DNA from: Candidatus Kerfeldbacteria bacterium
GTDB taxonomy: Bacteria; Patescibacteriota; Patescibacteriia; SBBC01; CAIJZX01
NCBI GenBank assembly: GCA_903825245.1
Contig: CAIJZX010000015.1
Coordinates: 28,564 to 92,563 of the forward strand
Reading direction: 5' to 3'
Length of the DNA stretch: 64,000 nt
Notes under the pieces: model-generated
Databases searched by the model: none
The model's input: only the letters and a program-made list of their open reading frames with translations
Told to the model about the DNA's origin: nothing
Position numbers and translations under genes: made by a program
Shown here: one piece after another, positions 1 through 64,000 of the stretch
Layout of the letters: each line of letters starts with the position of its first letter
Numbering within the stretch: position 1 is the first letter of the stretch

Positions 1-299
1 GTGGTGAAAAGAAGCGGGCGGAAATTTTACAGATGATGATCCTTGAACCAAGAATGTGTATTCTCGATGAAACGGATTCGGGACTCGATATCGATGCTTT
101 GAAAATCGTAGCTGACGGCGTGAATTCACTGCGATCGCCTGATCGCGGATTTCTCGTTATCACGCACTATCAACGATTATTGAATTATATTAAACCCGAT
201 GTCGTGCATGTGTTGATTGACGGGAAGATTGTGAGGACTGGTGGAGCGGAGGTGGCGATGGAATTAGAAGTAAGTGGTTATGAAACAATTCCCACATGA
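1..299 (+). CDS. sufC: Fe-S cluster assembly ATPase SufC, C-terminal part (5' end outside window)
   Basis: Translation in the frame starting at nt 3 gives [33 protein letters not shown], which is the ABC signature/Walker B region of SufC. The stop at 299 overlaps the sufB start. Confidence 0.85.
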
Positions 300-1705
300 G
301 TAGCAAAGTTCAAATGGCTACCAAATCTCTGGGAACCTACCAATTCGGCTTTTCCTATCCGGAAATTTCCGTCCAGAAAGCGCCGCGTGGTTTGTCAGCG
401 GATATTGTGAAGGCAATTTCGCAGTGGAAACATGAGCCGGGTTGGATGACGGAAAAACGATTGCAGGCCTACGCCGTGTTCAAACAAAAGCAGATGCCGC
501 CGTGGGGCGCCGACCTGTCGCAGATTGATTTTGACAATATTTATTATTATTTAAAACCGATCGAACATCAGGCACGAAGCTGGAACGATGTGCCGGATTC
601 GATGAAGAAGACCTTTGATCGTCTCGGTATTCCGGAAGCGGAAAAGAAGTTTCTGGCCGGGGTCGGCGCCCAGTACGACAGCGAGGTCATCTACCACTCG
701 CTCATCGAATCTTTAACCAAGAAGGGCGTGATTTTTACGGATATGGATACTGCATTGCGCGAGTATCCAGAAATCGTTAAACAGTACTTTGGTACGCTGA
801 TTCCCGCGAGCGATAATAAGTTCGCCGCGCTGAATTCGGCAACATGGTCGGGTGGATCGTTTGTCTATGTGCCGAAGGGTGTGCACGTTGATTTACCGTT
901 GCAAGCGTACTTCCGGATCAACGCGAAGAACATGGGGCAGTTTGAACGGACGCTGATTATTGCCGAAGAAGGTTCGTACGTAAATTACGTAGAAGGGTGC
1001 ACCGCGCCGGTCTATGCTAGCGATTCACTGCACGCGGCGGTAGTGGAAATTTTCGTTAAAAAAGGTGCACGCGTGCGTTACACGACGATTCAAAATTGGT
1101 CGAAGGACGTGTACAATCTCGTCACGAAGCGCGCCCGCGTTGATGAAGAAGGAACAATGGAGTGGATCGATGGGAATTTAGGTTCACGAGTGACGATGAA
1201 ATATCCGAGCGTCTACCTGATGGGACGCAAAGCGCACGGTGAAGTTCTGTCGATCGCCTTTGCCGGTGCGGGACAATACCAGGACGCGGGCGGCAAAGCA
1301 ATTCACAATGCGCCGGAAACATCGTCAATCATCACCTCAAAATCCATTTGCAAAGACGGCGGACGAACGTCATATCGCGGCCTCGTCCACATGGCGCCGG
1401 CAGCGAAAGGTTCAAAATCGAATGTAAAGTGCGATGCGCTGATTCTCGATTCCGCCTCGCGCAGCGATACCTACCCGACGATGAAAATTCGGGCAAAGGA
1501 TGTAACACTCGGCCATGAAGCGACGGTGTCGAAAGTTGGTGAAGAACAACTCTTCTATCTCATGTCTCGTGGTCTTGATGAACCGACAGCGACGGGATTG
1601 ATTGTCTCTGGATTTATTGAACCAATTGTGAAAGAATTGCCGTTAGAGTACGCCGTCGAACTCAATAAACTTATTCAATTAGAAATGGAAGGGAGTGTGG
1701 GATGA
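296..1705 (+). CDS. sufB: Fe-S cluster assembly protein SufB
   Basis: 469-aa ORF with SufB/SufD family C-terminal motifs (FYLMSRGL..., beta-helix region). The 4-nt start/stop overlap with sufC suggests translational coupling. Confidence 0.9.
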
Positions 1706-2214
1706 CAAAACCTGGCGACAAAGAATGGCTACCGTATGAGAAGCACCTCAAGCGTCTACCGAAGAAACGTGTTGCGTCCGGCGTGTTCTTGTTGGACGGT
1801 AACGGCGATGTGCTTTTGGTAAAACCAGAGTACAAAGATTACTGGATCTTGCCTGGCGGAGTAGTCGAGCTTAATGAAACACCGATTGATGGTTTACGGC
1901 GAGAGCTTCAGGAAGAATTAGGATTAGTATTCTCTAGTTTTGTGCCTGTAGCTGTACAATATTCGCGACGATCAAATGAGGTGGCTGATGTCATTCATTT
2001 TCTCTTTACAGGTACAATTAATGCTCAACAGATAAAAAATATTCACTTACAACTTGATGAACTGGAAGAGCATAAACTTGTACCGCTTCGTGATCTCCCT
2101 AAATACTGCAAGTCTAGATTTGTAAGATTCTGGCCACAAATATACGAAGCCATTATAGATAAGAAGCTTATTTATCTAGAAAATATTGAAAATATAGAAA
2201 GGGATGTGGCATGA
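1702..2214 (+). CDS. NUDIX hydrolase
   Basis: Nudix box [24 protein letters not shown]. The start overlaps the sufB stop. Confidence 0.8.
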
Positions 2215-2621
2215 ATGATTGCATTTTTTGCCGGATGGTGGCCGGCGCTGAACCAAAGCACCACATTTGGGAGAATGACCAGTTCATGACCATCCTCACA
2301 TGGCATCCGCATCAACCGGGCCACATGCTGATTATTCCCAAACGGCACGTCGATTACTTTTTTGATATGAGCAAAGATGAATATTTGGATTTGATGGCGT
2401 TAGCCTACAAGTTCCAACCAACGTTAAAACGCATAACGAAACCAATCCGTATTGGATTGGCGGTTGAAGGATTCGGTGTTGGTCATGCGCACTTGCACAT
2501 GATCCCACTCCACGGTCCGGCGGGGCTTGATTCGAAACTCGCACACTTCGTATCAGAAGAAGAATTAGCATCGATGGCGAAAACAATTCGGGAAGCACTC
2601 GAGGAGGATCATGTTATCTAG
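2211..2621 (+). CDS. HIT family (histidine triad) protein
   Basis: HIT motif GVGHAHLHMIP (HxHxHxx) in a 136-aa ORF. The start overlaps the upstream stop. Confidence 0.8.
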   Translation: MNDCIFCRMVAGAEPKHHIWENDQFMTILTWHPHQPGHMLIIPKRHVDYFFDMSKDEYLDLMALAYKFQPTLKRITKPIRIGLAVEGFGVGHAHLHMIPLHGPAGLDSKLAHFVSEEELASMAKTIREALEEDHVI

Positions 2622-3228
2622 CGTGGTCATCGATACCATGGTCGAGCCGACCATGTGCCACGCGGTCAACCAGGGGCAAAAACTGACCCTTGTGGTTCCT
2701 GTGCTGGAGGCCCCAAACGGCCCCAGGAAACGCGTTATCACCCTGGCTGGTGAAAGAGCGGAAGTTGAAGTGATCGGCCTTTTCTTGGGCCGTGGTGAGG
2801 CTCAATTGGCCATTCAAATCGATACGATTCATGCCGCGCCGAACACGAAAGGTAATACTGTTTTTAAAGCGGTATTGGCTGACACGTCGTCGCTCCAGTT
2901 TGATGGCATGATAAAAATTGAACCAGGTGCGCAGGGGAGCAATGATTTTTTACAACAGGATTCATTAATGCTATCTGCCAATGCCAAAGCGAATTCAGTG
3001 CCGGGACTAGAAATTGAAGCGAATGATGTAAAGGCATCGCACGGTGCGACGGCGAAGCCAGTTGATCCTGAACAGAAGTTCTATCTTATGTCTCGCGGCT
3101 TGACGGAGCAACAAGCAGAAACCTTGATTGTCCAAGGCTTTATCGCCTCTATACTTACAAAGATTGATGATGTAGAGTTGAAAAAGAGAATCCTTTCTAT
3201 TCTTAACCATTTTAATCATACTTTATAA
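2611..3228 (+). CDS. sufD: SufD-like Fe-S assembly protein (short, C-terminal SufB/D beta-helix domain only)
   Basis: [25 protein letters not shown] parallels the sufB C-terminus. It is 205 aa, against about 400 aa for canonical SufD. Confidence 0.7.
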   Translation: MLSSVVIDTMVEPTMCHAVNQGQKLTLVVPVLEAPNGPRKRVITLAGERAEVEVIGLFLGRGEAQLAIQIDTIHAAPNTKGNTVFKAVLADTSSLQFDGMIKIEPGAQGSNDFLQQDSLMLSANAKANSVPGLEIEANDVKASHGATAKPVDPEQKFYLMSRGLTEQQAETLIVQGFIASILTKIDDVELKKRILSILNHFNHTL

Positions 3229-3232
3229 TGCC

Positions 3233-3982
3233 ATGTTAACGCGCGCTCAACGTCGATACTGGTTTGCCATGATCTTTGGTCTACTTGCTGGGACTTGGAC
3301 AGTCGTGGATTTGATGGTGGCACCGAATTGGGGTTGGTCGAGGTTTCAACAGTTTTTACTTTTGATTCCAATTCTCATACTTTTTATTTACGGATTCCTA
3401 ATTACCCGGCGATCTCAACAGTTGATTAAACAAGAGATTGGCGAATTTGCTCAAACGCAAGGTTGGCAATTGGTGAGTGACCCTCCGGCAAACATGGCGT
3501 CTGCGCCAAATCTACGTCTGAACCCAAAGAATATAACGTCCGTACCGCCGCTGGTGGAAAGTTTTCTTTCACCCGACCAACGAACATATTTACTACATGA
3601 CGGTTGGGCGCTCGGACAATCAAAAACAGCGCTCATTTTCTTCTCCACACTATTGGATGGTTCAGTTGATGGTTGGCTGCACCTCGAAGGTAATAAAGAA
3701 GGATTCGCCTGGCCCGGAGAAGTTGATTTAGAAAGTAACGACTATAATATTACAACGCATACCCGGACTTCGAATAAAGAACTTCCCGTTCATTTGCTCA
3801 GTCCCGATATTATGGCGTGGTACTTGGACTTGCCGTTGAAACCATGGGTACACGTTGAAGGGCGAACGTTATTTGTGGGATTAGACGTCGGTCAACCAGT
3901 GACAGGTCTAGAACAACTATTAGGCCACATTGCCTTCTTGCAAAAGGCGTTTAACCGTTCGGGCGCTCTCCAGAAGATATAG
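3233..3982 (+). CDS. hypothetical membrane protein
   Basis: 249-aa ORF with two N-terminal hydrophobic helices. It sits inside the suf cluster. Confidence 0.5.
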   Translation: MLTRAQRRYWFAMIFGLLAGTWTVVDLMVAPNWGWSRFQQFLLLIPILILFIYGFLITRRSQQLIKQEIGEFAQTQGWQLVSDPPANMASAPNLRLNPKNITSVPPLVESFLSPDQRTYLLHDGWALGQSKTALIFFSTLLDGSVDGWLHLEGNKEGFAWPGEVDLESNDYNITTHTRTSNKELPVHLLSPDIMAWYLDLPLKPWVHVEGRTLFVGLDVGQPVTGLEQLLGHIAFLQKAFNRSGALQKI

Positions 3983-3987
3983 TTATT

Positions 3988-5217
3988 ATGAAGAACATCT
4001 TTCCTGATTTTCCAATTTTCAAAACCAATCCCGGATTGATCTATTTAGACTCGGCGGCGTCGGCACAGAAACCGCAAGCGGTGATTGATGCAGAAAAGAA
4101 TTTTTATGAAACGTCTTACGCGAATGTCCATCGTGGAATTTACGCCTTGTCGGAAAAAGCGACTGAACTGTATGAAGGTTCACGAGAAACTGTTCGGAAG
4201 TTTATTAATGCTAAGAGTACGAAAGAAATTATTTTTGTTCGCGGTGCGACGGAAGGAATTAATCTGATTGCGCATTCGTTTGGTCAGCAACTGCGAAAAG
4301 ATGACGTCATTTTGTTGTCCGAAATGGAGCACCACGCAAATATTGTGCCATGGCAAGCGCTGGCCACCCCCTCACCGCTTCGCGGAGCTCCCCCTGCCGC
4401 AGGGGGAGCGGTTCTGCGTTGGATTCCGGTGACGGAGAGCGGTGATCTGGATTTGACGAATATTGATGAGTTACTGAAAGGCGTAAAACTCGTGGCGGTG
4501 ACGCAGATGTCGAATGTACTGGGGACAGTGAATGACGTGCAATTCCTGGCTGACAAAGCGCACGCAGTTGGAGCTAAAATATTGGTTGATGGTGCGCAAT
4601 CTGTTCCACATATGCCGGTTGATGTACAAAAACTCAATTGCGACTTTCTGGTGTTCTCTGGTCACAAAATGCTCGGGCCAACCGGAATCGGTGTGGTGTA
4701 CATAAAACAAGAAATTCTGGAGACGATGGAGCCGTACCAACGCGGCGGCAATATGATTCTCGAAGTCAAAAAAAACAGCGCTACCTGGAATGGATTACCA
4801 TACAAGTTTGAAGCGGGGACGCCGAATATCGCCGGGGCAATTGGCTTAGGTGCGGCCATCGATTATTTGCAAGATGTAGGGATGGAGAAGATATGGGAAC
4901 ATGAACAAGATTTAGTAAAGTATGGACTTGCGCAATTCAGCGTGTTGAAAGGCGTGCGTGTGTTGGGTGCCGATGCTACATCAGCGCGCTCGGCGATCTT
5001 TGCTTTCGATATTGATGGGGTCCATCCGCACGATATCGGCTCGATTCTTGACCAGCAGAACATCGCCGTTCGCGCTGGACATCATTGTGCCCAGCCGCTG
5101 CACGAAAAGTTCGGATTAGTAGCTACAGCGCGCGCGTCGTGTTATTTGTACAACACCAAGGAAGATATCGATGTATTGGTAGCGGGTATCAAAAAAGTTC
5201 AAGAGACATTCACATGA
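3988..5217 (+). CDS. sufS: cysteine desulfurase SufS (class V aminotransferase) carrying a short in-frame insertion
   Basis: AAT-V motifs (HHANIVPWQ, SGHKMLGPTGIGVVY, RAGHHCAQP). A GC-rich palindrome at 4363-4412 encodes extra residues TPSPLRGAPPAAGG. Confidence 0.9.
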   Translation: MKNIFPDFPIFKTNPGLIYLDSAASAQKPQAVIDAEKNFYETSYANVHRGIYALSEKATELYEGSRETVRKFINAKSTKEIIFVRGATEGINLIAHSFGQQLRKDDVILLSEMEHHANIVPWQALATPSPLRGAPPAAGGAVLRWIPVTESGDLDLTNIDELLKGVKLVAVTQMSNVLGTVNDVQFLADKAHAVGAKILVDGAQSVPHMPVDVQKLNCDFLVFSGHKMLGPTGIGVVYIKQEILETMEPYQRGGNMILEVKKNSATWNGLPYKFEAGTPNIAGAIGLGAAIDYLQDVGMEKIWEHEQDLVKYGLAQFSVLKGVRVLGADATSARSAIFAFDIDGVHPHDIGSILDQQNIAVRAGHHCAQPLHEKFGLVATARASCYLYNTKEDIDVLVAGIKKVQETFT

Positions 5218-5747
5218 TTGGGCTACGACGCGGTACAGTGCAGCTCGTTGATCATCAAAAGTCGTGGTCAATGGCGTATAATCGTGAACGGAAGATATTG
5301 CGGCGCGAGCTTGGCAGTTATGTGTGTGACATTCAGCATGTTGGAAGTACGTCTATTCCGGGAATACAAGCAAAACCGATTATTGACATTAATATCGGCG
5401 TTGTATCGGTGCGCGGTGCCAAACAACACATGACCGCGTTACAGCGATTGGGTTATACGCTTCGCACTCCGCCATCGCCAACCGGTCGTCATTGGAAGTT
5501 AACCTACGTGAAGGGTCCGGAAGGGCGTCGGATGGTTCACTTGCACGTCCTTCGATATCAGGGCGTGCTGTGGAGAAAGAACATTTTGTTTCGGGATACG
5601 TTGCGGAAAAATAAGCGACTGGCGAGGCAGTATGAGCATCTTAAAAAAACACTGGCGGCGCAGTTCCCGAATGATCGAAAAAAATACACGGCCGGAAAAT
5701 TACCATTCATTTTTCGGGTGCAAAAAAGGTATCGGAGAACGATATGA
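5214..5747 (+). CDS. GrpB family protein (UPF0157, nucleotidyltransferase-like)
   Basis: GrpB-like sequence (DIQHVGSTSIPG...KPIIDI...HLHV). An ATGA overlap with the sufS stop makes ATG 5214 the likely start rather than ORF-track 5085. Confidence 0.7.
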   Translation: MIGLRRGTVQLVDHQKSWSMAYNRERKILRRELGSYVCDIQHVGSTSIPGIQAKPIIDINIGVVSVRGAKQHMTALQRLGYTLRTPPSPTGRHWKLTYVKGPEGRRMVHLHVLRYQGVLWRKNILFRDTLRKNKRLARQYEHLKKTLAAQFPNDRKKYTAGKLPFIFRVQKRYRRTI

Positions 5748-6115
5748 TCACAAACATGTATCAAGAGAACATTCTCGACCACTATAAACACCCGCGGAAT
5801 TTCGGAGATCTTCCAAATGCAAAATTTCATGCCCACGCAGCAAATCCGTTGTGTGGCGATGAGCTAGATTTCTTTTTGGAATTCAATACTGATGATAAAA
5901 TATCGAACGTAAAATTCAATGGCCGCGGTTGCACGATTACCATCGCCTCAGCATCAATGTTGAGCGAAAAACTACGTGGCATGTCTCGTTCTGATATCGA
6001 AATCTTCTCAAACGAAGACGCTATTAAACTCCTTGGTGTACCCATCACGCCAGCCCGTTTAAAGTGTGCAACGCTCGCCCTGGAAACCGTTCAACAGGCG
6101 ATCGGGCATCATTAA
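5744..6115 (+). CDS. sufU: SUF system Fe-S scaffold SufU (NifU/IscU-like)
   Basis: Conserved NPLCGDELDF, GRGCTI, KCATLALE motifs in a 123-aa ORF. Confidence 0.85.
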   Translation: MITNMYQENILDHYKHPRNFGDLPNAKFHAHAANPLCGDELDFFLEFNTDDKISNVKFNGRGCTITIASASMLSEKLRGMSRSDIEIFSNEDAIKLLGVPITPARLKCATLALETVQQAIGHH

Positions 6116-6187
6116 TTTGTAACTTGTTACGATAATGAGGTTGAGTTGACGTCTCTGGCTGTTTTATTACACCAGATTGGCGGGCGC

Positions 6188-6216
6188 TTGACAAAACACC
6201 TCGGCTGAACTATACT
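6188..6216 (+). promoter_or_regulatory. sigma70-type promoter (TTGACA-17-TATACT) upstream of the sortase gene
   Basis: TTGACA at 6188-6193 and TATACT at 6211-6216 with a 17-nt spacer. It lies about 25 nt upstream of ATG 6240. Confidence 0.6.
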
Positions 6217-6239
6217 GCCGGGTTATTTTTTATTGTCGT

Positions 6240-6782
6240 ATGCGTACTCATCGTTGGGTTATTCTCTGCTTAGCTATAGCTATTGGCCTCCCAAGCGCGC
6301 CAGCGCATGCTTTGAATGTTGGATATCCGAAAGCAATTCTTATTCCGACGATCAAGGCGAGTGCAACAATCGAAAGCCTTGGGGTTACGTCGAGCGGCGT
6401 AATGATTGCGCCACATTCAGCATGGTTAGCGGCTTGGTCCAATAAAACCGTTCGACCCGGTCAAGTTGGAAATTCGGTTGTCTATGGACACGTGAATACC
6501 GCCACGTCTCAGACGGCGGTGTTTACGAACTTGAAATCATTGCTGGTGGGCGACGTGCTGTATGTGACGGACGATCGTCGTGTGACGCGTGCTTTTACGG
6601 TTACAAAAACTGCCGTGTATCCAATCAACGCTGTGCCAATGAATCTGATTAGCGGAGCAACGCGTGAAGTCCATCTCAACTTGTATACGTGCGCTGGGGT
6701 ATGGAGTAACAAGCTCGGCAACTACACCCAGCGCCTCGTAGTCTACACGACGCTGGTGAAGAATTCGGAAGTGATGAAGTAG
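6240..6782 (+). CDS. sortase family transpeptidase (secreted)
   Basis: Signal peptide is present. Catalytic His lies in VVYGHVN and the TLxTC-like motif is LNLYTCAG. Confidence 0.7.
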   Translation: MRTHRWVILCLAIAIGLPSAPAHALNVGYPKAILIPTIKASATIESLGVTSSGVMIAPHSAWLAAWSNKTVRPGQVGNSVVYGHVNTATSQTAVFTNLKSLLVGDVLYVTDDRRVTRAFTVTKTAVYPINAVPMNLISGATREVHLNLYTCAGVWSNKLGNYTQRLVVYTTLVKNSEVMK

Positions 6783-7367
6783 TTACGGAAGGAGTTTCAG
6801 AACGTTCCACCACGCGGCGATATACTCAGCACGCTTATTCTGGTATTTCAAGTAGTACGCATGTTCCCAAACATCAAGCCCAATAATTGGTGTGTGGCCG
6901 TGCAATAATGGTGAGTCTTGATTCGGCATGGCGTGCAGGTGGAGTTTTTTCTGCCCATCTTGTGCTAACCATATCCAGCCGCTGCCGAATAACGATGCGC
7001 CCATGTCAGAGAAAACTTTCTTGAAATTTTCGAGTGAATTCCATTCGTGCTCAATACTGGTGACGAGCGCCTGGTCGACACTTTTCTTCTCATCCATGAT
7101 TTGCCAAAATAGGGAGTGGTTCGAATGGCCACCACCATGGTTGCGGATCGCCGTCTTGTCAGCTTCAGGAATTTGTAATGTATCAAGGTTCGCTAACAAT
7201 TGTTCAAGCGGTTGATCGGCAATGTCGGGATGCTTGTCGAGGACGGCGTTCAGTTTGTCGATGTATGTTTGATGGTGCTTGGTGTAATGAATTTCCATCG
7301 TCTTGGTATCGATAAACGGTTCCAGGGCGCTATAGGCGTAGGGAAGTTGGGGGAGTGAATATTTCAT
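6783..7367 (-). CDS. sodA: Fe/Mn superoxide dismutase
   Basis: YTKHHQTYIDKLN, DVWEHAYYL motifs in a 194-aa ORF. Confidence 0.92.
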   Translation of the reverse strand: MKYSLPQLPYAYSALEPFIDTKTMEIHYTKHHQTYIDKLNAVLDKHPDIADQPLEQLLANLDTLQIPEADKTAIRNHGGGHSNHSLFWQIMDEKKSVDQALVTSIEHEWNSLENFKKVFSDMGASLFGSGWIWLAQDGQKKLHLHAMPNQDSPLLHGHTPIIGLDVWEHAYYLKYQNKRAEYIAAWWNVLKLLP

Positions 7368-7370
7368 GAG

Positions 7371-8519
7371 GTGGTGGGGCTAGTGGATAAGCGTTTGCTC
7401 ATGATACACTACTCTCCTATGAAAGGCGAAGGGTATACACCGGAACAAGATAGAGAAGTAAAGGAATTGCCAAATAACGTTGAGGAAGTTTTCCCCGGCG
7501 GTTATCGCTTAACGAAAGGCGCGACCATTTTGGATGTGCCCGAAACTTGGGTAATTGATACCGGCGAGGGATTACTTGTTATTGATCCGGGCGGCGAGCT
7601 GCCGATTGAGTCAGCGGATGAAGCGAAATCATTGAAACCATTTGCGGCGGCGCTGACGAATTCGATGCGGAGTCATAAAATTGACGGCCTACGAGCCTTA
7701 GAAAAACAATTAGGAAAGAAAGTTACCGCCATTCTGTTAACGCACGGTGACGCCGACCATACGAATAACCTCGAGAATGTTGCTGATGCCGATGTACCGA
7801 TATTCGTTGATCGGCACGAATGGTGGTCGACGCTTTCGCCGGAAAAACAATTTGCCGCTGGGGCGATGAATTATAAAAAGAGCGAACTCACATCTCACGA
7901 TGCGGGCGGCTTAGGCGGACGCGATAAGGGTTGGCAAAAAATCGCATCGCATTTGAATAATCCCCGCGGCGGTGCCGATGCGCATGGCAATAAGCAACGA
8001 TTGGCTCAACGCTTTCGTGACTTTCCCGAATCATTTCCACTTGCCAATGGTTCACTCGAAGTTGTTGCCCTACCGGGTCATGCGCCAGGGGAGCATGGGT
8101 TTTATATTCCGGAACAACGCCTCTGTATTGGCGGTGATCTCATATCGACGAGTAAAAAAGGCATGGCGGGTCGATTTAATCTTTTTCTTCCAGAAGCAAA
8201 CGTGTACCAGGCAATCGCAACAGCACGTCGGCTTCAGGAAATGGATATCGCAAAATATTATCCGGCGCATGGCGAGCCGATTATTGGTCGTGAAGTTTTT
8301 CGGGAGCATTGCCAACGGCTCATAGATGACGCAGATCGTTTGGTGATGCATATTTTAGAGCAAGCCGAACAATATCCGCACGCAGATGTTCACGAGTTAG
8401 TGAAACACGTGTTTACGCCGGAGTTTGATTTGCCGGGGTTATCTATTGAATCGAAAAAGACGTGGGTATTTTCGGCTTTACGAAACAAATCGGACGACAG
8501 TCATGTGGCAGCCAATTGA
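7371..8519 (+). CDS. MBL-fold metallo-hydrolase
   Basis: ILLTHGDADH metallo-beta-lactamase motif. The ORF opens with GTG at 7371; ATG 7401 or 7419 are more likely starts. Confidence 0.75.
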   Translation: MVGLVDKRLLMIHYSPMKGEGYTPEQDREVKELPNNVEEVFPGGYRLTKGATILDVPETWVIDTGEGLLVIDPGGELPIESADEAKSLKPFAAALTNSMRSHKIDGLRALEKQLGKKVTAILLTHGDADHTNNLENVADADVPIFVDRHEWWSTLSPEKQFAAGAMNYKKSELTSHDAGGLGGRDKGWQKIASHLNNPRGGADAHGNKQRLAQRFRDFPESFPLANGSLEVVALPGHAPGEHGFYIPEQRLCIGGDLISTSKKGMAGRFNLFLPEANVYQAIATARRLQEMDIAKYYPAHGEPIIGREVFREHCQRLIDDADRLVMHILEQAEQYPHADVHELVKHVFTPEFDLPGLSIESKKTWVFSALRNKSDDSHVAAN

Positions 8520-9114
8520 TGTTCAAACAGGAAAACGCGTCGTTCTCAAAAAGAACGACTGGCCGATATTGATTCATGGTACGCCGAAAGCTGGATCATC
8601 GTTTTACACAGTGGCGTTAACCGCCGAACTCATTCGCCGCGGCGAGAAAATCGTTTTTCTGTGTGCGCATGCTGATGCGATTAAGGCACTGACCACTGAA
8701 CTTGTCGTGCAACAACCGGAAGTGCACGATACGAGCGTGTCAGCGAAGACGGCGACCGCACTTGAGGACATGCAACTCGTTACGCTGATGCGTCGACCAA
8801 ACATGAATCTGGTGACCTCGCTCCGAGCATTGCATGATTGGTCCGAGCGTGTTGTGGTAATCAAGAATATTGATGAAGTGATAACACCGGAGTTGTGGGC
8901 GGTCGTTAAAACACATCAGAAGCTTTGCCTCTCCGGCGACGCGACAAAAATGCAATTCGAAATTCCGATTGATTCTTTTTCGACCATGATTCTTTTTTCG
9001 CCTGGACCAGAACATTGGCTGCACCAACGGCCGGCACTTCCGACGTACATTGGTGACGTTTCTCAAAGTCGCCGCCAGTGGCAGACGATTCTCCGAGAGG
9101 TGAAAGTAGATTAG
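8503..9114 (+). CDS. hypothetical protein with degenerate P-loop-like motif
   Basis: ATG 8503 (MWQPIDV) overlaps the MBL gene end. The motif IHGTPKAGSS resembles Walker A but lacks the Lys. Confidence 0.5.
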   Translation: MWQPIDVQTGKRVVLKKNDWPILIHGTPKAGSSFYTVALTAELIRRGEKIVFLCAHADAIKALTTELVVQQPEVHDTSVSAKTATALEDMQLVTLMRRPNMNLVTSLRALHDWSERVVVIKNIDEVITPELWAVVKTHQKLCLSGDATKMQFEIPIDSFSTMILFSPGPEHWLHQRPALPTYIGDVSQSRRQWQTILREVKVD

Positions 9115-9373
9115 AAATCGTCAGTAATCTGATTAGCAATCTCATGAATTTCCTAGCATTGCCTGCCGGGGTATCTTGAGCTTGAGTCTGGGGCGTACTT
9201 TTGTGTAGTAGACAGCTCCACCAAATCTAGTGACTGTATTGTCTCTGGCAGAAAAGTGAACAGCAAACGTCCTTGGCTAACTCCTTGGATGTTTTCTTTT
9301 TGACTTACAAAGGTCGCTATTGTACTCTGCTGATACAGATGTTCTTTTTATAACTTCCAAAAAGGGGGAGCTC

Positions 9374-9967
9374 ATGCATCAGCACATCTGTACAGGATGG
9401 TTGATGCGAAAAACGTACCACCTCCTTTTTTCCGCACTAACGGCGGCTCTATTCCTCCTTCACGCTAAGAGTCGCGTAATGTGGTCAGCACCGTTCATTG
9501 GGCTGATGTTTATGGCGGCGGCGCTACTTTTGGCCGACACAGCCTTTCGTTGGCAGATTCGTGGACGACTGGTCAAAGTTTTCAAAGGGGCGGAACACCG
9601 AAAGATGAGCGGAATTACCTACGGCGTCTGTGGCGTCATTTGTGCCTACCTCGTTGGTGGGGCAAACATAGCCGCTGTGTCAGCGATCCTTCTCGGTGTC
9701 ACAGACAGTACGTCAGGATTGGTCGGTGTTTATTTCGGTCGACACTCACTGCCATTCAACCGATATAAAAGCGTTGAAGGCACAGTCGTCGGTTGTGCGG
9801 CTGGACTGGCAATAATGTCTGTTTGGCCAGGGGGATGGACACTAAAAATGTTCATGGCTCTGACGGCTACGACAGTGGAAATTCTGCCGATTCCGATCGA
9901 CGACAACTTCATGATCCCTGTATTCACGGCCATAATGGCCGTTGGATATAAAACCATCATCGGTTAA
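9374..9967 (+). CDS. membrane protein, CTP-dependent polyprenol kinase/CdsA-superfamily-like
   Basis: SD AAGGGGGAG precedes ATG 9374. The ORF is multi-TM with a C-terminal YKSVEGTVVGCAAG motif typical of the dolichol/phytol kinase-CdsA superfamily. Confidence 0.45.
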   Translation: MHQHICTGWLMRKTYHLLFSALTAALFLLHAKSRVMWSAPFIGLMFMAAALLLADTAFRWQIRGRLVKVFKGAEHRKMSGITYGVCGVICAYLVGGANIAAVSAILLGVTDSTSGLVGVYFGRHSLPFNRYKSVEGTVVGCAAGLAIMSVWPGGWTLKMFMALTATTVEILPIPIDDNFMIPVFTAIMAVGYKTIIG

Positions 9968-9971
9968 TACT

Positions 9972-10000
9972 ACTCACGACAATTCGTGAGTTTTTCTTTT
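9972..10000 (+). terminator. rho-independent terminator
   Basis: Stem CTCACGA/TCGTGAG followed by TTTTTCTTTTT. Confidence 0.6.
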
Positions 10001-10014
10001 TCAGGCCTTAGGTA

Positions 10015-10043
10015 TTGACAAAAATACCATTGTTTGCTATGAT
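10015..10043 (+). promoter_or_regulatory. sigma70 promoter TTGACA-17-TATGAT for the pilus operon
   Basis: Consensus hexamers with a 17-nt spacer, about 28 nt upstream of pilB ATG 10071. Confidence 0.6.
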
Positions 10044-10070
10044 GTCCGGTCAATTAAACGACTTGGCGAC

Positions 10071-11717
10071 ATGACCAACAAGGTAACGAGCGCCCTGCAG
10101 AAAGACGGTCTCCTGACTCGTCAGCAGGTGCAACAACTCCAGCAATTCAGCGGCGGCAACGTCATCGATTTTTTCCGTACTGAGAAAATTCCGTTAGAAC
10201 AATCGATTGACCAATACCTCCGCGAACGGCATTCATTGCCGGTGGTTTGTCTCGATCAAGTTGTACTCGATCCGGACGTGGTGAAAAAGTTGCCGCAGGC
10301 GTTGTGTCTCGAGCACCTGGTCGTACCGTTCCATAGTGAAGGCCAGACATTGTACGTTGCCATGGCTGAACCGGAAAATACGGACATTAAGCATTTTATT
10401 CAAACCTACACCGGCATGACAATTGTGCCGTATCTTTCCGATGTCCAAGGCATCCGGCAGGTGATTCGTACGACGTTTGATACTACCGCTGATGATGACC
10501 GTCGACAGATTGATGAACTCGTAACACGCGCCACGTCGCTAGGCACAGATCCGGAAGCGATGGCGAAAGAAGCGCCGATCATCCAACTCCTTGATCATTT
10601 CTTGGCACATGCCATGCGTCTCGGCGCAAGTGATTTACACTTAGAACCGACTGATGCGACGGCAATGATTCGCTTGCGTATTGACGGTTTATTGCACGAC
10701 ACTTTTACCTTGCCGTTGAGTTTACACGCCCCGCTCGTCGCCCGCATAAAAATTCTGGCTTCAATGCGCATCGATGAGCACTTACGTCCCCAAGACGCGC
10801 GATTTGTATTCACCCACACCGATCGTAGCATCGCCGTTCGTGTTTCCATTGTTCCGGCGTTACATGGACAAAAAGTTGTTTTACGTTTCTTAAGCACGGA
10901 TATTGAAAACTTTTCCGTCGAGCGTTTAGGTATGGCGTCGGCGGCACAAAATGCCGTGAAAAAAATGATTACCGCACCCCACGGATTGTTATTGGTGACC
11001 GGGCCGACCGGTTCGGGCAAAACGACGACGCTGTACAGTATGATGAATGAATTGCGTCAACGTAAAGTCAATATTTCCACGATCGAAGATCCGATTGAAT
11101 ACAAGATTCCCGGTGTGACCCAGGTGCAGGTGAATCCGCAGGTCGGATTAACATTTGCCACCGGTTTGCGTTCCTTGCTCCGCCAAGATCCGGACATTAT
11201 TCTCGTTGGAGAAATTCGTGATCGTGAAACAGCCGAGATTGCTATTCACGCCGCACTAACTGGGCACTTAGTTTTATCTTCATTGCATACAAATTCTGCC
11301 GCGGCCGCCGTCACCCGGCTTCTTGATATTGGTATTGAGCCGTACTTAATTGCCTCAACGGTCTGCGGTGTTATTGGTCAACGATTAGTACGTGAAATTT
11401 GCCCGAAGTGCAAACAGGTAATTCCGACAACCGCTTGGCCGGAACAATTGCAATCCGCTGAACCGGCACCGACGACCCACGCCGTCGGTCAAGGCTGTAC
11501 TACCTGTTTACAAACCGGCTATCGCGGACGAGCTGGACTCTTCGAAGTGATGCCAATGACCGAGCAGATTCAACAACTGGTCATGCAACGCGCGACGGCG
11601 ACCGCTATTGAAAACGCGGCTGTGGTCAACGGTATGCGCACGCTCCGTGATGATGCGCGCTTGAAAGTGCAACAAGGATTAACCACGCCGCAAGAAGTTA
11701 TTCGCGTTCTGCTATAA
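10071..11717 (+). CDS. pilB: type IV pilus assembly ATPase PilB (GspE family)
   Basis: Walker A GPTGSGKTTTLY, Asp/His boxes, and a C-terminal tetracysteine (CPKC...CTTC). Confidence 0.92.
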   Translation: MTNKVTSALQKDGLLTRQQVQQLQQFSGGNVIDFFRTEKIPLEQSIDQYLRERHSLPVVCLDQVVLDPDVVKKLPQALCLEHLVVPFHSEGQTLYVAMAEPENTDIKHFIQTYTGMTIVPYLSDVQGIRQVIRTTFDTTADDDRRQIDELVTRATSLGTDPEAMAKEAPIIQLLDHFLAHAMRLGASDLHLEPTDATAMIRLRIDGLLHDTFTLPLSLHAPLVARIKILASMRIDEHLRPQDARFVFTHTDRSIAVRVSIVPALHGQKVVLRFLSTDIENFSVERLGMASAAQNAVKKMITAPHGLLLVTGPTGSGKTTTLYSMMNELRQRKVNISTIEDPIEYKIPGVTQVQVNPQVGLTFATGLRSLLRQDPDIILVGEIRDRETAEIAIHAALTGHLVLSSLHTNSAAAAVTRLLDIGIEPYLIASTVCGVIGQRLVREICPKCKQVIPTTAWPEQLQSAEPAPTTHAVGQGCTTCLQTGYRGRAGLFEVMPMTEQIQQLVMQRATATAIENAAVVNGMRTLRDDARLKVQQGLTTPQEVIRVLL

Positions 11718-11721
11718 ATTT

Positions 11722-12933
11722 ATGACACACTACGACTATACCGCTCTCCAATTTGATAACACGATTCTTCGTGGCCAGGTAGCGGCCTGGACGAAACGCG
11801 GAGCAACTTCGGCCTTACGCAAGCAGCATTTGACTGTGGTGACCGTGCGTCCGACGCCAACGACATCAAAATGGCGAAAATATTTACCGACGCACGTCTC
11901 GAGTTTCGATCGCATTGTTTTTACTCGCAACCTGTTGACCATGTTGAAGGCGGGGATGACGATCAGCGAAGCCTTGGCCTCGACGCGCGAACAAATGAGC
12001 AATATCGGATTTCAGAAGATTATTAGTTCGATCGAGCAATCAATTCAGGCCGGGCAACCGATGTCAGCGGGATTGAAGCGCGCGCCAGGGGTGTTCAACG
12101 CCGAGTATGTGGCGATTATCACGATCGGTGAACGCAGCGGAAAACTGGTAGATGTCCTAGCGTATCTATCAAAAAAATTAGAAGATGAGCATCGTTTACT
12201 CCGACGCATTCGTCAGGCTTTAACCTATCCGGCGATCATCCTTGTCACCATGTTGATTATTGTCTCGATTATGGTGCTGTTCGTGATTCCACGCATCTCC
12301 ACGATCTACGTTGATGCCGGGGTGAAATTGCCGTTGATGACCCGCATCTTGTTGGCGATTAGCACATTCCTGTCGCACTACTTTCTGCCGATCTTCTTTG
12401 TTCTACTTGGCTTAGTTCTCATCTTCGACCTCGTTATGCAACGGTCGCCGAAAGTGCGAAAAATTATCCATCGCCAACTACTCAATATTCCGGTGTTCGG
12501 TCTGATGTTAAAGAAACTCAACATCGCGATGGTCAGTCGATCGCTATCGATGTTGCTCCAATCCGGTGTGCCGATCGACCGCTCGTTGCTCTTAGCGGCC
12601 GATACTGCGCAAAACGCATCGTATCGTGACGCTTTGCAGTGGGCTGAACCGCTCGTCTCGCGCGGCGTTCACCTAACTGACGTTTTTCGCGGTCGACAAG
12701 ATTTATTCTTACCGGTTTTCCAACGCATGGTTACGACCGGTGAAAAGTCGGGTAATCTCGACACAATGTTTGCCAATGTTGCTGGTTACTACGATGAAGA
12801 CTTGGAATACTGGGCGGCCAACATTTCTTCCACCATTGAACCAATTATGATTGTCAGCGTCGCGGTCGTGGTTGGATGTATCGCGGTGGCTATTCTTTTC
12901 CCACTATGGAACCTCGTCAACGTCATCAACTAA
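11722..12933 (+). CDS. pilC: type IV pilus platform protein PilC (GspF family)
   Basis: 403-aa polytopic protein with two GspF repeats, immediately after pilB. Confidence 0.9.
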   Translation: MTHYDYTALQFDNTILRGQVAAWTKRGATSALRKQHLTVVTVRPTPTTSKWRKYLPTHVSSFDRIVFTRNLLTMLKAGMTISEALASTREQMSNIGFQKIISSIEQSIQAGQPMSAGLKRAPGVFNAEYVAIITIGERSGKLVDVLAYLSKKLEDEHRLLRRIRQALTYPAIILVTMLIIVSIMVLFVIPRISTIYVDAGVKLPLMTRILLAISTFLSHYFLPIFFVLLGLVLIFDLVMQRSPKVRKIIHRQLLNIPVFGLMLKKLNIAMVSRSLSMLLQSGVPIDRSLLLAADTAQNASYRDALQWAEPLVSRGVHLTDVFRGRQDLFLPVFQRMVTTGEKSGNLDTMFANVAGYYDEDLEYWAANISSTIEPIMIVSVAVVVGCIAVAILFPLWNLVNVIN

Positions 12934-13355
12934 CGGTGTTACGGCCAGCCTTTACCATGATTGAGGTCTTGGTGGTTTTGGCGATTCTCGGCATTATTCT
13001 GGCTTTCGGTGCGCCAGGGTACGCACAGCAACAGCAACGCGCGACGATTACGAAAGAAACCGATCGGCTTGTTTCATTGCTCCGTGAAGCGCAATCACGA
13101 TCATTGAATGCCGAAGACGGCCTGGCCTGGCAATTAGTGTGCACTGGTTCGACGGTGACATTGAAAACCGTTGAAGATTCGTATGCGACAGCATATGACT
13201 TTCCGAAAGTGCAGTGCGCTTCGGGTACAGTGCAATTCCAAAAATTGACCGGTCTAGCTTCGGGAGCAAATGCACTAACACTACAAGTGCATGGGCAAGC
13301 AGTAAAACGTGTGATTATTTCCGCTACCGGCACCATGACTACTGAAACATTATGA
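12906..13355 (+). CDS. type IV pilin-like protein (prepilin N-terminal domain)
   Basis: Leader followed by AFTMIEVLVVLAILGII, a class III signal peptide with Glu+5. A replaces the canonical G at -1. Confidence 0.75.
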   Translation: MEPRQRHQLTVLRPAFTMIEVLVVLAILGIILAFGAPGYAQQQQRATITKETDRLVSLLREAQSRSLNAEDGLAWQLVCTGSTVTLKTVEDSYATAYDFPKVQCASGTVQFQKLTGLASGANALTLQVHGQAVKRVIISATGTMTTETL

Positions 13356-13819
13356 TTCGCCGCGGCAGTCTTATCATTGAAGTCCTCCTCAGCGCTGGTT
13401 TGATTGCTGTGTTCGCTTTATTTTTAAGCGGCTTGCTTGTTGTTACCAGCAAGACGAATCGCTTAGCCAAAGAAGAGTCGCAAGCCGCGGCGTACGCCCA
13501 GCAGAACATGGAACAGCTGGTAGCCATCAAAAATACGAAATGGAGCGATCTCAGCACTGGAACGTTTTATATTTCGAAATCAGGACCAACATCATACGGA
13601 TTAAATGCTACACCGACCGGCGATACTCTGGATGGACTGTACCATCGGTTGATCACTATCACCGAAGTCCGTCGTGACGCGTCACAAAATATTGTTACCA
13701 CGGGCGGAACGGTTAATGGAAAGTCTTTGCAAGCAAACGTAACCGTTTCGTGGTCTGATAATGGTAATCACCAAGTGATGTTAGTTAATTATTTTACGAA
13801 CTGGAAGGATTTACCGTAA
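13352..13819 (+). CDS. minor pilin / pseudopilin
   Basis: N-terminus MIRRGSLIIEVLLSAGLIAVF is prepilin-like. Confidence 0.65.
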   Translation: MIRRGSLIIEVLLSAGLIAVFALFLSGLLVVTSKTNRLAKEESQAAAYAQQNMEQLVAIKNTKWSDLSTGTFYISKSGPTSYGLNATPTGDTLDGLYHRLITITEVRRDASQNIVTTGGTVNGKSLQANVTVSWSDNGNHQVMLVNYFTNWKDLP

Positions 13820-13820
13820 T

Positions 13821-14375
13821 ATGAAACGTCCTGGATACACCCAGCACCACTTTTTCCAATCACTTCGACGTTTGTATTCGCAGCACCGCCAGCAAAAAGG
13901 TGGTGCTGGGTATACTCTTGTCGAACTCCTCGTCTATCTTGGACTCAGTAGTCTGGTGCTGTTACTGATGACCGGATTTCTGGCGCGCGTTATGGGCAAT
14001 AAAGCGATTGCTGCCACGCAAACGCAATTACAAGAGAACGAACGGACGGTCTTCGATGCGATGACCGTAGCGATACGTAACTCGTATGAAGTCACCGTCG
14101 AGAATAGCGGTACGAAAGTGATCGTTAAGTCGCATCCGGAAGATTCTGGCTTAACCACATATACCGTCTTTCAGGTGGATGCACACCAGCGGCTGAGTAT
14201 GGGTCAAAATGAGGATTTTATGCTCGTTGACCCCCAACCAATTACCGATGACGGTATTATCGTCAAGGCGTTTTCTGCCACGGTGATTTCTTCGTCACTT
14301 GAGGTGACACTGGTGATACAAAAGGGCACTCAAACGAACGCCTTTACTTCGACAATCGCTTTTCGCCAACAGTAA
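13821..14375 (+). CDS. minor pilin / pseudopilin
   Basis: GYTLVELLVYLGLSSLVLLL prepilin-type N-terminal helix follows a basic leader. Confidence 0.65.
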   Translation: MKRPGYTQHHFFQSLRRLYSQHRQQKGGAGYTLVELLVYLGLSSLVLLLMTGFLARVMGNKAIAATQTQLQENERTVFDAMTVAIRNSYEVTVENSGTKVIVKSHPEDSGLTTYTVFQVDAHQRLSMGQNEDFMLVDPQPITDDGIIVKAFSATVISSSLEVTLVIQKGTQTNAFTSTIAFRQQ

Positions 14376-14378
14376 TAT

Positions 14379-15452
14379 ATGCCTCAACGTCCCGGAGCAA
14401 TTACCCTCATCGCCACTTTTTTCACCGCCATGGTTGCGTTGATGCTGTTGTTGACCGTCAACATCCATGCGGTTGATGAAAAACAGCGGACGCACGATAA
14501 TACTATCTCCGAGCAGGCGTTTTATGCGGCGCAATCATGTACTGATGAAGCATATTTGCATCTTCGCACCGATGTGTCATTTCGCGACGTTGCTACGCTC
14601 AACATTGGCTCAGGAACGTGTACAGCACATATAACGCCATCAGGTCCTGACAGCGGCCAAATAGTTAGTACCGGTCGAAGCGGTAGTGCTATACGAACCA
14701 TCCAGTCCTCGTATTCGGGAGCTGGGGCGACGGTGGCTCAGAATAATACGCAGATTTATCACGTTATTGATCGCTCAGGCAGTATGGATGATCAAGTATG
14801 TACCGTTCCGACGTACACGTCACAATATGATTGTGAAGCCGTACATCATATGCAATGGGTAACGAAGGCTAGCGCGGCAAAAGACGCCGCCAAGTATTTC
14901 AATACCACAGTTCTTGTTCCTGGAAATACTCATGATTCAATTGGTTTAATTTCTTATGCTAGCGAGGCTACATGGGATAGTGCCTTGCAGACAGATGCAA
15001 GTGTGATTAACAATGATATTGATAACATGCCCAGTCCATTGAATAGCACTAATTTTGATGATGCTATTGCTCTAGCTGTTCAGCATTTACCGGTTACACC
15101 GACACCTGTCACTCGAGCTATGATTTTACTGACTGACGGACAACCCACAACCTATCATACCGGACGAAGTTGTGTAGTTAACGGTCTCACGATGAGCAAT
15201 GATGACTGTTCAAAGTACTGGGGTCAGCAAGAAGCTCAGGCTGCCAAGGATGCTGGCATTCTTGTCTTTACGATTGGTTTCGGTAATATCACAGAAATTG
15301 ATATTCCATACATGGAGTCAATTTCTAGTGTGATTAATGGGCACACGCTTTTCTTTGCCCCGACTTCAACTGGACTAAACGACGTGTATAAAAAAATCTC
15401 TGATATTCTCATTCAGTATAACCTTCAACAGGGTAGCTGGAACGAGCAGTAA
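14379..15452 (+). CDS. pilus-associated von Willebrand factor A (vWA) domain protein (PilY1/tip-adhesin-like)
   Basis: N-terminal pilin-like TM helix, MIDAS motif DRSGSMDD, and LLTDGQPT. Confidence 0.7.
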   Translation: MPQRPGAITLIATFFTAMVALMLLLTVNIHAVDEKQRTHDNTISEQAFYAAQSCTDEAYLHLRTDVSFRDVATLNIGSGTCTAHITPSGPDSGQIVSTGRSGSAIRTIQSSYSGAGATVAQNNTQIYHVIDRSGSMDDQVCTVPTYTSQYDCEAVHHMQWVTKASAAKDAAKYFNTTVLVPGNTHDSIGLISYASEATWDSALQTDASVINNDIDNMPSPLNSTNFDDAIALAVQHLPVTPTPVTRAMILLTDGQPTTYHTGRSCVVNGLTMSNDDCSKYWGQQEAQAAKDAGILVFTIGFGNITEIDIPYMESISSVINGHTLFFAPTSTGLNDVYKKISDILIQYNLQQGSWNEQ

Positions 15453-15462
15453 ATAAATATCA

Positions 15463-15499
15463 GCCCCCACACCAATATGTTGGTGTGGGGTTTTTTATT
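15463..15499 (+). terminator. rho-independent terminator of the pilus operon
   Basis: CCCCCACACCAA-TATG-TTGGTGTGGGG followed by TTTTTTATT. Confidence 0.85.
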
Positions 15500-15787
15500 G
15501 CCAAAAAAACAGCTTCGCGGTACTCTCTCAATGTCCTTTCCAGCCATCATCGTTGTTCTATACATTGTCCTTGGGCGGCTGAATCGCCGCGTCCCTTGGG
15601 ATGTGGCTCTGGCTGACCCAGCGGTCAACACACTGCTTCAGGACGCTCAAGTGCTCCTTCGCGAAGTACTGGAGTAGTTCGGCAGCAGACCTCGCGCCAT
15701 GTATGGCGCGGGGAATCAAGCCCGCTTACCTTCGTAAAGGACGCGATGGTGGCTACTAGGGAGGACATGAAAAGACGCAAAAAAGCG

Positions 15788-15863
15788 TTGGTCGGGGTAG
15801 CGGGACTCGAACCCACGGCCTCATGCACCCCATGCATGCGCGCTACCAACTGCGCCATACCCC
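15788..15863 (-). tRNA. tRNA-Pro (anticodon GGG)
   Basis: Manual cloverleaf fold: acceptor CGGGGTA/TACCCCG, D arm GCGC-AGTTGGTA-GCGC, anticodon stem CATGC/GCATG with loop ATGGGGT, T arm GTGGG-TTCGAGT-CCCGC. CCA is encoded. Confidence 0.8.
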
Positions 15864-16024
15864 GATGTAGGTCTATACTACGTCAGGTCAAGAAAAAATA
15901 CAAACACAAATATTTACCCGATCTTTTCGCTTCCGGCGGAGTTCAAAATGTCAGGAGTTTTCTGATGCAAGTTTTAACCTTTCCATTAAGAGGTACATAA
16001 TACGTAATAACTAATACGAATACT

Positions 16025-16789
16025 ATGTTTACACGGGATGGGCAACAAGAAGAGTATATAAAAGAAAATTATCTACAAGTTACCGATTCGCGCCTGGACG
16101 ACGATCACTGGGACTTGCTCTGTGACCATTGCAAAGTTGTACGCGGTTTTCAGGTTGTAAAACGTACATTTACAGATAGAGCAGGGCATTATAATGCACA
16201 AATTGATACCAAAGCTCCTGAAACAATATACTTCCATTGCCCAGTATGTCATTCATATAAACTTTGGATAATGTTCCGCCTCTATGACCGGGAATCGGAA
16301 TCTTGGCGATACTACAAGGTTACCGCAGTTCCAAATGATGGTTTAGAGGAGATTGCCGAGTTACCAGAAAATCCATCAACTTTGCGTGCGGCCTATAAAG
16401 AAGCGATGCGAGCGATGGACGCAAATGCGCATATGGCTGCCGCAGCTATGTTTAGAAGGGCGCTACAAGTAATAACGCGCGATATTTTGAAAGCAAAACC
16501 TGGTAACCTCGGTGTAGAGCTTCAAGAAGTTGTTGGTAAAACTTATAATGGTGGAGTTATAGATTCAACATTTTCCGAAAACGCTTATATCGTGAAAGAA
16601 GCAGGAAATCAAGGCGCTCATCCAGATAAAGATCCGGATTTACTGGATTTTGCTGCGGAGGATGCAACAGCCTTGCAGGAAATATTTATGGAGATTGTTG
16701 CCGATCTATTTGTAGTACCAGCAGCGAAGCAAAAAGCCAAGGATGACTTCAAGGCACGAAGAAAAATCGAAGTACCTGAAGAAAAGTAA
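16025..16789 (+). CDS. zinc-ribbon + DUF4145 (HEPN-like) domain protein
   Basis: Cys pairs CDHC...CPVC at the N-terminus. The C-terminal region (AYKEAMRAMDANAHMAAAAMFRRALQVI...KEAGNQGAHPD) matches the DUF4145 pattern. GC is about 41% against a window average near 50%. Confidence 0.6.
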   Translation: MFTRDGQQEEYIKENYLQVTDSRLDDDHWDLLCDHCKVVRGFQVVKRTFTDRAGHYNAQIDTKAPETIYFHCPVCHSYKLWIMFRLYDRESESWRYYKVTAVPNDGLEEIAELPENPSTLRAAYKEAMRAMDANAHMAAAAMFRRALQVITRDILKAKPGNLGVELQEVVGKTYNGGVIDSTFSENAYIVKEAGNQGAHPDKDPDLLDFAAEDATALQEIFMEIVADLFVVPAAKQKAKDDFKARRKIEVPEEK

Positions 16790-16841
16790 TAGGGTCGAAA
16801 TTCGCATAACGGGATTACATTTTGTGAAAAAGGAAGAAATA

Positions 16842-16870
16842 AGTATCACTCTTTACATACCTAGAGCTTC
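16842..16870 (+). promoter_or_regulatory. sigma70 promoter TTTACA-17-TATAAT upstream of padR
   Basis: Hexamers at 16842-16847 and 16865-16870 with a 17-nt spacer. Confidence 0.5.
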
Positions 16871-16900
16871 TATGTATAATGGTTGTAGGCATCAATTCCT

Positions 16901-17254
16901 ATGGAAATTAACAAGGATCTTATCGCCGCGTCCTCAACCCCAATCGTCTTAGCGACCCTCGCGAAGCGGGAGAGTTATGGCTACGCGATTTTGAAGCAGG
17001 TGCAGGATGCCTCGGGTCAGCACATCGAATGGACCGACGGCATGCTGTATCCGGTCTTGCATCGTCTCGAGCGGCTGGGCTACATCGACGGCACCTGGAA
17101 AGACGCGGACAGCGGACGGAAGCGGAAGTACTATCGGATCACGTCTCGGGGGCGAAAACAGTTGGCCGACGAGCTCAAACAATGGCGCGCGGTAGACGCG
17201 ACGATTCGCGGTATCCTACCGGCCATGACCATGCAACTTTCTCACCGCCTATGA
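16901..17254 (+). CDS. PadR family transcriptional regulator
   Basis: Winged-helix PadR motifs (YGYAILKQV...MLYPVLHRLERLGYI). Confidence 0.85.
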   Translation: MEINKDLIAASSTPIVLATLAKRESYGYAILKQVQDASGQHIEWTDGMLYPVLHRLERLGYIDGTWKDADSGRKRKYYRITSRGRKQLADELKQWRAVDATIRGILPAMTMQLSHRL

Positions 17255-18603
17255 CCACACCGCACATCGAACAGCAGATCGAGCAGTGGCGCGAATACTT
17301 TCTGCGGCGTAAAGCGGTGCAATCGCAAGATGTCGCTGAACTCGAAGATCACTTGCGAGAACAAATTACCGGATTGGAGAAGAATGGCTTGTCGTCCGAT
17401 GAGGCGTTTTTGGTAGCCATCAAGCGCCTTGGGGATCTCGACAGCATTTCACGCGAGTTTGCGCGAGAGTATTCGGAACGCTTGTGGAAACAGCTTGTGG
17501 TCGCGCCGTCGGATACCGAAGCAGGGGAATCGCGAACTGAGTGGATGATGGTGTTGGGATTGGCTGTGCTCGCCGCGCTGTTGATTAAAGCTCCAACCCT
17601 GTTTGGCTTACAAATTGATCGTGATTGGGGATTCTACGTTCGTAATGTAAGTTTTTCGGTTTTACCAATCTTGGCCGGATACTTTATCTGGAAGCGAAAG
17701 TTGAGTGGGAAGTTTGTTGGGTGGGTTGCGGCGGCCTTTGTGGTTGCGGCGATCGTGATGAATGTTTTTCCATTTCATCTCAATGGCTCAACGATCGGTT
17801 TATCGGCGTTGCACTTGCCGATTGTGTTGTGGTTTGTTGTTGGTGTGGCGTATGCCGGATCGCGATGGCGTGAGGTTACCGGACGGATGGATTTCATTCG
17901 CTACACCGGTGAGTTGTTTATCTACTACGCCTTAATTGCCCTCGGCGGCGGTGTGCTGTCCGGGTTCATGCTCATGATATTTGAATCTATTGGTGTGAAC
18001 ATCAGTCCGGTAATCGGGTTATGGGTTATACCATGCGGTGCGGCCGGCGCGGTGATTATTGCCTCGTGGCTTGTCGAGGCGAAGAAGAGCGTGATCGAAA
18101 ATATGGCACCCGTTCTGACAAGATTATTCACGCCGCTGTTCGCTTTAGTATTGCTCGTGTTCTTAACGACGATGGTCTGGACGGGGAATGGCGTTAATGT
18201 GGCGCGTGATGTCCTCATCGGTTTTGATTTGCTGCTGGTTGTCGTTCTCGGATTGTTTGTGTACTCGATGTCCGCACGATCACCGCAAGCGAAGCCGGGC
18301 ATGTCTGATATTTTGCAGATTATTCTGTTGGTTAGCGCGTTGCTGGCGGACGCGGTAGCGCTGTGGGCGATCGCTTCGCGCATTTCAGAACTTGGTTGGA
18401 CGCCGAATCGAGTGGCCGCCCTTGGCGAGAATATTATTCTGCTCGTTAATCTCGCTTGGTCGAGCGTATTGTACCTGAAGTTCTTCCGCAAGCAGGGGAC
18501 GTTCGCGGAGCTTGAAAAATGGCAAACGCAGTACATAGCCGTCTACGCTACTTGGGCGATGATCGTCGTCGCACTATTCCCACTACTATTCGGATTTCGT
18601 TGA
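17251..18603 (+). CDS. PadR-associated membrane protein (DUF1700-like N-terminal domain + polytopic domain)
   Basis: ATGA overlap with the padR stop. The N-terminus HIEQQIEQWREYF...DEAFLVAIKRLGDL resembles the permease-prefix/DUF1700 family. About 10 TM helices are predicted. Confidence 0.7.
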   Translation: MTTPHIEQQIEQWREYFLRRKAVQSQDVAELEDHLREQITGLEKNGLSSDEAFLVAIKRLGDLDSISREFAREYSERLWKQLVVAPSDTEAGESRTEWMMVLGLAVLAALLIKAPTLFGLQIDRDWGFYVRNVSFSVLPILAGYFIWKRKLSGKFVGWVAAAFVVAAIVMNVFPFHLNGSTIGLSALHLPIVLWFVVGVAYAGSRWREVTGRMDFIRYTGELFIYYALIALGGGVLSGFMLMIFESIGVNISPVIGLWVIPCGAAGAVIIASWLVEAKKSVIENMAPVLTRLFTPLFALVLLVFLTTMVWTGNGVNVARDVLIGFDLLLVVVLGLFVYSMSARSPQAKPGMSDILQIILLVSALLADAVALWAIASRISELGWTPNRVAALGENIILLVNLAWSSVLYLKFFRKQGTFAELEKWQTQYIAVYATWAMIVVALFPLLFGFR

Positions 18604-18627
18604 AACGGTATCTTATTCTTCTGACCA

Positions 18628-18981
18628 ATGTCTCAGCTTACGATTGCCCACAAAACTGCCATCCGCCAAGCGCTAACAACTGCTAGTGCCGTTGTACCGT
18701 TTTTCGAAAAAGCATATCCGAAAGATAAGCGACCACGACGAGCGATCGAAGCGGGGAGAGCATGGTTGCGCGGAACTATGAGCGTTGGCGATGTTCGAAA
18801 AGCGGCGTTTGCCGCACATGCGGCGGCAAGAAAAGCGAAGAGTCCAGCGGCGCGAGCTGCGGCTCGCGCCGCTGGACAAGCCGCGTCAACCGTTCACGTC
18901 CTAGGTCATGCTCAGCATGCTCTTGATTACGTCGCAAAAGCGCGTAAATTTGTGCGTCAAAAATCAACACCGAAGAACTAA
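18628..18981 (+). CDS. hypothetical Ala-rich all-alpha protein (immunity-protein-like?)
   Basis: 117-aa ORF with a repeated AARAA/AHAAAR pattern. Confidence 0.5.
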   Translation: MSQLTIAHKTAIRQALTTASAVVPFFEKAYPKDKRPRRAIEAGRAWLRGTMSVGDVRKAAFAAHAAARKAKSPAARAAARAAGQAASTVHVLGHAQHALDYVAKARKFVRQKSTPKN

Positions 18982-19094
18982 AACCTTCAGTCCATCATCG
19001 GCTAGCCTTGTTCGAGATAAAGGCATAGGTGGTTTTAGGACTCACAATATATGTGATATGCTAATATGATATTGCGCTATTAACCATTAACCAT

Positions 19095-19433
19095 ATGGAC
19101 AATACACAGCCCCAACCGACAAGACTGACACCAGCTCCCTGGTTTAATCGTGCTTGGATCGGTACATTGATAGTATTCTTTGCTTCGTTTCTCGTTTATC
19201 TCCCGACGTTCAATTCCTATTCTTCCATCAAACGTTTCGGTATTATTGTCTTGGCTCTTGTGCCATCGCTCCTCGTGAACGGTTATCACGGTATCACGCA
19301 TAAGTATCTTCAAGGCAAAATTGTCATTCGAGGAACGATGGCGGTAGTGCTGGGCGTCTTCTATTGTCTGGCGGCGGTCGCCGTTCTTTGGATTGGGTTA
19401 CGTATGATCACGAGTTCTACAACGAGTCTGTAG
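19095..19433 (+). CDS. small membrane protein
   Basis: 112 aa with three hydrophobic helices. Confidence 0.5.
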   Translation: MDNTQPQPTRLTPAPWFNRAWIGTLIVFFASFLVYLPTFNSYSSIKRFGIIVLALVPSLLVNGYHGITHKYLQGKIVIRGTMAVVLGVFYCLAAVAVLWIGLRMITSSTTSL

Positions 19434-19545
19434 ATGTGTGAACGGCGGGTAATAACAACGCGCCAAAATTACGAAGACAGCAATCCTTCAGCCCATCCTC
19501 AGCCAGTCTTGCGATAATGGCTATCTTACTGTACTCTGACTGCCC

Positions 19546-20208
19546 ATGCTTCAGCTCAAGAACGTCCACAAAACATACGGAACGAAGGAAAACGCCTACG
19601 AAGCGTTGCGCGGTGTGTCTTTGGACATTCAAGACGGCGAAAGTGTGGCCATTATCGGTAAATCCGGTTCAGGAAAATCGACCTTGATGCATATCATGGC
19701 CGGTCTTGATACGCCGACAACCGGCACCGTGGAAATTGACGGTGTATCGCTTGGGAAAATGTCGGAGCAAGAACGGGCTATTGTTCGCAATGAAAAATTC
19801 GGTTTTGTCTTTCAGCAGTATTTCCTCCAGCCACGCTTAACGGTCATGGAGAATATTTTATTGCCGCTGACGATTCGAGGGACAAGCGCCGGGGAGCGGA
19901 AGAAACGAGCCGAGGAACTGCTGGCAGCAGTAGGCTTGACAGATAAAGCAAAGAACCGCGCCACCGATCTATCCGGTGGACAAAAACAGCGTGTGGCTAT
20001 CGCTCGCGCCTTAGCCAATAGTCCAAAAGTTATTTTTGCCGATGAACCGACCGGTAACCTCGATACAGAAATTGGTGAGAGTGTTATTACATTACTTTTT
20101 GATGTGCACAAGCAAAACAAGACGACATTGGTCGTCGTGACCCACGATGAAGATTTAGCGAAACGGTGTGATCGAATGCTGACAATTCAAGATGGAAAGA
20201 TCCTTTAA
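19546..20208 (+). CDS. ABC transporter ATP-binding protein (MacB/LolD-like)
   Basis: Walker A GKSGSGKST, signature LSGGQKQR, Walker B IFADEPT. Confidence 0.9.
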   Translation: MLQLKNVHKTYGTKENAYEALRGVSLDIQDGESVAIIGKSGSGKSTLMHIMAGLDTPTTGTVEIDGVSLGKMSEQERAIVRNEKFGFVFQQYFLQPRLTVMENILLPLTIRGTSAGERKKRAEELLAAVGLTDKAKNRATDLSGGQKQRVAIARALANSPKVIFADEPTGNLDTEIGESVITLLFDVHKQNKTTLVVVTHDEDLAKRCDRMLTIQDGKIL

Positions 20209-21502
20209 TATGCGCCTTCCCGACTACATCAAGTTCGCTCAAACTAATCTGCTTCGCACGAAGTTGCGGACATTCTTGACGGTCTTGGCATTGTTTATTG
20301 GCACGTTTACGTTAGCGATGACGACCGCCCTTGGAACCGGAATCACGCGTTATACGACGACGCAAATCAACGCCTTTACGCAACCGGATACCATTATGGT
20401 TACGCCGCCGAGTCGTCGATCGACTTCGAGCACCGGTATCCCCGAGTACAATCCGAATAAATCAACAGTAACGAGTGGTGGTAACGCGCAATTGACGACG
20501 GCTGATGTTGATAAATTAAAGACTATTCCGAACGTGACCGGCGAGTACCCGAGTTATTCGGTTCAACCGGAGTACATTCAATACGGTACGGGCAAGAAAT
20601 ATGTGTTGGCGGTGACCGCACTCCGTCCACAGTCACAACTCACGCTGGTGGCCGGTTCATTACCAAGTTCGACTGACACCGCAGCGACTGTCATTCCGTA
20701 CCCGTACGTTGCGACGCTTGGTTTTGCTAATTCTGCGGCCGCGATTGGAAAAACGGTGACCATTCACTTCAATGGATTGCCGGTGACGAGCGGCACAAAA
20801 GCTAAGCCGATTACTACTGTACCGTCGAAAGATATTCAAGTCGTTATTCGCGGCGTTCTCGCCGATACGATTACATCGCAGCAAACCTATCTTGCACCGA
20901 GCGTGATGGAAGACTTGTCGAATTTTCAAAACGGTAGTACGGCGCAGTTTTACGAAATTGCTCTGACCGTCGCTCCGAAAAGTTCAACCGCCACCCTGAA
21001 TGCCGTCAAAGCCGCCGCCATTGCGAAAGGCTATCAAGCAGAAACCCCGGCTGACGTTCTCAAGCAGGTTCAACAGGGACTATCGGTGGTACAAACCGCA
21101 CTCGATGGCTTTGCCGGTATCGCTTTGTTGGCCGCTATGATCGGCATCGTTAATACCTTACTGATGGCAGTGCTGGAACGGACGCAAGAAATTGGTTTAC
21201 TCAAGGCGCTCGGTATGCGCCGTAATGGTATCTTTGGTTTGTTTGTCTATGAAGCAATCAGCATCGGCTTCTGGGGCGGATTACTTGGCGTCGGTCTCGG
21301 CATGGCCATTGGTCCGGTGATTAACAATATACTTTCACACACGTTGCTGAAAGGTGCAGTTGGTCTTAAGTTATTGGTGTTTCCTCTACCGTATATGGCG
21401 GCGATTGTCGGACTTGGTATGTTGATTGGCTTCATTGCCGGTGCACTACCAGCGGCACGCGCCTCGCGGTTGAATCCGATCGACGCCTTACGGAACGAGT
21501 AA
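20192..21502 (+). CDS. ABC transporter permease, FtsX/MacB-like
   Basis: N-terminal TM, large periplasmic domain, and C-terminal 3-TM FtsX-like domain. It overlaps the ATPase gene end. Confidence 0.8.
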   Translation: MERSFNMRLPDYIKFAQTNLLRTKLRTFLTVLALFIGTFTLAMTTALGTGITRYTTTQINAFTQPDTIMVTPPSRRSTSSTGIPEYNPNKSTVTSGGNAQLTTADVDKLKTIPNVTGEYPSYSVQPEYIQYGTGKKYVLAVTALRPQSQLTLVAGSLPSSTDTAATVIPYPYVATLGFANSAAAIGKTVTIHFNGLPVTSGTKAKPITTVPSKDIQVVIRGVLADTITSQQTYLAPSVMEDLSNFQNGSTAQFYEIALTVAPKSSTATLNAVKAAAIAKGYQAETPADVLKQVQQGLSVVQTALDGFAGIALLAAMIGIVNTLLMAVLERTQEIGLLKALGMRRNGIFGLFVYEAISIGFWGGLLGVGLGMAIGPVINNILSHTLLKGAVGLKLLVFPLPYMAAIVGLGMLIGFIAGALPAARASRLNPIDALRNE

Positions 21503-21552
21503 TAAAAATATAACAAAACACCACTCATCTGAGCGGTGTCGTTGTGTAGTTG

Positions 21553-21702
21553 TTACTTCAAGGGATTTCTTCCCTGAATCACGCGAATCAGGAACATAAT
21601 AATCGCCAGAATTAACAGGATGTGGATGAAGTTTCCTAAGAAATGAAACGTAAATCCTAGTAACCAGAGAACAAGAAGGACGATGCCAATAATAAGAAAC
21701 AT
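21553..21702 (-). CDS. lmo0937-family small membrane protein (49 aa), absent from the ORF track
   Basis: Hand translation gives MFLIIGIVLLVLWLLGFTFHFLGNFIHILLILAIIMFLIRVIQGRNPLK, the pattern of the lmo0937/DUF5670-type family. Confidence 0.55.
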   Translation of the reverse strand: MFLIIGIVLLVLWLLGFTFHFLGNFIHILLILAIIMFLIRVIQGRNPLK

Positions 21703-21877
21703 AGATTAGAGGGTTTTATTCTTTAATGACTTTTTCTTTCTCGCCGCAGCAATTCTTTCGGCAGCATACACGACACTCGCGATAATAATTGTGCCGGCAA
21801 GCTTTCGTAGTGAATGGTGTTTACCCTTAGGTAAAGGCGACCGAGGGATTTCAGAAATGGTGGTCATGCCTATAGGA

Positions 21878-22468
21878 TTATTGACGATCTACTGCACTGA
21901 CGACATCTTCGGCAGTAGTGGGTTTACCGAGTTTGAAGATCTTGATAATACCCCAGGTTATAACAACGTAGACGATTGCTGCCGCCAGCGTCGACCACTC
22001 AAAGTATGAGGTCGTAACCGCCCCACGATTCGCGGATGCAGGGAACATGCTGAGGAATGGTCCGGCGAATGGCGAACTGATGGCGTAAACAAACTTGGTA
22101 AATCCGGCCTCTGGATTCGTGCCAAGTAATTTAAGGACGAAACGGAAAGCCAGTACAATTTCAATAAAACCGAAAATATACCAAATTATTTGGTAGGCAT
22201 GAAATAATGTTTTCTTCTGACCATACTCCCGCGAGGCAGTTGGGGAGGCGTCGACGCTGCGCTGAGTCTTGGTTGATTGGCTGGTGGGTGTCGAGGTAGT
22301 TGTCGAAACAGTTTCGGCAACTTGTGACGGGTTGCTCGCCGTGTTTCTGCGGATCGATTGTTCCGAGTTGGCATCGGATACTTTCGTAATTTCTTCCTCG
22401 TTTCGCGAGGATGTATTGTTCGGGCTCATGTGATAAATGGTTAATAAATGAAACCGAGAAAAGGGCAA
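21878..22468 (-). CDS. YggT-family-like membrane protein with Ser/Thr-rich N-terminal extension
   Basis: C-terminal region (FVYAISSPFAGPFLSMFP...) resembles the YggT/Ycf19 family. It lies downstream of the sigma factor gene on the same strand. Confidence 0.5.
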   Translation of the reverse strand: MPFSRFHLLTIYHMSPNNTSSRNEEEITKVSDANSEQSIRRNTASNPSQVAETVSTTTSTPTSQSTKTQRSVDASPTASREYGQKKTLFHAYQIIWYIFGFIEIVLAFRFVLKLLGTNPEAGFTKFVYAISSPFAGPFLSMFPASANRGAVTTSYFEWSTLAAAIVYVVITWGIIKIFKLGKPTTAEDVVSAVDRQ

Positions 22469-22475
22469 TTTAGAA

Positions 22476-23022
22476 TCATTTTGGCCCTCCTTCTGTTTTC
22501 TTTATGAGAGGAGGATAGAGGATTTTCATTTTTACCAGTCCGCGATGAACTTGAACGGCAACAGTGTTTTTTGATTGGCCGGTGATGAGGGACATTTCTT
22601 TCAGTGATAAATCCTGAATGTACCGCATGCGCATAATTTTTTGATACTTTTCTGGTAAACGATTCATGAGAAGTTGTGCCTGGCGGCCATCAATGATATT
22701 AAATAGGCGACTAGTCGGATCAACGCTCGGTTCAAAGCCCTGTTCTGTTAAGATGTCGAGTGACACCGTTTTTTGTTTACGATACTCGTCAACAATGAGA
22801 TGATTGAGCACATGGAAGAGAAAAGCGCGCATCACATCAATCTTGCCACCGCGCAGTTAGGTAGCGCCAGGTTTTCATGAAGGTGTCCTGGACAAGGTCG
22901 TTACTGAGTGTTTGATCGGGTAATTTAAACGAGGCGTGGGTGTTCAACGCTTTGGCGAAGTCATGGTGGGCTGCGCTTAAAACGCCTTTGAGGCGTATTT
23001 CCTGTTTTGAGTTCATAATCAC
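22476..23022 (-). pseudogene. ECF-type sigma-70 family sigma factor interrupted by a frameshift (two ORFs 22837-23022 and 22476-22835)
   Basis: Sigma region 2 (DLVQDTFMKTWRYL) is in one frame. Its continuation (GGKIDVMRAFLFHVLNHLIVDEYRK) and region 4 (LPEKYQKIMRMRYIQDLSLKEMSLITGQSKNTV) are in the +1 frame. Hand translation around 22835-22870 shows a TGA in one frame and a TAA in the other. Confidence 0.65.
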
Positions 23023-23257
23023 GTATGATTATAGCCGTTCCAACCTTGTTTCTATGACAAGTCGATGACGGTAATTTTGAACCTGCCCAGTTTGATCAAT
23101 AGATTGTGGCTATTGAGCACCAGGGCAGCCAGATTGCTATGACAAAACTATTACAACATAATGGCAGAAACGTGCCTCAATGGGGCAATTGAGGTGTATC
23201 ACGGACGTGGTGATAACGCAAGTGAAATATATTGCATTCTGGTTCGGCATACAAGAC

Positions 23258-23854
23258 ATGGAAACACCTACAACGCTCACCAACGGACAAGCGGAAACGC
23301 ATCTTGGTACCCAATTTTTTCAGCGATTACGAGAACAGGGTTGGACATATATCAAAACGGTCGTCGACGTTATTCGTGAGCCGGTCCTTATTCTTGATAA
23401 AGACCTCCGCGTTATGGCGGCGAACGAATCGTTCTACCAATCGTTTCGTGTCGAAGCGAAAGAAACGGAGGGGCAGGTTGTCTATAAGCTCGGTAATGGT
23501 CAATGGGATATTCCCGCCCTGCGACGATTACTTGAAGATATTTTGCCGAAGAATACCTTTTTCAAAGGTTTTGAAGTGAGTCACGAATTCCCGTTCATCG
23601 GACGTAAGGTAATGATCCTCAATGCCCGACAGATTCATTTTCAAGACGATCCGGCATCGCAGCTCTTGCCGCCGATCATTATGCTGGCAATTGAAGATGT
23701 GACCGAAATGATGATGGTTGCTGAAACGCTGGCGAGCCATACGCACCAACTTGAAACCCAGATTACCGAACGAACGCAAAAGTTGGAGATCCAGATAGAA
23801 AAGCTAGAAAAGGAAATTCATGGGTTGAAGAAGAGTCGCGGATCTCAACAGTAA
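23258..23854 (+). CDS. PAS-domain protein with C-terminal coiled coil (possible sigma-factor regulator)
   Basis: PAS-like core (VIREPVLILDKDLRVMAANESFYQSF...) followed by a heptad-rich tail. It is divergent from the ECF sigma gene. Confidence 0.5.
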   Translation: METPTTLTNGQAETHLGTQFFQRLREQGWTYIKTVVDVIREPVLILDKDLRVMAANESFYQSFRVEAKETEGQVVYKLGNGQWDIPALRRLLEDILPKNTFFKGFEVSHEFPFIGRKVMILNARQIHFQDDPASQLLPPIIMLAIEDVTEMMMVAETLASHTHQLETQITERTQKLEIQIEKLEKEIHGLKKSRGSQQ

Positions 23855-23873
23855 GAGTACGAGGGATTTACGA

Positions 23874-24125
23874 ATGAATAAGGATCAGAAATTTTTAGCA
23901 CTGATGACGGCGTTCTTGATGATTGTGTTTTGTGCCGGAGCGCTCGCAGCATTTATCGTGGCGTTATGGAAATTTCCATCGTCGCTACTAACGATTGCGT
24001 ATCATCAACAACCGTTCTTGTTTTGGTCGATGATTGCGATCACGTTCAGTAGCGTGGGCGTTATGGTTGTCATCAATAAGCAAAAAGTTTTCCCCATAGT
24101 TAACAGCAACACCACGAGTTTTTAA
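23874..24125 (+). CDS. small membrane protein
   Basis: 83 aa with two TM helices. Confidence 0.4.
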   Translation: MNKDQKFLALMTAFLMIVFCAGALAAFIVALWKFPSSLLTIAYHQQPFLFWSMIAITFSSVGVMVVINKQKVFPIVNSNTTSF

Positions 24126-24146
24126 GCTCTCTCGGAATGTGTATTG

Positions 24147-24677
24147 CTAACGTGGTCGCACCTTTCGTTCGTCCAGGCAAGGTGCTTTTCCTTGCTCCGG
24201 AACGATGACAGCCAAGTTGGGCCGGGCAAATAATTGCGCGGCTCTTCTGGTACAGATACACAGAAAGCGGTGTGCGCTACGGTCGCTTGAAATTGAGACG
24301 CGGTTGGGGGGTGAAGGTGCTAATGCAATCCCGGATTTGAAATCACTGAGCTGCGGATAGTAACTCACCTGTAGTCCCGGCCATGAACGTTCGCGAATAA
24401 TACTGCTCCATCCTTGTCCGCCATAGACGAGCTGAACGTGATGTTTTTTACAGTATTGTGCAATCATGTTGAGATAGTTGAGCGATCCGCCGTGACGGTA
24501 GATTTTTGTTAACGAAATAAGTTTCGGGTGGAGCTGTTTAGCCGCATCGTCTATAGTCTGGTCGGTGTGTCGGCGATCTACACAATCGTTGCTCTGCCGA
24601 TGAAGGGTGGAAAATCGATGTAAAGTTGTCCTCCGAGCAAGCGCTACGCTTGCTCGGAGGAATCTGGTATACTCCAA
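24147..24677 (-). CDS. hypothetical protein
   Basis: 176-aa open frame filling a 560-bp gap that would otherwise be non-coding. No recognisable motifs. Confidence 0.3.
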   Translation of the reverse strand: MEYTRFLRASVALARRTTLHRFSTLHRQSNDCVDRRHTDQTIDDAAKQLHPKLISLTKIYRHGGSLNYLNMIAQYCKKHHVQLVYGGQGWSSIIRERSWPGLQVSYYPQLSDFKSGIALAPSPPNRVSISSDRSAHRFLCICTRRAAQLFARPNLAVIVPEQGKAPCLDERKVRPR

Positions 24678-24685
24678 GTGTTCTT

Positions 24686-25672
24686 ATGACCAACATTGAC
24701 CGCAGTATCACTGTCACAAAAATCACCCGAACGTTTGGCGATTATACGGCGCTCAACGGTGTTTCGTTACGCGTAGAATCTGGATCTATTTTCGGTTTTT
24801 TGGGTCCGAACGGCGCCGGTAAATCGACGCTGATAAAAATTTTGGCCACTATTCTCGCTTCGACCGGTGGCTCAGCGACGGTCGGTGGTTTAGACGTCGC
24901 CACTAAGTCGACGGAGGTTCGTCAACGCATCGGTGTGGCATTGCAAGATGTCGGCCTTGATCCGGTCATGCGCGCTCGGGAATTGTTGGTACTGCAAGGA
25001 CGTCTCTATCGCCTATCTACCAAGGAAGCGAAACTTCGCAGTGAAGAATTATTGAAAACCGTTGGATTAGCCGACGTCGATGCTAAGCGCAAAGTCGGGG
25101 ATTTCTCCGGCGGCATGAAACGCCGCTTGGATTTAGCGTTGGCCTTAGTGCATAAACCGGACATTCTCTTCCTCGATGAACCGACGACCGGACTTGATCC
25201 GGTCAGTCGCGTCCAAATTTGGGAAGAAGTGCGCCGCTTAAATCGCGAACTGGGCATGACGATTTTTCTCACGACGCAGTATCTGGAGGAAGCTGACCGA
25301 TTAGCTGATCATGTCGCCATTATTAATGATGGAATGATTGTCGCCGAGGGCACGCCGACGGAATTGAAAGCTAGTATCGGACAAGAAGTAGTGACCTTTG
25401 CTTTTTCTACGCCGGACATGGCGGCTAAAGCGCTCGTACTGTTACAGCCGTTGGTGACGAAGGTGAAAACCTCTGGGCATGAAGTACTCTGCTATCTGAA
25501 CCAGGCGGCGCAGAATTTGCCGCAACTCCTACGTGTTCTTGATGCGGCAAAACTAACAATTACGAATGTTACGATTGCCCAACCAACCTTGGACGATGTT
25601 TTTCTGCAAGCCACCGGCGCACGTTTGAATATTGATCCCACTAAGGAAGCACGATCAACAAAAAAGTCATGA
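24686..25672 (+). CDS. ABC transporter ATP-binding protein (ABC-2/DrrA-like)
   Basis: Walker A GPNGAGKST, signature FSGGMKRR, Walker B LFLDEPT. Start at ATG 24686. Confidence 0.9.
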   Translation: MTNIDRSITVTKITRTFGDYTALNGVSLRVESGSIFGFLGPNGAGKSTLIKILATILASTGGSATVGGLDVATKSTEVRQRIGVALQDVGLDPVMRARELLVLQGRLYRLSTKEAKLRSEELLKTVGLADVDAKRKVGDFSGGMKRRLDLALALVHKPDILFLDEPTTGLDPVSRVQIWEEVRRLNRELGMTIFLTTQYLEEADRLADHVAIINDGMIVAEGTPTELKASIGQEVVTFAFSTPDMAAKALVLLQPLVTKVKTSGHEVLCYLNQAAQNLPQLLRVLDAAKLTITNVTIAQPTLDDVFLQATGARLNIDPTKEARSTKKS

Positions 25673-26430
25673 CGGACATCATTCTCTTAACTGTTCGAAC
25701 GCTCAAATACTACCTGCGCAATCCGGCGGAAACGATTCCCGGCATCGCCATTAGCGTCTTTTTCTTGCTGGTGTACAATGCTGGATTGTCCGGTGTGTCG
25801 AATTTGCCGGGGTTTCATGGTAGCTACCTCGCCTTTATTTTACCGGTGGCAATTATCTCGGCGGCAATTAACGGCGCTGGATTAGCCGGGCAGTCATTAG
25901 TTCGTGATATCCAAACCGGGTATTACACGAAACTGCTGTTATCGCCGGCGCGGCGGTTAGCCATTATTTGGGGAGCGATGATTGCCGGGGCGACGGTGTT
26001 GCTGGTGGAAGTATTTTTAATTCTTGGATTAGCCCTCCTGATGGGCCTGAAATCGCAGACCGGTCTTGCTGGCTACGGCATGATTATTCTTCTAACGTTT
26101 ATTTGGGGCATGGCTTTCTCGGGATTCTCGGTGTTTGTGGCTTTAAAAACCAAAAGCGCGAACACCACCCAAGCCTCAACGTTTGTTTTCTTCCCGCTCA
26201 TCTTCTTGTCGTCGACGTTCGTCCCGAAAGAATATATTACCTCGCACTGGCTAAAAATTGCGGCCACGTATAATCCGACGACGTACGCTTTTGATGCCAT
26301 GCGTTCGTTGTTGATTGATGGTTGGCAGGCGAAACCATTAGTACTCGGCTTCGGTATTCTCTTAGCCTTTGCTACAGTCACCGGCGTCTTGTCACTCATA
26401 CAAGCACAGCGATCAACGCGGTTAGGCTAG
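25669..26430 (+). CDS. ABC-2 type transporter permease
   Basis: 6-TM ABC-2 permease pattern. It overlaps the ATPase gene stop. Confidence 0.8.
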   Translation: MTDIILLTVRTLKYYLRNPAETIPGIAISVFFLLVYNAGLSGVSNLPGFHGSYLAFILPVAIISAAINGAGLAGQSLVRDIQTGYYTKLLLSPARRLAIIWGAMIAGATVLLVEVFLILGLALLMGLKSQTGLAGYGMIILLTFIWGMAFSGFSVFVALKTKSANTTQASTFVFFPLIFLSSTFVPKEYITSHWLKIAATYNPTTYAFDAMRSLLIDGWQAKPLVLGFGILLAFATVTGVLSLIQAQRSTRLG

Positions 26431-26695
26431 TTGAGAAATGAAGAAGCGGTCGTTCAAAATCGAAGACGTTATCGTCCAGTGCCGCTTCGTGAGAGTTGAT
26501 GGACGATATCGTGTCTAAGTTTTCTGTTTATTAGTGTTTTCGGACGTCGGTGTTTGAATTGGCGATATTCGGAATGAACCGAAAAATTGCCATTTATCTT
26601 GAATATAACCACCATCATTACCCCTTGCAATGGGGATAAAAATGTGGTATCCTGTGCCTGTTCTGTGGGCGAACATCTGCCCGCCGCGCTCTCGC

Positions 26696-26772
26696 GGCCA
26701 CTTAGCTCAGTTGGTTAGAGCGCACCGTTCACATCGGTGAGGTCGCTGGTCCGAATCCAGCAGTGGCCACCA
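26696..26772 (+). tRNA. tRNA-Val (anticodon CAC)
   Basis: Cloverleaf: acceptor GGCCACT/AGTGGCC, D arm GCTC-AGTTGGTTA-GAGC, anticodon stem CACCG/CGGTG with loop TTCACAT, T arm GCTGG-TCCGAAT-CCAGC. CCA is encoded. Confidence 0.8.
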
Positions 26773-26792
26773 TCGTTGTTACTCATAACCTC

Positions 26793-27479
26793 ATGCCTAC
26801 GAAAACCCCACCACCAAATAATCCACTCGGCGACCCTCGAGCATTTCAAGGGATGTCAACAGATTTTCGCAAGTCCACTCAAGCGGAGAAGAAATCCGAT
26901 TTTTTACCATCGTTCAATAATTCGTTTGGCGGATTTGCCGTCGAGTTGGTGAAGATCGTGCTGATTGCGTTAGCGATCATTATTCCCATTCGAACCTTCA
27001 TCTTGCAACCGTTCTATGTGAAAGGCGCATCAATGGAGCCGACGTTCCATGATAACGAATACCTCATTATCGATGAACTATCCTACCGCCTCCATCAACC
27101 ACAACGCGGTGACATTATCGTCCTCCGGAGTCCTGCGCTCGGTGAATTCCTGATTAAACGGGTTATTGGTTTGCCTGGCGAACGCTTAGTGGTGAATGAC
27201 GGAAAAATTACTATTTTCAATGCCACCGATCCGAACGGGGCTGAGTTGGATGAAAGTGCATACCTGGCATCGACGGTCTTGACCTTTGGGAATATCGACG
27301 TCACGTTGGGTGCGAATCAATACTATGTGATGGGTGATAATCGACCAGCCAGCCTGGACTCTCGTAGTTTTGGCCCAATTGTCCGTAAGGATATCGTTGG
27401 ACGGACAGCGCTTCGTGCCTGGCCCGTGACCAAGATGACCACATTTTCAACCCCGGTTATCAAGATGACCGTAATATAA
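26793..27479 (+). CDS. lepB: signal peptidase I
   Basis: Catalytic Ser box GASMEPTF, Lys box RGDIIVLR, and VIGLPGE, YYVMGDNR motifs. Start at ATG 26793, because the ORF-track start at 26763 lies inside the tRNA. Confidence 0.88.
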   Translation: MPTKTPPPNNPLGDPRAFQGMSTDFRKSTQAEKKSDFLPSFNNSFGGFAVELVKIVLIALAIIIPIRTFILQPFYVKGASMEPTFHDNEYLIIDELSYRLHQPQRGDIIVLRSPALGEFLIKRVIGLPGERLVVNDGKITIFNATDPNGAELDESAYLASTVLTFGNIDVTLGANQYYVMGDNRPASLDSRSFGPIVRKDIVGRTALRAWPVTKMTTFSTPVIKMTVI

Positions 27480-27488
27480 TTTCTGTCT

Positions 27489-28895
27489 ATGGCACGCGAA
27501 CTTCAGCCCCCGCAGCTTCTCCGCGGCATGAAAGACATACTTCCGTCTGACCAACCGTATTGGTGGTGGATTTTTGATACGGCGAGGAATTTAGCTGAGT
27601 GCTATGGCTTTGATCGCATCGAGACGCCGATTCTCGAAGCGGCCAGTCTTTTCACACGCTCGGTCGGCGATGCGACCGATATTGTCAGTAAAGAAATGTA
27701 CACCTTCACCGATAAGAGTGGGGACAACGTTTCGCTTCGGCCAGAAGGCACGGCCGGCGTCACTCGGGCGTACATTGAACACGGAATGCTTAACCTGCCA
27801 CAACCGGTGAAGTTGTGGTACTTTAGTCCGTTTTTCCGCCATGATCGTCCGCAAGCTGGACGATATCGACAGTTCTGGCAGTTTGGATTTGAGGTGTTCG
27901 GCGGCCAGCAGGCGATTCTTGAGGCGCAACTTATCCTGATGGCGCGGGCGTTGTATACGTCGGTCGGTATCGAAACCACCTTGCAAATCAACAGTATTGG
28001 CGATAAAACAACCCGCCTGCAGTACGCTAAGGCGTTACAGGCATTTCTTAAATCCAAGAAGTCAGAACTGACAGACGAACAGAAAATCACGCTGCAAAAA
28101 AATCCGCTGCGGCTCCTCGACAGTAAAGATCCGAAAATCCAGGAATTACTGGTTGACGCCCCACAAATCATCGATTCACTTGATGAGGTTTCACAAAAAC
28201 ACTTCCAAGAAGTGCTTGGCTATCTTGATGAGCTTGATGTGCCGTTCGTCCTGAACCCGAAACTTGTTCGCGGTCTTGATTACTACAACCGCACGGTGTT
28301 TGAATTTTGGGCCGCAGACGATGAAGGTGGTCAAATTAGTCTCGGCGGCGGCGGACGCTATGATACATTGGTGGAGTCACTAAGTGGCCGCCCAACACCA
28401 GCACTCGGTTTTGCCGGCGGCGTTGAGCGCATTATTTTGAAACTGAAAGAGAAACAAATTCCACCGCGACCAATTGCGGCGCCGGAAGTATTCTTGGCAC
28501 AACTTGGTGATCCGGCGCGAAGGAAAATGTTGAAGCTCTTCGAGCAACTCCGATCCCAAGGCGTCCGTGTGGCTGAGGCCATGACCAAGGATGGTATCAA
28601 ACAACAACTTGAAGTTGCTAATAAGCTCGGTGCACACTATACACTTATTGTTGGTCAGAAGGAAATGATGGATGACACGGTACTGATTCGAGACATGGAA
28701 AACGGCATTCAAGAAGAAGTGCCATTTAATAAAGTCGAATCGGAATTGAAGAAACGATTGGAAAAAAATCGCGCTAACGGCGTGACGCCGGTGACGGGTC
28801 AAGTGACATTGGAACGGCTGGATAAGTACAAAGATGACGTACCGGCCGAGGAAGAAGTTCCGGTACCGCACGATATCGACCTTGATGTTGAGTAG
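27489..28895 (+). CDS. hisS: histidine--tRNA ligase
   Basis: Class II aaRS motifs (RPEGTAGVTRAY, FWQFGFEV), a HisRS-type anticodon-binding domain, and a C-terminal extension. Confidence 0.9.
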   Translation: MARELQPPQLLRGMKDILPSDQPYWWWIFDTARNLAECYGFDRIETPILEAASLFTRSVGDATDIVSKEMYTFTDKSGDNVSLRPEGTAGVTRAYIEHGMLNLPQPVKLWYFSPFFRHDRPQAGRYRQFWQFGFEVFGGQQAILEAQLILMARALYTSVGIETTLQINSIGDKTTRLQYAKALQAFLKSKKSELTDEQKITLQKNPLRLLDSKDPKIQELLVDAPQIIDSLDEVSQKHFQEVLGYLDELDVPFVLNPKLVRGLDYYNRTVFEFWAADDEGGQISLGGGGRYDTLVESLSGRPTPALGFAGGVERIILKLKEKQIPPRPIAAPEVFLAQLGDPARRKMLKLFEQLRSQGVRVAEAMTKDGIKQQLEVANKLGAHYTLIVGQKEMMDDTVLIRDMENGIQEEVPFNKVESELKKRLEKNRANGVTPVTGQVTLERLDKYKDDVPAEEEVPVPHDIDLDVE

Positions 28896-29357
28896 AAATC
28901 TGGTCTAACCATAGTATGATGATCACGGCGATGGGAAATCCCCAGCGCCGCGATTTTTAAGTTGGTGAATAGTTTGTTTTTCTTGCTATTCATCAGAAAA
29001 CATCGATTTATGTAGTGATTTTTACAATAAAAAAGCATATATTGCATTCAATGGCGAAATGACTGAGAAAATTGTAGTCCGACCAGTCGGATGGTGTTTC
29101 GGGTATAATTACTGGCCGAAGCGCAGGGGATTGCCCTTGAAAGTTGTCGCCTCCGTGTTGCCACGCTAGTGCCCCCATTTACTTGAAATAAGTGACTAAA
29201 ACCCGTAGCGTCAAGCGTGAGCAGTAGTTGCGGACGATCGAAGAAGTGGAAAACTTTACTATTTGACATACCCTATCGAACATGGTACAGTCGGTGGGCT
29301 TATGAATGTCATCTTGTCACGTGGTACTACGGACACTCCGAAAGGAGGTGCGACGCC

Positions 29358-29636
29358 ATGGTTGAAGTAAAGAAACGAGAAAACGAATCTTCGGAAAGCC
29401 TGGTTCGGCGATTTACGAAGCGCGTCCAGCAGAGCGGCGTCCTTATCCGTGCGAAAAAACGGCGTTTTTACGAAACCCCGAAGAATAAACGTGCTGTTCG
29501 AGAAGGCGCCCTGCGTCGCGTTATTATTCAAGATCAACGCGAACTGCTCCGACGTCAAGGAAAACTTGAAGAATTTGATTTGAAAAAACGCGGACCGCGA
29601 CGAAAGCCGCTCCCACGTATTCCCTCAACATTCTAA
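29358..29636 (+). CDS. rpsU: 30S ribosomal protein S21 with C-terminal extension
   Basis: SD AAAGGAGGTG at 29341-29350. Sequence MVEVKKRENESSESLVRRFTKRVQQSGVLIRAKKRRFYE... A candidate TTGACA-17-TACAGT promoter sits about 75 nt upstream. Confidence 0.88.
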   Translation: MVEVKKRENESSESLVRRFTKRVQQSGVLIRAKKRRFYETPKNKRAVREGALRRVIIQDQRELLRRQGKLEEFDLKKRGPRRKPLPRIPSTF

Positions 29637-29644
29637 ATCATTTC

Positions 29645-30088
29645 ATGTCCATTCAGGACCAGCTTCATCAAGACTATCTGACGGCTTTTAAAGGTCATGA
29701 TCAGAAAACGGTTGATGCGCTGCGGTTGATGAAGGCGGCCGTTAAGAATGCTGAAATCGAGCTGCGGCATGAGCCGCTTACTGATCCTGAGGTCATCATC
29801 GTCCTGACGCGTGAAGCGAAGCGCCGAAAAGAGTCGATCACGGTCTACCAACAAGGAAAACGCGATGATTTAGCGGCGATTGAAGCGTTAGAACTCACGG
29901 TGATCGAAAAGTATCTTCCGGCGCAAATCAGCGACAGCGATCTAGAATCAGCCGTACAGGCCGTTATCGACGATCTCAAACCAACGGCCAAAGACTTCGG
30001 AAAAGTTATGTCGGCGGTCATGGCCAAAGTTAAAGGCCAAGCCGACGGCAACCGGGTTTCAGCGGCAGTCAAACAACACCTCAAATAA
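29645..30088 (+). CDS. yqeY: GatB/YqeY domain protein
   Basis: 147 aa with the YqeY pattern (LRLMKAAVKNAEIEL...). rpsU-yqeY gene order is conserved. Confidence 0.85.
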   Translation: MSIQDQLHQDYLTAFKGHDQKTVDALRLMKAAVKNAEIELRHEPLTDPEVIIVLTREAKRRKESITVYQQGKRDDLAAIEALELTVIEKYLPAQISDSDLESAVQAVIDDLKPTAKDFGKVMSAVMAKVKGQADGNRVSAAVKQHLK

Positions 30089-30120
30089 TTTCAATCTAAC
30101 CAAACCGAAAAGTTCATCTG

Positions 30121-33100
30121 ATGCGTCGTTCGCACATGCTTCGACAACGCTCCCTCGCCCTGCTGAGTATCACCTTGATATTCGGAGGGTTAGTGGCGTT
30201 CGTTCACGCTCCTCATGTGCATGCTGCGACGGCGACGACCTATAGCCTCGAGTCGATAGGCGGACAGGTCGGACTTGGGAATGCGGACCTGAAGCAGGTG
30301 ATTATTAATATCATCAAGTGGGCGCTCGGTTTATTAGCGTTGGTGGCCGTGTCCTACATGATCTACGGCGGGTATGTGTGGATGACGGCGGCCGGTAATG
30401 AAGCTCGAGTTGAAAAAGCGAAACAAATTATTCTCCAGGCCGCAATCGGCTTAGTGATTGTGCTTCTTTCCTGGGCGATCGTCTTGTTTGTGACGAAGTC
30501 GTTATTGAATGTGACCACCAATACAGATGCTGGAACGACCTGCACTCCCGGAGTGGACTGCGCTATTCCTCCTGTTACCGGTGATGAATTTGATATCACC
30601 GCTATCAATACCTGTGCTGTGCCGCCAAAGACCTATGAGAATGTACCGCGTTCCAGTTCGGTGTCGATCACCTTTAATACTGATGTCCAAACGACCCCGA
30701 ACTATGTCCAAACGGCCGTCGGCACTGGTGCCGATGATTTACAGATTGTAAAAATATGTACTGATCTAGCCGCTGGTTGCGTCGTCGGTTCTCCTATCGC
30801 ACCAAATCCAGCGCCAATCGACAACCAAGTATATACGTCCGGACCAAAACCGACTGCGACTGCGGCTGATCTACCGCAGAAAGCAGAGTGGGTATTGAAA
30901 GATAATTCGTTAACGTTCTATCACCTTACGTTGGCGCAGTGCAAGGACGGCACGAAAATCGGTCAAACGTGTGCCGCAGATACGGATTGCACGGACCCGG
31001 ACGCCACAACGCACGTCTGTCAAAAAACGGACCGGTATTTTGATGCCAGTTCGACGTACCGAGTCACAATTCCTAAAGATACCAACACCAAGGCACTCAA
31101 AGACGTTCGTGGTCGGGTATTGCAAAGTTGTGGTGTGCCGGGTCTCGGCGGCGCGATCGATCATTGTACCAGTGATGCTAACAATTTTTATTACACGTTC
31201 ACGACTGGAACCGATACATCAGGTCCGGCGTTCGATGTTGTCAATACCGCGCCGTCGTCGGCATACATCGAAGACACAACGTTAACAGTTGATCGGAATG
31301 TTCCGCGATCAGAAATTCTGTCCATTAATTTTTCGGGCGGCGTCGATCCAGCGTCGGTAACAACGGATAATTTCCGTGTCTATAAAATTACTAACACCCC
31401 AACAAATCTCAACGATGGAACGTGTACGGGTCCTGGACCAGCTTTTGCCCATATCAACTGTCCAGAAACAACAGTTGATCCCAATGATTTCAATATCCGC
31501 GTCAGCGCTTCAGGGCAAGGCATCGTTCTGCAGTACAAAGACCCAACAAAATGGTTTGACGCCTATACCTGGTATCGCGTGGACGTTAAAGATATTCTGA
31601 ACCTTTGCGGAACGAGCGCGAAGCGATCGTGGGTGTTTGAAACGAATAACGTCACGCCCGGTGTCGAGTATGTCTATCCAAATACCGGCTTTGGTTTTTC
31701 CTGTCCGAGTACCGATGTCTACGCACAATTTACTACGTCGATGATGAATATTGCGGCGAGTACGAGTTCGTGTTTTACCGGCAACGCAACGTCGTTCAAT
31801 ACGCAATTAGAAATGTATAAATATACGGCGCCCGTGGGCATGATTACACCCCGGTTGAATTGGAAATTTGATCAACCGCCAGTGGGAGCAACGGATCCAA
31901 ATAATTACTGTAAACACTTGTGGTATGATCCGACGACCGATAGTCTGCCAATCGATTCGGAGCTTGGGATTAGTATTACTACTGATCGGGCAAAAGATGC
32001 CGCTGGTACCAAGCTAACCTATGGTGACACAGTTCCCGGTCCAATGCCGACGAGTGATCCGGTTGGGAGCTGGCACTTTATGGTGAAAAAACCTGGTGAA
32101 TGCGCAAATGCGCCAGTGGTACAATCAGTTTCCCCAGGGGTAGACGCCAATGGTGCTTGTATTTCGGTGCTAGGAAAATACTTTACCGATCCGGCGAAAC
32201 CGGCGCCCGGGACGACCTATCCGCGTGCGATTGATACGTTGGATTTATCATCAAAAGTTCAAGGTCTTTCAACGATTAAGTCGTGGACAGACAACACGAT
32301 TGTTAATCGATTAGATGCGGGGACGGGTGCTGGAGCGCTTACACCAAATGCAGGAAGTGATCCAGCGACCTATTACAATTATAAAGTTGGCGTAAAGTAT
32401 GATGCGCCGATTGGTCTTTTAGAGAGCCAGGTAACTCCTAGCAGTCATTTCCAGCTGAAGGCAGGCGCAGCTTCAAACCGCCCGTGTTTAACTTCAGTCA
32501 TTCCAGATCAAGGTTACGCGGGTGTAACGAAATTTGAAGCAAATGGTGAAAATTTTGGTACGGCGACCGGATCCATCGTTACCAATAACGCCACCGATTG
32601 GGTGCAAAGCCCGGCGACCCCGTGGATTCCCACCAAGGTAGAAAATATCCTGGTCAAGGCTAGTGCTGTTCCAATGACAACGGCGGTGCAAATAAAAAAT
32701 GCCGACGGCATCAGCAATGCAGTAAATTTCGAGGTGTTGCCGCCGGCAACTCCGGGAACGAATCCGGCGCCGGAAGTAATTACCGATACGACCTGTAACT
32801 TGGCAGGCGGGACGATACCCAGTCCGAACCCGGTAAACGGCGACACTATAGCTTGTAAAAATTCAGAAATTACCGTTCGTTTTACCACCAATCTAGATTC
32901 GAGTACGGTCAATTCTGGCACTGTGCAGGTGGTATCGGCGGGTCCAGTAATTCCGCTTTCTATAACCACGGTCGGCAATCTGGTGACCATAAAGCCAACG
33001 ATCATTACAGACATGTTTACCTCGGGTCAAACATACTCCGTAACCCTAACGACGGGTATTAAATCAACAGCGGGCGTGGCGATGACGGCGCCGTACCCAT

Positions 33101-36100
33101 GGTCGTTTCGGATTGACACGAGTGGCGACGTCTGTCACGTAACGAACGTGGAGTTGAATCCGAATGGAACGCAGCGCACCAATAATCCAAACTACTACCC
33201 GCCGATCAGTATTTCGGCGCTACCTACGGATACATCGTGTCATACACTAACTGCGTCGGGGAGTACGACCTGGACAAATTCCAAGCCAGCCGTCGGGACG
33301 ATTAATACGACGACGTCTGCTCAATCAAATATTCTCACGGCGCCGGCTGCAGGCGCGGCGTATAGTTCGACGACAGTTACCGCCAAAATACAATCAATCA
33401 CCAGCGCCCCAGGATTTACCCTGGAAGTGAGTCCGACCGGTTGCGCCTCGACGTCGGATTGTTTGAAGAATCGATTCGGCGCTTCTTGTAATGGTTCAAT
33501 GTGTCAGGGTGGACAATGTACGCCGGTGGTGAATAGCATAGTGCCGAATGTTGGGCCGGTCGGTGAATGGACAACGCTTAATGGTTGCTGGTTCGGAGCG
33601 TACGTGTTGGGTGCCAGCAAGGTGAATTTCTCTCCGTCAACTACCGACCCGTCTTCACCAGGTACCGAGGCTGATACTCCGGACGCTCTTATTTGTGGCA
33701 ACACCTGGACGAATGAACAGATTATCCGCATTGTTCCGCCGACCGCCGCGACAGGACCCATTCAGGTGATTCGCGGTGCGGATGGCTTCAAATCAACCGT
33801 TCTCGCTACCGGCGTACCGATCGGTTGGGGGGCTACCTTGGCTACGCAATCGACCGATGTGCCGACAGGTCACACAGGTTTTTCGGGAATGGCGGATGCG
33901 CCTAGCGGTGGACCTCAAGCATGGCTCGCTCAAGAGTTGCCGGGAACAAATACCGTTGGTGCGAAATATCATGTGATCGGTTGGGTTAAGGGGACTATTG
34001 TAGGAGGGTCAACAGCTGGTCTTATCACACGGTGTTCGGCAGATGTTGTTGGTGAAACCTGTGGGTACGATCTCTTGGGGGCTGCTCCAGGACTTCTCCT
34101 ATCAACGACCGGGTGGAAAAAGATAGATTTCTACATTACCAATAGCAATCCGGCGGATAATGATAAAAATATTTCGATTGACTGTTTTGCTAATCCAGGA
34201 AGTAAAATCTACTGCGACGATATCACCGTTACTAATGCGGATACTGGCGCGGTAGTGCCGGTCAATAACCCAAGTTTTGAAACGACAACGCCAATTTTTA
34301 CCGTCAATACTGCCGCCGTTGACCCGGGTATTTGTAAAATTGATCCTGTCTTCGGTCAGCAAGGCTCAGGCTTCAAGGTTTCCGGTAGCGCCTCACTCAT
34401 ATCAGCGGCTGGTACGCCGAGAAAATTCAGCTTTACAAATGGAGCAACCGTCGATGATGATGAAACTACCGCATTGCCGTGGACGACAACGACCGTGAAC
34501 GGTAAGGTACCGGGCACAGCAACACTCGGGTCAAATGAGGTGACGGCTACCATCAACGGAAAAACAAGTAATCCGCTACAGTACTCGGTGGATCCAGCAA
34601 CTTGTGCGCAAACCTGTAATACCGATGCGGAGTGCAATGTTGTGGGCAGCGATATTAATGGTTGTGGAACTCCCCAGGCGGCACTCGGTGGTTTAGGTTG
34701 CTGCGCGACACGGCCGAAAATTTCCTCTACGAATCCGGCGCAAGGGGCAACAAATATTTGTCTCAACCCGGCACCAAAAATTACGTTTGACCAACCGCTT
34801 GATCCATCAACTATTACCGCCGGACCATCAGGTACGGTGCAATACAAAGATGGATCACGGAGCGTTAACGGTACGGTGAGTTACCGAACAACAGCTACGA
34901 ACGAAGGGGAAATAACCTATTATCCTGGACTCTTATCAGCAAATAGTGCTCAGTCGATGTCATTTATATCATATGTTCCCGATCCTGGGACGACGTTGAT
35001 AGTTAAAAATCCAAGTTTTGAAACCCTGACGTCGGGGGGAGCACTTGACCCATGGAATGGATTCTCATCGCGAATTACACAGGCTGACCCGGCGCCGGGA
35101 CAACCGGTAGGATCGCATTCGGGGTTGGCTGATAATTCTGCTAGTTCTAGTGGTCAGGTGGCTTTGGCCCAAAATATTGCCAATACGAACGTCGTTGGAA
35201 CGACCTATCGCGTGACCGGCTGGGTAAAGGTGGGACATGTGAGCGGATCTGAAGTTGCCGGGTTAATTACACGATGTAGTGACGGTTCCGCCTGCGGATT
35301 TGATCTTTTTGGTCAGGCGCCGGGACTTTGGGGCGCGAGTAATAGTTTATCGGATTGGACTAAACTCGACTTCATGGTAACAAAAACGAGTGGTTTACCA
35401 AGCGTTAACCTTAACATTGATTGTTTCGCTAATGCGAAAAATAAAATCTGGTGTGACGATATCACGGTCACCAAAATGATCCCCAGTTTGATACCGAATG
35501 CTATCCGCGGTGCAAATGGCGTAGCGGCGGATGTAACTGGTTCACCGTTGACGTTTACCACGAACGCTACCATGTGTACGCCCGATAAGGTTAAAATTAC
35601 CCCCGTCAGCAAAAAGTTTGTTTCATCAGCTGATGCAACGTTTTCTGCGAAAATATATACTTCCGACGACGTTGAATTTTCCCCACTGCCCGGGCTGACA
35701 TTGGAATGGACATGGCTGAGTAGTACGCCGACGGTTGCCTCGGTTACTAAAATAGTGGCAACGCCGAATACCGCCACTGTTCATCCGGTTGTGAATGGCG
35801 CCACGACGATTACCGCGACGACAAAAGTAAGTGTAGCGCCTGGCAGTGTAGCAGCTGGCGCTTTGGATGCATCAATAAATGGACGCGAGATAAGTGGCCA
35901 ATCAGATGTTCAAGTAAAATTCTGTGCGAGTCCGTGGTCGTTTAGCGATACAGATTCAAACTGTGACACTGGTGGAACCTGCGAAGCTTTTAATTTCTCG
36001 ACGGATTACTGCGGTGACACTAGCGGAGCACCACTGCCGTCATTTTCCTACGAAGGCACTCTCCCCGGAATCGGTTCGATTGAAGGGGCGAACCTGGTTG

Positions 36101-37068
36101 ACACTACCCGATTGAAGAGCTACTTCTTTAAGGAGTCGGGGGTTAGTCGTGATACGATCGGGCTGCTCATCTTTAAAAATGATAACTTCCTGTCGCCGCA
36201 CGATTGGTTTACGCAGCGCTTCCCACTTGATTCTAGTGCTTCGTCAACCACGGTGGCGGGGTATCCGGCGGTGAAGTCGGGGACGACAACGTATATTGGT
36301 GTGACCGACTTATGGCACAATCCTGCAACAGGTAATGACGAATTGCGCGGGTTAATGTTCGTCTTCGACTACAATTCAAATAATGCTAGTCCGGAAACAG
36401 TAAATATCGCAGATCAATTACTGAGTGGCCTGCAGTTTAATACGAATTTCTCCGACTCCACCCAAAAAGCTCAGGTTATTCGCGACACGCTTCGCCGCCA
36501 GGATCTTACCTCGATGAAATTATCACTTGAGGCGTATAAGACGAAGAATGGCGCATATCCGGCTTTATCGGCGGGGTCGTATATTCCGGGGTTTTCGACG
36601 TCGGCGTGGCCGTCATGGCAATCAACACTTGGTAGTGCACTCGGTACAACAATCCCGACCGATCCAGTCAATTTGTTTGTTCGGCACTGCGTGGCGGATC
36701 CGACGAGAGCCTGTCGGGTCAAAAATGACTGTACATATATGTCCGCAGGTCGTATGGTGCAAGATACCTGTGGCACGGTGTCGGCTTGTGTATCTTCGGC
36801 TACTGATTCACATGAATCATCGACGTGCTGGTCGGAACCGGACAAGAATTTCCAATGCCCAACAAGTTCCGCGGTAAATATGTTCGGCGACACGATTGGC
36901 GGTTCACAACTCTACGCGTACCGTGCGCAAGGTGGTGGTGTCGATTTGTATACGACTATGGAATACCGCGGTGCCGGTTCGTTTATTCCCGCTGTTTTAC
37001 CAACTGGAATTTGTGCCGCTCCAAACGCCTGCGACTGTTTTAACTACTCGATGCATATTGGCTCATAA
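30121..37068 (+). CDS. giant (2315 aa) secreted surface protein: N-terminal VirB2/TrbC-like pilin hairpin anchor, multiple S-layer-type Ig-like domains, two CBM4/9-like modules, Cys-rich modules
   Basis: The frame is uninterrupted for 6.9 kb and Thr/Gly/Asn-rich. The N-terminus has a signal peptide and two hydrophobic helices (IIKWALGLLALVAVSYMIYGGYVWM ... AAIGLVIVLLSWAIVLFV). Repeated VPRS..I.F...VDP.SVT..NF.V motifs are Big/SbsA-Ig-like. NPSFET...W starts precede the duplicated ITRCS..CG(Y/F)DL(L/F)G...IDCFAN...(I/W)CDDITVT modules. Minus-strand ORFs inside are shadows. Confidence 0.85.
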   Translation: MRRSHMLRQRSLALLSITLIFGGLVAFVHAPHVHAATATTYSLESIGGQVGLGNADLKQVIINIIKWALGLLALVAVSYMIYGGYVWMTAAGNEARVEKAKQIILQAAIGLVIVLLSWAIVLFVTKSLLNVTTNTDAGTTCTPGVDCAIPPVTGDEFDITAINTCAVPPKTYENVPRSSSVSITFNTDVQTTPNYVQTAVGTGADDLQIVKICTDLAAGCVVGSPIAPNPAPIDNQVYTSGPKPTATAADLPQKAEWVLKDNSLTFYHLTLAQCKDGTKIGQTCAADTDCTDPDATTHVCQKTDRYFDASSTYRVTIPKDTNTKALKDVRGRVLQSCGVPGLGGAIDHCTSDANNFYYTFTTGTDTSGPAFDVVNTAPSSAYIEDTTLTVDRNVPRSEILSINFSGGVDPASVTTDNFRVYKITNTPTNLNDGTCTGPGPAFAHINCPETTVDPNDFNIRVSASGQGIVLQYKDPTKWFDAYTWYRVDVKDILNLCGTSAKRSWVFETNNVTPGVEYVYPNTGFGFSCPSTDVYAQFTTSMMNIAASTSSCFTGNATSFNTQLEMYKYTAPVGMITPRLNWKFDQPPVGATDPNNYCKHLWYDPTTDSLPIDSELGISITTDRAKDAAGTKLTYGDTVPGPMPTSDPVGSWHFMVKKPGECANAPVVQSVSPGVDANGACISVLGKYFTDPAKPAPGTTYPRAIDTLDLSSKVQGLSTIKSWTDNTIVNRLDAGTGAGALTPNAGSDPATYYNYKVGVKYDAPIGLLESQVTPSSHFQLKAGAASNRPCLTSVIPDQGYAGVTKFEANGENFGTATGSIVTNNATDWVQSPATPWIPTKVENILVKASAVPMTTAVQIKNADGISNAVNFEVLPPATPGTNPAPEVITDTTCNLAGGTIPSPNPVNGDTIACKNSEITVRFTTNLDSSTVNSGTVQVVSAGPVIPLSITTVGNLVTIKPTIITDMFTSGQTYSVTLTTGIKSTAGVAMTAPYPWSFRIDTSGDVCHVTNVELNPNGTQRTNNPNYYPPISISALPTDTSCHTLTASGSTTWTNSKPAVGTINTTTSAQSNILTAPAAGAAYSSTTVTAKIQSITSAPGFTLEVSPTGCASTSDCLKNRFGASCNGSMCQGGQCTPVVNSIVPNVGPVGEWTTLNGCWFGAYVLGASKVNFSPSTTDPSSPGTEADTPDALICGNTWTNEQIIRIVPPTAATGPIQVIRGADGFKSTVLATGVPIGWGATLATQSTDVPTGHTGFSGMADAPSGGPQAWLAQELPGTNTVGAKYHVIGWVKGTIVGGSTAGLITRCSADVVGETCGYDLLGAAPGLLLSTTGWKKIDFYITNSNPADNDKNISIDCFANPGSKIYCDDITVTNADTGAVVPVNNPSFETTTPIFTVNTAAVDPGICKIDPVFGQQGSGFKVSGSASLISAAGTPRKFSFTNGATVDDDETTALPWTTTTVNGKVPGTATLGSNEVTATINGKTSNPLQYSVDPATCAQTCNTDAECNVVGSDINGCGTPQAALGGLGCCATRPKISSTNPAQGATNICLNPAPKITFDQPLDPSTITAGPSGTVQYKDGSRSVNGTVSYRTTATNEGEITYYPGLLSANSAQSMSFISYVPDPGTTLIVKNPSFETLTSGGALDPWNGFSSRITQADPAPGQPVGSHSGLADNSASSSGQVALAQNIANTNVVGTTYRVTGWVKVGHVSGSEVAGLITRCSDGSACGFDLFGQAPGLWGASNSLSDWTKLDFMVTKTSGLPSVNLNIDCFANAKNKIWCDDITVTKMIPSLIPNAIRGANGVAADVTGSPLTFTTNATMCTPDKVKITPVSKKFVSSADATFSAKIYTSDDVEFSPLPGLTLEWTWLSSTPTVASVTKIVATPNTATVHPVVNGATTITATTKVSVAPGSVAAGALDASINGREISGQSDVQVKFCASPWSFSDTDSNCDTGGTCEAFNFSTDYCGDTSGAPLPSFSYEGTLPGIGSIEGANLVDTTRLKSYFFKESGVSRDTIGLLIFKNDNFLSPHDWFTQRFPLDSSASSTTVAGYPAVKSGTTTYIGVTDLWHNPATGNDELRGLMFVFDYNSNNASPETVNIADQLLSGLQFNTNFSDSTQKAQVIRDTLRRQDLTSMKLSLEAYKTKNGAYPALSAGSYIPGFSTSAWPSWQSTLGSALGTTIPTDPVNLFVRHCVADPTRACRVKNDCTYMSAGRMVQDTCGTVSACVSSATDSHESSTCWSEPDKNFQCPTSSAVNMFGDTIGGSQLYAYRAQGGGVDLYTTMEYRGAGSFIPAVLPTGICAAPNACDCFNYSMHIGS

Positions 37069-37070
37069 CT

Positions 37071-37409
37071 ATGCCTGACGAACCATCATTGCCAATCTTA
37101 CCGACCGATGCCACGCCATCGTGGTTTGCGCGAAATCGGAAAATCGTTATACTAGGAGGACTTGTTCTTGTGCTGGCGGTGTTAGCGGTCTTCAGCTTCT
37201 TCTGGCGTTCTCAAGCAACAACGAATACGATAGTGAATAAAGCGGCCACGGTGAATGCAACAAACACGGGTTCGGATACTCAGTCGGATCGGACGACGTT
37301 TCAACGATCGACGGTCTCGACGACACCTGGTGCGCCGGTAAAAGCCTATGCTCCGCCGACGACGCAAGATCTTCAACAAGCGATTCAGCAACGCCAAGCG
37401 ACTAAATAA
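37071..37409 (+). CDS. small single-pass membrane protein
   Basis: 112 aa with TM helix IVILGGLVLVLAVLAVFSFFW. Its start is 3 nt after the giant gene stop. Confidence 0.55.
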   Translation: MPDEPSLPILPTDATPSWFARNRKIVILGGLVLVLAVLAVFSFFWRSQATTNTIVNKAATVNATNTGSDTQSDRTTFQRSTVSTTPGAPVKAYAPPTTQDLQQAIQQRQATK

Positions 37410-37447
37410 TTTCTTTCGTAGTTCTCATCAACATCAACGCCAAGCCT

Positions 37448-38593
37448 ATGTTTGAACAAAATACTCCACCACAACCGCAGTCGCCGAATCCTTTAAATCC
37501 GGTTATGCCGGGTGCCGGATTGCCTAGCCAGCAAATGCCGCCACCGATGCCGACACAACCGGTAACATCTGCTCAGCCGCTGGTACATACGATGCCGGAA
37601 CGGTTTCGTACGGCTGGTTCCGCTCCGGGCGGCCCAAAGAGTGGCTCGAGCACAACGAAAAAACTGATGATCACACTGGTAATCGTGCTCGTGGTCGCCG
37701 GGTTAGGTGTGGCTGGCTTATTTATCTTTACGAAGATGGTGAATAAGAATACGACCAATACGGCAAATACCAATGCCGCGGTAGCTCTTAACACGAACAG
37801 TGTGGCAACGAACGGGAATGGAAACGTGAATACTGTAACCAATAGCGTATTGAATACGAACAGTACGGACGCGAACACGTCGACCAATCTCAACACCAAC
37901 ACGGTTAGTAACGACAATACCAATACGGTCAGCAATGATAATACGAATGCGGTGGTGAGTAACACCAATACGAGTACAAATACGAACACCTCGGGCACGG
38001 TGACACTACAAAAATCGAGTGCCGATGCCGATAGCGACGGACTAACTGATGTCGAAGAAGCGGTGTATGGTACGGATGTTCATAATCCCGATACGGACGG
38101 TGATACATTTATCGATGGTCGTCAGGTTCGAGCTGATGGTACAGAAATCGGCGAACTGGTGGGGTTATATAACCCAAAGGGCACTGGTACATTAGAAGCA
38201 TCCGGGATCGTCAAGCGCGTAGAGAATGCCTCAAAAACCTATAGTCTTCTCGTGCCGACGACATGGACCACAAATGAATCCGCGAACGTATTAGTCATCA
38301 CGCCTGCCACACAGACCGGAGAATTTTTCCAAGTCCATACTTACGACAACACAAGTGCATTGACGGCACAGCAGTGGTACGTGGCGAATAATCCGCAAGC
38401 CCAGACCAGTCTCTTGAAGTCAGGGACGGTGAATGGGTTAGAAACGTTAACCAGTGAGGATGGTTTGACAGTATTCTTCTTCAAGGGGACAAAAGTTTAC
38501 GGAGTGAATTACACTACCGGTGGACTGTCATTGGTGAACTACCTGACCACCTTCGAAATGATGACCAAGAGTTTCAAACTCGTTGCCGCATAA
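37448..38593 (+). CDS. membrane-anchored Asn/Thr-rich repeat protein with Ca-binding-like Asp motif and C-terminal globular domain
   Basis: Pro-rich N-terminus, a TM helix, a low-complexity NTNTVSNDNTN repeat encoded by an imperfect DNA tandem repeat, DADSDGLTDVEEAVYGTDVHNPDTDGDTFIDG (thrombospondin-type-3-like), then about 150 aa of globular domain. Confidence 0.6.
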   Translation: MFEQNTPPQPQSPNPLNPVMPGAGLPSQQMPPPMPTQPVTSAQPLVHTMPERFRTAGSAPGGPKSGSSTTKKLMITLVIVLVVAGLGVAGLFIFTKMVNKNTTNTANTNAAVALNTNSVATNGNGNVNTVTNSVLNTNSTDANTSTNLNTNTVSNDNTNTVSNDNTNAVVSNTNTSTNTNTSGTVTLQKSSADADSDGLTDVEEAVYGTDVHNPDTDGDTFIDGRQVRADGTEIGELVGLYNPKGTGTLEASGIVKRVENASKTYSLLVPTTWTTNESANVLVITPATQTGEFFQVHTYDNTSALTAQQWYVANNPQAQTSLLKSGTVNGLETLTSEDGLTVFFFKGTKVYGVNYTTGGLSLVNYLTTFEMMTKSFKLVAA

Positions 38594-39014
38594 CGTCCGT
38601 TCATCGACAACAGTGACTGTACTTACTCCAGCCGGGGTGAGTACTGACAGTATCCGCCGTTGGGCGCTTCGCGCCCGGCGGCGGCTCGGTGTTGTTGGCC
38701 GGATATCTATCACGATTGTTCCGCCCATTGAAAGCAAGCGCTTGAACATGCGCTATCGTCGGAAACGACGACCAACGAATGTGTTGTCGTTTGATTATGC
38801 GCACGACAGTGAGCAGCGCGGTGATAGTATCATCGATGGCGAGGTTATACTCTGTCCAGAGGTGATACGACGAGAAGCGGTAGAGCAGGGTGAGACGTAT
38901 CGACAACGCTTACAGTTTCTCTTGGAGCACGGACTTATTCATCTGCTTGGACTTGACCATGGCACCGCCCTGGAACAACAGCAATGGGAGCGGCAAGAAC
39001 AGCGACTTGTATGA
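38583..39014 (+). CDS. ybeY: rRNA maturation endoribonuclease YbeY
   Basis: Metal-binding motif HGLIHLLGLDH (HxxxHxxxxxH). Confidence 0.85.
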   Translation: MPHNVRSSTTVTVLTPAGVSTDSIRRWALRARRRLGVVGRISITIVPPIESKRLNMRYRRKRRPTNVLSFDYAHDSEQRGDSIIDGEVILCPEVIRREAVEQGETYRQRLQFLLEHGLIHLLGLDHGTALEQQQWERQEQRLV

Positions 39015-39385
39015 CCACGATTAATTTTCCGCGATTTGTCCGGAGTTTGCGCCACGCGTTGCACGGTTTAGTGCACGCCTTTCAGAATGAGAATAATTTT
39101 CGTATTCACGTAATCATCGGCGCCGTAGTGACGATTGCTGCGATTGCTGCTCGAATACCACGAACCGAGGCTATTGATCTCGTCTTGGTTATTGCCTCCA
39201 TACTTATCCTAGAGCTCGTTAATACCATTGTTGAGCGGTTTGCTGATTTACTTGAGCCGCGAATCCATCCCTACGTGCATATCATCAAAGATTTAATGGC
39301 AGCCAGCGTGGTGGTGGCTGTGGTGGCTGCGATAGTCGTCGGTGTTCTGATTTTTTGGCCGGTGATGATGAGTATTTTTGGGTAG
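39011..39385 (+). CDS. dgkA: diacylglycerol/undecaprenol kinase
   Basis: DgkA family pattern (3 TM, ELVNTIVER motif). Start at ATG 39011. Confidence 0.8.
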   Translation: MTTINFPRFVRSLRHALHGLVHAFQNENNFRIHVIIGAVVTIAAIAARIPRTEAIDLVLVIASILILELVNTIVERFADLLEPRIHPYVHIIKDLMAASVVVAVVAAIVVGVLIFWPVMMSIFG

Positions 39386-39500
39386 GAGTTGCCACTGAAC
39401 ACTAAAAGTGTTCAACTCATGTTATCCACAGCCTTCGTTTTTCCTGGTACATGGTGTATACTATCCACACGTAATGCTTGAGAAAAAATAGGATTTGCCC

Positions 39501-40742
39501 ATGGCTAAAACGGAACTCTTTACTGGACTTGACGTTGGATCATCAGCTGTTCGCGTCGTCATCGCGCAACGCCAGATCGGCGTTGATGGTTTGCATATTC
39601 TTGGTGCTGCCGAAGGGCCGGCGGACGGTATTTCGAAAGGGACAATTACGAGTATTGAAGACGCGGTCTCGTCGATTTCGGCCACTCTAGAAAAAGTTGA
39701 ACGCATGACCGGTGTTCCGGCTGAACATGCGACGATTGCGATTAACGGCACACATATTACCTCGATCGAAAGTCACGGCATCGTGGCGGTGGCAAAAGCA
39801 GACGGCGAAATCAAACAGAATGATGTTGATCGGGTTATCGAAGCGGCGCAAGCGGTTGCGGCTCCGCCGAATTACGAAATACTTCACGTTATCCCGCGTT
39901 CATTTACCGTTGATAACCAACACGGGGTGAAAGACCCGGTTGGTATGTCAGCGATGCGGCTGGAGGTCGATGCTCAGATTATTGAGGGTCAAACCGCACA
40001 GATTAAAAACTTACAGAAGGCCATCTACCGGACAGGTGTCAGTATTGATGATATGGTATTGGCGGTGCTAGCATCATCGTTGGCCTGCACGACGAAACGC
40101 CAGAAAGATCTTGGGGTGGCTGTTTTGAATATTGGTGCCAGTACGACAAGTCTGATGGTTTTTGAAGAAGGTGACGTTCTGCATACGAAAATTCTCCCGA
40201 TCGGTGCCAGCCATATAACCAGTGATATTGCCATTGGCTTGCGCATCTCGATTGATCTCGCGGAGAAGGTGAAGTTGGAGGTGGGGACGGCGAATCCAGC
40301 AGAAGTTGATAAACACGACGAAATTAATTTACATGATTTTGGCGGTGACGAACTCGTACTTCCTCGTCATCAAATTGCCGACATTATTGAAGCGCGAGTA
40401 GAAGAGATGGATAAAATGGTTGATCGCGAACTACAAGCCATTGATCGTTCAGGGTTGCTGCCAGCCGGAATCATAATCACTGGTGGTGGGGCGAAATTAC
40501 CGGGATTGATCGATATTGGGAAACGGGATTTTCGTTTGCCGGTGAGTATCGGCTTCCCGATCGGGTACACCACGGCGATTGATAAAGTTCAAGACCCGCA
40601 ATTTACTACGGCACTTGGGTTGGCGAGTTGGGCTGCTGACGCATCCTCAACCCACGGCTTGTTCAGTAAGCTCCCAGCCTTTGGCTCCGTGAATGACACC
40701 GTGAATGGCATGCGCCATTGGTTCAAGAGTTTGCTTCCGTAG
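39501..40742 (+). CDS. ftsA: cell division protein FtsA
   Basis: Actin-like ATPase fold motifs (GLDVGSSAVRVVI, IITGGGAKLPGL). An extended -10 TGgTGTATACT lies at 39452-39462. Confidence 0.9.
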   Translation: MAKTELFTGLDVGSSAVRVVIAQRQIGVDGLHILGAAEGPADGISKGTITSIEDAVSSISATLEKVERMTGVPAEHATIAINGTHITSIESHGIVAVAKADGEIKQNDVDRVIEAAQAVAAPPNYEILHVIPRSFTVDNQHGVKDPVGMSAMRLEVDAQIIEGQTAQIKNLQKAIYRTGVSIDDMVLAVLASSLACTTKRQKDLGVAVLNIGASTTSLMVFEEGDVLHTKILPIGASHITSDIAIGLRISIDLAEKVKLEVGTANPAEVDKHDEINLHDFGGDELVLPRHQIADIIEARVEEMDKMVDRELQAIDRSGLLPAGIIITGGGAKLPGLIDIGKRDFRLPVSIGFPIGYTTAIDKVQDPQFTTALGLASWAADASSTHGLFSKLPAFGSVNDTVNGMRHWFKSLLP

Positions 40743-40817
40743 GCCTGAACACTTTTGGTGTTCATTACCTATTCCTGACCGTTTGCTCCAACCCATCAAC
40801 TTTGATAGACTATACCC

Positions 40818-41999
40818 ATGTCACCACGCTCGCCCATGGAAGTAAAACCAGACATCGAAACCTTCGCTAAGATTAAGGTTGTTGGGGTTGGCGGATCCGG
40901 CGGGTCGGCGTTGAACCGGATGATGCAGCATAAAATCCGCGGGATTGAGTTTGTGGCGGTCAACACGGATGCCCAAGCATTGCACCATAACACTGCACCA
41001 GTAAAAGTACACATCGGGAAGACGACGACCAGGGGTCTTGGCGCAGGTATGGATCCGGATACGGGAAGAAAAGCCGCCGAAGAAGATCAAGACGAATTAC
41101 GTGAATTGCTGAAAGATTCCGACATGGTGTTCATCACCTGCGGACTTGGTGGCGGCACGGGAACCGGCGCAGCACCGTTAATTGCGGAAGTGGCTAAAGA
41201 CCTCGGCGCTCTGACCGTCGCGGTTGTGACCAAACCATTTTCGTTCGAAGGCGCGCAACGTCGCAGTATTGCCGATCACGGCTACAGTGAACTCGCTTCG
41301 CAAGTCGATACGATTATTTCTATTCCGAATGATCGGTTATTGCAGATAATTGATAAAAAAACTTCACTCCTCGAATCGTTTCAAGTGGTTGACGATGTGC
41401 TCCGACAGGGGATTCAAGGTATTGCCGAACTCATTACGGTACCCGGACTCATTAACGTCGACTTTGCTGACGTCAAGGCAATCATGAAAGATCAGGGCAC
41501 AGCGTTGATGGGTATTGGGCGTGGTACCGGCGAAAATCGTGCCGTTGATGCCGCGAAAGCCGCCATTGATTCGCCACTTCTTGAGGTGCCGATTGATGGC
41601 GCCAAAGGAATCCTCTTCACCATCACCGGTGGTTCGAACATGGGCATGTATGAAGTAAACGAAGCAGCTCGAATTATCACCCAATCGGCCGACCCGAACG
41701 CGAAAATCATCTTCGGCGCGGTTATTGACGAAGAATTAAAAGATGAAATTAAGGTGACGGTCATAGCCACGGGTTTCGGTAAAGGCGGTACTCGTCAAGT
41801 GAAGAAGGTGATCGCAAGTGGTTCGACTGGTTTCGAGGCTATGGTGCCAAGTATGGATCGACCGATGTCGATGCCAAGCACGCCACCGCCAGCCCCGACA
41901 TATACACCGCCCGTTTCAATGCCTAAAGCTTCACCCAAACCGACGCCCCCTGAAGATGATCTCGAAATACCGGCCTTTATTCGGAAGAAGATGCTCTAA
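40818..41999 (+). CDS. ftsZ: cell division GTPase FtsZ
   Basis: Tubulin signature GGGTGTG, with NTDAQAL and [10 protein letters not shown] motifs. Confidence 0.95.
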
Positions 42000-42028
42000 G
42001 GCGAACGAAGTACACATTATTATTCAAT

Positions 42029-42055
42029 CACCCGCTCAAAGCGGGTGGTTTTCAT
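42029..42055 (+). terminator. rho-independent terminator after ftsZ
   Basis: CACCCGCT-CAA-AGCGGGTG followed by GTTTTCAT. Confidence 0.7.
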
Positions 42056-42372
42056 ATTTATAACAATTATCCACACCATTATCAGTACGTGGCGTCGGAA
42101 AAGATTACCCAATCAGACGCTAGGGAAGAAAACCATTCAAAATACTGAGCATCTCGTGGGGTTTGACCATCACTACATGTAGTAGTATACTGATGCTGTT
42201 ATACACCAGATGTAGTGGTAGCAAAAAATGGCCACTACCTCATAGACCAAAAACAGACGGGAACATTACCAAATCCACTCGCCGGCGTCGGCACCTAGCC
42301 ACCCTGATCTCGCCGGATGACACTATCTCCGTTTTACCGACGGCGCGGTTCGCGCCGACTTCATTTTCTCCC

Positions 42373-42873
42373 ATGAAATGCCCCTCTTGCCACAATTCTG
42401 ATACCAGCGTGATGGATTCACGAGTGACAGAAGAAGGGTTAGCGATTCGCCGCCGCCGAGAATGCGATCGTTGCGGCTATCGGTTCTCGACAGTTGAAGA
42501 GGTTGAAATATTAAACCTAGCGGTGATTAAACGCGCCGGTCATCGAGAGCCGTATAATCGAGAAAAGTTGGAGAACGGCCTACGGAAGTCGCTCGAGAAG
42601 CGGCCAGTAACGGTTGAAGATTTTAAACGATTAGTGGGGCAAATTGAGCGCGATATTCAGGTTCGCGGTCGAACAGAAATAACGTCGCATCAAGTCGGCG
42701 AACTGGCCATGAAACGGTTACAAAAAATGGATCAGGTTGCCTACATTCGTTTTGCCTCGGTCTATCGGAAGTTCCAAGACATTGAATCATTCAAACGGGA
42801 ACTTAACGCTCTGCCGAAGCAGGCGCCTCGACCGGGACAAACACTTCGTCGCCGAACAAAAAACGCTAAATAA
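42373..42873 (+). CDS. nrdR: transcriptional repressor NrdR
   Basis: N-terminal zinc ribbon MKCPSC...CDRCGYRF and ATP-cone domain. Start at ATG 42373, which is internal to the 42163 ORF. Confidence 0.88.
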   Translation: MKCPSCHNSDTSVMDSRVTEEGLAIRRRRECDRCGYRFSTVEEVEILNLAVIKRAGHREPYNREKLENGLRKSLEKRPVTVEDFKRLVGQIERDIQVRGRTEITSHQVGELAMKRLQKMDQVAYIRFASVYRKFQDIESFKRELNALPKQAPRPGQTLRRRTKNAK

Positions 42874-42903
42874 TCTTTCTATTCACTGAGCACCTTTCCG
42901 ACC

Positions 42904-45900
42904 ATGTCCGAGACTTTAACCACCTCCGAAACAACTACCACCACGACGACACTTCCGTTGTCGACTCGTCGCGGTCCGGGTATGCGCATCCAGCGACTAT
43001 TCACGATGGCGGGACAGGATCCGCTGGAGCAGTTGCAATATGAACGACGGAGTTCGGTGATAAAAAATCCGGATGGCACTATTGTAAAAGAAATAAAGGA
43101 TGTCGAAGTCCCCGTAACCTGGAGTCAGGTGGCCACCGATATTCTGGCGCAGAAGTATTTCCGCAAGGCGGGCGTGCCGCAGGTTGATGGGCAAGGGAAA
43201 CCGATTATCGGTGCAGACGGAAAACAGATGATTGGACCGGAACGTAGTGCTAAACAGGTAGTACGACGGCTAGCAGGGACCTGGCGCTGGTGGGGAGAAA
43301 AACACGGCTACTTTGCCACACCGGAAGATGCTCAGGCGTATCAAGATGAAATGGCCGCGATGCTGATTCGTCAGATGGCGGCGCCGAATTCACCGCAGTG
43401 GTTTAATACTGGGTTGAATTGGGCATACGGTATTACCGGACAACCACAAGGCCACTATTACGTTGATCCACAAACTGGTGCGCTGCAGCAGTCCGCCGAT
43501 GCCTATACGCACCCGCAGCCACACGCCTGTTTCATTCAGAAGGTGAACGACGATCTCGTTAACGAAGGTGGTATTTTTGATCTGGTCACACGCGAAGCGC
43601 GGCTGTTTAAATTCGGCTCCGGTACTGGTAGTAATTTTTCGAATCTTCGCGGTAAAGGAGAAAAACTCTCCGGTGGTGGTTCGAGTTCGGGATTAATGTC
43701 GTTCCTGAAGATCTTTGATCGTTCCGCCGGCGCTATCCAATCGGGCGGGACGACACGACGAGCGGCGAAGATGGTGGTCATTGATGCTGATCACCCTGAC
43801 GTGGAAGAATTCGTGGATTGGAAAATGAAAGAAGAACAGAAAGTAGCTGACCTGGTCGCCGGTAGTAACATCAATGCGGTTGAGTTGAATGAAATTATGC
43901 GCGTGGCCAAGCAGGAAAATACCATTGATTATCATAAAAATGCCGCGCTCGGGAAAGTTGTTCGCCATGCCCTGCAACGACACGTGTCACTGTCCTACGT
44001 GATGCGCGTGTTGGCGCTCGTTGAGCAAGGCCATGATCATCTCGACGTGGCGACATTTACCACCCACTTCGAAGGCGAAGCCTATAATACCGTTTCCGGT
44101 CAGAATGCGAATAATACCGTACGTGTGACGAACGACTATATGACCGCGGTGGAGCGCGATGATGCCTGGAATTTATTGTGGCGGACAAATCGAGACATTG
44201 CTCGGACAATTCCCGCCCGTCGACTGTGGGAAGAAATCGCCTATGCCGCCTGGGCGAGTGCTGATCCGGGCTTGCAATTTGATACTACGATTAATGAATG
44301 GCACACCTGTCCGGAAGATGGTCGCATCAATGGTTCAAACCCGTGCTCGGAATATATGTTCCTCGACGATACGGCCTGTAACTTGGCTTCGATTAACCTG
44401 GCGCATTTCACGAACGCCGAGACCGGCATGTTTAACACGGAAGCGTTCCGCCACGCTTGCCGATTGTGGACGATCACGTTAGAAATCTCTGTTTTGATGG
44501 CACAATTCCCGGGTAAAGAAATTGCGAAACTCTCCTACGTCTTTAGAACACTCGGTCTGGGGTATGCCAATCTGGGGACGATTTTGATGATGATGGGTGT
44601 GCCGTACGATTCGCCGCAAGCCTTAGCAATCGCCGGATCAATTTCATCATTGATGACCGGTGAGGCGTACGCGACGAGCGCGGAAATGTCCAGCCACCTT
44701 GGAACTTTTACGGGGTACGAACGTAATAGTAAACACATGCTCCGTGTTATTCGTAATCATCGCCGGGCTGTTTATAATGCTCCCGCCAGTGAGTATGAAG
44801 GCCTCAGCATTGTACCGATGGGCGTCGATCCGAAAGTTGCGCCGGAATATATGTTGAAATCGGCCCGCGATGCCTGGGATCGGGCGCTGCAATGGGGAAA
44901 CGAATATGGATTCCGCAACGCGCAAGTAACCGTTATTGCGCCAACCGGAACGATAGGCTTACTCATGGATTGCGATACGACTGGTGTTGAGCCGGATTTC
45001 GCCATTGTGAAGTTCAAGAAACTCGCTGGCGGCGGATACTTTAAAATCGTGAACCAGTCAGTAACAAAGGCACTTCGTCGTCTTGGGTATTCGGAAGATC
45101 AGATTCGTGACATTGATGGTTACTGCAAAGGCTTCGGTACGCTGAGTGGCGCGCCACATATCAACCATGAAACGCTGAAAGCGAAAGGCATGACCGGCGA
45201 AGATATTGCTAAAGTTGAACTGGCTCTCGTCGGTGCGTTTGATATTCGCTTCGTTTTCAACGCTGCAACACTGGGCGCAGAAATATTGACTCGTGTCGGT
45301 CTTGGCAGTAAAGCAAATGATCCGTCTTTAAACGTGCTCGAAGCGCTCGGTTTTTCCAAGGAACAAATTTCAGCTACGAATGAGTATGTGGTCGGCACGA
45401 TGACGATCGAAGGTGCCCCGCATTTGAAAGAAGAACACTACCCGATTTTTGATTGCGCGAACACCTGTGGGGTGAAAGGCAAACGCTACATCGCCTACAA
45501 CGCACATATCAAAATGATGGCCGCGGTTCAGCCGTTCATTTCCGGTGCAATTTCCAAAACGATTAATATGCCGGCGACGGCCACGATCGAAGAGACGAAA
45601 CAAGTATATTGGGATTCGTGGAAGATGATGTTGAAAGCGGTAGCGCTCTACCGTGATGGGTCGAAACTTTCGCAACCGCTCAATAGCACCTCGGAAGAAG
45701 ACGAAATCGTAGCGCTGGGCGAACTTGACGATGATGTGGCCGAAGTGACGCCAAAACAAATGCACGACTTAGCTGCGGTGCGTGCGGTCAAAGAAAAACT
45801 TCCAGCTAAGCGCGTCGGTTGGACACAGGAAGCGATTGTCGGTGGCCACAAAGTATTTATTCGCACCGGTGAGTACCATGATGGCCGACTTGGTGAAGTC

Positions 45901-46395
45901 TTCATCGACATGTATAAAGACGGTGCGGCCTATAAATCGCTGATTAACTGTTTCGCTATTGCTATCTCGAAAGGCTTGCAGTATGGTATTCCGCTTGAAG
46001 AGTATGTCGATACATTTACCTTCACGCGGTTTGAGCCGGCTGGTTCGGTGCAAGGTCACCCGAACTTGAAAATGGCTACCTCAATTCTCGATTACATTTT
46101 CCGACTCCTCGGATATGAATATCTCAATCGTGAAGACCTTGTCCAAGTTAAACCCGATCATGCCAATGATCCAGTCCAGGCACATCTCCCGACCATGGCG
46201 GCGTCCGCACCAGTCGCTGTTGTTACGCCGACGAAGCCGATTGAAATGAGCGCTACCGAACCAGACACTCGATTGACTGCCAAGGCGCAGGGTTTCACCG
46301 GCGATACCTGCACGGCCTGCGGCTCGATGAAGATGAAACGCAACGGTTCCTGTATGGTTTGTATCGAGTGTGGAACGACGACCGGGTGTAGTTAA
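42904..46395 (+). CDS. nrdJ: class II (adenosylcobalamin-dependent) ribonucleoside reductase NrdJ, 1163 aa
   Basis: RNR catalytic barrel motifs (NPCSEY with catalytic Cys/Glu region, thiyl-radical Cys loop) and C-terminal Cys cluster CTACGS...CMVCIECG. It lies downstream of nrdR. Confidence 0.88.
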
Positions 46396-46428
46396 TCTGT
46401 TTTTTAGCGACACCAAAACCAAAGCCTA

Positions 46429-46453
46429 CCCCGCCACGAAAGTGGCGGGGTTT
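46429..46453 (+). terminator. rho-independent terminator after nrdJ
   Basis: CCCCGCCAC-GAAA-GTGGCGGGG followed by TTT. Confidence 0.75.
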
Positions 46454-46512
46454 GGGCACGAAAGAGCTAAAGTGCTATACTGGCAACGGTAGTAAAAAAT
46501 AGTATTTACCAC

Positions 46513-47052
46513 ATGGAACTACTTATATCGATATTCATAGGGATCATACGATGGATCTCAAACGGACTATTGGTTTCCCTCCTCGGTATAGGTGTATATG
46601 TTCTTTTTAAAAAAAGAACCTTAAACGATCTTGCAGTAGACAAGCTTTTTCATTGGTCAGTAAAAATTTTCCTGGTGTACAGCATTATCGTGTCATTAGA
46701 TTCCGCATCGTTTTTTGTAGCCATGAATGCTTTTGGTGGTAAGGCCTCCTCTACGAGAACACTATTTGTTGCATTACTACTGTTTCTGTTTAGTATCCTA
46801 CCCGCGGTTATGATTTTTCTAGAACGAAACAGGAATGTATCCCGAGTTCGACGATGGGCTTGGTTTGCTTTAGTGCTAGAAGTGGCTGGGTATGTATTTT
46901 CGATATTTCAATCGGGATTTTTTTTCAATGGAGTATTAAGCGAACTGGTAACCATTGCCGCAATCATGCCGCCGGTGGTACTTTTACTTCTGGTTCGAAA
47001 AAAAATTCAGAACAGCGCCCCAGTAGTAACAAAAGTTGCAAGCGCCTTATAG
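46513..47052 (+). CDS. hypothetical polytopic membrane protein
   Basis: 179 aa with 5 predicted TM helices. It is preceded by the motif CTAAAGTGCTATACT. Confidence 0.5.
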   Translation: MELLISIFIGIIRWISNGLLVSLLGIGVYVLFKKRTLNDLAVDKLFHWSVKIFLVYSIIVSLDSASFFVAMNAFGGKASSTRTLFVALLLFLFSILPAVMIFLERNRNVSRVRRWAWFALVLEVAGYVFSIFQSGFFFNGVLSELVTIAAIMPPVVLLLLVRKKIQNSAPVVTKVASAL

Positions 47053-47145
47053 GGTCTACGACCTTTTTAGAGCTCCTTTGGTAAATATACGAACAAGACA
47101 GAAAAAGGACTAAAGTGCTATACTACTAACGAAAGGAACAATACT

Positions 47146-47481
47146 ATGCCAAACTCTGAACAAATTAAGCACGATGTAAGCAGCGAGGTTAAGAAAATTT
47201 CGCCCACGACGGATCGCAATCTTCTAGCGGCCGTGAGTTATGTGTGGATTCTATCACTGGTGATGCTCATGATGAAAAAGGATGATGCGTTTGTCCAATT
47301 TCATGCTAAGCAAGCGTTGGTACTGTTCATTCTGAGTTTACTCGGCTTCATTCCGATTATCGGCTGGTTAGTGGCGTTTTGCGCTTTCATTGGCATGATC
47401 ATCGGTTTCCTTCATGCCTGGCAAGGGAAAGAATATCAAATCCCGTTCGTCTACGGCTGGTCACAGAAGATTCATTTTTAG
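47146..47481 (+). CDS. DUF4870 (TM2-like) small membrane protein
   Basis: Conserved FHAKQALVLFIL... pattern. It is preceded by the same CTAAAGTGCTATACT motif. Confidence 0.65.
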   Translation: MPNSEQIKHDVSSEVKKISPTTDRNLLAAVSYVWILSLVMLMMKKDDAFVQFHAKQALVLFILSLLGFIPIIGWLVAFCAFIGMIIGFLHAWQGKEYQIPFVYGWSQKIHF

Positions 47482-47572
47482 GCGGAGTTCTATAGGTTCG
47501 TCCCTGGTAGCCATACAAGTCGAAGCTCTTCCGTTGAATTCTCCAACACCTTCATCAACTTGCTACACCAAT

Positions 47573-47830
47573 ATGGATAAAGAACAATCAGGTCATGAGC
47601 AGGAGCACATAGTGCAAGAATGTGAGACCGCGTTGTCGGCACTTCGAGACTATAAAGAAGGGAAGGGAATTCCAACTGGGACGGAAGCACGAGAAGCGAT
47701 TGAACGTCTGCTCGAATACTTGCCCGAGACTAATATTCGAGTAGAAGATTACGGTCTGACGCAACAAGAGTTGCCAACTCTGGTTGCGAAATATGCGACC
47801 GAAAAGATGCCCTGGGATAATAAGGTTTAA
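47573..47830 (+). CDS. hypothetical small acidic protein
   Basis: 85 aa from ATG 47573. The longer ORF-track N-terminus has no support. Confidence 0.35.
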   Translation: MDKEQSGHEQEHIVQECETALSALRDYKEGKGIPTGTEAREAIERLLEYLPETNIRVEDYGLTQQELPTLVAKYATEKMPWDNKV

Positions 47831-47963
47831 CTTTTAATTACTCAGTGCTGAATAATAAACAAAACCGACCCTGGCATTGGTGGTACTGGGTGGGAATTGT
47901 TTTGCTGACTGTACCGGCAGTTTATTCGGTAGGCACAATGATCGTCTTTGCTTTCACGCCACA

Positions 47964-48536
47964 ATGAAAATCAGGCCGCACAAACTCCATCTCGCAGATC
48001 GCGGTCTCGTCCATGCCTATATTGGCGACGGCAAAGGAAAAACCACGGCCGCGGTCGGCACGGCGGTTCGCGCCGCCGGGCACGGTTGGAAGATTTTGTT
48101 TTTACAATTCATGAAGGAAGAACAATGGCCGAGCGGGGAGCGGTCGAGTTTGCGGAAACTGGGCGTCGAGGTGTTGGTACTCGGCGAAGGATTTTTCAAA
48201 ATCATGAACGATCGCAAACCGGAAGAGCTGCACATGGTAGCTGCTAATCGGGCATTGGATATGGCCAAAGAAAAATTGTTATCCGGTAATTATCAGCTCG
48301 TGATTCTCGATGAACTTGGTTCGGCGGTTGACGAAGGATTGCTGGAACGGAAAGCCGTCGAGAGAATGTTTAAAGATCATAAAAAAAGCAAAACTGCAAA
48401 GCAGGTGCACCTGATTTGGACCGGTCATAAAAAAATTCCCTGGATGTTAAAGTACGCGGATTTGGTGACGGACATGAAAAAAATCAAACACCCGTTTGAT
48501 AAACATATTATTGCGACGAAGGGATTGGATTATTAA
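47964..48536 (+). CDS. cobO: cob(I)yrinic acid a,c-diamide / corrinoid adenosyltransferase (CobO/BtuR family)
   Basis: P-loop GDGKGKTTAAVG and the CobA/CobO family pattern (ILFLQFMKEEQW..., VILDELG). Confidence 0.8.
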   Translation: MKIRPHKLHLADRGLVHAYIGDGKGKTTAAVGTAVRAAGHGWKILFLQFMKEEQWPSGERSSLRKLGVEVLVLGEGFFKIMNDRKPEELHMVAANRALDMAKEKLLSGNYQLVILDELGSAVDEGLLERKAVERMFKDHKKSKTAKQVHLIWTGHKKIPWMLKYADLVTDMKKIKHPFDKHIIATKGLDY

Positions 48537-48547
48537 CAAGTAAGCTT

Positions 48548-48865
48548 ATGTATCTCTTTTACTGGTTGGAATTTCTGTTGTTGAATAGCTATATCGAAGC
48601 CGGAATTGTAGGTATTGTGCTTATGATCCTCCTACCGACGCCATTATTCAGATTTGTCCATAAACCGAGTAAAGGATTACTCATTTCTCTCATCGTCAGC
48701 TTGGCAGCTGTCTTTCTTCCATGGTTATTTACGGATTGGTCGAACGTGGGCATGGGTGGCACGTTCTTTTTTCTGATTGATATGGTTTTTTGTGCTATCA
48801 TTTTTGGCATTTACGTTATTCGATCGCGTCAACTATCGGTAAAACCTAAAACAACCAGCCATTAG
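48548..48865 (+). CDS. hypothetical membrane protein
   Basis: 105 aa with three TM helices. Confidence 0.4.
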   Translation: MYLFYWLEFLLLNSYIEAGIVGIVLMILLPTPLFRFVHKPSKGLLISLIVSLAAVFLPWLFTDWSNVGMGGTFFFLIDMVFCAIIFGIYVIRSRQLSVKPKTTSH

Positions 48866-48877
48866 ATTTACCAGAGT

Positions 48878-49351
48878 ATGTTAAATATTTCTGTAAATCG
48901 TCGGCTCCTCAGTATTACTGGTATTGGCGGTGCGATTGCGTTAACTATTTGTGGTGGTGGCATACAATTGCTGCCTATACCTTGGTTTTCGAATATTGTT
49001 TTTTCACCTTGGGGTATGTGGTTGGCAATACTTCTCGGATTAATGAGTTTTCTTGGAACACCAATTCTCCTGACACTACTGGTTTGGCGATGGGAATCTT
49101 TTTCGAAAGGATGGATGGGAGTGGTCATGCGCTGGCTACTTGGTTGTATAGCAATTTTGTTGGGATGGTTACTCACTGAGGCGGCGGGAACACTTGGTCT
49201 ATGGCGTGACTTGCCTTCTTTTATTAAGGACATGCTTTCTACTTCAGGTACATACTACGTTATAAGCGGCGGATCAGCACTTATCGGTTTTCTCGATTGG
49301 TTTTTCTTTACTCGACACTGGGGAAAGAAGGCGTTGACGACGCCGAAGTAG
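48878..49351 (+). CDS. hypothetical membrane protein
   Basis: 157 aa with four TM helices. Confidence 0.4.
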   Translation: MLNISVNRRLLSITGIGGAIALTICGGGIQLLPIPWFSNIVFSPWGMWLAILLGLMSFLGTPILLTLLVWRWESFSKGWMGVVMRWLLGCIAILLGWLLTEAAGTLGLWRDLPSFIKDMLSTSGTYYVISGGSALIGFLDWFFFTRHWGKKALTTPK

Positions 49352-49369
49352 TAGCGTATTATCATTTCA

Positions 49370-49605
49370 CGGCAAGCAGGTGAATCCACGTAAAACTCCT
49401 TCGGAGTCACGTGGCACAGTCCTGCAGGGTCCCGCCACCGTACACTCGGACGCCGTCCCACACATGTGGGAGAAGAAAAAGACCTTCGTGGAAAGGCCCC
49501 TCGATTCTCTCCGTTCACTCGGGGCAGGCTCACTGGGGAAAGGAGTGACGCTACAGCATTATTCCTGCCTACACCGCGTTGGCAGGGCATTTATTTATTT
49601 CTCTG
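49370..49605 (+). ncRNA. probable cobalamin (B12) riboswitch with terminator-type expression platform
   Basis: Contains GGTGAATCC, GTCCCGCCACCGT (B12-box-like, one mismatch to GCCACTG) and CACTGGGGAAAGG. An upstream TTGACG-17-TATTAT promoter lies at 49334-49362. A 3' hairpin CCTGCC...GGCAGG is followed by a T-rich tract (49563-49602). The overlapping ORFs 49380-49616 and 49255-49590 have no protein support. Confidence 0.55.
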
Positions 49606-49639
49606 GTGTCGTTTAGCGCCGGAGTAACCCTCCAACCGT

Positions 49640-50005
49640 ATGAAACGTTTCTCGATACTTTCGATTCTTTTACTCGGCTTGACGATGGCCGGAGCGAGTT
49701 GTGGATTAACCACATCGTCGGCTACGAACACTGCTAAAACAACCATCAATAAAGCGATCAATACCGCCAAACAACAAGCAGTTTCCTATACTGGCCAAGC
49801 GGGCAAAAACGCGCTAGACTTGCTGAAGTCCGGTCATGCTGTTGACGTCTCTCCAGAGGGCTTTGTCAACGCTATCGACGGCGTGAAACCGGGCGATCAT
49901 CAATTCTGGGCACTCTACGTCAATGGCAAACAAGCCGAAGTCGGGGCAAAAGATTACATTACCAAAAAAGGCGACACGGTTGAGTGGAAACTCGAATCGT
50001 ATTAG
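49640..50005 (+). CDS. DUF4430 domain secreted protein (cobalamin-binding-like)
   Basis: Signal peptide is present. The C-terminal FWALYVNGKQAEVGAKDYITKKGDTVEWKLESY matches the DUF4430 pattern, and the gene sits after the riboswitch. Confidence 0.65.
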   Translation: MKRFSILSILLLGLTMAGASCGLTTSSATNTAKTTINKAINTAKQQAVSYTGQAGKNALDLLKSGHAVDVSPEGFVNAIDGVKPGDHQFWALYVNGKQAEVGAKDYITKKGDTVEWKLESY

Positions 50006-50018
50006 TTCGTTGTTACAT

Positions 50019-50555
50019 ATGTCGTCACCAGTGTCGGCATCCGTCGTTCATCACAAACATACCTTCGGTGGAGTGACGTTACCGACAATCATCCCGCAGA
50101 AAAAAGTATCGGCAACACCCGGCGCGACGGCATGGCGCGATGCGATATTGGCACTGGTGATGGCCGCTGGTTTATCGACAGTCTTTCTTTCACCGTTCCA
50201 TATTGCTTCGACGATAAAGTCTGTACCGACTTCGGGACGAATTCTCGGTGAAGCAACAACGGTGCCGCTCCATATCGAGGTTGTGGTGTCAGATGCTGCC
50301 CAAACGAAACGTGTCACGGTCTATCCAACGACTGGCACTATTGCCCAGGCACTTGGTCAAGCCGCCGCCCAACTACAAACGTCGTTCGATTATACGAGCC
50401 GTGGCGCATCAATATACCTCGCCGATTTCGATGCATTGCCAAACGCGGTTACCGGTACGTGGACCGTTCGGGTAAACGGTGCAGCCATTACCGATCTCAG
50501 TCAACAATCTTTAGCTCAGGGCGATCAATTGACGCTTGATTATCACTCTCTATGA
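50019..50555 (+). CDS. second DUF4430-like membrane-anchored protein
   Basis: TM anchor is present. The C-terminal GTWTVRVNGAAITDLSQQSLAQGDQLTLDYHSL is DUF4430-like. Confidence 0.55.
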   Translation: MSSPVSASVVHHKHTFGGVTLPTIIPQKKVSATPGATAWRDAILALVMAAGLSTVFLSPFHIASTIKSVPTSGRILGEATTVPLHIEVVVSDAAQTKRVTVYPTTGTIAQALGQAAAQLQTSFDYTSRGASIYLADFDALPNAVTGTWTVRVNGAAITDLSQQSLAQGDQLTLDYHSL

Positions 50556-51112
50556 AACGCTGGTCATCCTCAACATTTCTTGTCATCGGTTTAGTTATTA
50601 TCGCGGCGTTGATTCGTATCGCCCGAAATTCTGGCTGGCTTCCATTGCCTCCGAATGTTGCGCCGATTACCGCCATGGCATTACTCAGCGGTGCACTGCT
50701 TCCACGTCGCTGGACGTTTGTGGTACCTCTGTCAGCCATGCTCGTCAGTGACCTTGTCATCGGTTTCTATTCACTACCGGTGATGCTGGTTGTCTACGGC
50801 GCGTTTGCGGTCAGTAATGTGATTGGCTTGTGGCTCCGTAAACGCCAATCATTGGGTAGAATTTTTGGCGCGAGCTTACTCGGCTCCACCGTATTCTTTG
50901 TGTTGACCAACACAGCGGTATGGGCGTTTCAGGCAATGTATCCGCATTCAGTATCCGGCCTGATACAGGCCTTTGTCGCTGGATTACCATTCTTTCGTAA
51001 CACCGTGATCGGTGACCTAGGTTTCTCGGCAATATTCTTTGGTGTCTACGCTTTGGGCATGGTATACTGGCAGCGACGTTTGACACTACTAACGTCATCA
51101 ACTCATGGCTGA
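50552..51112 (+). CDS. polytopic membrane protein, putative vitamin/B12 transporter substrate-capture component
   Basis: 186 aa with 5-6 TM helices. It overlaps the DUF4430 gene stop and lies in the riboswitch operon. Confidence 0.4.
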   Translation: MKRWSSSTFLVIGLVIIAALIRIARNSGWLPLPPNVAPITAMALLSGALLPRRWTFVVPLSAMLVSDLVIGFYSLPVMLVVYGAFAVSNVIGLWLRKRQSLGRIFGASLLGSTVFFVLTNTAVWAFQAMYPHSVSGLIQAFVAGLPFFRNTVIGDLGFSAIFFGVYALGMVYWQRRLTLLTSSTHG

Positions 51113-52037
51113 CATCCGCCGCTACCAACCTCGCCGATCCTCCAATTCCGGAGGCGGGTGGGTTCGTTGGGTTGTGCTGATTGTTATGGTAATAATTGTC
51201 GCGGTAGTGGTCAAGAGTCTCATCGGTTCGAAGAAAACCCCATCGCCAGCGCGAACAACAGGGAAAGCCGCCAGTACCGGCATTGATCTGGTAACGGATA
51301 ATGCGAATTCGGCAATTAATACGGCACCGACCAATGCCGCGGTGAACGGAAACACAAATTCGACGACGAATACGAACACCGCAGTAATTGCTACATCGGG
51401 TTCATGGAAGAATTTTTCTGTTACGTCATGCTCAGCCGCGATTTCTTCGGCGGGAGTAAAAAAACAAGTAGCCTTAACGTTTGCCGTTTCAGCGGCGAAC
51501 GATCAAGTCAATCAAGTTCTTGAGGTTTTGAAAAAAGCTGCAGTGCCGGCTGACTTCTTTGTGACCGGTGCGTTCGCCGAAAAAAATCCGGCCGTGGTGA
51601 AAACAATTTCCCAAGACGGTTTTTCCGTCTACAGTCAAAGTTATGACAGTACGGACTTGACCAAGCTCACGAGCGCCGGTGTAACGAGCGCGATTACCAA
51701 AGCCGAAGCGGCTATTATTTCTGCAACCGGTATTTCACCAAAACCGATTTTTCGTCCACCATCCGGGAGCTTTACAACACAAACTGTCAAATTGCTGAAC
51801 CAAGCCGGGTATTGTGCGATACTCTGGACAGTTGATGCCTATGATTGGCAAGACGGAATCACTGCTGCGCAAGCCCAAGATCGCGTCATGACGGCGCTAG
51901 ATAAGCAATCAGGCGGCGGTATCGTAGCGCTGCATGCTGGGTATGACGTGACGCCATCGGTGGTAACAAGTCTACTCTCGACTCTGAAAACACAAGGATA
52001 TACGGTAGTCTCATTGGCGGCGATGTTAAATAAATAA
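51105..52037 (+). CDS. polysaccharide deacetylase (NodB homology) with N-terminal TM and Asn/Thr-rich linker
   Basis: NodB-type motifs (QVALTFAVSAAND; FRPPSGSF; ALHAGYD). Confidence 0.75.
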   Translation: MADIRRYQPRRSSNSGGGWVRWVVLIVMVIIVAVVVKSLIGSKKTPSPARTTGKAASTGIDLVTDNANSAINTAPTNAAVNGNTNSTTNTNTAVIATSGSWKNFSVTSCSAAISSAGVKKQVALTFAVSAANDQVNQVLEVLKKAAVPADFFVTGAFAEKNPAVVKTISQDGFSVYSQSYDSTDLTKLTSAGVTSAITKAEAAIISATGISPKPIFRPPSGSFTTQTVKLLNQAGYCAILWTVDAYDWQDGITAAQAQDRVMTALDKQSGGGIVALHAGYDVTPSVVTSLLSTLKTQGYTVVSLAAMLNK

Positions 52038-52038
52038 C

Positions 52039-52602
52039 ATGTTCTCGGTCTCTCGGCGTGTCAGTTTTTCCATTGTCGTAGCCCTGCTATTGGGCTGGGG
52101 TATTTTTATTATTCTCTTTCTTCAATCATCAAGCGTACTTCTTTCCTCGTCTACCACCGATCAAGGGTTGACGATTCTGCCTAGCGTCCGACTAAGTGTG
52201 CAGATTGATAAACACGTGTATGCATCAGGTGATGCGGTGTTGATTGCGGTACGGAATGATAGCCGGGTGCCGATCTACGTCCAGCAAGCTGCCGATGGTT
52301 GCTCTACAAATTGGTGGTCTATCGAGCAATTGCAAGCAGATGGTGAACATTGGGAAAGTATTCTCACCACCAAGCAAACTTGTCCGACACCATCTTCGAT
52401 GATTGAGTTTCCAAAACACTCATTACGAAGTGATCAGTGGCAAGCGATAGTTCCGGGATCGATTGGTGATGTGTTAGTGGGTGCACCAAGTGGGACATAT
52501 CGAGTGGTGGTGCCGTATTTGACAGGCAAGTCTAGCGTTGCGCCTACCTGGCCGGAGAGTGGCTTTGCTACCGCAGTTTCACCGACGTTCTCTATTCAAT
52601 AG
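52039..52602 (+). CDS. secreted Ig-fold protein (BsuPI proteinase-inhibitor-like?)
   Basis: Signal/TM then a beta-rich domain (VYASGDAVLIAVRNDSRVPIYV ... GTYRVVVPYL). The BsuPI resemblance is weak. Confidence 0.45.
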   Translation: MFSVSRRVSFSIVVALLLGWGIFIILFLQSSSVLLSSSTTDQGLTILPSVRLSVQIDKHVYASGDAVLIAVRNDSRVPIYVQQAADGCSTNWWSIEQLQADGEHWESILTTKQTCPTPSSMIEFPKHSLRSDQWQAIVPGSIGDVLVGAPSGTYRVVVPYLTGKSSVAPTWPESGFATAVSPTFSIQ

Positions 52603-52707
52603 CACGGACACGCCAGCATCGATTCTTTTTCAGTACTTTTTCAGGTTGACAAGAGAATATACCCGCTCGCATACTATAGGAAATATTATCTTATTCGCTT
52701 TAAAGAT

Positions 52708-53901
52708 ATGGAAACACCAACACCTTCATCGCCGGTGAAATCGGCAAATTCAAATTTTCTCGCTACCGTTGTCGTAAGTGTAATTATCGGTGGACTAACC
52801 GGGGGTTTGGTTAGTTACAGTGTTTGGCAAACTAAGGGTGGAACCACATCTGTGTCGACAACAACCACGAAACAAGCCGTCTCGGTTCAGGAAAGTTCGG
52901 CTACTATTGATGTAGTCAAGAAAGCAAATCCGGCAGTGGTCAGCATTATTATTTCCCAAGACTACTCTAAAATTTATGGTGGTCAAACCACATCGCCATA
53001 CGACTTTTTCTTTGGTCAACAATCAGTGCCGCAGGGATTGCAAACGATCGGTAGCGGCAGCGGATTTGTGGTGTCGGCGGATGGCATGATTGTCACGAAT
53101 AAACATGTGGTCAGCGATACGACCGCGAGTTACAGCGTGGTGATGAATGACGGAAAGAAATACGATGCCAAGGTATTGGCGCTCGATCCGGTCAATGATG
53201 TGGCGGTCTTAAAGATCGATGCCAAGAATTTGCCGGTACTCACGTTCGCTGATTCAAATAGCGTGCAAATTGGTCAAGCGGTTATTGCCATCGGCAATGC
53301 CCTCGGCGAATATAAGAATACAGTGACCGAAGGTATTATCTCCGGTTCAGCCCGTTCTATCACTGCCGGTGATAGTGCGACTGGTGCTTCGGAAACAATT
53401 GACAATGTCTTTCAAACCGATGCGGCAATCAACCCGGGAAATTCCGGTGGCCCGCTTCTTGATTTAACGGGAAACGTGATCGCCATCAATACGGCGGTTA
53501 ATTCCTCGGGTCAATCGATTGGATTCGCTATTCCCGCGAACGTTGTTAGTCGTGACGTCACCAGCGTCCAGAAAGACGGGAAGATTACCGCCGCCTATCT
53601 CGGTGTTCGCTATGTGCCGATTACGCAAGCTATGGCCGATCAAAACAAACTGCCGGTCAATCAAGGCGCCTTGGTCCAAAAAGCCGATGCCCAAAACCCA
53701 GCGGTGGTTTCCGGATCGCCGGCTGACAAAGCGGGATTAGTGGAAAATGATATTATTACCGCCGTGAACGGAACGGTACTTGATGACACGCATTCGCTGG
53801 CCGGAATCCTGGCGACGTTTAGCCCTGGCGATACCGTGACCTTCACCATCTATCACGGCGGCGTCAAGAAAGACGTCAAGATTGTCCTCGGTAGTCGATA
53901 A
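52708..53901 (+). CDS. htrA: HtrA/DegP family serine protease with PDZ domain
   Basis: Catalytic triad regions TNKHVV, D..AVLKI, GNSGGPLL, and a C-terminal PDZ domain. Confidence 0.9.
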   Translation: METPTPSSPVKSANSNFLATVVVSVIIGGLTGGLVSYSVWQTKGGTTSVSTTTTKQAVSVQESSATIDVVKKANPAVVSIIISQDYSKIYGGQTTSPYDFFFGQQSVPQGLQTIGSGSGFVVSADGMIVTNKHVVSDTTASYSVVMNDGKKYDAKVLALDPVNDVAVLKIDAKNLPVLTFADSNSVQIGQAVIAIGNALGEYKNTVTEGIISGSARSITAGDSATGASETIDNVFQTDAAINPGNSGGPLLDLTGNVIAINTAVNSSGQSIGFAIPANVVSRDVTSVQKDGKITAAYLGVRYVPITQAMADQNKLPVNQGALVQKADAQNPAVVSGSPADKAGLVENDIITAVNGTVLDDTHSLAGILATFSPGDTVTFTIYHGGVKKDVKIVLGSR

Positions 53902-53975
53902 CTCGATTTGAGAAACTGCGCCGGAGATACCGGGGCGGTTTTTTCTTTCTCTGACTTTTCGCGTATACTGCAAGC

Positions 53976-54407
53976 ATGGATACCACATCACGAAACACCC
54001 TTATTCCTGCCTTTGCCGTGTTCCTCGTACTGGTGACGGCAATACTGTGGTGGAGTGCAAGCTTAGCATCGAAAACAAAGAACTCGAATCGTGCCATCAA
54101 TCGCAATCGTGTTGCCTGTACACAGGAGGCGAAGTTGTGCCCCGACGGGAGTTCTGTTGGCCGAACCGGGCCGAATTGTGCGTTTGCGCCATGTCCAGCC
54201 AGTACTACCAATACGGCAGTCTCGGGTGGTTGTGTGATCACCGGTTGTAGTCGGCAGGTGTGCTCGGATCATGAAGTTGTTACGACCTGCATAATGTTGC
54301 CGGAATATTCCTGTTACGCTTCAGCCACCTGTGAGCGGCAAACCGACGGACAATGTGGATGGACAACAACGACCAAGCTTCTCGATTGTCTGACATTGCC
54401 GCAATAG
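53976..54407 (+). CDS. membrane-anchored Cys-rich small protein
   Basis: 143 aa, with an N-terminal TM followed by 14 Cys in repeated C..C spacing. Confidence 0.5.
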   Translation: MDTTSRNTLIPAFAVFLVLVTAILWWSASLASKTKNSNRAINRNRVACTQEAKLCPDGSSVGRTGPNCAFAPCPASTTNTAVSGGCVITGCSRQVCSDHEVVTTCIMLPEYSCYASATCERQTDGQCGWTTTTKLLDCLTLPQ

Positions 54408-54445
54408 TTGCCAAGGGCATCGGAATGCGGTAGGCTAACGCCACT

Positions 54446-55565
54446 ATGCAAGACTTAGTTCGTAAATTGGAGGCCCTCCGGGCGAAGATCGATTCTTCGC
54501 GGAGGTTACTTTGACCTCGATCAAAAACGCCAACAAATTAGCGAGTTAGAGGACGCGATGAATGCGCCCGAATTTTGGAACGATCGGGCAGCGGCGGAAA
54601 CAAAGAGCCGCGAACTGAAAACGCTGAAAGATGAAGTTGAGGATTGGGAGACGATCGACCAGGAAGTGCAATCGTGGATCGAGTTAGCGGTGCTGGCCGA
54701 GGAAAGTCAACGAAAAGAAGTTGAAGGCCATGTCGCGGCGCTGGAGGAGCAGTATCGAAAGTTAGAATTTACTTTGTTACTGAATGGCGAGTATGATACC
54801 TCAAATGCTATTGTCAGCATCCACGCCGGCACCGGCGGCACCGATGCTATGGATTGGGCGGAAATGCTGGCGCGGATGTTCCTGCGTTTTTGCGAACAAC
54901 GTGGCTGGAAAACGAAAGTGCTTGATGAATCGAAAGGCGGCGAAGCCGGAATAAAAAGTATGACCTTCGAAGTGGAAGGGAAGTATGCCTTTGGGTATTT
55001 GAAGAGCGAAGCCGGCGTTCACCGCTTGGTACGTATTTCGCCGTTCGATGCCGAGAAGATGCGCCATACGTCATTCGCTTTGGTGGAAGTTATTCCGGAG
55101 CTCGATGATGTCGAGGAAGTAAAAATTGATCCGAAAGATTTGCGCATTGATACATTCCTATCGTCGGGGCACGGCGGCCAGAGCGTGCAAACGACGTACT
55201 CGGCTGTTCGCGTCGTCCACTTGCCGACGAAGATCATGGTCTCAGTCCAAAACGAACGTTCGCAAACGCAGAACAAAGAAACAGCCATGAAAATTCTGAA
55301 AGCGAAATTGCACCAACTTGACCTGGAAAAGCTGGCACAAGAAAAATCTGATTTGCGCGGTGAGTACCACGAGGCCGCCTGGGGCAATCAAATTCGTTCC
55401 TACGTGCTACAACCGTACCGGATGGTCAAAGACCACCGCACCAAACAAGAAACGTCGCAGGTGGAAGATGTGCTGGCCGGTGACCTGCTGGCGTTTATGG
55501 ATGCCTATTTGAGGTGGAATAAAGCCGGCCGACCGAGGATTGTGGGGAGTGACGACAAGATTTAA
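54446..55565 (+). CDS. prfB: peptide chain release factor 2 with programmed +1 ribosomal frameshift
   Basis: Frame 0 from ATG 54446 (MQDLVRKLEALRAKIDSSRRLL) ends at CTT TGA C (54509-54515), preceded by GGAGG at 54501-54505. The +1 frame continues DLDQKRQQISELEDAMNAPEFW... to the GGQ motif SGHGGQSVQ. Confidence 0.9.
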
Positions 55566-55578
55566 TCCCTCAATTGTT

Positions 55579-56067
55579 ATGCCATATACAGAAGATGAGC
55601 TCCACGAAAAAACTCGAATCATCGCCGAGCAATATTATGGTACAGCGCAAGACCAGAATCAAATTCCGATAACCAAGGCGTCACAGCAAAAACTTCGTCA
55701 ATTACATCCAAGCGCGGTATTGTTTCAACTTATTGATGGCGAGCCGGTAAGCTGGATTGTGGTGGTGCCGACAACACGAATATTGGCTGAGCAATTTGTT
55801 CGAGGTGAAATAACAGAAAAAAACTTGTTTGATCAAACCGTGCCGAGCGAACGATATGAAGCTTTGTATTTCTGTTCCGTCTTTACCGTTCCAGATCACC
55901 AGCGGAAAGGATATGCGACCGCGCTTCTTCAGCAGGCGATTGCGGATATTCCTTTGACAAAAGATCCATACTTTTTCGGTTGGACGTTTAGTGCTGAAGG
56001 TGCGGCGATGCACCAGGCACTAACGAAAAAGTTTGGCATCACGGTTCATTTACGAACTACAACATAA
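55579..56067 (+). CDS. GNAT family N-acetyltransferase-like protein
   Basis: Acetyl-CoA binding-like QRKGYATALLQQAI motif. Confidence 0.5.
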   Translation: MPYTEDELHEKTRIIAEQYYGTAQDQNQIPITKASQQKLRQLHPSAVLFQLIDGEPVSWIVVVPTTRILAEQFVRGEITEKNLFDQTVPSERYEALYFCSVFTVPDHQRKGYATALLQQAIADIPLTKDPYFFGWTFSAEGAAMHQALTKKFGITVHLRTTT

Positions 56068-56071
56068 CACT

Positions 56072-57952
56072 ATGTGCGGCATCGTCGGATACATCGGTCA
56101 AAAATCAGCAGCAGGATTCCTGATTGAAGGTTTAGAAAAGTTGGAATACCGCGGTTACGATTCAGCTGGTGTCGCCTTGCTTGATGTTGAACAAGAACCT
56201 TTGCAAATTATTAAGCACCAAGGCAAAGTGGCGGCGACGGCCGCGGCCGTCGCCGCCATCAAACCGACCGGCACGAGCGGCATTGCCCACACGCGCTGGG
56301 CGACGCACGGCGAACCGAGCGACCGCAACGCCCATCCGCACGCCGATTGCCGTGGAACAATCGCGGTCGTGCATAATGGCCAGTTAACCAACTATCAGGC
56401 GCTCAAGAAGCAATTAACGGCTCAAGGGCACACCTTCCAGTCGGACACGGACACTGAGGTATTAGCGCATCTACTGGAAGATTTTCGGAAAAACGGCGAT
56501 GATTTAGTAACGGCGGTGCAGAAAACAACGCAAGTGATTGCCGGCGGAACGTTTGCGCTGGTGGCGATTGATGCCGCGACGCCGGACACTTTAGTAGCGG
56601 CGTGCATGGGCAGTCCGCTGTACATCGGTTTAGCTGATGATGGTTTATTCCTCGCCTCAGATCATCGCGCATTCCGGGCACACACCGACAAGAGTGTCCA
56701 ATTAAAGGACGGTCAGATGGCGATTATCAATGCCGATCACACCTACCGCGTGGTAACGTTTGATAACCATCAATCGCCGCATGATATTCAACAATTGAAA
56801 TACCAACTCGAAGATATCGAAAAAGGTACGTACGCCACGTTTATGGAAAAAGAAATTGTGGAGCAACCGGACGTGGTACGCCGCGTACTCGATGGCCGTT
56901 CGACCGATGACGGCATGGTTCGTCTCGGTGGCATTGAAACGCATCCGGAATTCCAATCGTTCATCAAGAAGCAATTACATGATGTGCTGATTCTCGGTTG
57001 CGGGACGTCGCTCTATGCCGGTGAAACAGTCGCACGATTTTTCCAGGAACACGGCTACGAAGTGCAAGCGATGGATGCGGCGGAATTTGCCACCTCATCG
57101 TTCCAGGTCAAACCGACAACCTTGGTCGTACCGATGTCGCAATCCGGAACCACGGCTGACTTACTCGTAGCGATGGAAAAAGTAAAAGCCGCCGGCGCGG
57201 TAAGTTTTTCATTAGTCAATGTGCCGGGTTCGAAATTAACGTCGTATGGTACCGGAATGTATCTTCATGCCGGGCCGGAAACCGGTGTGGCGTCAACGAA
57301 GGCATTTACCGCACAAGTGTTAAGCGGTGCTTTACTTGTTTTGGCGCTGGCGCAAGAAAGCCGCCTGAACGCGCCGCACGTCGCAGCATTTACCGAGCGC
57401 GCAAAAACGTTATCGTTTGCCATTGAGAAAATTCTGGCACAATCCGACGACTATAAAAAAATCGGACAATCGCTGAAAGATGTGCCGCGCATGCTCTATA
57501 TCGGCCGCGGTTACGGATTAGCTGTGGCCAAAGAAGGCGCGTTGAAGATGATGGAAATTGCGCGGATACCGAGCCTTGGGATGTCGGCCGCGTCAATGAA
57601 GCACGGACCGATCGCGCTGGTGGACAGCGAAACGGTGGTGGTGGCGATTTGTATTCATGATCCGAAAGTACCAGAACTGTATGATCTGACTGTCAGTAAT
57701 GTTGAGCAAGTGTTAGCGCGAAAAGGACGTGTCATTATCGTAGCCGAAGAAGGGGATGATCGCGTGGCAACACTCGGACCGAATGGTCAACACCCGGAAG
57801 CAGTCATCTCTGTGCCAAAAGTGCACTACGGAATTTTGTCAGCCATCACCACGATGATTCCGTTGCAGATTCTCGCCCTAGCGGCGGCGGAAGTGCGGGG
57901 AATGAATGTCGATCAACCGATGAATCTGGCGAAATCGGTGACGGTTCTGTAA
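56072..57952 (+). CDS. glmS: glutamine--fructose-6-phosphate aminotransferase
   Basis: N-terminal MCGIVGYIG (Cys1 Ntn amidotransferase) and two SIS domains. Start at ATG 56072. Confidence 0.92.
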   Translation: MCGIVGYIGQKSAAGFLIEGLEKLEYRGYDSAGVALLDVEQEPLQIIKHQGKVAATAAAVAAIKPTGTSGIAHTRWATHGEPSDRNAHPHADCRGTIAVVHNGQLTNYQALKKQLTAQGHTFQSDTDTEVLAHLLEDFRKNGDDLVTAVQKTTQVIAGGTFALVAIDAATPDTLVAACMGSPLYIGLADDGLFLASDHRAFRAHTDKSVQLKDGQMAIINADHTYRVVTFDNHQSPHDIQQLKYQLEDIEKGTYATFMEKEIVEQPDVVRRVLDGRSTDDGMVRLGGIETHPEFQSFIKKQLHDVLILGCGTSLYAGETVARFFQEHGYEVQAMDAAEFATSSFQVKPTTLVVPMSQSGTTADLLVAMEKVKAAGAVSFSLVNVPGSKLTSYGTGMYLHAGPETGVASTKAFTAQVLSGALLVLALAQESRLNAPHVAAFTERAKTLSFAIEKILAQSDDYKKIGQSLKDVPRMLYIGRGYGLAVAKEGALKMMEIARIPSLGMSAASMKHGPIALVDSETVVVAICIHDPKVPELYDLTVSNVEQVLARKGRVIIVAEEGDDRVATLGPNGQHPEAVISVPKVHYGILSAITTMIPLQILALAAAEVRGMNVDQPMNLAKSVTVL

Positions 57953-58053
57953 GTTACTTATCATTAGTACTACAACTTGATTTTGGATGGTACTAAGAGC
58001 ATACTATGGGTGCCAAGACACCATATTAGAGATTAGAACAATTTCCGTAAGTC

Positions 58054-58707
58054 ATGTCGAATATTCGCCTAATTATCATAATTGTTATAGCAGTTGTAGG
58101 CAGCTCAGCTGCGACAGGTTTTGTTATCCATAACCAGACGAAAGCAAACGCCAACACCCAACAAACTCAGAACAATAACAGTGACACCCCGGTCATTCGT
58201 AATGTTTCTGAAAACACAAACACTTCTTTTGTAAACACGAATGTGTCACTATCGACCAATACAAACGTCGCACCGGTGGTCAATACAGTGGTGTCAGCAC
58301 AGCCGGTTGCTCCGAAACCAAAACCTAAACCAGTGCCCGTAGTCAACACCACCCCTGCCGTTGATCCAGCGATAAAAATTGAGTTGTGCAAGACAGAGGG
58401 AAACGATGCAGTAGAAAAAAAGAAAAATGACTTTGCTACGGAATTTTTAAAAGAGGTCTGTGATGGTAGTGTAGTTGGGGGTAGTCATGGACTCTGCGAA
58501 ACCGCGGACGAAGTAATGGCGCAGTTTTCGAATCCACAAGATCCGCAGTATTGGGCTGATCCAGTTACTCGGCAAAATGCAGTCGACTCTTACCTGGCAA
58601 GCCAAGCAGATCGAAGATCAAATTGGCTTTCTGGCATGATGACTGGCATGCAGCCAGTTTATAGTAGTGCATACAATCCTGCATATGAAGCGTGTTTAAA
58701 AAAATAA
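58054..58707 (+). CDS. membrane-anchored Asn/Thr/Val-rich protein with C-terminal Cys-containing domain
   Basis: TM helix then low-complexity NT-rich and PKPKPKP segments. GC is below the window average. Confidence 0.5.
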   Translation: MSNIRLIIIIVIAVVGSSAATGFVIHNQTKANANTQQTQNNNSDTPVIRNVSENTNTSFVNTNVSLSTNTNVAPVVNTVVSAQPVAPKPKPKPVPVVNTTPAVDPAIKIELCKTEGNDAVEKKKNDFATEFLKEVCDGSVVGGSHGLCETADEVMAQFSNPQDPQYWADPVTRQNAVDSYLASQADRRSNWLSGMMTGMQPVYSSAYNPAYEACLKK

Positions 58708-58730
58708 TACAAAAATACACATTGACATCG

Positions 58731-59186
58731 ATGAATAATAATGATAAATATATTGCTGAAAAAATCAGCATCGATGGTCATTTAAGATATTTGGTTGAAA
58801 ATTGCCAAATCGCGCTTCAAAAGCTTGCGTCACTCAGCACAGAACTTTTAGATTGCGAACGAATAGACAGTCCCAGAGATCCTAAGCCCATAGGCGATCT
58901 GGAGAGAATGGTGAAAGACTACCTTATTATCCGTGTAACTGGCCTTTTTGATGAAAAACCATATACTGCTTCTTTTGAAGCTGTGTATAGCGATAATGTG
59001 AAATACAATAAGATTAAGAACGCGGAAATAATTCAGTATATGAAAAAAATGAGGGGTACCTTTGTAGCACATACCCACAAGAAACTTTCTTTAGGATTTC
59101 CAGATTCTAGAAAGATTCTCCAATCAGATCTAGCTCACCAACTTAAGGGTTTGTTGCAGATTTTACCATCAGGTCAAGATGCTTAG
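58731..59186 (+). CDS. hypothetical protein with HEPN-like RX4-6H motif, low-GC gene
   Basis: 152 aa from ATG 58731, about 35% GC. It contains RGTFVAH. Confidence 0.5.
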   Translation: MNNNDKYIAEKISIDGHLRYLVENCQIALQKLASLSTELLDCERIDSPRDPKPIGDLERMVKDYLIIRVTGLFDEKPYTASFEAVYSDNVKYNKIKNAEIIQYMKKMRGTFVAHTHKKLSLGFPDSRKILQSDLAHQLKGLLQILPSGQDA

Positions 59187-59317
59187 AATTACGTGGTAAT
59201 GTAACACATTCTTTGACGAGCAAGACCTGGTCAACGTCGTTATTCTTCTCTAAGACTTGACGTCAAGGAATATATCGATGTAGTCTAAATCCAGATAGAT
59301 TCGGTGGCCACCTCCCT

Positions 59318-60727
59318 ATGTCTCGGCCACTTTTGTTTATATTTCTCATTGCTTTTGGAATCGGTATTGCAACCGGTGAGGTTTTGGTTATACCGATGAT
59401 AGCACTAGCCACCGCGGCGGCTAGTGCTATCGCATGTTTAAGTTTTCGAAAAACAGTGTTAGTTGGGATAGCCGTTCTTGGTATCGCGCTTGGTGCTTGG
59501 CGGACACAAGTATCGTTACAAGCACCAGCCAACGATATTAGCCGTTTCCTTAATCAGACAATAACGTTAACCGGCGATGTGGTACTGCCATCAACCATTT
59601 CAGGTACAGCGCAGAAGTTTGAATTAACCGACCTTACGACAACGCATCAGCAATTTACCGGAAAATTGCTGGTGTCTGTTCCAGCAATACCCGAAATTCT
59701 TCCGGGGAGTCGTGTTCGCGTGTCGTGCGCGATTACCGAACTAACGGCAATATCGCAACGCCGGCAGTGGTCGCACGGCATTCATGCGCGTTGTGCAACG
59801 CTGGACGTCAAAATAATTGGATCAGTAACTTCATGGCGCGCAACGCTGGGAAAATGGCAGGAACAGTTATTATCGTACGTGCGGCACAACTTCAATGAGC
59901 CGCAAGCGTCATTACTGAATGGGATCCTCATCGGCAACACTGATGGTATGCCCGATTATCTTAATCAGGATTTTCAAATTACCGGCACGACGCACATTGT
60001 GGCATTATCGGGTTTCAATGTGACGATTATTATGGCTTTGGTGGTGAATTGGCTGATCAGGATCGTCGGGCGGCGTTGGGCATGGATACCGGCGCTTGTG
60101 TTATTGATTGCCTTTGTGATTATGAGTGGCGCCTCGGCGTCGGTCATGCGGGCGGCGATTATGGCGATTATCGTCCAGATGGGATTATTTATCGGTCGGC
60201 CGATCAGTATCGGTCGTTTGCTAGGGTACACCATTCTGTTGATGGCGTGGGTGAATCCGCTGGTGGTGTTTCACGATCTCGGTTGTCAACTGTCGTTTCT
60301 CGCCACGGTTGGTTTAGTCACGTTGTCGAAACCGTTACAACGAGCGATGCCGTGGGTGAGTGAAAAAGTCGGGTTGCGTGAAAATCTGGCGACCACCTTG
60401 TCGGCGATCATCATGACCGAGCCGTTGTTGCTGTGGCGATTCGGCAGAATTTCATTGGTCGCGCCGTTGGTGAACTTGTTCGTCGTGCCGCTCATTCCGT
60501 TATCGATGGGCGTAGGCTCGCTATTCTTATTGGGCATGTGGGTTCCGCTGTGGGCGGCGCTGACGGTACCGGTGAACGACGCACTCTTGCGGTTGATCGT
60601 GTGGTTCATTACATTCGGCGCGTCACTGCCGCAATCGTTGGTGTATGTCGCGCCGTATGTGGCCGTGATTGGTGGCATTAGTTTTGTGTGGTGCGCCCTT
60701 TGGTTACAGAAACGATATGCCCGGTAG
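59318..60727 (+). CDS. comEC: ComEC/Rec2 DNA-internalisation competence protein (DUF4131 + competence domain, no MBL domain)
   Basis: Polytopic protein with the ComEC competence-domain pattern (ALSGFNVTII...SGASASVMRAAIMA). Confidence 0.8.
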   Translation: MSRPLLFIFLIAFGIGIATGEVLVIPMIALATAAASAIACLSFRKTVLVGIAVLGIALGAWRTQVSLQAPANDISRFLNQTITLTGDVVLPSTISGTAQKFELTDLTTTHQQFTGKLLVSVPAIPEILPGSRVRVSCAITELTAISQRRQWSHGIHARCATLDVKIIGSVTSWRATLGKWQEQLLSYVRHNFNEPQASLLNGILIGNTDGMPDYLNQDFQITGTTHIVALSGFNVTIIMALVVNWLIRIVGRRWAWIPALVLLIAFVIMSGASASVMRAAIMAIIVQMGLFIGRPISIGRLLGYTILLMAWVNPLVVFHDLGCQLSFLATVGLVTLSKPLQRAMPWVSEKVGLRENLATTLSAIIMTEPLLLWRFGRISLVAPLVNLFVVPLIPLSMGVGSLFLLGMWVPLWAALTVPVNDALLRLIVWFITFGASLPQSLVYVAPYVAVIGGISFVWCALWLQKRYAR

Positions 60728-61004
60728 TACAACCTCCAAAACATATTACTATGTCTACGTATTGCAAAGTACTCATAAGGTATATCGCTATATAGGTTTT
60801 ACTCAAGCGCCTGATCGGAGATTACGTGAGCACAATATGGGTATGAACTTTTCAACACGCCCGTACCGGCCATTCAAGATAATATATTTTGAAGGTTGCC
60901 GTTCACGAGTTGACGCGAAGCGACGAGAAAAATATCTAAAAACAACAGGTGGTAGACGTTTCCTAGCAAAGAGATTACAAGATTATTTGTTTACAAAACA
61001 ATGA
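60714..61004 (+). CDS. GIY-YIG nuclease superfamily protein (UPF0213-like)
   Basis: YYVYVLQS...YIGFT...REHN GIY-YIG core. It overlaps the comEC end. Confidence 0.7.
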   Translation, partial: DMPGSTTSKTYYYVYVLQSTHKVYRYIGFTQAPDRRLREHNMGMNFSTRPYRPFKIIYFEGCRSRVDAKRREKYLKTTGGRRFLAKRLQDYLFTKQ

Positions 61005-61037
61005 GAAGTTCTATTTTACTAAGTTGTACTACCGGGT

Positions 61038-61913
61038 ATGGCCAAGAAACTTTTTCTTCTCAGCGTTAGTATTGCCGTCTTCGTTTGGTCGTGGATGTCT
61101 GTTCCACGATCAGTTCCGGCGTGCACATTTACCGCGCTCAATGTCGGACAAGGCGACGCAATCCTGATTCAAACGCGCGACCACCAAGATATTCTCATCG
61201 ACGGCGGACCGGATGATTCCGTCGTTGATCGTCTTAGTCATTTTCTTCCGGCCGGTGATCGCGACCTTGAACTCGTCGTACTCACGCATCCACACAGCGA
61301 TCATGTGAACGGTCTGGTACCGGTGACGCAACGATTTACCGTTCATCGCGTTTTGGAAACCGGCGTGCAGTTTACCGAAACAGCGTATGCGGAATGGCAG
61401 ACGATGCTAAAAGATAAGCATATTCCCGTTGACATCGCGCGCGCCGGCCAGAGATACACCGTCGGAGCCGCGACATTCGATGTGCTCTGGCCGGCGCTCG
61501 ACCTTTCACACACCACCATTACTAAAGATAACGCCGCCGAAGGCGGAGGCGTGAACGATACCTCGATCGTCATGAAGTTATCGTGCGGCGGGAGCGCGGC
61601 GATGTTAATGGGCGACGCGTCGAGCGATATTGAGAATCGCATCATCGATGCCGGTGTGGATGTGCATGCTTCGTTATTGAAGGTCGGTCATCACGGCTCT
61701 CGCTTTTCGTCGGGCGTGCGATTTCTGCAAGCAGTGAAAGCGACGTGGGCGGTGATTTCTGTCGGCGCGGGAAACAGCTATAAGCACCCGCATCCGACAG
61801 CATTATTACGCTTGATGCAGGCCGGATTACATATTGTTCGTACCGATCAAGTTGGCGATGTGCGTTTATTTACTGATGGAAAGGGTGGATGGACCCGGAA
61901 TCACAATGACTAA
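61038..61913 (+). CDS. ComEC-type MBL-fold metallo-hydrolase domain protein (stand-alone)
   Basis: Secreted or TM N-terminus. LVVLTHPHSDHVNGL and the VGHHGS motif are typical of the ComEC C-terminal beta-lactamase domain. Confidence 0.75.
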   Translation: MAKKLFLLSVSIAVFVWSWMSVPRSVPACTFTALNVGQGDAILIQTRDHQDILIDGGPDDSVVDRLSHFLPAGDRDLELVVLTHPHSDHVNGLVPVTQRFTVHRVLETGVQFTETAYAEWQTMLKDKHIPVDIARAGQRYTVGAATFDVLWPALDLSHTTITKDNAAEGGGVNDTSIVMKLSCGGSAAMLMGDASSDIENRIIDAGVDVHASLLKVGHHGSRFSSGVRFLQAVKATWAVISVGAGNSYKHPHPTALLRLMQAGLHIVRTDQVGDVRLFTDGKGGWTRNHND

Positions 61914-62013
61914 CTTGGGGTAATAAAAATGGTGGTGGGATTGACAAAAAGCCCAAATTGGTGTAATACAGAATTATCAGTCAACGAACCTTCACAAACC
62001 TTCGAGGTGCCCC

Positions 62014-62448
62014 ATGTTCCGTCAAATGGTGCAGTTGGTATGCGTCATAATTTTCGGATCGATGTTCAACGCGCAGTTTGCGGTGGCAGCTGACTATGTT
62101 AGCACTGACCACCAGTTGTCGGCTACTGGCTGGACCCAGCGGATGAGCGTCGTTTCCGTCAGCATGAACCGCTCAGTGAACAACTTCTTGTTGGTTGGCG
62201 CCGTTGCATCACTACCATTCGGTGTCGGAAACGATCGCATCGTCCGTGGCCAGGAACCGAAATGGTATCACCGGTACCTGAGCGATCAACCACAACTCAT
62301 GTTGACCGGAGACGTCGGATCCTCGTGGAGACTTTTTCATTGCCTCCAGACGAGAGTGTCGACCGGCGGTGAATACGATTTTAGAAGGTTCGAACAGCGA
62401 TATGTTACCGTCGATGTTCCAGGTGTGACGATCAACTTCACTCGTTGA
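62014..62448 (+). CDS. secreted hypothetical protein
   Basis: Signal peptide MFRQMVQLVCVIIFGSMFNAQFAVAA. 144 aa. Confidence 0.45.
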   Translation: MFRQMVQLVCVIIFGSMFNAQFAVAADYVSTDHQLSATGWTQRMSVVSVSMNRSVNNFLLVGAVASLPFGVGNDRIVRGQEPKWYHRYLSDQPQLMLTGDVGSSWRLFHCLQTRVSTGGEYDFRRFEQRYVTVDVPGVTINFTR

Positions 62449-62482
62449 TCGTCATTGCCCTCGAGAGCAGATCTTTCGTTCA

Positions 62483-62517
62483 GCCCCGCGCTATTAATCG
62501 GCGGGGCTTTTTCTTTT
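62483..62517 (+). terminator. rho-independent terminator
   Basis: GCCCCGC-loop-GCGGGGC followed by TTTTTCTTTT. Confidence 0.75.
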
Positions 62518-62572
62518 CTCGATATGGAAGCTTGAATTGTGATATACTGCCGTTGTATCAATCCACACCCGC

Positions 62573-63457
62573 ATGCCTGAACCCACAATTGTCATTGATC
62601 ATCTCACCAAGCGTTTCGGACGTACAACGGCCGTGAATGATGTTTCATTGACGGTTCAGGCTGGTGAAGTTTTTGGGTTTCTCGGACCGAATGGTGCAGG
62701 GAAAACGACGACCATTCGGTGTATGATGGATTTCTACCGACCCACAGCGGGATCAATTCGGTTGATGGGTTTAGATGCCAACACGGAGGGCGTGCTATCG
62801 CGAAAACATGTTGGTTTTATGCCGCCGGTAACAGCGCTCAATGAAAAATGGACTTCGTGCGAACATTTCGATTACGCGCGGGCTTTACGAAAAGCGCACG
62901 ACCGATCTGCCGAACTCGTGCAGCGTCTGGAGATTGACACCACAAAAACGATAAAACAACTATCGTCCGGAAATCGCCAAAAAGTTTCGTTGGCGATGGC
63001 GTTTATGTTTACGACCGATGTGGTAATTCTCGACGAGCCGACGAACGGACTCGACCCGCTGTTGCAGCAAACGGCGTATGAACTCATCCACGAGGCGCAT
63101 CAACGCGGTGCGACGATCTTTATGTCATCGCACAATCTGGCGGAAGTCGAACGAACGTGTACCCGGGTCGGTATTCTCCGAAACGGAAACTTGATTGCAC
63201 AGGAGACGATGTTGTCGTTGCAGGAGAAGCATCTATACACTGTGCAACTGTGGTTTAATCACGACGTGGCGCCGGCGTCAATAATGCTCCCGAATGCCAC
63301 GGTTATCGTTGCGCAGCCGCGAACGGTGACCCTAAAGTATCAAGGTGTTATGCAACCATTGCTCGATAGCATTGCCCGACTCAAACCGTATGATGTGTCG
63401 ATCAATCACGCCACGCTTGAAGAACACTTTATGACGTTTTATAACCATCAGGTATGA
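62573..63457 (+). CDS. ABC transporter ATP-binding protein
   Basis: Walker A GPNGAGKTT, signature LSSGNRQK, Walker B ILDEPT. An extended -10 TGtgaTATACT lies upstream. Confidence 0.88.
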   Translation: MPEPTIVIDHLTKRFGRTTAVNDVSLTVQAGEVFGFLGPNGAGKTTTIRCMMDFYRPTAGSIRLMGLDANTEGVLSRKHVGFMPPVTALNEKWTSCEHFDYARALRKAHDRSAELVQRLEIDTTKTIKQLSSGNRQKVSLAMAFMFTTDVVILDEPTNGLDPLLQQTAYELIHEAHQRGATIFMSSHNLAEVERTCTRVGILRNGNLIAQETMLSLQEKHLYTVQLWFNHDVAPASIMLPNATVIVAQPRTVTLKYQGVMQPLLDSIARLKPYDVSINHATLEEHFMTFYNHQV

Positions 63458-63861
63458 TGTCTCATGTAGTCATTGGTATTATTACCAGGAAAAACTCCGT
63501 TAATCAAACTGAATTTTTGTTAGTGTCTTCAAAGCGCGATTTTGGCGAATTCAGTGGACGGTATTATCCGCCCGGCGGACATTTGGAGGATGGTGAGGAC
63601 GAGCAAACAGCCCTCATACGTGAAATTAAGGAGGAGACCGGACTCGATGTTATGCCAGTGAAACGGATTGCTGAGACAGCGGCGGACGTAAAAGATCAAA
63701 CGACATACTGGTGGTTATGTGATATTCAAGGTGGCGAGCTACACTTCCAAAAAGACGAGTTGGCCGATGCAGGATGGTTTACTGCTGAAGTCACGAAGCG
63801 GTTGCCACTGTGGCCGATGGTCGAAAAAGTATTTACTGAGCATAACCTTTGGAAGCCATGA
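63454..63861 (+). CDS. NUDIX hydrolase
   Basis: Nudix box GGHLEDGEDEQTALIREIKEETGL. Confidence 0.75.
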   Translation: MMSHVVIGIITRKNSVNQTEFLLVSSKRDFGEFSGRYYPPGGHLEDGEDEQTALIREIKEETGLDVMPVKRIAETAADVKDQTTYWWLCDIQGGELHFQKDELADAGWFTAEVTKRLPLWPMVEKVFTEHNLWKP

Positions 63862-64000
63862 TTGCCATTATCCTCCGCACATTCCGCGACCGCTGGAAAA
63901 TGTTATTAGCCGTAACAGTGATTGGGGTGGGCACAATGTTGATGTACACGTCGCTGTTCCCGACGTACCGCGACATATTGGCGAAAAATAATCAGCTGTA
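63858..64000 (+). CDS. ABC transporter permease, N-terminal part (continues beyond window)
   Basis: MIAIILRTFRDRWKMLLAVTVIGVGTMLMY with a TM helix. It overlaps the upstream stop. Confidence 0.5.
   Translation, partial: MIAIILRTFRDRWKMLLAVTVIGVGTMLMYTSLFPTYRDILAKNNQL

Follow-up and report, generated by a model that had tools for sequence, protein, structure and literature searches.

RAZR, a ring-activated zinc-finger RNase formerly named PD-T7-4 (Vassallo et al. 2022, PMC9519451; Zhang et al. 2026, PMC13017515), protects E. coli from phages T3, T7, SECphi18 and SECphi27 (PMC9519451; PMC13017515). Cryo-EM structures of RAZR are available (PDB 9Y9C and 9Y6U; Zhang et al. 2026, PMC13017515). The protein forms higher-order oligomers around phage ring proteins (portal, Gp77), cleaves single-stranded RNA, and acts as an abortive-infection defence; residues R146 and H154, which form an R-x7-H motif, are both essential for this defence (PMC13017515). 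Proteins with a defence role, among them type I restriction subunits and helicases, carry fused HEPN domains of the family DUF4145 (PF13643; Anantharaman et al. 2013, PMC3710099). As to fusions, this upholds what a sequence-only reading of the DNA described here had said of DUF4145, i.e. that it is usually fused to restriction-enzyme subunits or found in defence islands.

The stretch of DNA analyzed (termed the window, 64,000 nt in length) is from a Patescibacteria bacterium. It contains an open reading frame at positions 16025..16789 (+ strand) that encodes a 254 amino acid zinc-finger–DUF4145/HEPN protein, recognized as a single open reading frame with homologues and with matches to PADLOC and phrog_1305 profiles. 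With somewhat better than even probability, this protein is a divergent member of the zinc-finger–HEPN (DUF4145) family and a RAZR-like single-gene defence RNase, carried in a horizontally gained cassette. It is referred to below as the product of the RAZR-like gene.

The zinc-finger domain (aa positions 28–100, nt 16106..16324, + strand) has beta-strands at aa positions 28–98 in the AF2 model and carries the Cys4 ligands C33, C36, C72 and C75. These (CxxC...CxxC) are found with no exception in 38/38 aligned family members, the alignment on which all residue conservation counts of the window family are based. A linker at aa positions 101–117 (16325..16375, + strand), defined by its conservation and by an hhalign alignment to the RAZR linker, joins the zinc finger to a helical DUF4145/HEPN domain at aa positions 118–232 (16376..16720, + strand), which is seen by Pfam, in the domain model and by Foldseek. 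The Pfam match to PF13643 spans aa positions 125–217 (E-value = 8.4e-9; 35.8 bits against a DUF4145 gathering cut-off of 23.1 bits). Both an N-terminal four-cysteine zinc ribbon and a C-terminal DUF4145 domain had been proposed from the letters of the sequence, and both are confirmed. A weak sigma-70-like promoter match, TTAACC-16-CATAAT (15974..16001, + strand; 9/12 positions, a consensus match only), ends 24 nt before the start codon.

The HEPN half of the protein gave a model with pLDDT 88.6 and pTM 0.82. A Foldseek comparison of this domain-only model with the PDB shows HEPN proteins as all of the top matches, at E-values that are not significant; the best of them is 1ufb (TM 0.59/0.70). 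The full-length model gave mixed PDB matches, none of them significant. It does match two proteins among viral structure predictions (E-value = 4.6e-9 and 1.1e-5); a scan of viral contigs with the family alignment gave no match.

The N-terminus and chain length are common to the window protein and 302 homologues. At E <= 1e-3, the zinc-ribbon–DUF4145 superfamily as a whole comprises 408 representatives. A possible origin as a fragment of a restriction-enzyme subunit was considered and rejected: the family is full-length, with a conserved size and a zinc finger of its own. Conservation is unequal along the chain. Two loops of the zinc finger (aa positions 45–65 and 85–95) are hypervariable, with an entropy of 2.4–3.0 bits compared to 0.89 in the linker and 0.72 in the HEPN domain; the mean majority fraction is 0.42 and 0.26 in the loops versus 0.74 in the linker and 0.82 in the HEPN domain. 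The RAZR alignment displays the same pattern, i.e. variation is greatest in the zinc finger, whereas the linker and HEPN domain are conserved.

Several profile and pairwise comparisons relate the window protein to RAZR. The PADLOC PD-T7-4 profile is matched with E-value = 4.8e-8 (aa positions 32–202 on profile positions 15–157 of 211). The window protein and P0288, a RAZR homologue with 95% identity to RAZR that served as its stand-in in the phrog_1305 and BLASTP comparisons, align with almost the whole phrog_1305 profile (E-value = 1.4e-24 and 5.4e-27, respectively). BLASTP of the window protein with P0288 gave 28% identity over 103 aa of the HEPN core (E-value = 8e-5). An hhalign comparison of the window family with the RAZR family gave a probability of 89.5% (E-value = 2e-6) over 112 columns, which begin at the second CxxC, span the linker and end at the catalytic histidine; the second CxxC pairs with RAZR C47/C50. 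The CxxC columns are almost invariant over both families, and ten positions are invariant in both: P103, P117, Y124, A127, R129, A139, R144, G194, N195 and H199.

The similarity of the sequences is remote. A PDB sequence search, whether with the window protein or with its family profile, did not match chain 9y9c, nor is 9y9c among the top 50 Foldseek PDB matches listed for the full-length or the domain model, where E-values are not significant. RAZR residue numbers were checked on PDB chain 9y9c_OA, which was reached only by way of intermediate homologues. Several members of the window family are missed altogether by the PADLOC PD-T7-4 model. An Enterobacter plasmid protein and an E. coli prophage DUF4145 protein were also considered as RAZR itself and rejected; they score 43–60 bits with the PADLOC model and count as additional members of the wider family.

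The predicted active-site motif of the window protein, K191-E-A-G-N-Q-G-A-H199 (16595..16621, + strand), aligns to RAZR R146-x7-H154, with H199 at H154 and K191 at R146. Column 191 has K in 36/38 family members and R in 2/38; a basic residue is thus kept at this position, as K and R alternate within the family. E192, G194, N195, Q196 and H199 are invariant in the window family.

The change from arginine to lysine may instead mean that the chemistry was altered or lost, and that the HEPN fold was kept in an RNA- or nucleic-acid-binding regulator, sensor or decoy and not in a RAZR-type RNase. We consider this unlikely. It would be in accordance with the lysine at the position of the essential RAZR R146, with the PHROGs label of the family (“DNA binding protein”) and with the absence of the full Rx4-6H motif from about 20% of DUF4145 members (Anantharaman et al. 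2013, PMC3710099), as well as with the low confidence of the loop that has H199 (aa positions 197–205, pLDDT < 50 in the full-length model). However, the five invariant residues would be difficult to account for if there were no functional site, and the PHROG label is an annotation and no test, given to a group that also includes a bona fide RAZR.

The surroundings of the RAZR-like gene were compared with other contigs. To the left is a type IV pilus-like operon (Pfam: PilB, PilC, pilins, VWA protein) that ends in an intrinsic terminator at 15465..15490 (+ strand; an 11-bp stem with 7 G-C pairs, then a T-run). A tRNA-Pro gene (anticodon GGG; ARAGORN; Rfam tRNA, 63.7 bits) follows at 15789..15864 on the minus strand. 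The sequence-only reading had placed the gene right after the terminator and the tRNA. Both elements are present, but the position “right after” the terminator does not hold: about 290 bp of GC-rich sequence with a conserved RNA candidate lie between the terminator and the tRNA-Pro gene. The same reading put the gene at the tRNA 3′ end, and here it was mistaken. Because tRNA-Pro is on the minus strand, the RAZR-like gene abuts its 5′ (promoter) side; the tRNA 3′ end (15789) points towards the pilus operon and the 5′ end towards the cassette, and the RAZR-like gene is transcribed divergently from the tRNA.

The RNA candidate, about 205 nt long (15546..15754, + strand), is a putative structured non-coding RNA suggested by its conservation and predicted fold. 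It is conserved in contigs L034, L029 and L030. RNAalifold gives 65 pairs, 18 with compensatory changes, and the plus and minus strands have fold z-scores of −4.1 and −3.4, respectively. An Rfam search of 15546–15754 gave no match. A small protein encoded by 15500–15788 was considered and rejected: a stop codon interrupts the conserved frame, and the covariation speaks for an RNA. The RNA candidate is part of the conserved backbone, outside the defence cassette.

L034, a related Patescibacteria contig and the nearest relative by synteny, has the same backbone as the window: pilus operon, tRNA-Pro on the minus strand, PadR regulator, membrane protein. The tRNA-Pro and its flanks (window positions 15782–15903) show 95% nt identity to L034. 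Homology to L034 ends after position 15947 and resumes at 16850, where the right flank starts with the PadR promoter region (16850..16900, + strand), with 80% nt identity to L034 from there on. A promoter scan shows TTTACA-17-TATAAT at 16852–16880 (11/12 matches). The PadR regulator (16901–17254, + strand) and a membrane protein with a permease-prefix domain (about 17251–18603, + strand), both assigned by Pfam/NCBIfam, show 90% and 72% aa identity, respectively, to their L034 orthologues. Between these common flanks, the L034 slot has 1239 bp of unrelated sequence and genes; thus the 902-bp segment at 15948..16849 (no strand assigned), which holds the RAZR-like gene and its own upstream region, is a variable cassette. 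In L029, the tRNA-Pro sequence is 74/76 identical but on the plus strand, and the RAZR-like gene is absent downstream of the orthologous operon. Two wider scans added little: PilB matches in genome contigs are only ~40% identical, owing to idiosyncratic peptide patterns, and the membrane protein gave a single, irrelevant match (27%) in metagenome contigs. PADLOC found no match among the flanking genes tested, 4 in the window and 5 in L034.

A check for a downstream direct repeat of the tRNA 3′ end, i.e. an att site, had been suggested. Searches around the tRNA and around the slot borders found chance matches only, and there is no integrase or recombinase among the open reading frames scanned with Pfam, which cover roughly 6.2–27.5 kb of the window minus 21,503–21,877 and 22,469–23,179. 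The marks of a tRNA-targeting integrative island (a tRNA 3′ end, a direct repeat and an integrase) are therefore not seen at this locus. Horizontal acquisition, without integrase-mediated insertion into the tRNA 3′ end, is the most likely origin. The absence of the gene from the L034 slot and from L029, the unrelated cargo of L034 and the scatter of the family over phyla fit the earlier proposal of a small, horizontally acquired single-gene module for defence or abortive infection.

Base composition is in agreement with the AT-enriched segment of about 1 kb with a single gene that had been noted from the sequence. The region 15865–16900 has a GC content of 0.405 versus 0.489 for the window (z = −3.4, in the lowest 0.4% of segments of equal length). 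The RAZR-like gene itself has GC 0.425 and GC3 0.333, compared to gene means of 0.487 and 0.499; it ranks fourth-lowest in GC of 61 genes, and its codon-usage deviation (z = 3.2) ranks 7 of 59. The AT enrichment around the gene is real and moderate. Since several other window genes are equal or lower in GC, composition by itself argues weakly for a foreign origin.

The variable slot and the atypical composition, together with the matches of the family to a phage protein family and to viral structure predictions and the finding of the exact protein sequence on one contig only, may also suggest that the gene is passive cargo, or what is left of a mobile element or prophage in decay, kept by chance and of no present benefit to the host. 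This appears quite improbable. The open reading frame is intact and full-length with every family-invariant residue kept, no other mobile-element genes flank it, and the HEPN domain is under strong purifying conservation in the family.

Contexts of seven homologues were compared with that of the window gene. Near several of them are recombinases, IS66, a ParE toxin-antitoxin pair or a methylase-Mrr restriction enzyme, and the L020 homologue is in a recombinase-bearing segment that adjoins tRNA-Glu. HEPN proteins paired with MNT are classic toxins of toxin-antitoxin systems, and one homologue adjoins an RHH/ParE pair, so that the RAZR-like gene could be the toxin of an addiction module whose antitoxin was not recognized. 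There is little probability of this. Over the window and the seven homologue contexts no partner gene is conserved, MNT or other; the downstream PadR gene is part of the backbone, with a conserved promoter of its own; and RAZR needs no antitoxin.

A native, vertically inherited housekeeping gene with a low GC content due to amino acid content or expression level is very improbable indeed: other window genes are equally or more AT-rich and the Adlerbacteria homologue has housekeeping-gene surroundings that are stable over many contigs, but the gene is missing from the L034 slot despite flanks of 80–95% identity and is missing from L029, and its homologues are scattered over phyla at a uniform ~55–63% identity, those of other phyla about equal to those of the CPR, whereas PilB identity drops with phylogenetic distance.

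The RAZR-like gene would most likely function as a single-gene RNase of the abortive-infection type. By analogy with RAZR, the Cys4 zinc finger and its two hypervariable loops may recognize a protein assembly made by the phage, and this recognition would drive or reshape oligomers of the protein. Paired C-terminal HEPN domains could then form a composite RNase site with K191, N195 and H199; non-specific cleavage of single-stranded RNA would shut down translation, and the infection would be aborted. The gene is predicted to work alone, with no partner gene.

RAZR represents a newly understood immune principle, an RNase that is switched on by wrapping large phage protein rings. To our knowledge, RAZR has so far been studied in Enterobacteriaceae only; we know of almost no phages of Patescibacteria and of little CPR virus-host biology. 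The RAZR family would become broader with a divergent clade that extends over Patescibacteria, Acidobacteriota and other phyla, and a clade with a different sensor and with lysine for the essential arginine is a natural experiment on the catalytic and sensor features that such a protein needs. The locus marks a concrete candidate defence gene and a variable site in CPR bacteria. For annotation, a “DUF4145 domain-containing protein” with an N-terminal CxxC...CxxC is now best read as a RAZR-like candidate. A further proposal is speculative and at present doubtful: the K-x7-H clade with its enlarged zinc finger may be a functionally distinct zinc-finger–HEPN branch, perhaps with a different class of phage assembly as its target or with altered chemistry; it may be the first RAZR-type immunity in Patescibacteria; and the tRNA-Pro/PadR slot may be a recombinase-independent hotspot for single-gene cassettes among related CPR genomes.

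Among described systems, the DUF4145 fusion proteins have the Pfam domain and a general association with conflict systems in common with the window protein. Unlike them, the window protein has no fused or operonic restriction-modification, McrBC or TerD component, and the zinc ribbon is the sole partner domain of its DUF4145. The HEPN–MNT toxins (PDB 7AE8, 7BXO) and minimal HEPN proteins (1UFB, 2HSB, 1WOL, 1O3U) share the helical HEPN fold and are the best structural matches of the window domain (TM 0.5–0.7). In HEPN–MNT systems, however, an MNT antitoxin gene is a neighbor, and none adjoins the window gene or its homologues in any context inspected. The motif spacing also differs (x7 in the window protein versus Rx4-6H in HEPN toxins), and the zinc-finger sensor domain is an addition relative to both the toxins and the minimal proteins.

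RAZR displays the closest agreement. Like the window protein, it is the product of a single gene, and the layout of the two is the same: a Cys4 zinc ribbon at the N-terminus, joined by a conserved linker to a DUF4145/HEPN domain at the C-terminus. The two proteins share a basic-x7-His motif with GNQ (RIVGNQAVH in RAZR and KEAGNQGAH in the window protein) and the matches to phrog_1305 and to the PADLOC PD-T7-4 model, and each has homologues that are associated with mobile elements. The window protein differs in being longer (254 aa versus about 209 aa), in an extra N-terminal helix at aa positions 5–15, in a longer and more elaborate zinc-finger domain with 35 residues between the CxxC knuckles, in a basic C-terminal tail that is unlike that of RAZR, in the lysine at the position of R146, and in its host, a Patescibacteria bacterium as opposed to Enterobacteriaceae. 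Judged by its sequence, the window protein is a distant homologue of RAZR, in a clade of its own whose sensor domain is larger. Stand-alone zinc-ribbon–DUF4145 proteins had been termed uncharacterised, a description that is now outdated, as PD-T7-4/RAZR has this architecture together with a known structure and mechanism; and the window protein, being distantly related to RAZR, is best regarded as a divergent example of an already known type of defence system.

The window has a GC content of 48.9% and its + strand carries almost all of the genes. A type IV pilus-like operon at positions 10071–15452 consists of PilB, PilC, three pilin-like genes and a VWA-domain protein, and is closed by a strong terminator (15465–15490). 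The closest named relatives of its PilB are annotated as "Patescibacteria group bacterium" and "Candidatus Kerfeldbacteria" (about 50% identity), which assigns the window to a genome of the CPR/Patescibacteria. After the operon come a tRNA-Pro(GGG) gene on the minus strand (15789–15864) and a single open reading frame of 254 aa on the + strand (16025–16789), termed here the RAZR-like gene. Downstream are a PadR regulator (16901–17254), which has its own strong promoter-like site (16852–16880), and a gene ending at 18603 whose product is a membrane protein carrying a permease-prefix domain.

The AT enrichment noted in the sequence-only reading is real and of moderate size: positions 15865–16900 have 40.5% GC (z = -3.4), which is in the bottom 0.4% among windows of equal length. 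GC3 is 0.333 in the RAZR-like gene, where the genes average 0.499, and the codon usage of the RAZR-like gene deviates from the pooled usage with z = 3.2 (rank 7 of 59). Of the 61 window genes tallied, 3 have a lower GC content, i.e. 58692–59186 (0.358), 46513–47052 (0.400, codon-usage deviation z = 5.3) and 1702–2214 (0.405). The open reading frame at 48878–49351 (GC 0.443) is not below the RAZR-like gene in GC and displays a strong codon-usage deviation (z = 4.4). These four may be further foreign or fast-evolving genes.

The PadR operon is separated from a MacB-type ABC transporter by a stretch with two small open reading frames. The first (18628–18981) encodes an Imm5-like putative polymorphic-toxin immunity protein (Pfam PF21805, E = 1.2e-33, with a weak match to phrog_38757); no recognizable toxin gene is beside it. 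The second (19095–19433) is a low-GC, membrane-like sequence of 112 aa with no family match. Because of their shared position, the stretch 18628–19433 may represent a second small accessory region. Positions 30121–37068 encode a giant surface protein of 2315 aa, with an N-terminal T4SS-pilin-like segment and Big_5 Ig-like domains. Giant surface proteins are frequent in episymbiotic CPR bacteria.

A GC-rich element of about 205 nt (15546–15754, + strand) lies within the 290 bp that separate the operon terminator from the tRNA. Counterparts with 70%–77% nt identity are found in three related Patescibacteria contigs, L034 (16175–16402), L029 (9737–9917) and L030 (7140–7320); in the last two the element is upstream of pilB and not downstream of the operon. 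The predicted fold is a long closing stem with three inner hairpins (+ strand MFE -91 kcal/mol, z = -4.1), and 18 of the 65 predicted pairs show compensatory changes, in three lineages. The element has no open reading frame and no match in Rfam, even at E ≤ 10. It is a candidate for a new non-coding RNA family. In L034 a 108-aa gene (16130–16456) has been called that overlaps the element; it has no Pfam match and is probably a spurious call across a non-coding RNA.

The best comparator for the locus is L034, whose PilB has 53% aa identity to that of the window. Its backbone shows the same order: pilus operon, RNA-like element, tRNA-Pro(GGG) on the minus strand, PadR (90% aa identity) and membrane protein (72%). 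Nucleotide homology covers window positions 15782–15903 (95%) and 15931–15947, and picks up again at 16850 (80%), which coincides with the PadR promoter. The intervening 902 bp of the window contain the RAZR-like gene, whereas L034 has 1239 bp of unrelated sequence encoding a 248-aa open reading frame and a 96-aa winged-helix protein. The 248-aa sequence has no Pfam or PADLOC match, and its GC of 0.43 is lower than that of the L034 locus (about 0.52). L029, a second relative with a PilB identity of about 60%, has no DUF4145 gene at the locus.

Divergence between window positions 16850–18603 and L034 positions 18617–20399 and the neighboring genes is very uneven: identity reaches 95% (nt) in the tRNA flank, 90% (aa) in PadR and 72% in the membrane protein, but only about 53% in PilB and 35%–46% in the pilins. 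The reason is either a recent exchange of the tRNA–PadR segment between lineages or an unusually rapid evolution of the pilus genes. Downstream of the orthologous pilus operon, all three genomes have this tRNA-Pro(GGG); its strand is minus in the window and L034 (17236–17311) and plus in L029 (16557–16632), which suggests that the region around the tRNA was inverted or otherwise rearranged locally in this lineage.

The gene had been placed at the 3′ end of the tRNA. The minus-strand orientation of the tRNA means that its 3′ end points to the pilus operon, and the RAZR-like gene adjoins the 5′ end and is transcribed divergently. A search for an att site yielded no direct repeats of the tRNA or of the slot borders, and no integrase or recombinase is present among the open reading frames scanned with Pfam at about 6.2–27.5 kb of the window.

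The domain assignment is confirmed. DUF4145 is detected at residues 125–217 (Pfam E = 8.4e-9, 35.8 bits, cut-off 23.1), and the zinc ribbon, C33-x2-C36 and C72-x2-C75, is unchanged in 38 of 38 aligned homologues. In the full-length AF2 model (pLDDT 81), a helix at the N-terminus is followed by a beta-rich zinc-finger domain, and the C-terminal domain is helical; this model has matches to two predicted viral proteins (E = 4.6e-9 and 1.1e-5). With the C-terminal half modelled alone (pLDDT 88.6, pTM 0.82), the best PDB matches are all HEPN, at Foldseek E-values that are not significant: 1ufb (TM 0.59/0.70, rmsd 2.6 angstroms), 2hsb, 1wol, 1o3u, 2q00, the 7ae8/7ae9 HEPN toxin, AbiA, AbiV and Csm6.

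The zinc-ribbon-DUF4145 architecture, previously taken as uncharacterised, has a characterised prototype. PD-T7-4 was discovered in E. coli by functional selection (PMC9519451) and renamed RAZR in 2026 (PMC13017515). A conserved linker joins its N-terminal Cys4 zinc-finger domain to a C-terminal DUF4145 that is a HEPN RNase; R146 and H154 are required for defence. Twenty-four copies assemble round ~170-angstrom rings of phage portal proteins or Gp77, and the assembly cleaves single-stranded RNA non-specifically, leading to a translation block and abortive infection. Specificity for phages is determined by the zinc finger, the most variable part of the protein (PMC13017515).

In the PADLOC library, PD-T7-4 is the one defence family matched (E = 4.8e-8, residues 32–202 on profile positions 15–157 of 211). 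BLASTP against P0288, a homologue 95% identical to RAZR, gives 28% identity over 103 aa (E = 8e-5). Both proteins match nearly the whole of phrog_1305, the window protein with E = 1.4e-24 (residues 20–241 on 6–218 of 226) and P0288 with E = 5.4e-27. The RAZR chain, PDB 9y9c_OA, was reached via intermediate homologues and the RAZR family was then gathered; numbering was checked on this chain (A68-G69-N70, Q140, R146, H154). Comparison of the two family profiles gives a probability of 89.5% (E = 2e-6) over 112 columns, which start at the second CxxC, span the linker and end at the catalytic His. The window protein is very probably a homologue of RAZR with the same architecture.

The relationship is remote. 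PDB searches with the protein or its family profile do not match 9y9c, which is also absent from the top Foldseek hits listed for the full-length and domain-only models, and the PD-T7-4 model misses several members of the clade altogether. An exhaustive HMMER scan finds 32 representatives at E ≤ 1e-30, which are the clade itself, and 408 at E ≤ 1e-3, a wider set of 200–260-aa zinc-ribbon-DUF4145 proteins with an R..GN..AH motif. The remote similarity and these clade limits place the protein in a distinct clade of the same superfamily, outside RAZR proper.

Enterobacteriaceae alone have several clades of this wider family. Proteins distinct from RAZR are encoded on the E. coli FDAARGOS_1277 chromosome (3674–4357 of contig L027) and an Enterobacter kobei plasmid (2998–3708 of L026), scoring 43–60 bits with the PD-T7-4 model. 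The former is in a prophage, between lysis genes and terminase and close to an anti-CBASS Acb1 gene.

The RIVGNQAVH of RAZR aligns to KEAGNQGAH, so that H199 corresponds to H154 and K191 occupies the R146 position. K191 is the main uncertainty, because R146A abolishes RAZR function (PMC13017515). Position 191 is K in 36 of 38 clade members and R in two. This K/R alternation, the strict conservation of E192, G194, N195, Q196 and H199 in the clade, and an R144 invariant in both families argue for a putative live active site with a basic residue at 191. A non-catalytic binding protein or regulator is less well supported.

Identity of homologues to the window protein is flat, about 55%–63% alike in Adlerbacteria, Buchananbacteria, Acidobacteriota and Syntrophobacteraceae; PilB identity, by contrast, drops with taxonomic distance. 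The genomic contexts are unrelated, with no conserved neighbor, and several homologues adjoin resolvases/serine recombinases, IS66, a ParE toxin-antitoxin pair, or a methylase-Mrr restriction enzyme. On contig L020 (2886–8774), and on L021, the gene for the homologue P0019 directly follows a small resolvase gene; the L020 segment starts at a tRNA-Glu(TTC), contains a 515-aa serine recombinase and looks like an integrated mobile element with a RAZR-like gene.

Together with the L034/L029 slot comparison, the flat identity and unrelated contexts speak for a single-gene accessory module that is mobile and occupies a variable slot. That part of the proposed acquired module stands; integrase-mediated insertion at the tRNA 3′ end is not supported. 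Passive cargo of a mobile element and the toxin of a toxin-antitoxin system are less well supported readings of the gene, as is a native housekeeping gene.

The sequence-only reading recognized a real feature and its general nature, and erred on the tRNA geometry and in missing the prototype. The RAZR-like gene probably encodes a single-gene antiphage RNase that would act by abortive infection; a large phage ring such as the portal is a possible, tentatively proposed trigger. P103, P117, Y124, A127, R129, A139, R144, G194, N195 and H199 are shared without change by both families. The conservation profile of RAZR is mirrored as well: entropy is 2.4 and 3.0 bits in two hypervariable loops of the zinc finger, against 0.89 in the conserved linker and 0.72 in the conserved HEPN domain.

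What the first reader, a model, noticed from the sequence alone, without database searches (positions are those of the whole stretch)
30121..37068. Giant 2315-aa surface protein with a conjugative-pilin-like (VirB2/TrbC-type) N-terminal anchor inside a core ribosomal/cell-division neighbourhood
One uninterrupted 6.9-kb ORF lies between rpsU-yqeY and ybeY-dgkA-ftsA-ftsZ. Its N-terminus has a signal peptide plus two hydrophobic helices (IIKWALGLLALVAVSYMIYGGYVWM / AAIGLVIVLLSWAIVLFV). That topology matches T4SS pilin subunits, not a sortase or LPXTG anchor. The rest is extracellular. It carries Big/SbsA-type Ig repeats (VPRS..I.F...VDP.SVT), CBM4/9-like beta-sandwich modules opening with NPSFE...W, and several tightly spaced Cys clusters (CAQTCNTDAECN; CLKNRFGASCNGSMCQGGQCTP). 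In a reduced, probably episymbiotic genome, such a protein is a prime candidate for a host-cell attachment or carbohydrate-recognition factor. The pilin-anchored giant-adhesin architecture is essentially uncharacterised experimentally.
Basis: partly seen in the sequence, partly recalled or inferred. Interest (0 to 1): 0.8.

Follow-up and report, generated by a model that had tools for sequence, protein, structure and literature searches.

The report
Giant adhesin built on a pilin
This 2,315-residue gene of an ultra-small (Patescibacteria/CPR) bacterium is a complete conjugation-type (VirB2-like) pilin subunit carrying a 2,180-residue extracellular stalk of Ig-like and sugar-binding-type modules, conserved at one core chromosomal site in dozens of related genomes, which makes it a strong candidate for an unrecognised cell-surface attachment fibre.

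Summary
ORF 30121-37068 (+) is real and intact, and independent assemblies are collinear with it end to end. Pfam finds T4SS_pilin (PF18895) at aa 57-122 above its gathering score. It also finds two Big_5 Ig domains above threshold. The "CBM4/9-like" modules fail the HMM threshold, but a predicted structure matches CBM16/CBM4/CBM22 jelly-rolls.

1. The N-terminus is a whole pilin, not just an anchor. It is 51-68% identical, over 100-122 aligned residues, to free-standing 120-133-aa pilins encoded in arrays elsewhere in related genomes.
2. The order signal peptidase, HisRS, S21, YqeY, giant, orf381, YbeY, DgkA, FtsA, FtsZ recurs in 46 of the 83 related loci held (Kerfeldbacteria, Uhrbacteria, Paceibacter). 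The gene is therefore core and vertically inherited, not part of a mobile T4SS island.
3. The conserved C-terminus is a PsbP/Mog1-like domain followed by a domain weakly resembling a type IV pilin head.

No VirB4-like ATPase was seen beside the pilin genes in the loci I examined.

Best reading: a "modular VirB2-type pilin". The pilin hairpin holds an adhesive, probably glycan-recognising, stalk in the membrane, possibly co-assembled with the small pilins. This is a new variant of a known kind. Its function is inferred, not shown.

The parts
30121..37068 (+). Giant modular pilin gene (2315 aa plus stop)
   Evidence: ORF listing and translation. Homologues are collinear over the full length.
30121..30225 (+). 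Sec-type signal peptide, aa 1-35: basic n-region MRRSHMLRQRS, hydrophobic core, VHA|A cleavage motif
   Evidence: Read from the sequence and the hydropathy scan. Most of the 46 relatives aligned show the same n-region, hydrophobic core and small-residue motif layout. Cleavage was not tested.
30226..30510 (+). Complete VirB2-type pilin module, aa 36-130: ecto N-segment YSLESIGGQVGLGNADLK, TM1, basic loop TAAGNEARVEKAKQ, TM2, tail ...NVT
   Evidence: Pfam PF18895 covers aa 57-122 at 34.2 bits, above the gathering score of 26.6. NCBIfam Mbov_0395 pilin-like scores 31.8 bits, below its cutoff of 40. In related genomes the giants' modules are 51-68% identical to free-standing 124-133-aa pilins. The window's own module is 43-64% identical to free-standing 119-149-aa pilins. 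Consensus identity to the B/C-type small pilins is 67 of 95 positions.
31294..31644 (+). Big_5-like Ig domain, weak match (aa 392-508)
   Evidence: Pfam on the isolated segment gives E 0.035, below threshold. It starts with the motif NVPRSEILSINFSGGVDPASVT.
32818..33111 (+). Big_5 bacterial Ig-like domain (aa 900-997)
   Evidence: Pfam PF13205, 62.2 bits for the whole protein; this is the best-scoring stretch.
33442..33519 (+). Cys-rich mini-domain (aa 1108-1133; CLKNRFGASCNGSMCQGGQCTP)
   Evidence: Read from the sequence. C1114, C1128 and C1133 are nearly invariant in the family alignment.
33523..33768 (+). IPT/TIG-like Ig domain, weak match (aa 1135-1216)
   Evidence: Pfam TIG gives E 0.032, sub-threshold. 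TIG is precomputed for several homologues.
33784..34245 (+). CBM4/9/16-like jelly-roll module, copy 1 (aa 1222-1375)
   Evidence: About 45% identical to copy 2 and aligned with it in A3. Most close homologues carry one copy of this module and a subset carry none.
34603..34704 (+). Cys-rich mini-domain (aa 1495-1528; CAQTCNTDAECN...GCC)
   Evidence: Read from the sequence. C1495 and C1505 are nearly invariant.
34708..34884 (+). Big_5 Ig-like domain (aa ~1530-1588)
   Evidence: Pfam on the isolated segment: 34.8 bits, E 3e-8.
35008..35484 (+). CBM4/9/16-like jelly-roll module, copy 2 (aa 1630-1788; begins NPSFE)
   Evidence: AF2 model m3ac6eec15a8f has pLDDT 76.6 and pTM 0.74 and is all-beta. 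Foldseek against the PDB puts CBM16 3oea first (E 4e-6), followed by CBM4-2, CBM22 and CBM61. Pfam CBM_4_9 gives only E 0.089.
35932..36426 (+). PsbP/Mog1/DcrB-like alpha/beta domain (aa ~1938-2102)
36457..37065 (+). Conserved Cys-rich C-terminal domain with a 31-residue helix plus beta sheet; tentatively a type IV pilin-like head (aa 2113-2315)
37071..37409 (+). orf112: small single-pass membrane protein that starts 3 nt after the giant's stop
   Evidence: Translation. No Pfam family. tblastn homologue only in the closest loci, L001 and L005.
37448..38593 (+). orf381: conserved partner gene. P/Q-rich N-terminus, one TM, N/T-rich linker, TSP3-like Ca-binding repeats, C-terminal globular domain
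   Evidence: Translation. A homologue lies downstream of the giant in 52 of the 83 loci held. TSP3_bac is weak here (E 0.12) and significant in the L003 homologue (25.3 bits), where PsbP is also weak.

Best explanation
The gene encodes a modular VirB2-type pilin.

Shown:
- The first ~130 residues are a complete Patescibacterial T4SS-type pilin. It has a Sec signal peptide with an AxA-type site, a ~22-residue ecto segment, a two-helix hairpin with a short basic loop, and a short tail.
- The module is the best-conserved part of the protein. It is near-identical to free-standing ~120-aa pilins encoded in arrays elsewhere in related genomes.
- The remaining ~2,180 residues are Ig-like domains (Big_5, TIG-like), two CBM4/9/16-type jelly rolls, disulfide-rich mini-domains, a PsbP-like domain and a conserved Cys-rich terminal domain.
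- The gene occupies one conserved core-genome site across many Patescibacteria.

Inferred:
- After Sec export and signal-peptidase cleavage, the hairpin sits in the cytoplasmic membrane with VirB2 topology (both ends outside, basic loop inside). The whole stalk is then extracellular.
- Because the module matches the small pilins over their entire length, including the ecto segment, it probably packs against them. That could happen in the membrane pilin pool or as a rare (tip or base) subunit of a VirB2-type fibre.
- The stalk would then act as an adhesin whose jelly-roll modules and distal domains recognise glycans or envelope components of a partner cell.
For: - Pilin HMM above the gathering score.
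- Topology features and the conserved loop YGG[YF]xWMTAAGNExxVEKAKQ are present across 46 relatives.
- The N-terminal 150 aa are 53-72% identical among the closer orthologues (P0002-P0028), which are only 33-48% identical overall.
- In three genomes the giant's module is 51-68% identical, over 100-122 aligned residues, to the last two small pilins of a separate array, against 27-45% for the other array members. Consensus identity is 67/95 against 31/95.
- The arrays also contain a ~400-aa pilin-module protein with PG_binding_1. The module is therefore reused to carry ectodomains.
- CBM jelly-roll fold and Big_5 domains.
- 62 Cys, many nearly invariant, consistent with an extracytoplasmic disulfide-bonded protein.
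- No LPXTG motif and no SLH domain among the Pfam hits.
- The full gene order from S26 to FtsZ recurs in 46 of the 83 loci held, and YqeY sits upstream of the pilin module in 64.
- Published context: small VirB2-like pilin arrays exist in Patescibacteria and are essential in Southlakia, and no T4SS adhesin had been found.
- Established knowledge, from memory: in F- and T-pilus structures both pilin termini face the pilus exterior and the inter-helix loop lines the lumen.
Against: - No VirB4, VirD4 or VirB6 gene was seen in the 64-kb window. The window was not annotated exhaustively, but it has no ORF of VirB4 size apart from the giant, the RNR and GlmS.
- Within +-10 kb of the 15 pilin-array or lone-pilin loci scanned, there was no VirB4-like ATPase. 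The only ORFs over 300 aa with a Walker A motif were a ClpB homologue and one untested 387-aa ORF. L041, L084 and L085 likewise show none.
- I could not test whether these genomes encode a T4SS at all.
- No VirB2-type pilus has been seen in any Patescibacterium. The review speaks only of a 'potential'.
- A 2,180-aa C-terminal extension cannot be tolerated on every subunit of a helical pilus, so incorporation would have to be rare.
- Carbohydrate binding is inferred from fold alone, and the CBM HMM is below threshold.
- Core-genome location and tight packing with housekeeping genes would fit a structural envelope protein equally well.
Confidence: 0.55

Rival explanations
1. The protein is a structural envelope or S-layer-like protein. 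The pilin hairpin is only a membrane anchor. The protein forms part of a constitutive surface coat or spacer of the ultra-small cell. It makes no pilus, has no interaction with the small pilins and plays no specific role in host recognition.
For: - The gene sits at a core-genome site between rpsU-yqeY and ybeY-dgkA-ftsA-ftsZ. The full order recurs in 46 of the 83 loci held, across several candidate phyla.
- No intrinsic terminator was predicted between yqeY, the giant, orf112, orf381 and ybeY.
- No T4SS gene was seen near the pilin genes in the loci examined.
- A conserved membrane partner, orf381, lies downstream.
- Big_5 is the Ig-like domain type also found in S-layer proteins such as SbsA (from memory).
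Against: - A passive anchor would not be expected to be the most conserved part of the protein. It would also not be expected to stay about 60% identical to free-standing pilins over the ecto N-segment, both helices, the loop and the tail.
- The middle of the protein varies in module number. The CBM-like module is present in two, one or zero copies, and lengths run from about 1,400 to 3,700 aa. That is typical of adhesins under diversifying pressure rather than of lattice-forming proteins.
- No SLH domain or other wall-binding domain appears among the Pfam hits.
Confidence: 0.3
2. The protein is a precursor. It is cleaved just after TM2, near the conserved N-[VT]-T tail where the small pilins end. 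Cleavage would release an ordinary small pilin and a free 2,180-aa secreted protein. This would parallel the C-terminal maturation of RP4 TrbC by the signal-peptidase-like TraF (from memory).
For: - The small B/C pilins end at ...ARTTANVT. The giant continues from the equivalent ...LLNVTTNTD.
- An S26 signal peptidase gene lies four genes upstream in conserved synteny.
Against: - No cleavage motif has been defined.
- The tail is less conserved in giants than in small pilins.
- The S26 gene may simply be the housekeeping LepB.
- Nothing in the data requires processing.
Confidence: 0.1
3. The protein is the adhesin of a conjugative or otherwise mobile T4SS island that was acquired horizontally.
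For: - The Pfam and NCBIfam matches are to conjugation-type pilins.
Against: - Composition is uniform with the flanks (GC 0.49-0.52).
- No relaxase, VirB4, VirD4 or integrase was found among the window ORFs annotated.
- The locus is collinear with housekeeping genes in 46 of 83 related loci.
Confidence: 0.02
4. The ORF is an assembly chimera or a decaying pseudogene.
For: Nothing beyond its unusual length.
Against: - The frame is uninterrupted.
- An identical protein is on record from a 122,690-bp contig.
- 27 homologues are collinear over their full length in independent assemblies.
- Cys, Trp and Gly residues are invariant throughout the length.
Confidence: 0.01

Closest known systems
Small VirB2-like pilins of Patescibacteria (Pfam T4SS_pilin PF18895; arrays described by Quinonero-Coronel et al. 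2025, PMC12102498; essential pilin array of Southlakia epibionticum, Wang et al. 2023, PMC10633639)
   Same: The module is the same: signal peptide, ecto segment, two-helix hairpin, basic loop and tail. The window's module is 43-64% identical to free-standing pilins, and related giants are 51-68% identical to the small pilins of their own genomes. The phylum is the same.
   Different: Those pilins are 110-150 aa and often lie next to virB4. This protein carries a further ~2,180 aa, sits at a housekeeping locus, and no T4SS gene was seen near it. Neither paper mentions giant or fused pilins.
Modular type IV pilins, e.g. Streptococcus sanguinis PilB and PilC (PMC8179133, PMC9934059)
   Same: The design principle is the same. 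A pilin module is fused at its C-terminus to an adhesive module (vWA or lectin-type). The fusion is proposed to be polymerised at low abundance into the filament made of the small pilins and to mediate adhesion.
   Different: This is an unrelated filament superfamily: a VirB2/TrbC two-helix hairpin with a Sec signal, not a type IV pilin with a class III signal. The grafted part is 10-20 times larger. Incorporation into a filament is unproven here.
Giant Ig-repeat surface adhesins of bacteria (e.g. SiiE, Mobiluncus giant adhesin PMC10619420; large surface proteins noted in Absconditicoccaceae, PMC13059738)
   Same: A very long extracellular chain of Ig-like domains with lectin-type modules. It is among the largest proteins of a small genome.
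   Different: Those use T1SS export, LPXTG/sortase or other anchors. Here the anchor is a complete conjugative-type pilin. There is no LPXTG and no SLH or T1SS signal among the Pfam hits.
CBM4/9/16/22 family carbohydrate-binding jelly rolls
   Same: The predicted fold of aa 1630-1788, and of its paralogue at aa 1222-1375, matches CBM16, CBM4-2, CBM22 and CBM61 best. The Pfam CBM_4_9 alignment spans nearly the whole profile.
   Different: The sequence score is below the family threshold (13.6 against 25.9 bits). The module has four invariant Cys not typical of these CBMs. It is not attached to a glycoside hydrolase. Ligand binding is untested.

Membership tests
VirB2/TrbC-type T4SS pilin (Pfam T4SS_pilin PF18895) | Profile-HMM match at or above the curated gathering score | tested here: met
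   34.2 bits against 26.6, aa 57-122, profile positions 5-69 of 71. All 46 homologues carry PF18895.
VirB2/TrbC-type T4SS pilin (Pfam T4SS_pilin PF18895) | Cleavable Sec signal peptide followed by two hydrophobic helices joined by a short basic loop | tested here: met
   Hydropathy peaks at aa 10-33, 57-87 and 99-132. The loop TAAGNEARVEKAKQI has net charge +1. A VHA|A motif is present. Cleavage itself was not tested.
VirB2/TrbC-type T4SS pilin (Pfam T4SS_pilin PF18895) | Small single-domain protein (~100-150 aa) | tested here: not met
   The protein is 2315 aa, with ~2,180 aa following the module. It therefore contains a pilin but is not a canonical pilin.
VirB2/TrbC-type T4SS pilin (Pfam T4SS_pilin PF18895) | Encoded with a T4SS (VirB4 ATPase and other mating-pair-formation genes) | tested here: not met
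   No T4SS family was found among the window ORFs scanned. None was seen within +-10 kb of the pilin genes in the related loci examined. Presence elsewhere in the genome could not be tested.
VirB2/TrbC-type T4SS pilin (Pfam T4SS_pilin PF18895) | Polymerises, with phospholipid, into an extracellular pilus | not testable with these tools
   Needs microscopy or biochemistry. No such pilus has yet been shown for any Patescibacterium.
Big_5 bacterial Ig-like domain (PF13205) | Profile-HMM match above the gathering score | tested here: met
   62.2 bits for the whole protein (gathering score 23.6), with stretches at aa 900-997 and aa ~1530-1588 (34.8 bits on its own). A third copy at aa 392-508 is only E 0.035.
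CBM_4_9 / CBM4-9-16-22 jelly-roll carbohydrate-binding modules | Profile-HMM match above the gathering score | tested here: not met
   13.6 bits against 25.9, E 0.089. Only 2 of 13 module sequences match at all. A PDB sequence-profile search gave no relevant hit.
CBM_4_9 / CBM4-9-16-22 jelly-roll carbohydrate-binding modules | Beta-jelly-roll fold superimposable on solved CBMs | tested here: met
   Model pLDDT 76.6, all-beta. Most of the top 27 Foldseek PDB hits are CBMs (CBM16, CBM4, CBM22, CBM61) or glycan-binding modules, with E 4e-6 to 4e-4 and TM 0.42-0.61.
CBM_4_9 / CBM4-9-16-22 jelly-roll carbohydrate-binding modules | Binds a carbohydrate through a cleft lined with aromatic and polar residues | not tested
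Type IV pilin / pseudopilin (T2SSG-like head domain), considered for aa 2113-2315 | N-terminal class III signal peptide (N-methylation motif) and a hydrophobic alpha1-N helix | tested here: not met
   The domain is C-terminal and its long helix is amphipathic and charged (RDTLRRQDLTSMKLSLEAYK). Of the short proteins and proteins with an N-terminal copy of this domain that I inspected (12), none starts with a prepilin motif.
Type IV pilin / pseudopilin (T2SSG-like head domain), considered for aa 2113-2315 | Sequence or fold match to the pilin alpha-beta roll | tested here: inconclusive
Sortase-anchored (LPXTG) or SLH-anchored surface proteins | C-terminal LPXTG sorting signal, or SLH domains | tested here: not met
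   No LP.[TSA]G anywhere in the protein. The C-terminus is ...CDCFNYSMHIGS, with no hydrophobic or charged tail. No SLH domain appears among the Pfam hits.

The most novel reading that the evidence does not exclude
Patescibacteria of the Kerfeld-, Uhr- and Paceibacter-type lineages use the VirB2-type pilin as a general surface-display module. This use is uncoupled from any conjugation locus. Small pilins form a membrane-rooted fibre or platform. Modular pilins are co-assembled into it: the giant, ~600-aa forms, and ~400-aa forms carrying PG_binding_1. The giant would be the long-sought adhesin or host-recognition fibre of the essential Patescibacterial 'T4SS pilin' system. Its distal pilin-head-like domain might link it to the type IV pilus apparatus encoded 15 kb upstream.
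Probability: 0.2. Interest if true: 0.85.

Novelty: new variant of a known kind. Interest (0 to 1): 0.62.

Why it matters
Patescibacteria are a large share of bacterial diversity, yet how they attach to and recognise partner cells is largely unknown outside a few Saccharibacteria.

VirB2-like pilins were recently found to be widespread in the group and essential in the one genetically tractable species. No pilus has been seen, however, and no adhesin has been linked to them.

This locus supplies a concrete and testable candidate:
- It is a pilin that carries its own 2,180-residue adhesive stalk.
- It is conserved at one chromosomal site in dozens of genomes.
- Matching small pilins and a conserved membrane partner are encoded alongside it or elsewhere in the genome.

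If the pilin module co-assembles with the small pilins, the "modular pilin" principle, so far known only for type IV pili, would extend to the unrelated conjugative-pilin superfamily. It would also explain why monoderm, conjugation-deficient Patescibacteria keep VirB2 genes.

If the module is only an anchor, it still defines a new class of membrane anchor for giant surface proteins.

Tried and rejected
- **PDB sequence-profile searches.** The C-terminal domain (A2) and the CBM-like module (A3) gave nothing useful.
- **Self-BLAST of the whole protein.** It listed no off-diagonal pairs. A chunked BLAST found the single internal duplication, aa 1255-1410 against aa 1667-1829.
- **Search for a T4SS.**
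  - No VirB4, VirD4 or VirB6 family was found among the window ORFs scanned.
  - Of the ORFs over 300 aa around the 15 array or lone-pilin loci scanned, only two have a Walker A motif. One is ClpB and one (387 aa, L063) was left untested.
  - The large ORFs next to lone pilins in L072 and L083 are ClpB and a P-type ATPase. The one in L078 has no Pfam match.
  - Arrays found through small-pilin look-ups also lack T4SS genes.
- **Exact look-up of the window's own protein.** It found no contig on record, and its cluster carries no name or accession. The source organism is therefore known only through relatives.
- **Word-indexed search with the pilin module alone.** It retrieved only 43 candidates, 9 of them significant, so it gave no census of fusion architectures.
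- **Promoter and terminator scan.** Counts were no higher than in shuffled sequence, so co-transcription with rpsU, yqeY and ybeY is suggested only by spacing.
- **Hypotheses rejected.** Misassembly, a mobile T4SS island, and LPXTG or SLH anchoring.
Full report
**1. The observation**

The window holds one uninterrupted ORF at 30121-37068 on the + strand, 2,315 codons with an ATG start. A stop-free run of that length has a chance probability of about 5e-49.

Base composition matches the flanks (GC 0.49-0.52).

- the two hydrophobic stretches, at aa 64-88 and 107-124;
- CLKNRFGASCNGSMCQGGQCTP, at aa 1114;
- CAQTCNTDAECN, at aa 1495;
- NPSFE, at aa 1383 and 1630.

A hydropathy scan finds only three strongly hydrophobic segments, all within the first 132 residues. 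The protein is rich in Thr, Ser, Gly and Asn. It has 62 Cys.

**2. Neighbours**

Pfam confirms the flanking genes.

| Position | Gene |
|---|---|
| 24626, 25669 | ABC-2 transporter pair |
| 26763 | signal peptidase S26 |
| 27489 | HisRS |
| 29217 | ribosomal protein S21 |
| 29645 | YqeY |
| 30121-37068 | the giant |
| 37071 | orf112 |
| 37448 | orf381 |
| 38583 | YbeY |
| 38984 | DgkA |
| 39495 | FtsA |
| 40818 | FtsZ |
| 42163 | NrdR |
| 42904 | class II ribonucleotide reductase |

- orf112 starts 3 nt after the giant's stop.
- orf381 overlaps the start of ybeY.

No terminator-like site separates these genes. The scan is no better than shuffled sequence, so this is weak evidence.

**3. Not an artefact**

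An identical protein, called from a start 24 codons further in, is on record from a 122,690-bp contig. Twenty-seven homologues of 33-48% identity from independent assemblies are collinear from N- to C-terminus. They differ mainly in how many copies of one module they carry.

**4. Domain anatomy**

- **Pilin module.** T4SS_pilin (PF18895) matches aa 57-122 at 34.2 bits, above the gathering score of 26.6. NCBIfam's Mbov_0395 pilin-like conjugal transfer family scores 31.8, below its cutoff of 40.
- **Ig domains.**
  - Big_5 matches aa 900-997 and aa ~1530-1588, both above threshold.
  - A weak third Big_5 lies at aa 392-508.
  - A weak TIG lies at aa 1135-1216.
- **CBM-like modules.**
  - One internal duplication exists: aa 1255-1410 against aa 1667-1829, about 45% identical.
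  - The Pfam CBM_4_9 match is sub-threshold (E 0.089) although it spans the profile.
  - An AlphaFold2 model built on a 13-sequence alignment is all-beta (pLDDT 76.6, pTM 0.74).
  - Its best PDB matches are CBM16, CBM4-2, CBM22 and CBM61 (Foldseek E 4e-6 to 4e-4, TM 0.5-0.6).
- **C-terminal 390 residues.** This region and the pilin module are the most widely conserved parts. The model is confident (pLDDT 79.2, pTM 0.81) and shows two sub-domains.
  - The second has a 31-residue helix followed by beta strands and several disulfides.
  - Weak T2SSG Pfam hits appear in 10 of 21 family members.
  - Foldseek and PDB sequence profiles find nothing for it.
  - Its long helix has no hydrophobic alpha1-N-like stretch.
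  - I therefore treat "type IV pilin-like head" as tentative.
- **Spread of the C-terminal domain.**
  - An exhaustive HMMER search finds it in 1,606 cluster representatives (1,377 at E<=1e-10).
  - Most of the best 150 are giants of 1,400-6,060 aa.
  - It also occurs at the N-terminus of 800-1,160-aa secreted proteins that continue into TSP3 and Cys-rich repeats.
  - None of the 12 sequences inspected has a prepilin leader.

**5. The N-terminus is a whole pilin**

The alignment of 46 relatives shows a shared layout:
- a signal peptide ending in a small-residue motif;
- an ecto segment, FSxESIGxxxGLGxADLK;
- TM1 ending in YGG[YF]xWMTAAGNE;
- a basic loop, xRVEKAKQ;
- TM2, ILQAAIGLVIxLLxWAI;
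- a short tail.

This is the best-conserved part of the protein. Among the closer orthologues (P0002-P0028) the first 150 aa are 53-72% identical, against 33-48% overall.

The genome-collection scan also pulled in about 20 loci that match only this module. Most are a second, itself syntenic, locus with the following order:
- a solute-binding protein gene;
- a ~400-aa pilin-module protein with PG_binding_1;
- three small pilins of 112-133 aa (PF18895, 44-51 bits);
- a DUF2079 membrane protein.

I compared giant and array within the same MAG in three genomes.
- The giant's module is 51-68% identical, over 100-122 aligned residues, to the last two small pilins.
- It is only 27-45% identical to the other array members.

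Consensus sequences agree at 67 of 95 positions for giants against B/C-type small pilins. They agree at 31 of 95 for giants against A-type small pilins.

A direct search with the window's module returns 119-149-aa PF18895 proteins at 43-64% identity.

The small pilins end at ...ARTTANVT. The giant carries the equivalent ...LLNVT and then runs on for 2,180 residues. The gene is thus a small pilin plus an extension. Some lineages have further versions: ~600-aa or ~1,000-aa pilin-module proteins just upstream of the giant, and tandem giants in Kerfeldbacteria CP181398.1.

**6. A core-genome locus**

Look-ups of four homologues showed the same gene order around each.

The scan of one genome per species found at least 478 relatives. 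The 79 distinct loci kept are titled Patescibacteria group, Candidatus Kerfeldbacteria, Uhrbacteria, Paceibacter or Parcubacteria group. Some TPA bins are evidently mislabelled as "uncultured Gammaproteobacteria".

I ran tblastn with the window's neighbours against all 83 loci then held.
- The full order S26, HisRS, S21, YqeY, giant, orf381, FtsA, FtsZ (with YbeY and DgkA in most) recurs in 46 loci.
- YqeY lies upstream of the pilin module in 64 loci.
- Both ends of the giant are detected in 55 loci.
- orf381 is detected downstream in 52 loci.
- Many of the incomplete cases are contig ends.

This rules out a mobile T4SS island. It shows vertical inheritance across lineages in which the protein has diverged to about 25% identity.

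**7. No T4SS in sight**

- No VirB4, VirD4 or VirB6 family appears among the window ORFs I scanned. The window has no ORF of VirB4 size other than the giant, the reductase and GlmS.
- What the window does hold is a type IV pilus cluster at 10071-15452 and ComEC at 59318.
- Around the 15 array or lone-pilin loci scanned, only two ORFs over 300 aa have a Walker A motif. One is ClpB and one (387 aa, L063) was not tested.
- The large ORFs beside lone pilins are ClpB and a P-type ATPase, plus one with no Pfam match.
- Two further arrays sit among housekeeping genes.
- The literature reports VirB4 in most Patescibacteria, often near dnaA, with pilin genes near virB4 in only about 58% of assemblies.
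- A T4SS elsewhere in this genome is therefore plausible but untested.

**8. Mechanism**

Shown:
- the architecture;
- the conservation pattern;
- the paralogy to small pilins;
- the core synteny.

Inferred from established VirB2 and TraA biology, from memory:
- Sec export and signal-peptidase I cleavage.
- A hairpin with both ends outside and the basic loop inside. This puts the whole 2,180-residue stalk outside the cell.

Further inference:
- A passive anchor has no reason to keep its ecto segment, loop and tail matched to the free pilins.
- The module therefore probably packs against those pilins. That could be in the membrane pool or as a rare subunit of a VirB2-type fibre, where pilin C-termini face outward.
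- The jelly-roll modules, variable in copy number, and the conserved distal domains would supply binding specificity.

The closest analogy is the "modular pilins" of Streptococcus sanguinis type IV pili (PMC8179133). Those belong to an unrelated filament family.

The main rival is a constitutive envelope or S-layer-like protein using the hairpin only as an anchor. It fits the housekeeping context and the absence of T4SS genes, but not the conservation pattern.

A precursor-cleavage model is possible but unsupported.

**9. Novelty**

Databases already tag these proteins with PF18895 plus PF13205 and name them "Ig-like domain-containing protein".

The papers I could search describe only small VirB2-like pilins and arrays. 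One states that no adhesins were detected, and none mentions fused or giant pilins.

I therefore class this as a new variant of a known kind. The parts are known. What appears undescribed is a complete conjugative-type pilin carrying a giant adhesive stalk, fixed at a core locus across a major Patescibacterial radiation.

The interest is moderate to high for specialists in CPR biology and T4SS. It is limited because function rests on inference.

Noticed in passing
window 10071-15452: Type IV pilus gene cluster: PilB-type ATPase (T2SSE plus MshEN), PilC (T2SSF), three small ORFs of which two carry the prepilin N-methylation motif, and a VWA-domain protein that could be a tip adhesin.
   Followed up: partly
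window 37448-38593 (orf381), with a tandem repeat at 37891-37953: Conserved partner gene downstream of the giant in 52 of the 83 loci held. It has a P/Q-rich N-terminus, one TM, and an Asn/Thr-rich low-complexity linker containing a 24-nt tandem repeat. It also has TSP3-like Ca-binding repeats and a C-terminal globular domain, which is weakly PsbP-like in one homologue.
   Followed up: partly
window 30505-30513 (aa 129-131, NVT); small pilins in L041, L036, L054: An N-[VT]-T sequon 5-8 residues after TM2 is conserved. It forms the very C-terminus of the small B/C pilins (...ARTTANVT) and sits at the same position in Kerfeld-type giants. It could be a glycosylation site or a processing site. 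It is unexplained.
   Followed up: no
L041 10001-12648; L085 6592-8465; L084 8485-11313: Related genomes have a second, syntenic pilin locus: a solute-binding protein gene, a ~400-aa pilin-module protein with PG_binding_1, three small PF18895 pilins, and DUF2079. L084 has six pilins in a row. None is next to a VirB4-like ATPase.
   Followed up: yes
L004 8001-25945 and L029 (Kerfeldbacteria CP181398.1): Two giant pilin-fusion genes (3,314 and 3,357 aa) lie in tandem at the same yqeY-ybeY site.
   Followed up: no
L038, L048, L056, L062, L064, L068, L079 (about 1.8 kb upstream of each giant); L074: In these loci, two of which are titled Uhrbacteria, an extra pilin-module protein of ~590-620 aa (1,018 aa in L074) lies between yqeY and the giant. 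This is a third size class of modular pilin.
   Followed up: no
L011, L012, L015, L016, L018, L021 and others; L061: Many TPA MAG records titled 'uncultured Gammaproteobacteria bacterium', and one 3.5-kb contig in a 'Pirellulales' bin, carry this Patescibacterial locus with full synteny. The titles or bins are evidently wrong.
   Followed up: no
window 59318-60727: ComEC competence channel (Competence plus DUF4131 domains), as is common in Patescibacteria.
   Followed up: no
window 29217-29636 and 42163-42873: The mechanically listed ORFs for S21 (139 aa) and NrdR (236 aa) start too early. The Pfam matches begin at aa 51 and aa 71, so the true starts are probably downstream. A sigma-70-like site at 29263-29291 lies upstream of the likely rpsU start.
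   Followed up: no
window 17029-18603: A 524-aa polytopic membrane protein with a basic, Arg-rich N-terminus and no Pfam family.
   Followed up: no
P0079, P0098, P0105, P0120, P0144: The giant's C-terminal pair (PsbP-like domain plus Cys-rich helix-sheet domain) also occurs right after the signal peptide of 800-1,160-aa secreted proteins. These continue into TSP3 repeats and long Cys-rich repeat arrays. The pair therefore behaves as a mobile module within this phylum.
   Followed up: partly

Follow-up and report, generated by a model that had tools for sequence, protein, structure and literature searches.

In the transcriptional corrinoid riboswitch of Priestia megaterium metE, a kissing loop stabilizes the hairpin P13, and in the absence of the ligand the 3' side of P13 forms an antiterminator with the 5' strand of the terminator, a design which has been proven by mutagenesis (PMC10327014). 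The published consensus of loop L5 is UCCCG (PMC10327014). Among the proteins, the S-component CbrT is encoded in Lactobacillus delbrueckii by the gene cluster nrdJ-cbrS-cbrT-pduO (PMC5997447), BtuM is a solitary S-component-like B12 transporter (PMC6072759), and a DUF4430-like C-terminal domain has been reported in the TCN-type B12 carriers (PMC4350170). In the present work, we have analysed a 64-kb stretch of DNA from a Candidatus Kerfeldbacteria bacterium (the window), and we conclude that the leader RNA at positions 49370-49600 is very likely a real, compact and highly divergent cobalamin (corrinoid) riboswitch, which is located at the 5' end of its mRNA and controls a B12-scavenging operon. 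The riboswitch and the B12-uptake operon are supported by a family covariance model, by covariation, by the borderline Rfam matches of relatives and by a synteny that resembles the nrdJ-cbrS-cbrT-pduO cluster.

Our analyses have identified 17 homologous leaders in Kerfeldbacteria-like Patescibacteria which constitute a single RNA family with a shared promoter, core and platform. A covariance model (R1) that was built without the window sequence matches the window at 49366-49499 with 84.4 bits (E about 7e-17), and this leader match is the single significant one across the 64 kb. R1 also matches Rfam-verified cobalamin riboswitches that were gathered via protein and not via RNA (L006, 38.5 bits; L010, 26.3 bits; L007, 24.3 bits). 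In an alignment of 15 sequences from which the window was left out, 94.8% of the alignment cells pair, a value reached by none of 500 shuffles, with slid controls at 53% or less; at least one compensatory pair is present in each of the helices P3, P4, P5 and P6. The same core helices are independently predicted by RNAalifold, and the leader folds better than its shuffled versions (z = -3.4).

The models of the Rfam clan CL00101 (viz. RF00174, RF01482 and RF01689) have no match in the window at the gathering score and find nothing in 49250-49700 even at E<=10, the score of the leader being below every Rfam threshold of the cobalamin clan. Close relatives score 20-31.6 bits with the models of this clan, several of them as borderline AdoCbl-II or Cobalamin matches that cover the core only. 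The L085 leader aligns to RF01689 at model positions 18-71 (26.7 bits) and the L091 leader to RF00174 at model positions 45-169 (23.7 bits), these matches and that of L086 being local to the core, while the core-restricted matches of the L090, L087 and L041 leaders reach 25.4, 31.6 and 26.5 bits, respectively. The first-pass annotation, which had proposed a cobalamin riboswitch in this leader, named a search with RF00174 as its own test; this test fails because RF00174 gives no match on the leader, whereas the proposal itself is borne out by R1, by covariation and by the Rfam matches of the relatives. The predicted cobalamin-riboswitch core is supported by comparative sequence evidence. The promoter and the core, the latter delimited by the segmentation of the 17 members, by covariation and by the R1 match, consist of the following elements:

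49334-49362, forward strand: sigma-70-type promoter (TTGACG 49334-49339, 17-nt spacer, TATTAT 49357-49362)
49370-49455, forward strand: cobalamin-type aptamer core
49370-49373 with 49452-49455, forward strand: P3, CGG(C) with (G)CCG
49376-49380 with 49421-49425, forward strand: P4, GCAGG with CCUGC
49381-49420, forward strand: L4, with an inserted hairpin at 49386-49414
49428-49430 with 49434-49436, forward strand: P5, GGU with GCC; loop plus flanks read UCCCG, the L5 consensus
49438-49440 with 49447-49449, forward strand: P6, CCG with CGG
49450-49455, forward strand: B12-box equivalent, J6/3 plus the 3' strand of P3 (ACGCCG), within ACUCGGACGCCG (49444-49455)

The promoter, which had been correctly recognized in the first reading of the DNA, gives 10/12 matches in a promoter scan, with a predicted transcription start at about 49368-49370, and an equivalent promoter is found at the same distance in 15 of the 17 family members, where it ends 6-9 nt before P3. 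With the transcription start placed at P3 by this conserved promoter, P1 and P2 have no space in the transcript, and P3 appears to be the first element of the RNA. Outer P1/P2 helices enclosing the core are absent, the closing helix P3 has just 3-4 bp, and what follows P3 on its 3' side is a covarying hairpin that pairs within itself and is not a P1 strand. The conserved core is present (P4, P5 with L5 UCCCG identical to the consensus, P6, the J6/3 B12 box and the P3 closure), and its segmentation fits all 17 members. Three motifs had been quoted as riboswitch hallmarks, viz. GGTGAATCC (49379-49387), GTCCCGCCACCGT (49429-49441) and CACTGGGGAAAGG (49531-49543), and all three are present in the leader, but two of them had been misassigned. 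The supposed B12-box variant GTCCCGCCACCGT aligns instead to GCCCCCGCaACUGUAA, which spans L5/P5/P6, the counterpart of the B12 box being ACUCGGACGCCG; and CACTGGGGAAAGG does not correspond to the canonical GCCACUG...GGGAAGGC, but is a hairpin in a lineage-specific platform insert that is found in one subgroup only.

The same order of core elements is found in the class II cobalamin riboswitches without P6 extension (RF01689 AdoCbl-II; env8HyCbl type), with which the family also has in common a GGxAA junction, a P4 loop of U-G-x-A-A-U type, P5/L5 UCCCG, a short P6, the J6/3 sequence ((A)GUCGGACGCC here vs. the consensus AGUCcGAGcGCC), a P13 predicted to kiss L5, and a location upstream of B12 uptake genes. 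Unlike the RF01689 type, the window family lacks P1 and the outer P2/P3 stack, carries a hairpin (Pa) and a RAAGAYAAGA linker in place of the P1 3' strand, and has GGYAA instead of GGGAA, with the Y as the probable pairing partner of the G in ACG; the L4 of the window additionally contains a 29-nt inserted hairpin. The elements which follow the core are:

49456-49471, forward strand: hairpin Pa, UCCCAC-ACAU-GUGGGA, directly 3' of P3, at the place of the P1 3' strand
49472-49482, forward strand: purine-rich linker, GAAGAAAAAGA (family consensus RAAGAYAAGA)
49483-49496, forward strand: hairpin P13, CCUU, loop CGUGGA (L13), AAGG; predicted kissing partner of L5
49497-49563, forward strand: subgroup-specific platform insert with a hairpin CCCC...GGGG, a GGCAGG copy at 49523-49528 and a hairpin UCACU-GGGGAAAGG-AGUGA at 49530-49548
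49564-49600, forward strand: terminator-like hairpin T, CCUGCC 49564-49569, 11-nt loop ending in GCGUU, GGCAGG 49581-49586
49628-49636, forward strand: CCCUCCAAC, 3 nt before the AUG, complementary to GUUGGCAGGG (49578-49587)

In Pa, which RNAalifold predicts independently, all 5 scored pairs covary across the family; its GUCGA loop is kept in 13 of the 17 members and is lacking in the window. The linker is conserved in 17/17 members and is present also in the more distant L006, L041, L004, L007 and L023. P13 is part of an 18-mer shared without change by 16 of the 17 members (L089 has one extra A), and the same or a variant P13 motif follows canonical RF00174 aptamers in L118, L121, L009, L010, L027, L030, L040 and L060. 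Loop L13 (CGUGGA) is complementary to UCCCGC with 3-4 pairs at most, while in the relatives L004 and L041 the loop reads CGGGA, with full complementarity to UCCCG; since P13 and L5 are both invariant in the family, the predicted kissing loop has no covariation support there.

An insert comparable to that of the window, with a conserved GGGGAARRG, is found only in the window, L085, L089, L099, L116 and L119. The stem of T has 6 bp in the window, five of them G-C pairs, and 5-6 bp, with U-A, U.G and C-G variation, in 16/16 members that have the region; it is followed by a 3-nt spacer and an interrupted U-rich tract, UUUAUUUAUUU (49590-49600; TTTATTTATTT in the DNA). A terminator hairpin ending just before the ATG had been annotated here; the CCTGCC/GGCAGG pairing and the T-tract are indeed present and conserved, but 53 nt lie between the end of the hairpin and the ATG. 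T is not called in a consensus terminator scan, because its 11-nt loop exceeds the limit of the scan and the U-tract starts 3 nt past the stem. In the window, no other copy of the CCCUCCAAC motif precedes a start codon, and SD sequences are largely missing from the genome. The duplex of CCCUCCAAC with GUUGGCAGGG has an energy of -11 to -15 kcal/mol vs. -6 to -10 for shuffles, and the start site may be masked by this pairing. Whether aptamer constraints are imposed or not, equilibrium folds favour the pairing of the terminator 3' strand with the pre-AUG segment.

In 10 compact members of the family, as in P. megaterium metE, the 3' side of P13 forms a helix with the 5' strand of the terminator; the overlap shares the GG of P13, and the helix covaries. 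Unlike metE, the subgroup of the window has the 67-nt insert between P13 and the terminator, with no evident antiterminator pairing, and for the 3' strand of its terminator there is another conserved partner, located at the start site. In the mechanism that we propose, the binding of a corrinoid would stabilize the L5-L13 kissing loop and hence P13; the strand CCUGCC (49564-49569) would thereby be freed to pair with GGCAGG (49581-49586), and the resulting terminator-like hairpin ahead of the U-rich tract would turn the operon off. The GUUGGCAGGG strand could also mask the SD-less start region at 49628-49636, with translational repression as a possible addition. Because the folds prefer the pre-AUG pairing, we assign the ON state and the direction of regulation by analogy only.

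The genes of the operon and the B12-related genes upstream of it are located as follows:

42163-42873, forward strand: NrdR (Pfam)
42904-46395, forward strand: NrdJ, class II RNR (Pfam)
47146-47481, forward strand: DUF4870/MamF-like protein (Pfam)
47877-48536, forward strand: CobO adenosyltransferase (Pfam)
49640-50005, forward strand: gene 1, DUF4430 protein, 121 aa; signal peptide, conserved Cys21
50019-50555, forward strand: gene 2, 178 aa; N-terminal membrane anchor, conserved C-terminal domain (about 100 aa)
50552-51112, forward strand: gene 3, DUF6580 membrane protein, 186 aa, six helices

The order NrdR-NrdJ-DUF4870-CobO is also found in relatives. The annotation of nrdJ, nrdR and cobO as neighbours of the operon is confirmed by Pfam in each case, and the view that no de novo B12 pathway is visible holds among the about 50 annotated ORFs of the window, which include no cob/cbi biosynthesis genes. 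The operon would combine a surface corrinoid binder of the DUF4430 family, a membrane-anchored protein without an assigned family and a DUF6580 membrane protein, and together with the adjacent CobO it would supply AdoCbl to NrdJ. The L. delbrueckii cluster is parallel to the gene contexts of the window and of L021, where the gene order is nrdJ-riboswitch-DUF4430-DUF6580-PduO.

Genes 1 and 2 had both been described as DUF4430 proteins. For gene 1 this is correct (PF14478, E = 5.1e-15, 56.1 bits vs. a cut-off of 23.8), and its residue C21 is invariant in 9 orthologues. Gene 1 also has a weak match to the C-terminal domain of transcobalamin-2; unlike transcobalamin and intrinsic factor, its product is a bacterial protein of 121 aa with one domain, secreted or lipid-anchored, and a putative corrinoid binder. 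The product is probably a surface-anchored corrinoid-binding protein. Gene 2, which is syntenic in relatives, is not borne out as DUF4430: it has no Pfam or NCBIfam match, its hhalign probability against the gene-1 profile is 1%, and one of 8 orthologues reaches DUF4430 with E = 0.013; its AF2 model (pLDDT 35) is unusable.

Gene 3, for which a small polytopic membrane protein had rightly been predicted, belongs to DUF6580 (PF20221, E = 4.6e-47, 160.7 bits vs. a cut-off of 27), and its AF2 model shows six helices with a pLDDT of 90.6. In a search of PDB at E<=10, the sole match of the DUF6580 profile is CbrT (6FNP_A, B12-specific ECF S-component; E = 1e-4, residues 7-96, TM1-3), and in Foldseek only ECF S-components reach a TM of about 0.5 or above (E = 0.4-3). 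Gene 3 thus combines detectable homology to CbrT with a six-helix S-component fold at weak Foldseek E-values, and is predicted to be a CbrT-like corrinoid S-component or transporter; DUF6580 is a remote homologue of CbrT, to which its link is weak. Similarities to ECF-CbrT include the small, six-helix, S-component-like fold, the R...PNVxP and SD/N...GF motifs of TM1-3, and the proximity of nrdJ and a corrinoid adenosyltransferase (in L021 even PduO). Unlike in the CbrT system, the similarity is marginal and covers half of the protein, the adenosyltransferase here is of CobO type and not PduO type, DUF6580 adjoins TonB-dependent receptors in Gram-negative lineages, and the 64-kb window contains no ECF module (EcfA, EcfA', EcfT), its ABC systems being of the MacB/FtsX and ABC-2 types. 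The further suggestion of an undescribed transporter type stands insofar as the family itself is unstudied, with no mention of DUF6580 in the literature searched, but the protein does fall into a Pfam family that is remotely homologous to CbrT.

Gene 3 also resembles BtuM in being a small, S-component-like membrane protein which occurs next to btuB-like receptors in Gram-negatives and may work without an ECF module. An identification of gene 3 as BtuM was rejected: the two share no detectable sequence similarity, and BtuM (PDB 6FFV) is absent from the PDB profile matches at E<=10. The cobalt-ligating cysteine of BtuM is impossible here, because the gene 3 product lacks cysteine altogether and no Cys or His is invariant in the family. 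At least 595 DUF6580 relatives are present in a species-level genome collection, and they range over Patescibacteria, Ignavibacteriota, Bacteroidota, Acidobacteriota and Proteobacteria.

The main alternative for the leader is a cobalamin riboswitch that acts mainly or only on translation, in which T is an anti-sequestor and not a terminator, and the ligand would free GUUGGCAGGG to pair with CCCUCCAAC near the AUG and thereby block SD-independent initiation. We regard this as rather improbable. In its favour, the helix GUUGGCRGGG : CCCACCAAC is conserved and far stronger than shuffled controls, most members adopt the pre-AUG helix in their full-length MFE folds, the 'U-tract' of the compact members is merely the loop of a pre-AUG hairpin, T escapes the terminator scan, and accessibility of the start site should matter since the genome lacks SD sequences. 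Termination is favoured, however, by the more distant relatives with the same aptamer-Pa-linker-P13 design, which carry canonical terminators with U-runs after P13, by the compact members, which show the proven antiterminator design, and by the U-rich tract, whose position is kept throughout the family, even where an additional hairpin precedes the start site. That the leader is instead a degenerate relic without ligand binding, viz. a structured 5' UTR behind a constitutive promoter, is very unlikely; the missing Rfam match, the missing outer helices and the loss in the window of the GUCGA loop of Pa would fit such decay, but the core is near-invariant, compensatory changes occur in every helix, P13 and the linker are invariant, and the 17 lineages encode DUF6580 proteins that are 55-66% identical. 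Such a pattern points to purifying selection on an RNA structure and not to decay.

Least probable of all, and by our estimate barely credible, is a structured RNA for another ligand or a protein with coincidental cobalamin-like motifs; the window is Rfam-negative and one of the three supposed hallmarks proved non-conserved, but R1 cross-matches the protein-gathered, Rfam-verified riboswitches, relatives fit the cobalamin models position by position, and the gene context is wholly B12-related. With regard to gene 3, it is unlikely that the protein is an S-component for another substrate or a partner of the polysaccharide deacetylase/HtrA, and no B12 transporter. The DUF6580 stop overlaps the start of the downstream deacetylase (51105-51112) in a conserved order, the similarity to CbrT is weak, and 9 of 31 DUF6580 loci from many phyla that were scanned with Rfam have no cobalamin riboswitch in the available flank. 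The other 22, however, carry one upstream of the DUF6580 gene on the same strand, the neighbours in other lineages are NrdJ, PduO, DUF4430 and TonB-dependent receptors (e.g., riboswitch-TonB receptor-DUF6580 in L010), and a B12-specific S-component is the sole sequence match in PDB.

Beyond the identification of a corrinoid riboswitch that controls B12 uptake, a wider interpretation is possible, and we offer it tentatively: the leader may represent a distinct corrinoid riboswitch subclass, widespread among Patescibacteria, with a dual terminator/sequestor strand that controls an ECF-free three-protein uptake system, with DUF6580 as a solitary transporter class. In such a subclass, the P1/P2 stack would be replaced by a 5'-terminal P3 of 3-4 bp stacked on a 3' hairpin and followed by the purine linker, one switching strand would serve both the terminator and the start-site sequestor, and the DUF4430 binder, the anchored protein and DUF6580 would import B12 without any ECF module. 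If true, DUF6580 would be a new, phylogenetically broad class of solitary corrinoid transporters. A P1/P2-free aptamer that begins at the first transcribed nucleotide, if confirmed, would define a functional cobalamin sensor of reduced size, of use in structural studies and for synthetic switches.

An entire lineage of B12 riboswitches in Patescibacteria lies below the Rfam thresholds, most members having no match or a sub-threshold one, and therefore B12 regulons are under-called in these reduced, auxotrophic organisms; the alignment and model from this analysis could be used to found a new Rfam family or to enlarge the clan. For DUF6580, the tight link to cobalamin riboswitches and the remote homology to CbrT suggest a concrete, testable function, which bears on B12 import in many auxotrophs that lack BtuCDF.

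The leader of the DUF4430–DUF6580 operon had been taken for a cobalamin riboswitch in the first-pass annotation, and every sequence feature listed there is found in it, at these positions:

49334–49362: promoter TTGACG-17-TATTAT (10/12 in the promoter scan)
49379–49387, 49429–49441 and 49531–49543: the three quoted motifs
49564–49569 and 49581–49586: hairpin strands CCTGCC and GGCAGG, followed by TTTATTTATTT at 49590–49600

The folding of the leader also beats that of its own shuffles (z = -3.4). The cobalamin covariance-model search proposed as the test of the idea is negative on the leader, and by that test the idea would be refuted: at gathering score Rfam returned two tRNAs only from the whole window, and at E<=10 the region 49250–49700 gave no cobalamin-clan matches and one chance match to MH_s10. 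In view of this negative result, independent evidence for a riboswitch was sought. The assignments of CACUGGGGAAAGG to the GCCACUG...GGGAAGGC element and of UUCCUGCC to the B12 box were rejected, as close relatives lack these segments or vary in them, and it is ACUCGGACGCC that is conserved in the family of homologous leaders and aligns to J6/3 of the Rfam cobalamin-clan model RF01689; hence, the canonical mapping of the quoted motifs was dropped. The observation is confirmed in part, and the interpretation is likewise supported in part.

The loci of relatives were gathered by means of the DUF6580 protein, the RNA not being used as a query, and in 22 of 31 DUF6580 loci from many phyla a cobalamin-clan riboswitch recognized by Rfam is present upstream on the same strand, two of these loci (L006 and L007) being from Kerfeldbacteria. 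The closest relatives (DUF6580 identity 55–66%) share the gene order nrdJ, DUF4870, CobO, hypothetical gene, leader, DUF4430, gene 2, DUF6580, deacetylase, unknown gene and HtrA, and their leaders are homologous to that of the window, whose source is itself a Kerfeldbacteria-like patescibacterium. Further members came from a metagenome scan with an invariant 18-mer, about 30 of whose 42 matches were rejected as chance occurrences inside coding regions. The resulting family comprises 17 leaders, all of which (17/17) are parsed by a single regular expression.

Cobalamin-clan Rfam matches among the relatives of the window are confined to the core:

L085: RF01689, 26.7 bits, model positions 18–71
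L090: RF01689, 25.4 bits, model positions 1–81
L091: RF00174, 23.7 bits, model positions 45–169
L087: RF00174, 31.6 bits, model positions 1–189
L041: RF00174, 26.5 bits, model positions 1–189

These alignments fix the mapping of the core, in which GGYAA corresponds to the GGGAA junction, GCAGG...CCUGC to P4, GGU-CCC-GCC to P5 with UCCCG as L5, CCG...CGG to P6, and (A)CUCGGACGCC to the J6/3 B12 box together with the 3' strand of P3. In a 15-member alignment (A3), from which the window and the relative L086 were left out, 94.8% of the cells pair, compared with 80% in shuffles (0/500 as high) and at most 53% in slid controls, and each of the helices P3, P4, P5 and P6 contains at least one compensatory pair. 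The same helices are recovered by RNAalifold, unaided, and P3 is lengthened there to four pairs, as the Y of GGYAA pairs with the G of ACG (C-G in 7, U.G in 7 and U-A in 1). Pairing of the P3 3' nucleotide with the linker was rejected, since it does not fit, in contrast to x-y pairing at the 5' end, which is possible in 14/17 members and shows C-G/A-U covariation. The covariance model built from A3 (R1) matches the window at 49366–49499 with 84.4 bits (E ~7e-17), the sole significant match in 64 kb. L086, which was removed from the seed alignment because MAFFT had misplaced its P4 strand and so became a second held-out test, scores 68 bits. R1 also matches the Rfam-verified riboswitches L006, L010 and L007, and elements in 25 of 80 DUF6580 loci.

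On these four lines of comparative evidence, we consider the window leader to be a cobalamin riboswitch of compact and divergent form: the formal Rfam search fails and P1 and P2 are missing, and the tests of core structure are positive. Rfam misses the leader because it has no P1 and no P2, because GGCAA stands in place of GGGAA and AGGGU replaces GCUGC at J4/5-P5, and because a 29-nt hairpin is inserted in L4 (49386–49414), an insertion of a type also found in L086 and L007. In the literature searched, no mention was found of cobalamin riboswitches together with Patescibacteria.

The predicted transcript starts at P3, since the promoter (9–11 of 12 consensus positions) ends 6–9 nt before the first P3 nucleotide in 15/17 members; in the window, the 3' end of ORF 48878–49351 contains its -35 element. 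The segment directly 3' of P3 folds into a self-contained hairpin, Pa, whose scored pairs all covary, and it cannot be a P1 strand. The loop of Pa (hairpin at 49456–49471) reads GUCGA(A) in 13/17 members and ACAU in the window. Pa is followed by a conserved linker, RAAGAYAAGA, and then by the P13 hairpin CCUU-CGUGGA-AAGG, a layout that is also present in the more distant L006, L041, L004, L007 and L023. The outer helices drawn by Rfam for L006 and L087 look spurious, as they use Pa or the promoter as strands; the RF00174 "P1/P2" of L087 (2906–3055) and L006 (28–221) consists of promoter region or Pa, with many non-canonical pairs. Judged from its sequence, the P13 block is an element of known type: in both Ignavibacteriota and Bacteroidota, strong RF00174 aptamers have the variant RACCUUCGNGGGAAGG on their 3' side, the P13 loop is complementary to L5, and the family L5 is identical to the published consensus UCCCG (PMC10327014). 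The exact 18-mer of the Patescibacteria leaders, AAGACCTTCGTGGAAAGG, is also present 3' of canonical full-length cobalamin aptamers on two unrelated GC-rich metagenome contigs:

L118, ~2253–2439 (-): region with AAGACCTTCGTGGAAAGG directly before RBS and ATG
L121, ~4209–4376 (-): region with AAGACCTTCGTGGAAAGG directly before RBS and ATG

The identity of the P13 motif across such distant lineages is striking.

Downstream of P13, a terminator-like hairpin (T) of 5–6 bp, with a U-rich tract 2–4 nt downstream, is found in all 16 members having the region, and more distant relatives carry textbook terminators at its position. Ten members have a compact platform, and in these the 3' side of P13 and the bases downstream pair with the 5' strand of the terminator in a covarying helix (-8 to -11.5 kcal/mol) that has the GG of P13 in common. 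This is the antiterminator design of Priestia megaterium metE, which was proven by mutagenesis (PMC10327014). The subgroup of the window consists of six members with a 67-nt insert (49497–49563), in which an antiterminator was sought and none identified; candidate strands are GGCAGG (49523–49528) and GGGGAA (49535–49540), which would pair with UUCCUGCC at 49562–49569. Exchange of P4 strands with the T hairpin was rejected, as no covariation is seen when P4 is GCCGG, UCCGG or CCCGG, and pairing of the terminator 5' strand with the J4/5-P5 region was rejected for the same lack of covariation.

The terminator 3' strand, GUUGGCAGGG (49578–49587), has a second, conserved partner in CCCUCCAAC (49628–49636), 3 nt before the AUG. 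This duplex (-13.6 kcal/mol) lies well below shuffles in most members and is the preferred state when full-length leaders are folded at equilibrium, which suggests that control may be both transcriptional and translational or may follow a logic unlike the usual terminator model. Even a loosely defined SD-like motif is present at only ~11 of 55 starts in the window, where upstream regions are A/C-rich, and this points to SD-independent initiation of translation in this organism; nearly all genes of the window are on the + strand. As the genome is largely SD-less, the GUUGGCAGGG:CCCUCCAAC helix could block initiation at the start site. On the best reading, B12 would repress the operon via termination, possibly reinforced at translation, where we infer both the direction of the response and the form of the ON state.

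Of the two genes annotated as DUF4430, gene 1 (49640–50005) belongs to this family (E = 5e-15), with weak transcobalamin matches only in a single-protein phmmer search of PDB. Gene 2, whose real start is 50019 (178 aa), had no family match; as to its DUF4430 assignment, hhalign, Pfam searches of 8 orthologues and an AF2 model were all negative or uninformative, and its homologue search returned 2 proteins only. Gene 3 (50552–51112) is DUF6580 (E = 5e-47), a family for which no mention was found in the literature searched. Single-protein phmmer of DUF6580 against PDB gave no matches, and its profile matched one sequence only, 6FNP chain A (E = 1e-4, over TM1–3). This structure is ECF-CbrT, a B12-specific ECF transporter (PMC5997447), whose 182-residue chain is taken, from its size, as the S-component CbrT. 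The AF2 model of gene 3 (pLDDT 90.6) has six helices, and in Foldseek reaches TM ~0.5 or more only for ECF S-components, with weak E-values. The solitary transporter BtuM differs from gene 3, with no sequence match between them and no cysteine in the gene 3 protein. No ECF module is found within the 64-kb window.

The surroundings of the operon were largely as first annotated, with NrdJ (42904–46395), NrdR (42163–42873) and CobO (47877–48536) verified and no cob/cbi biosynthesis genes among ~50 annotated ORFs of the window, in agreement with the claimed lack of a de novo B12 pathway. ORF 46513–47052 gave no match and is not NrdR. All relatives examined encode a small DUF4870/MamF_MmsF-type membrane protein (47146–47481 in the window) between nrdJ and cobO, and it may be part of the B12/RNR module. 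The syntenic ORFs 48878–49351 and 52039–52602, which flank the operon, are without Pfam or NCBIfam match. Two regions lie downstream of DUF6580:

51105–52037: polysaccharide deacetylase, its ATG (51105) overlapped by the DUF6580 stop (TGA 51110–51112)
52039–53901: region following the deacetylase

In all close relatives, DUF6580 is followed in turn by the deacetylase, an unknown 187-aa gene and HtrA, and in view of the overlap and this conserved order the riboswitch-controlled transcript may extend past the three uptake genes. Elsewhere in the window, a 2315-aa ORF (30121–37068) has an N-terminus resembling a type IV secretion pilin, carries a Big_5 bacterial Ig-like domain and probably encodes one of the giant surface proteins typical of episymbiotic Patescibacteria. 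An Imm5-like immunity protein (18628–18981), directly 3' of a 524-aa ORF without Pfam match (region 17029–18981), may form a toxin-immunity pair with it.

The published context of cbrT is nrdJ-cbrS-cbrT-pduO (PMC5997447); the locus L021 contains nrdJ, a riboswitch, DUF4430, DUF6580 and PduO, and the locus L010 a riboswitch, a TonB-dependent receptor and DUF6580. Most likely, the riboswitch of the window controls a CbrT-like B12 salvage module. A riboswitch joined to a B12 module is an expected concept; what is useful, and open to direct testing, is the hidden RNA subclass together with the lead on DUF6580 function.
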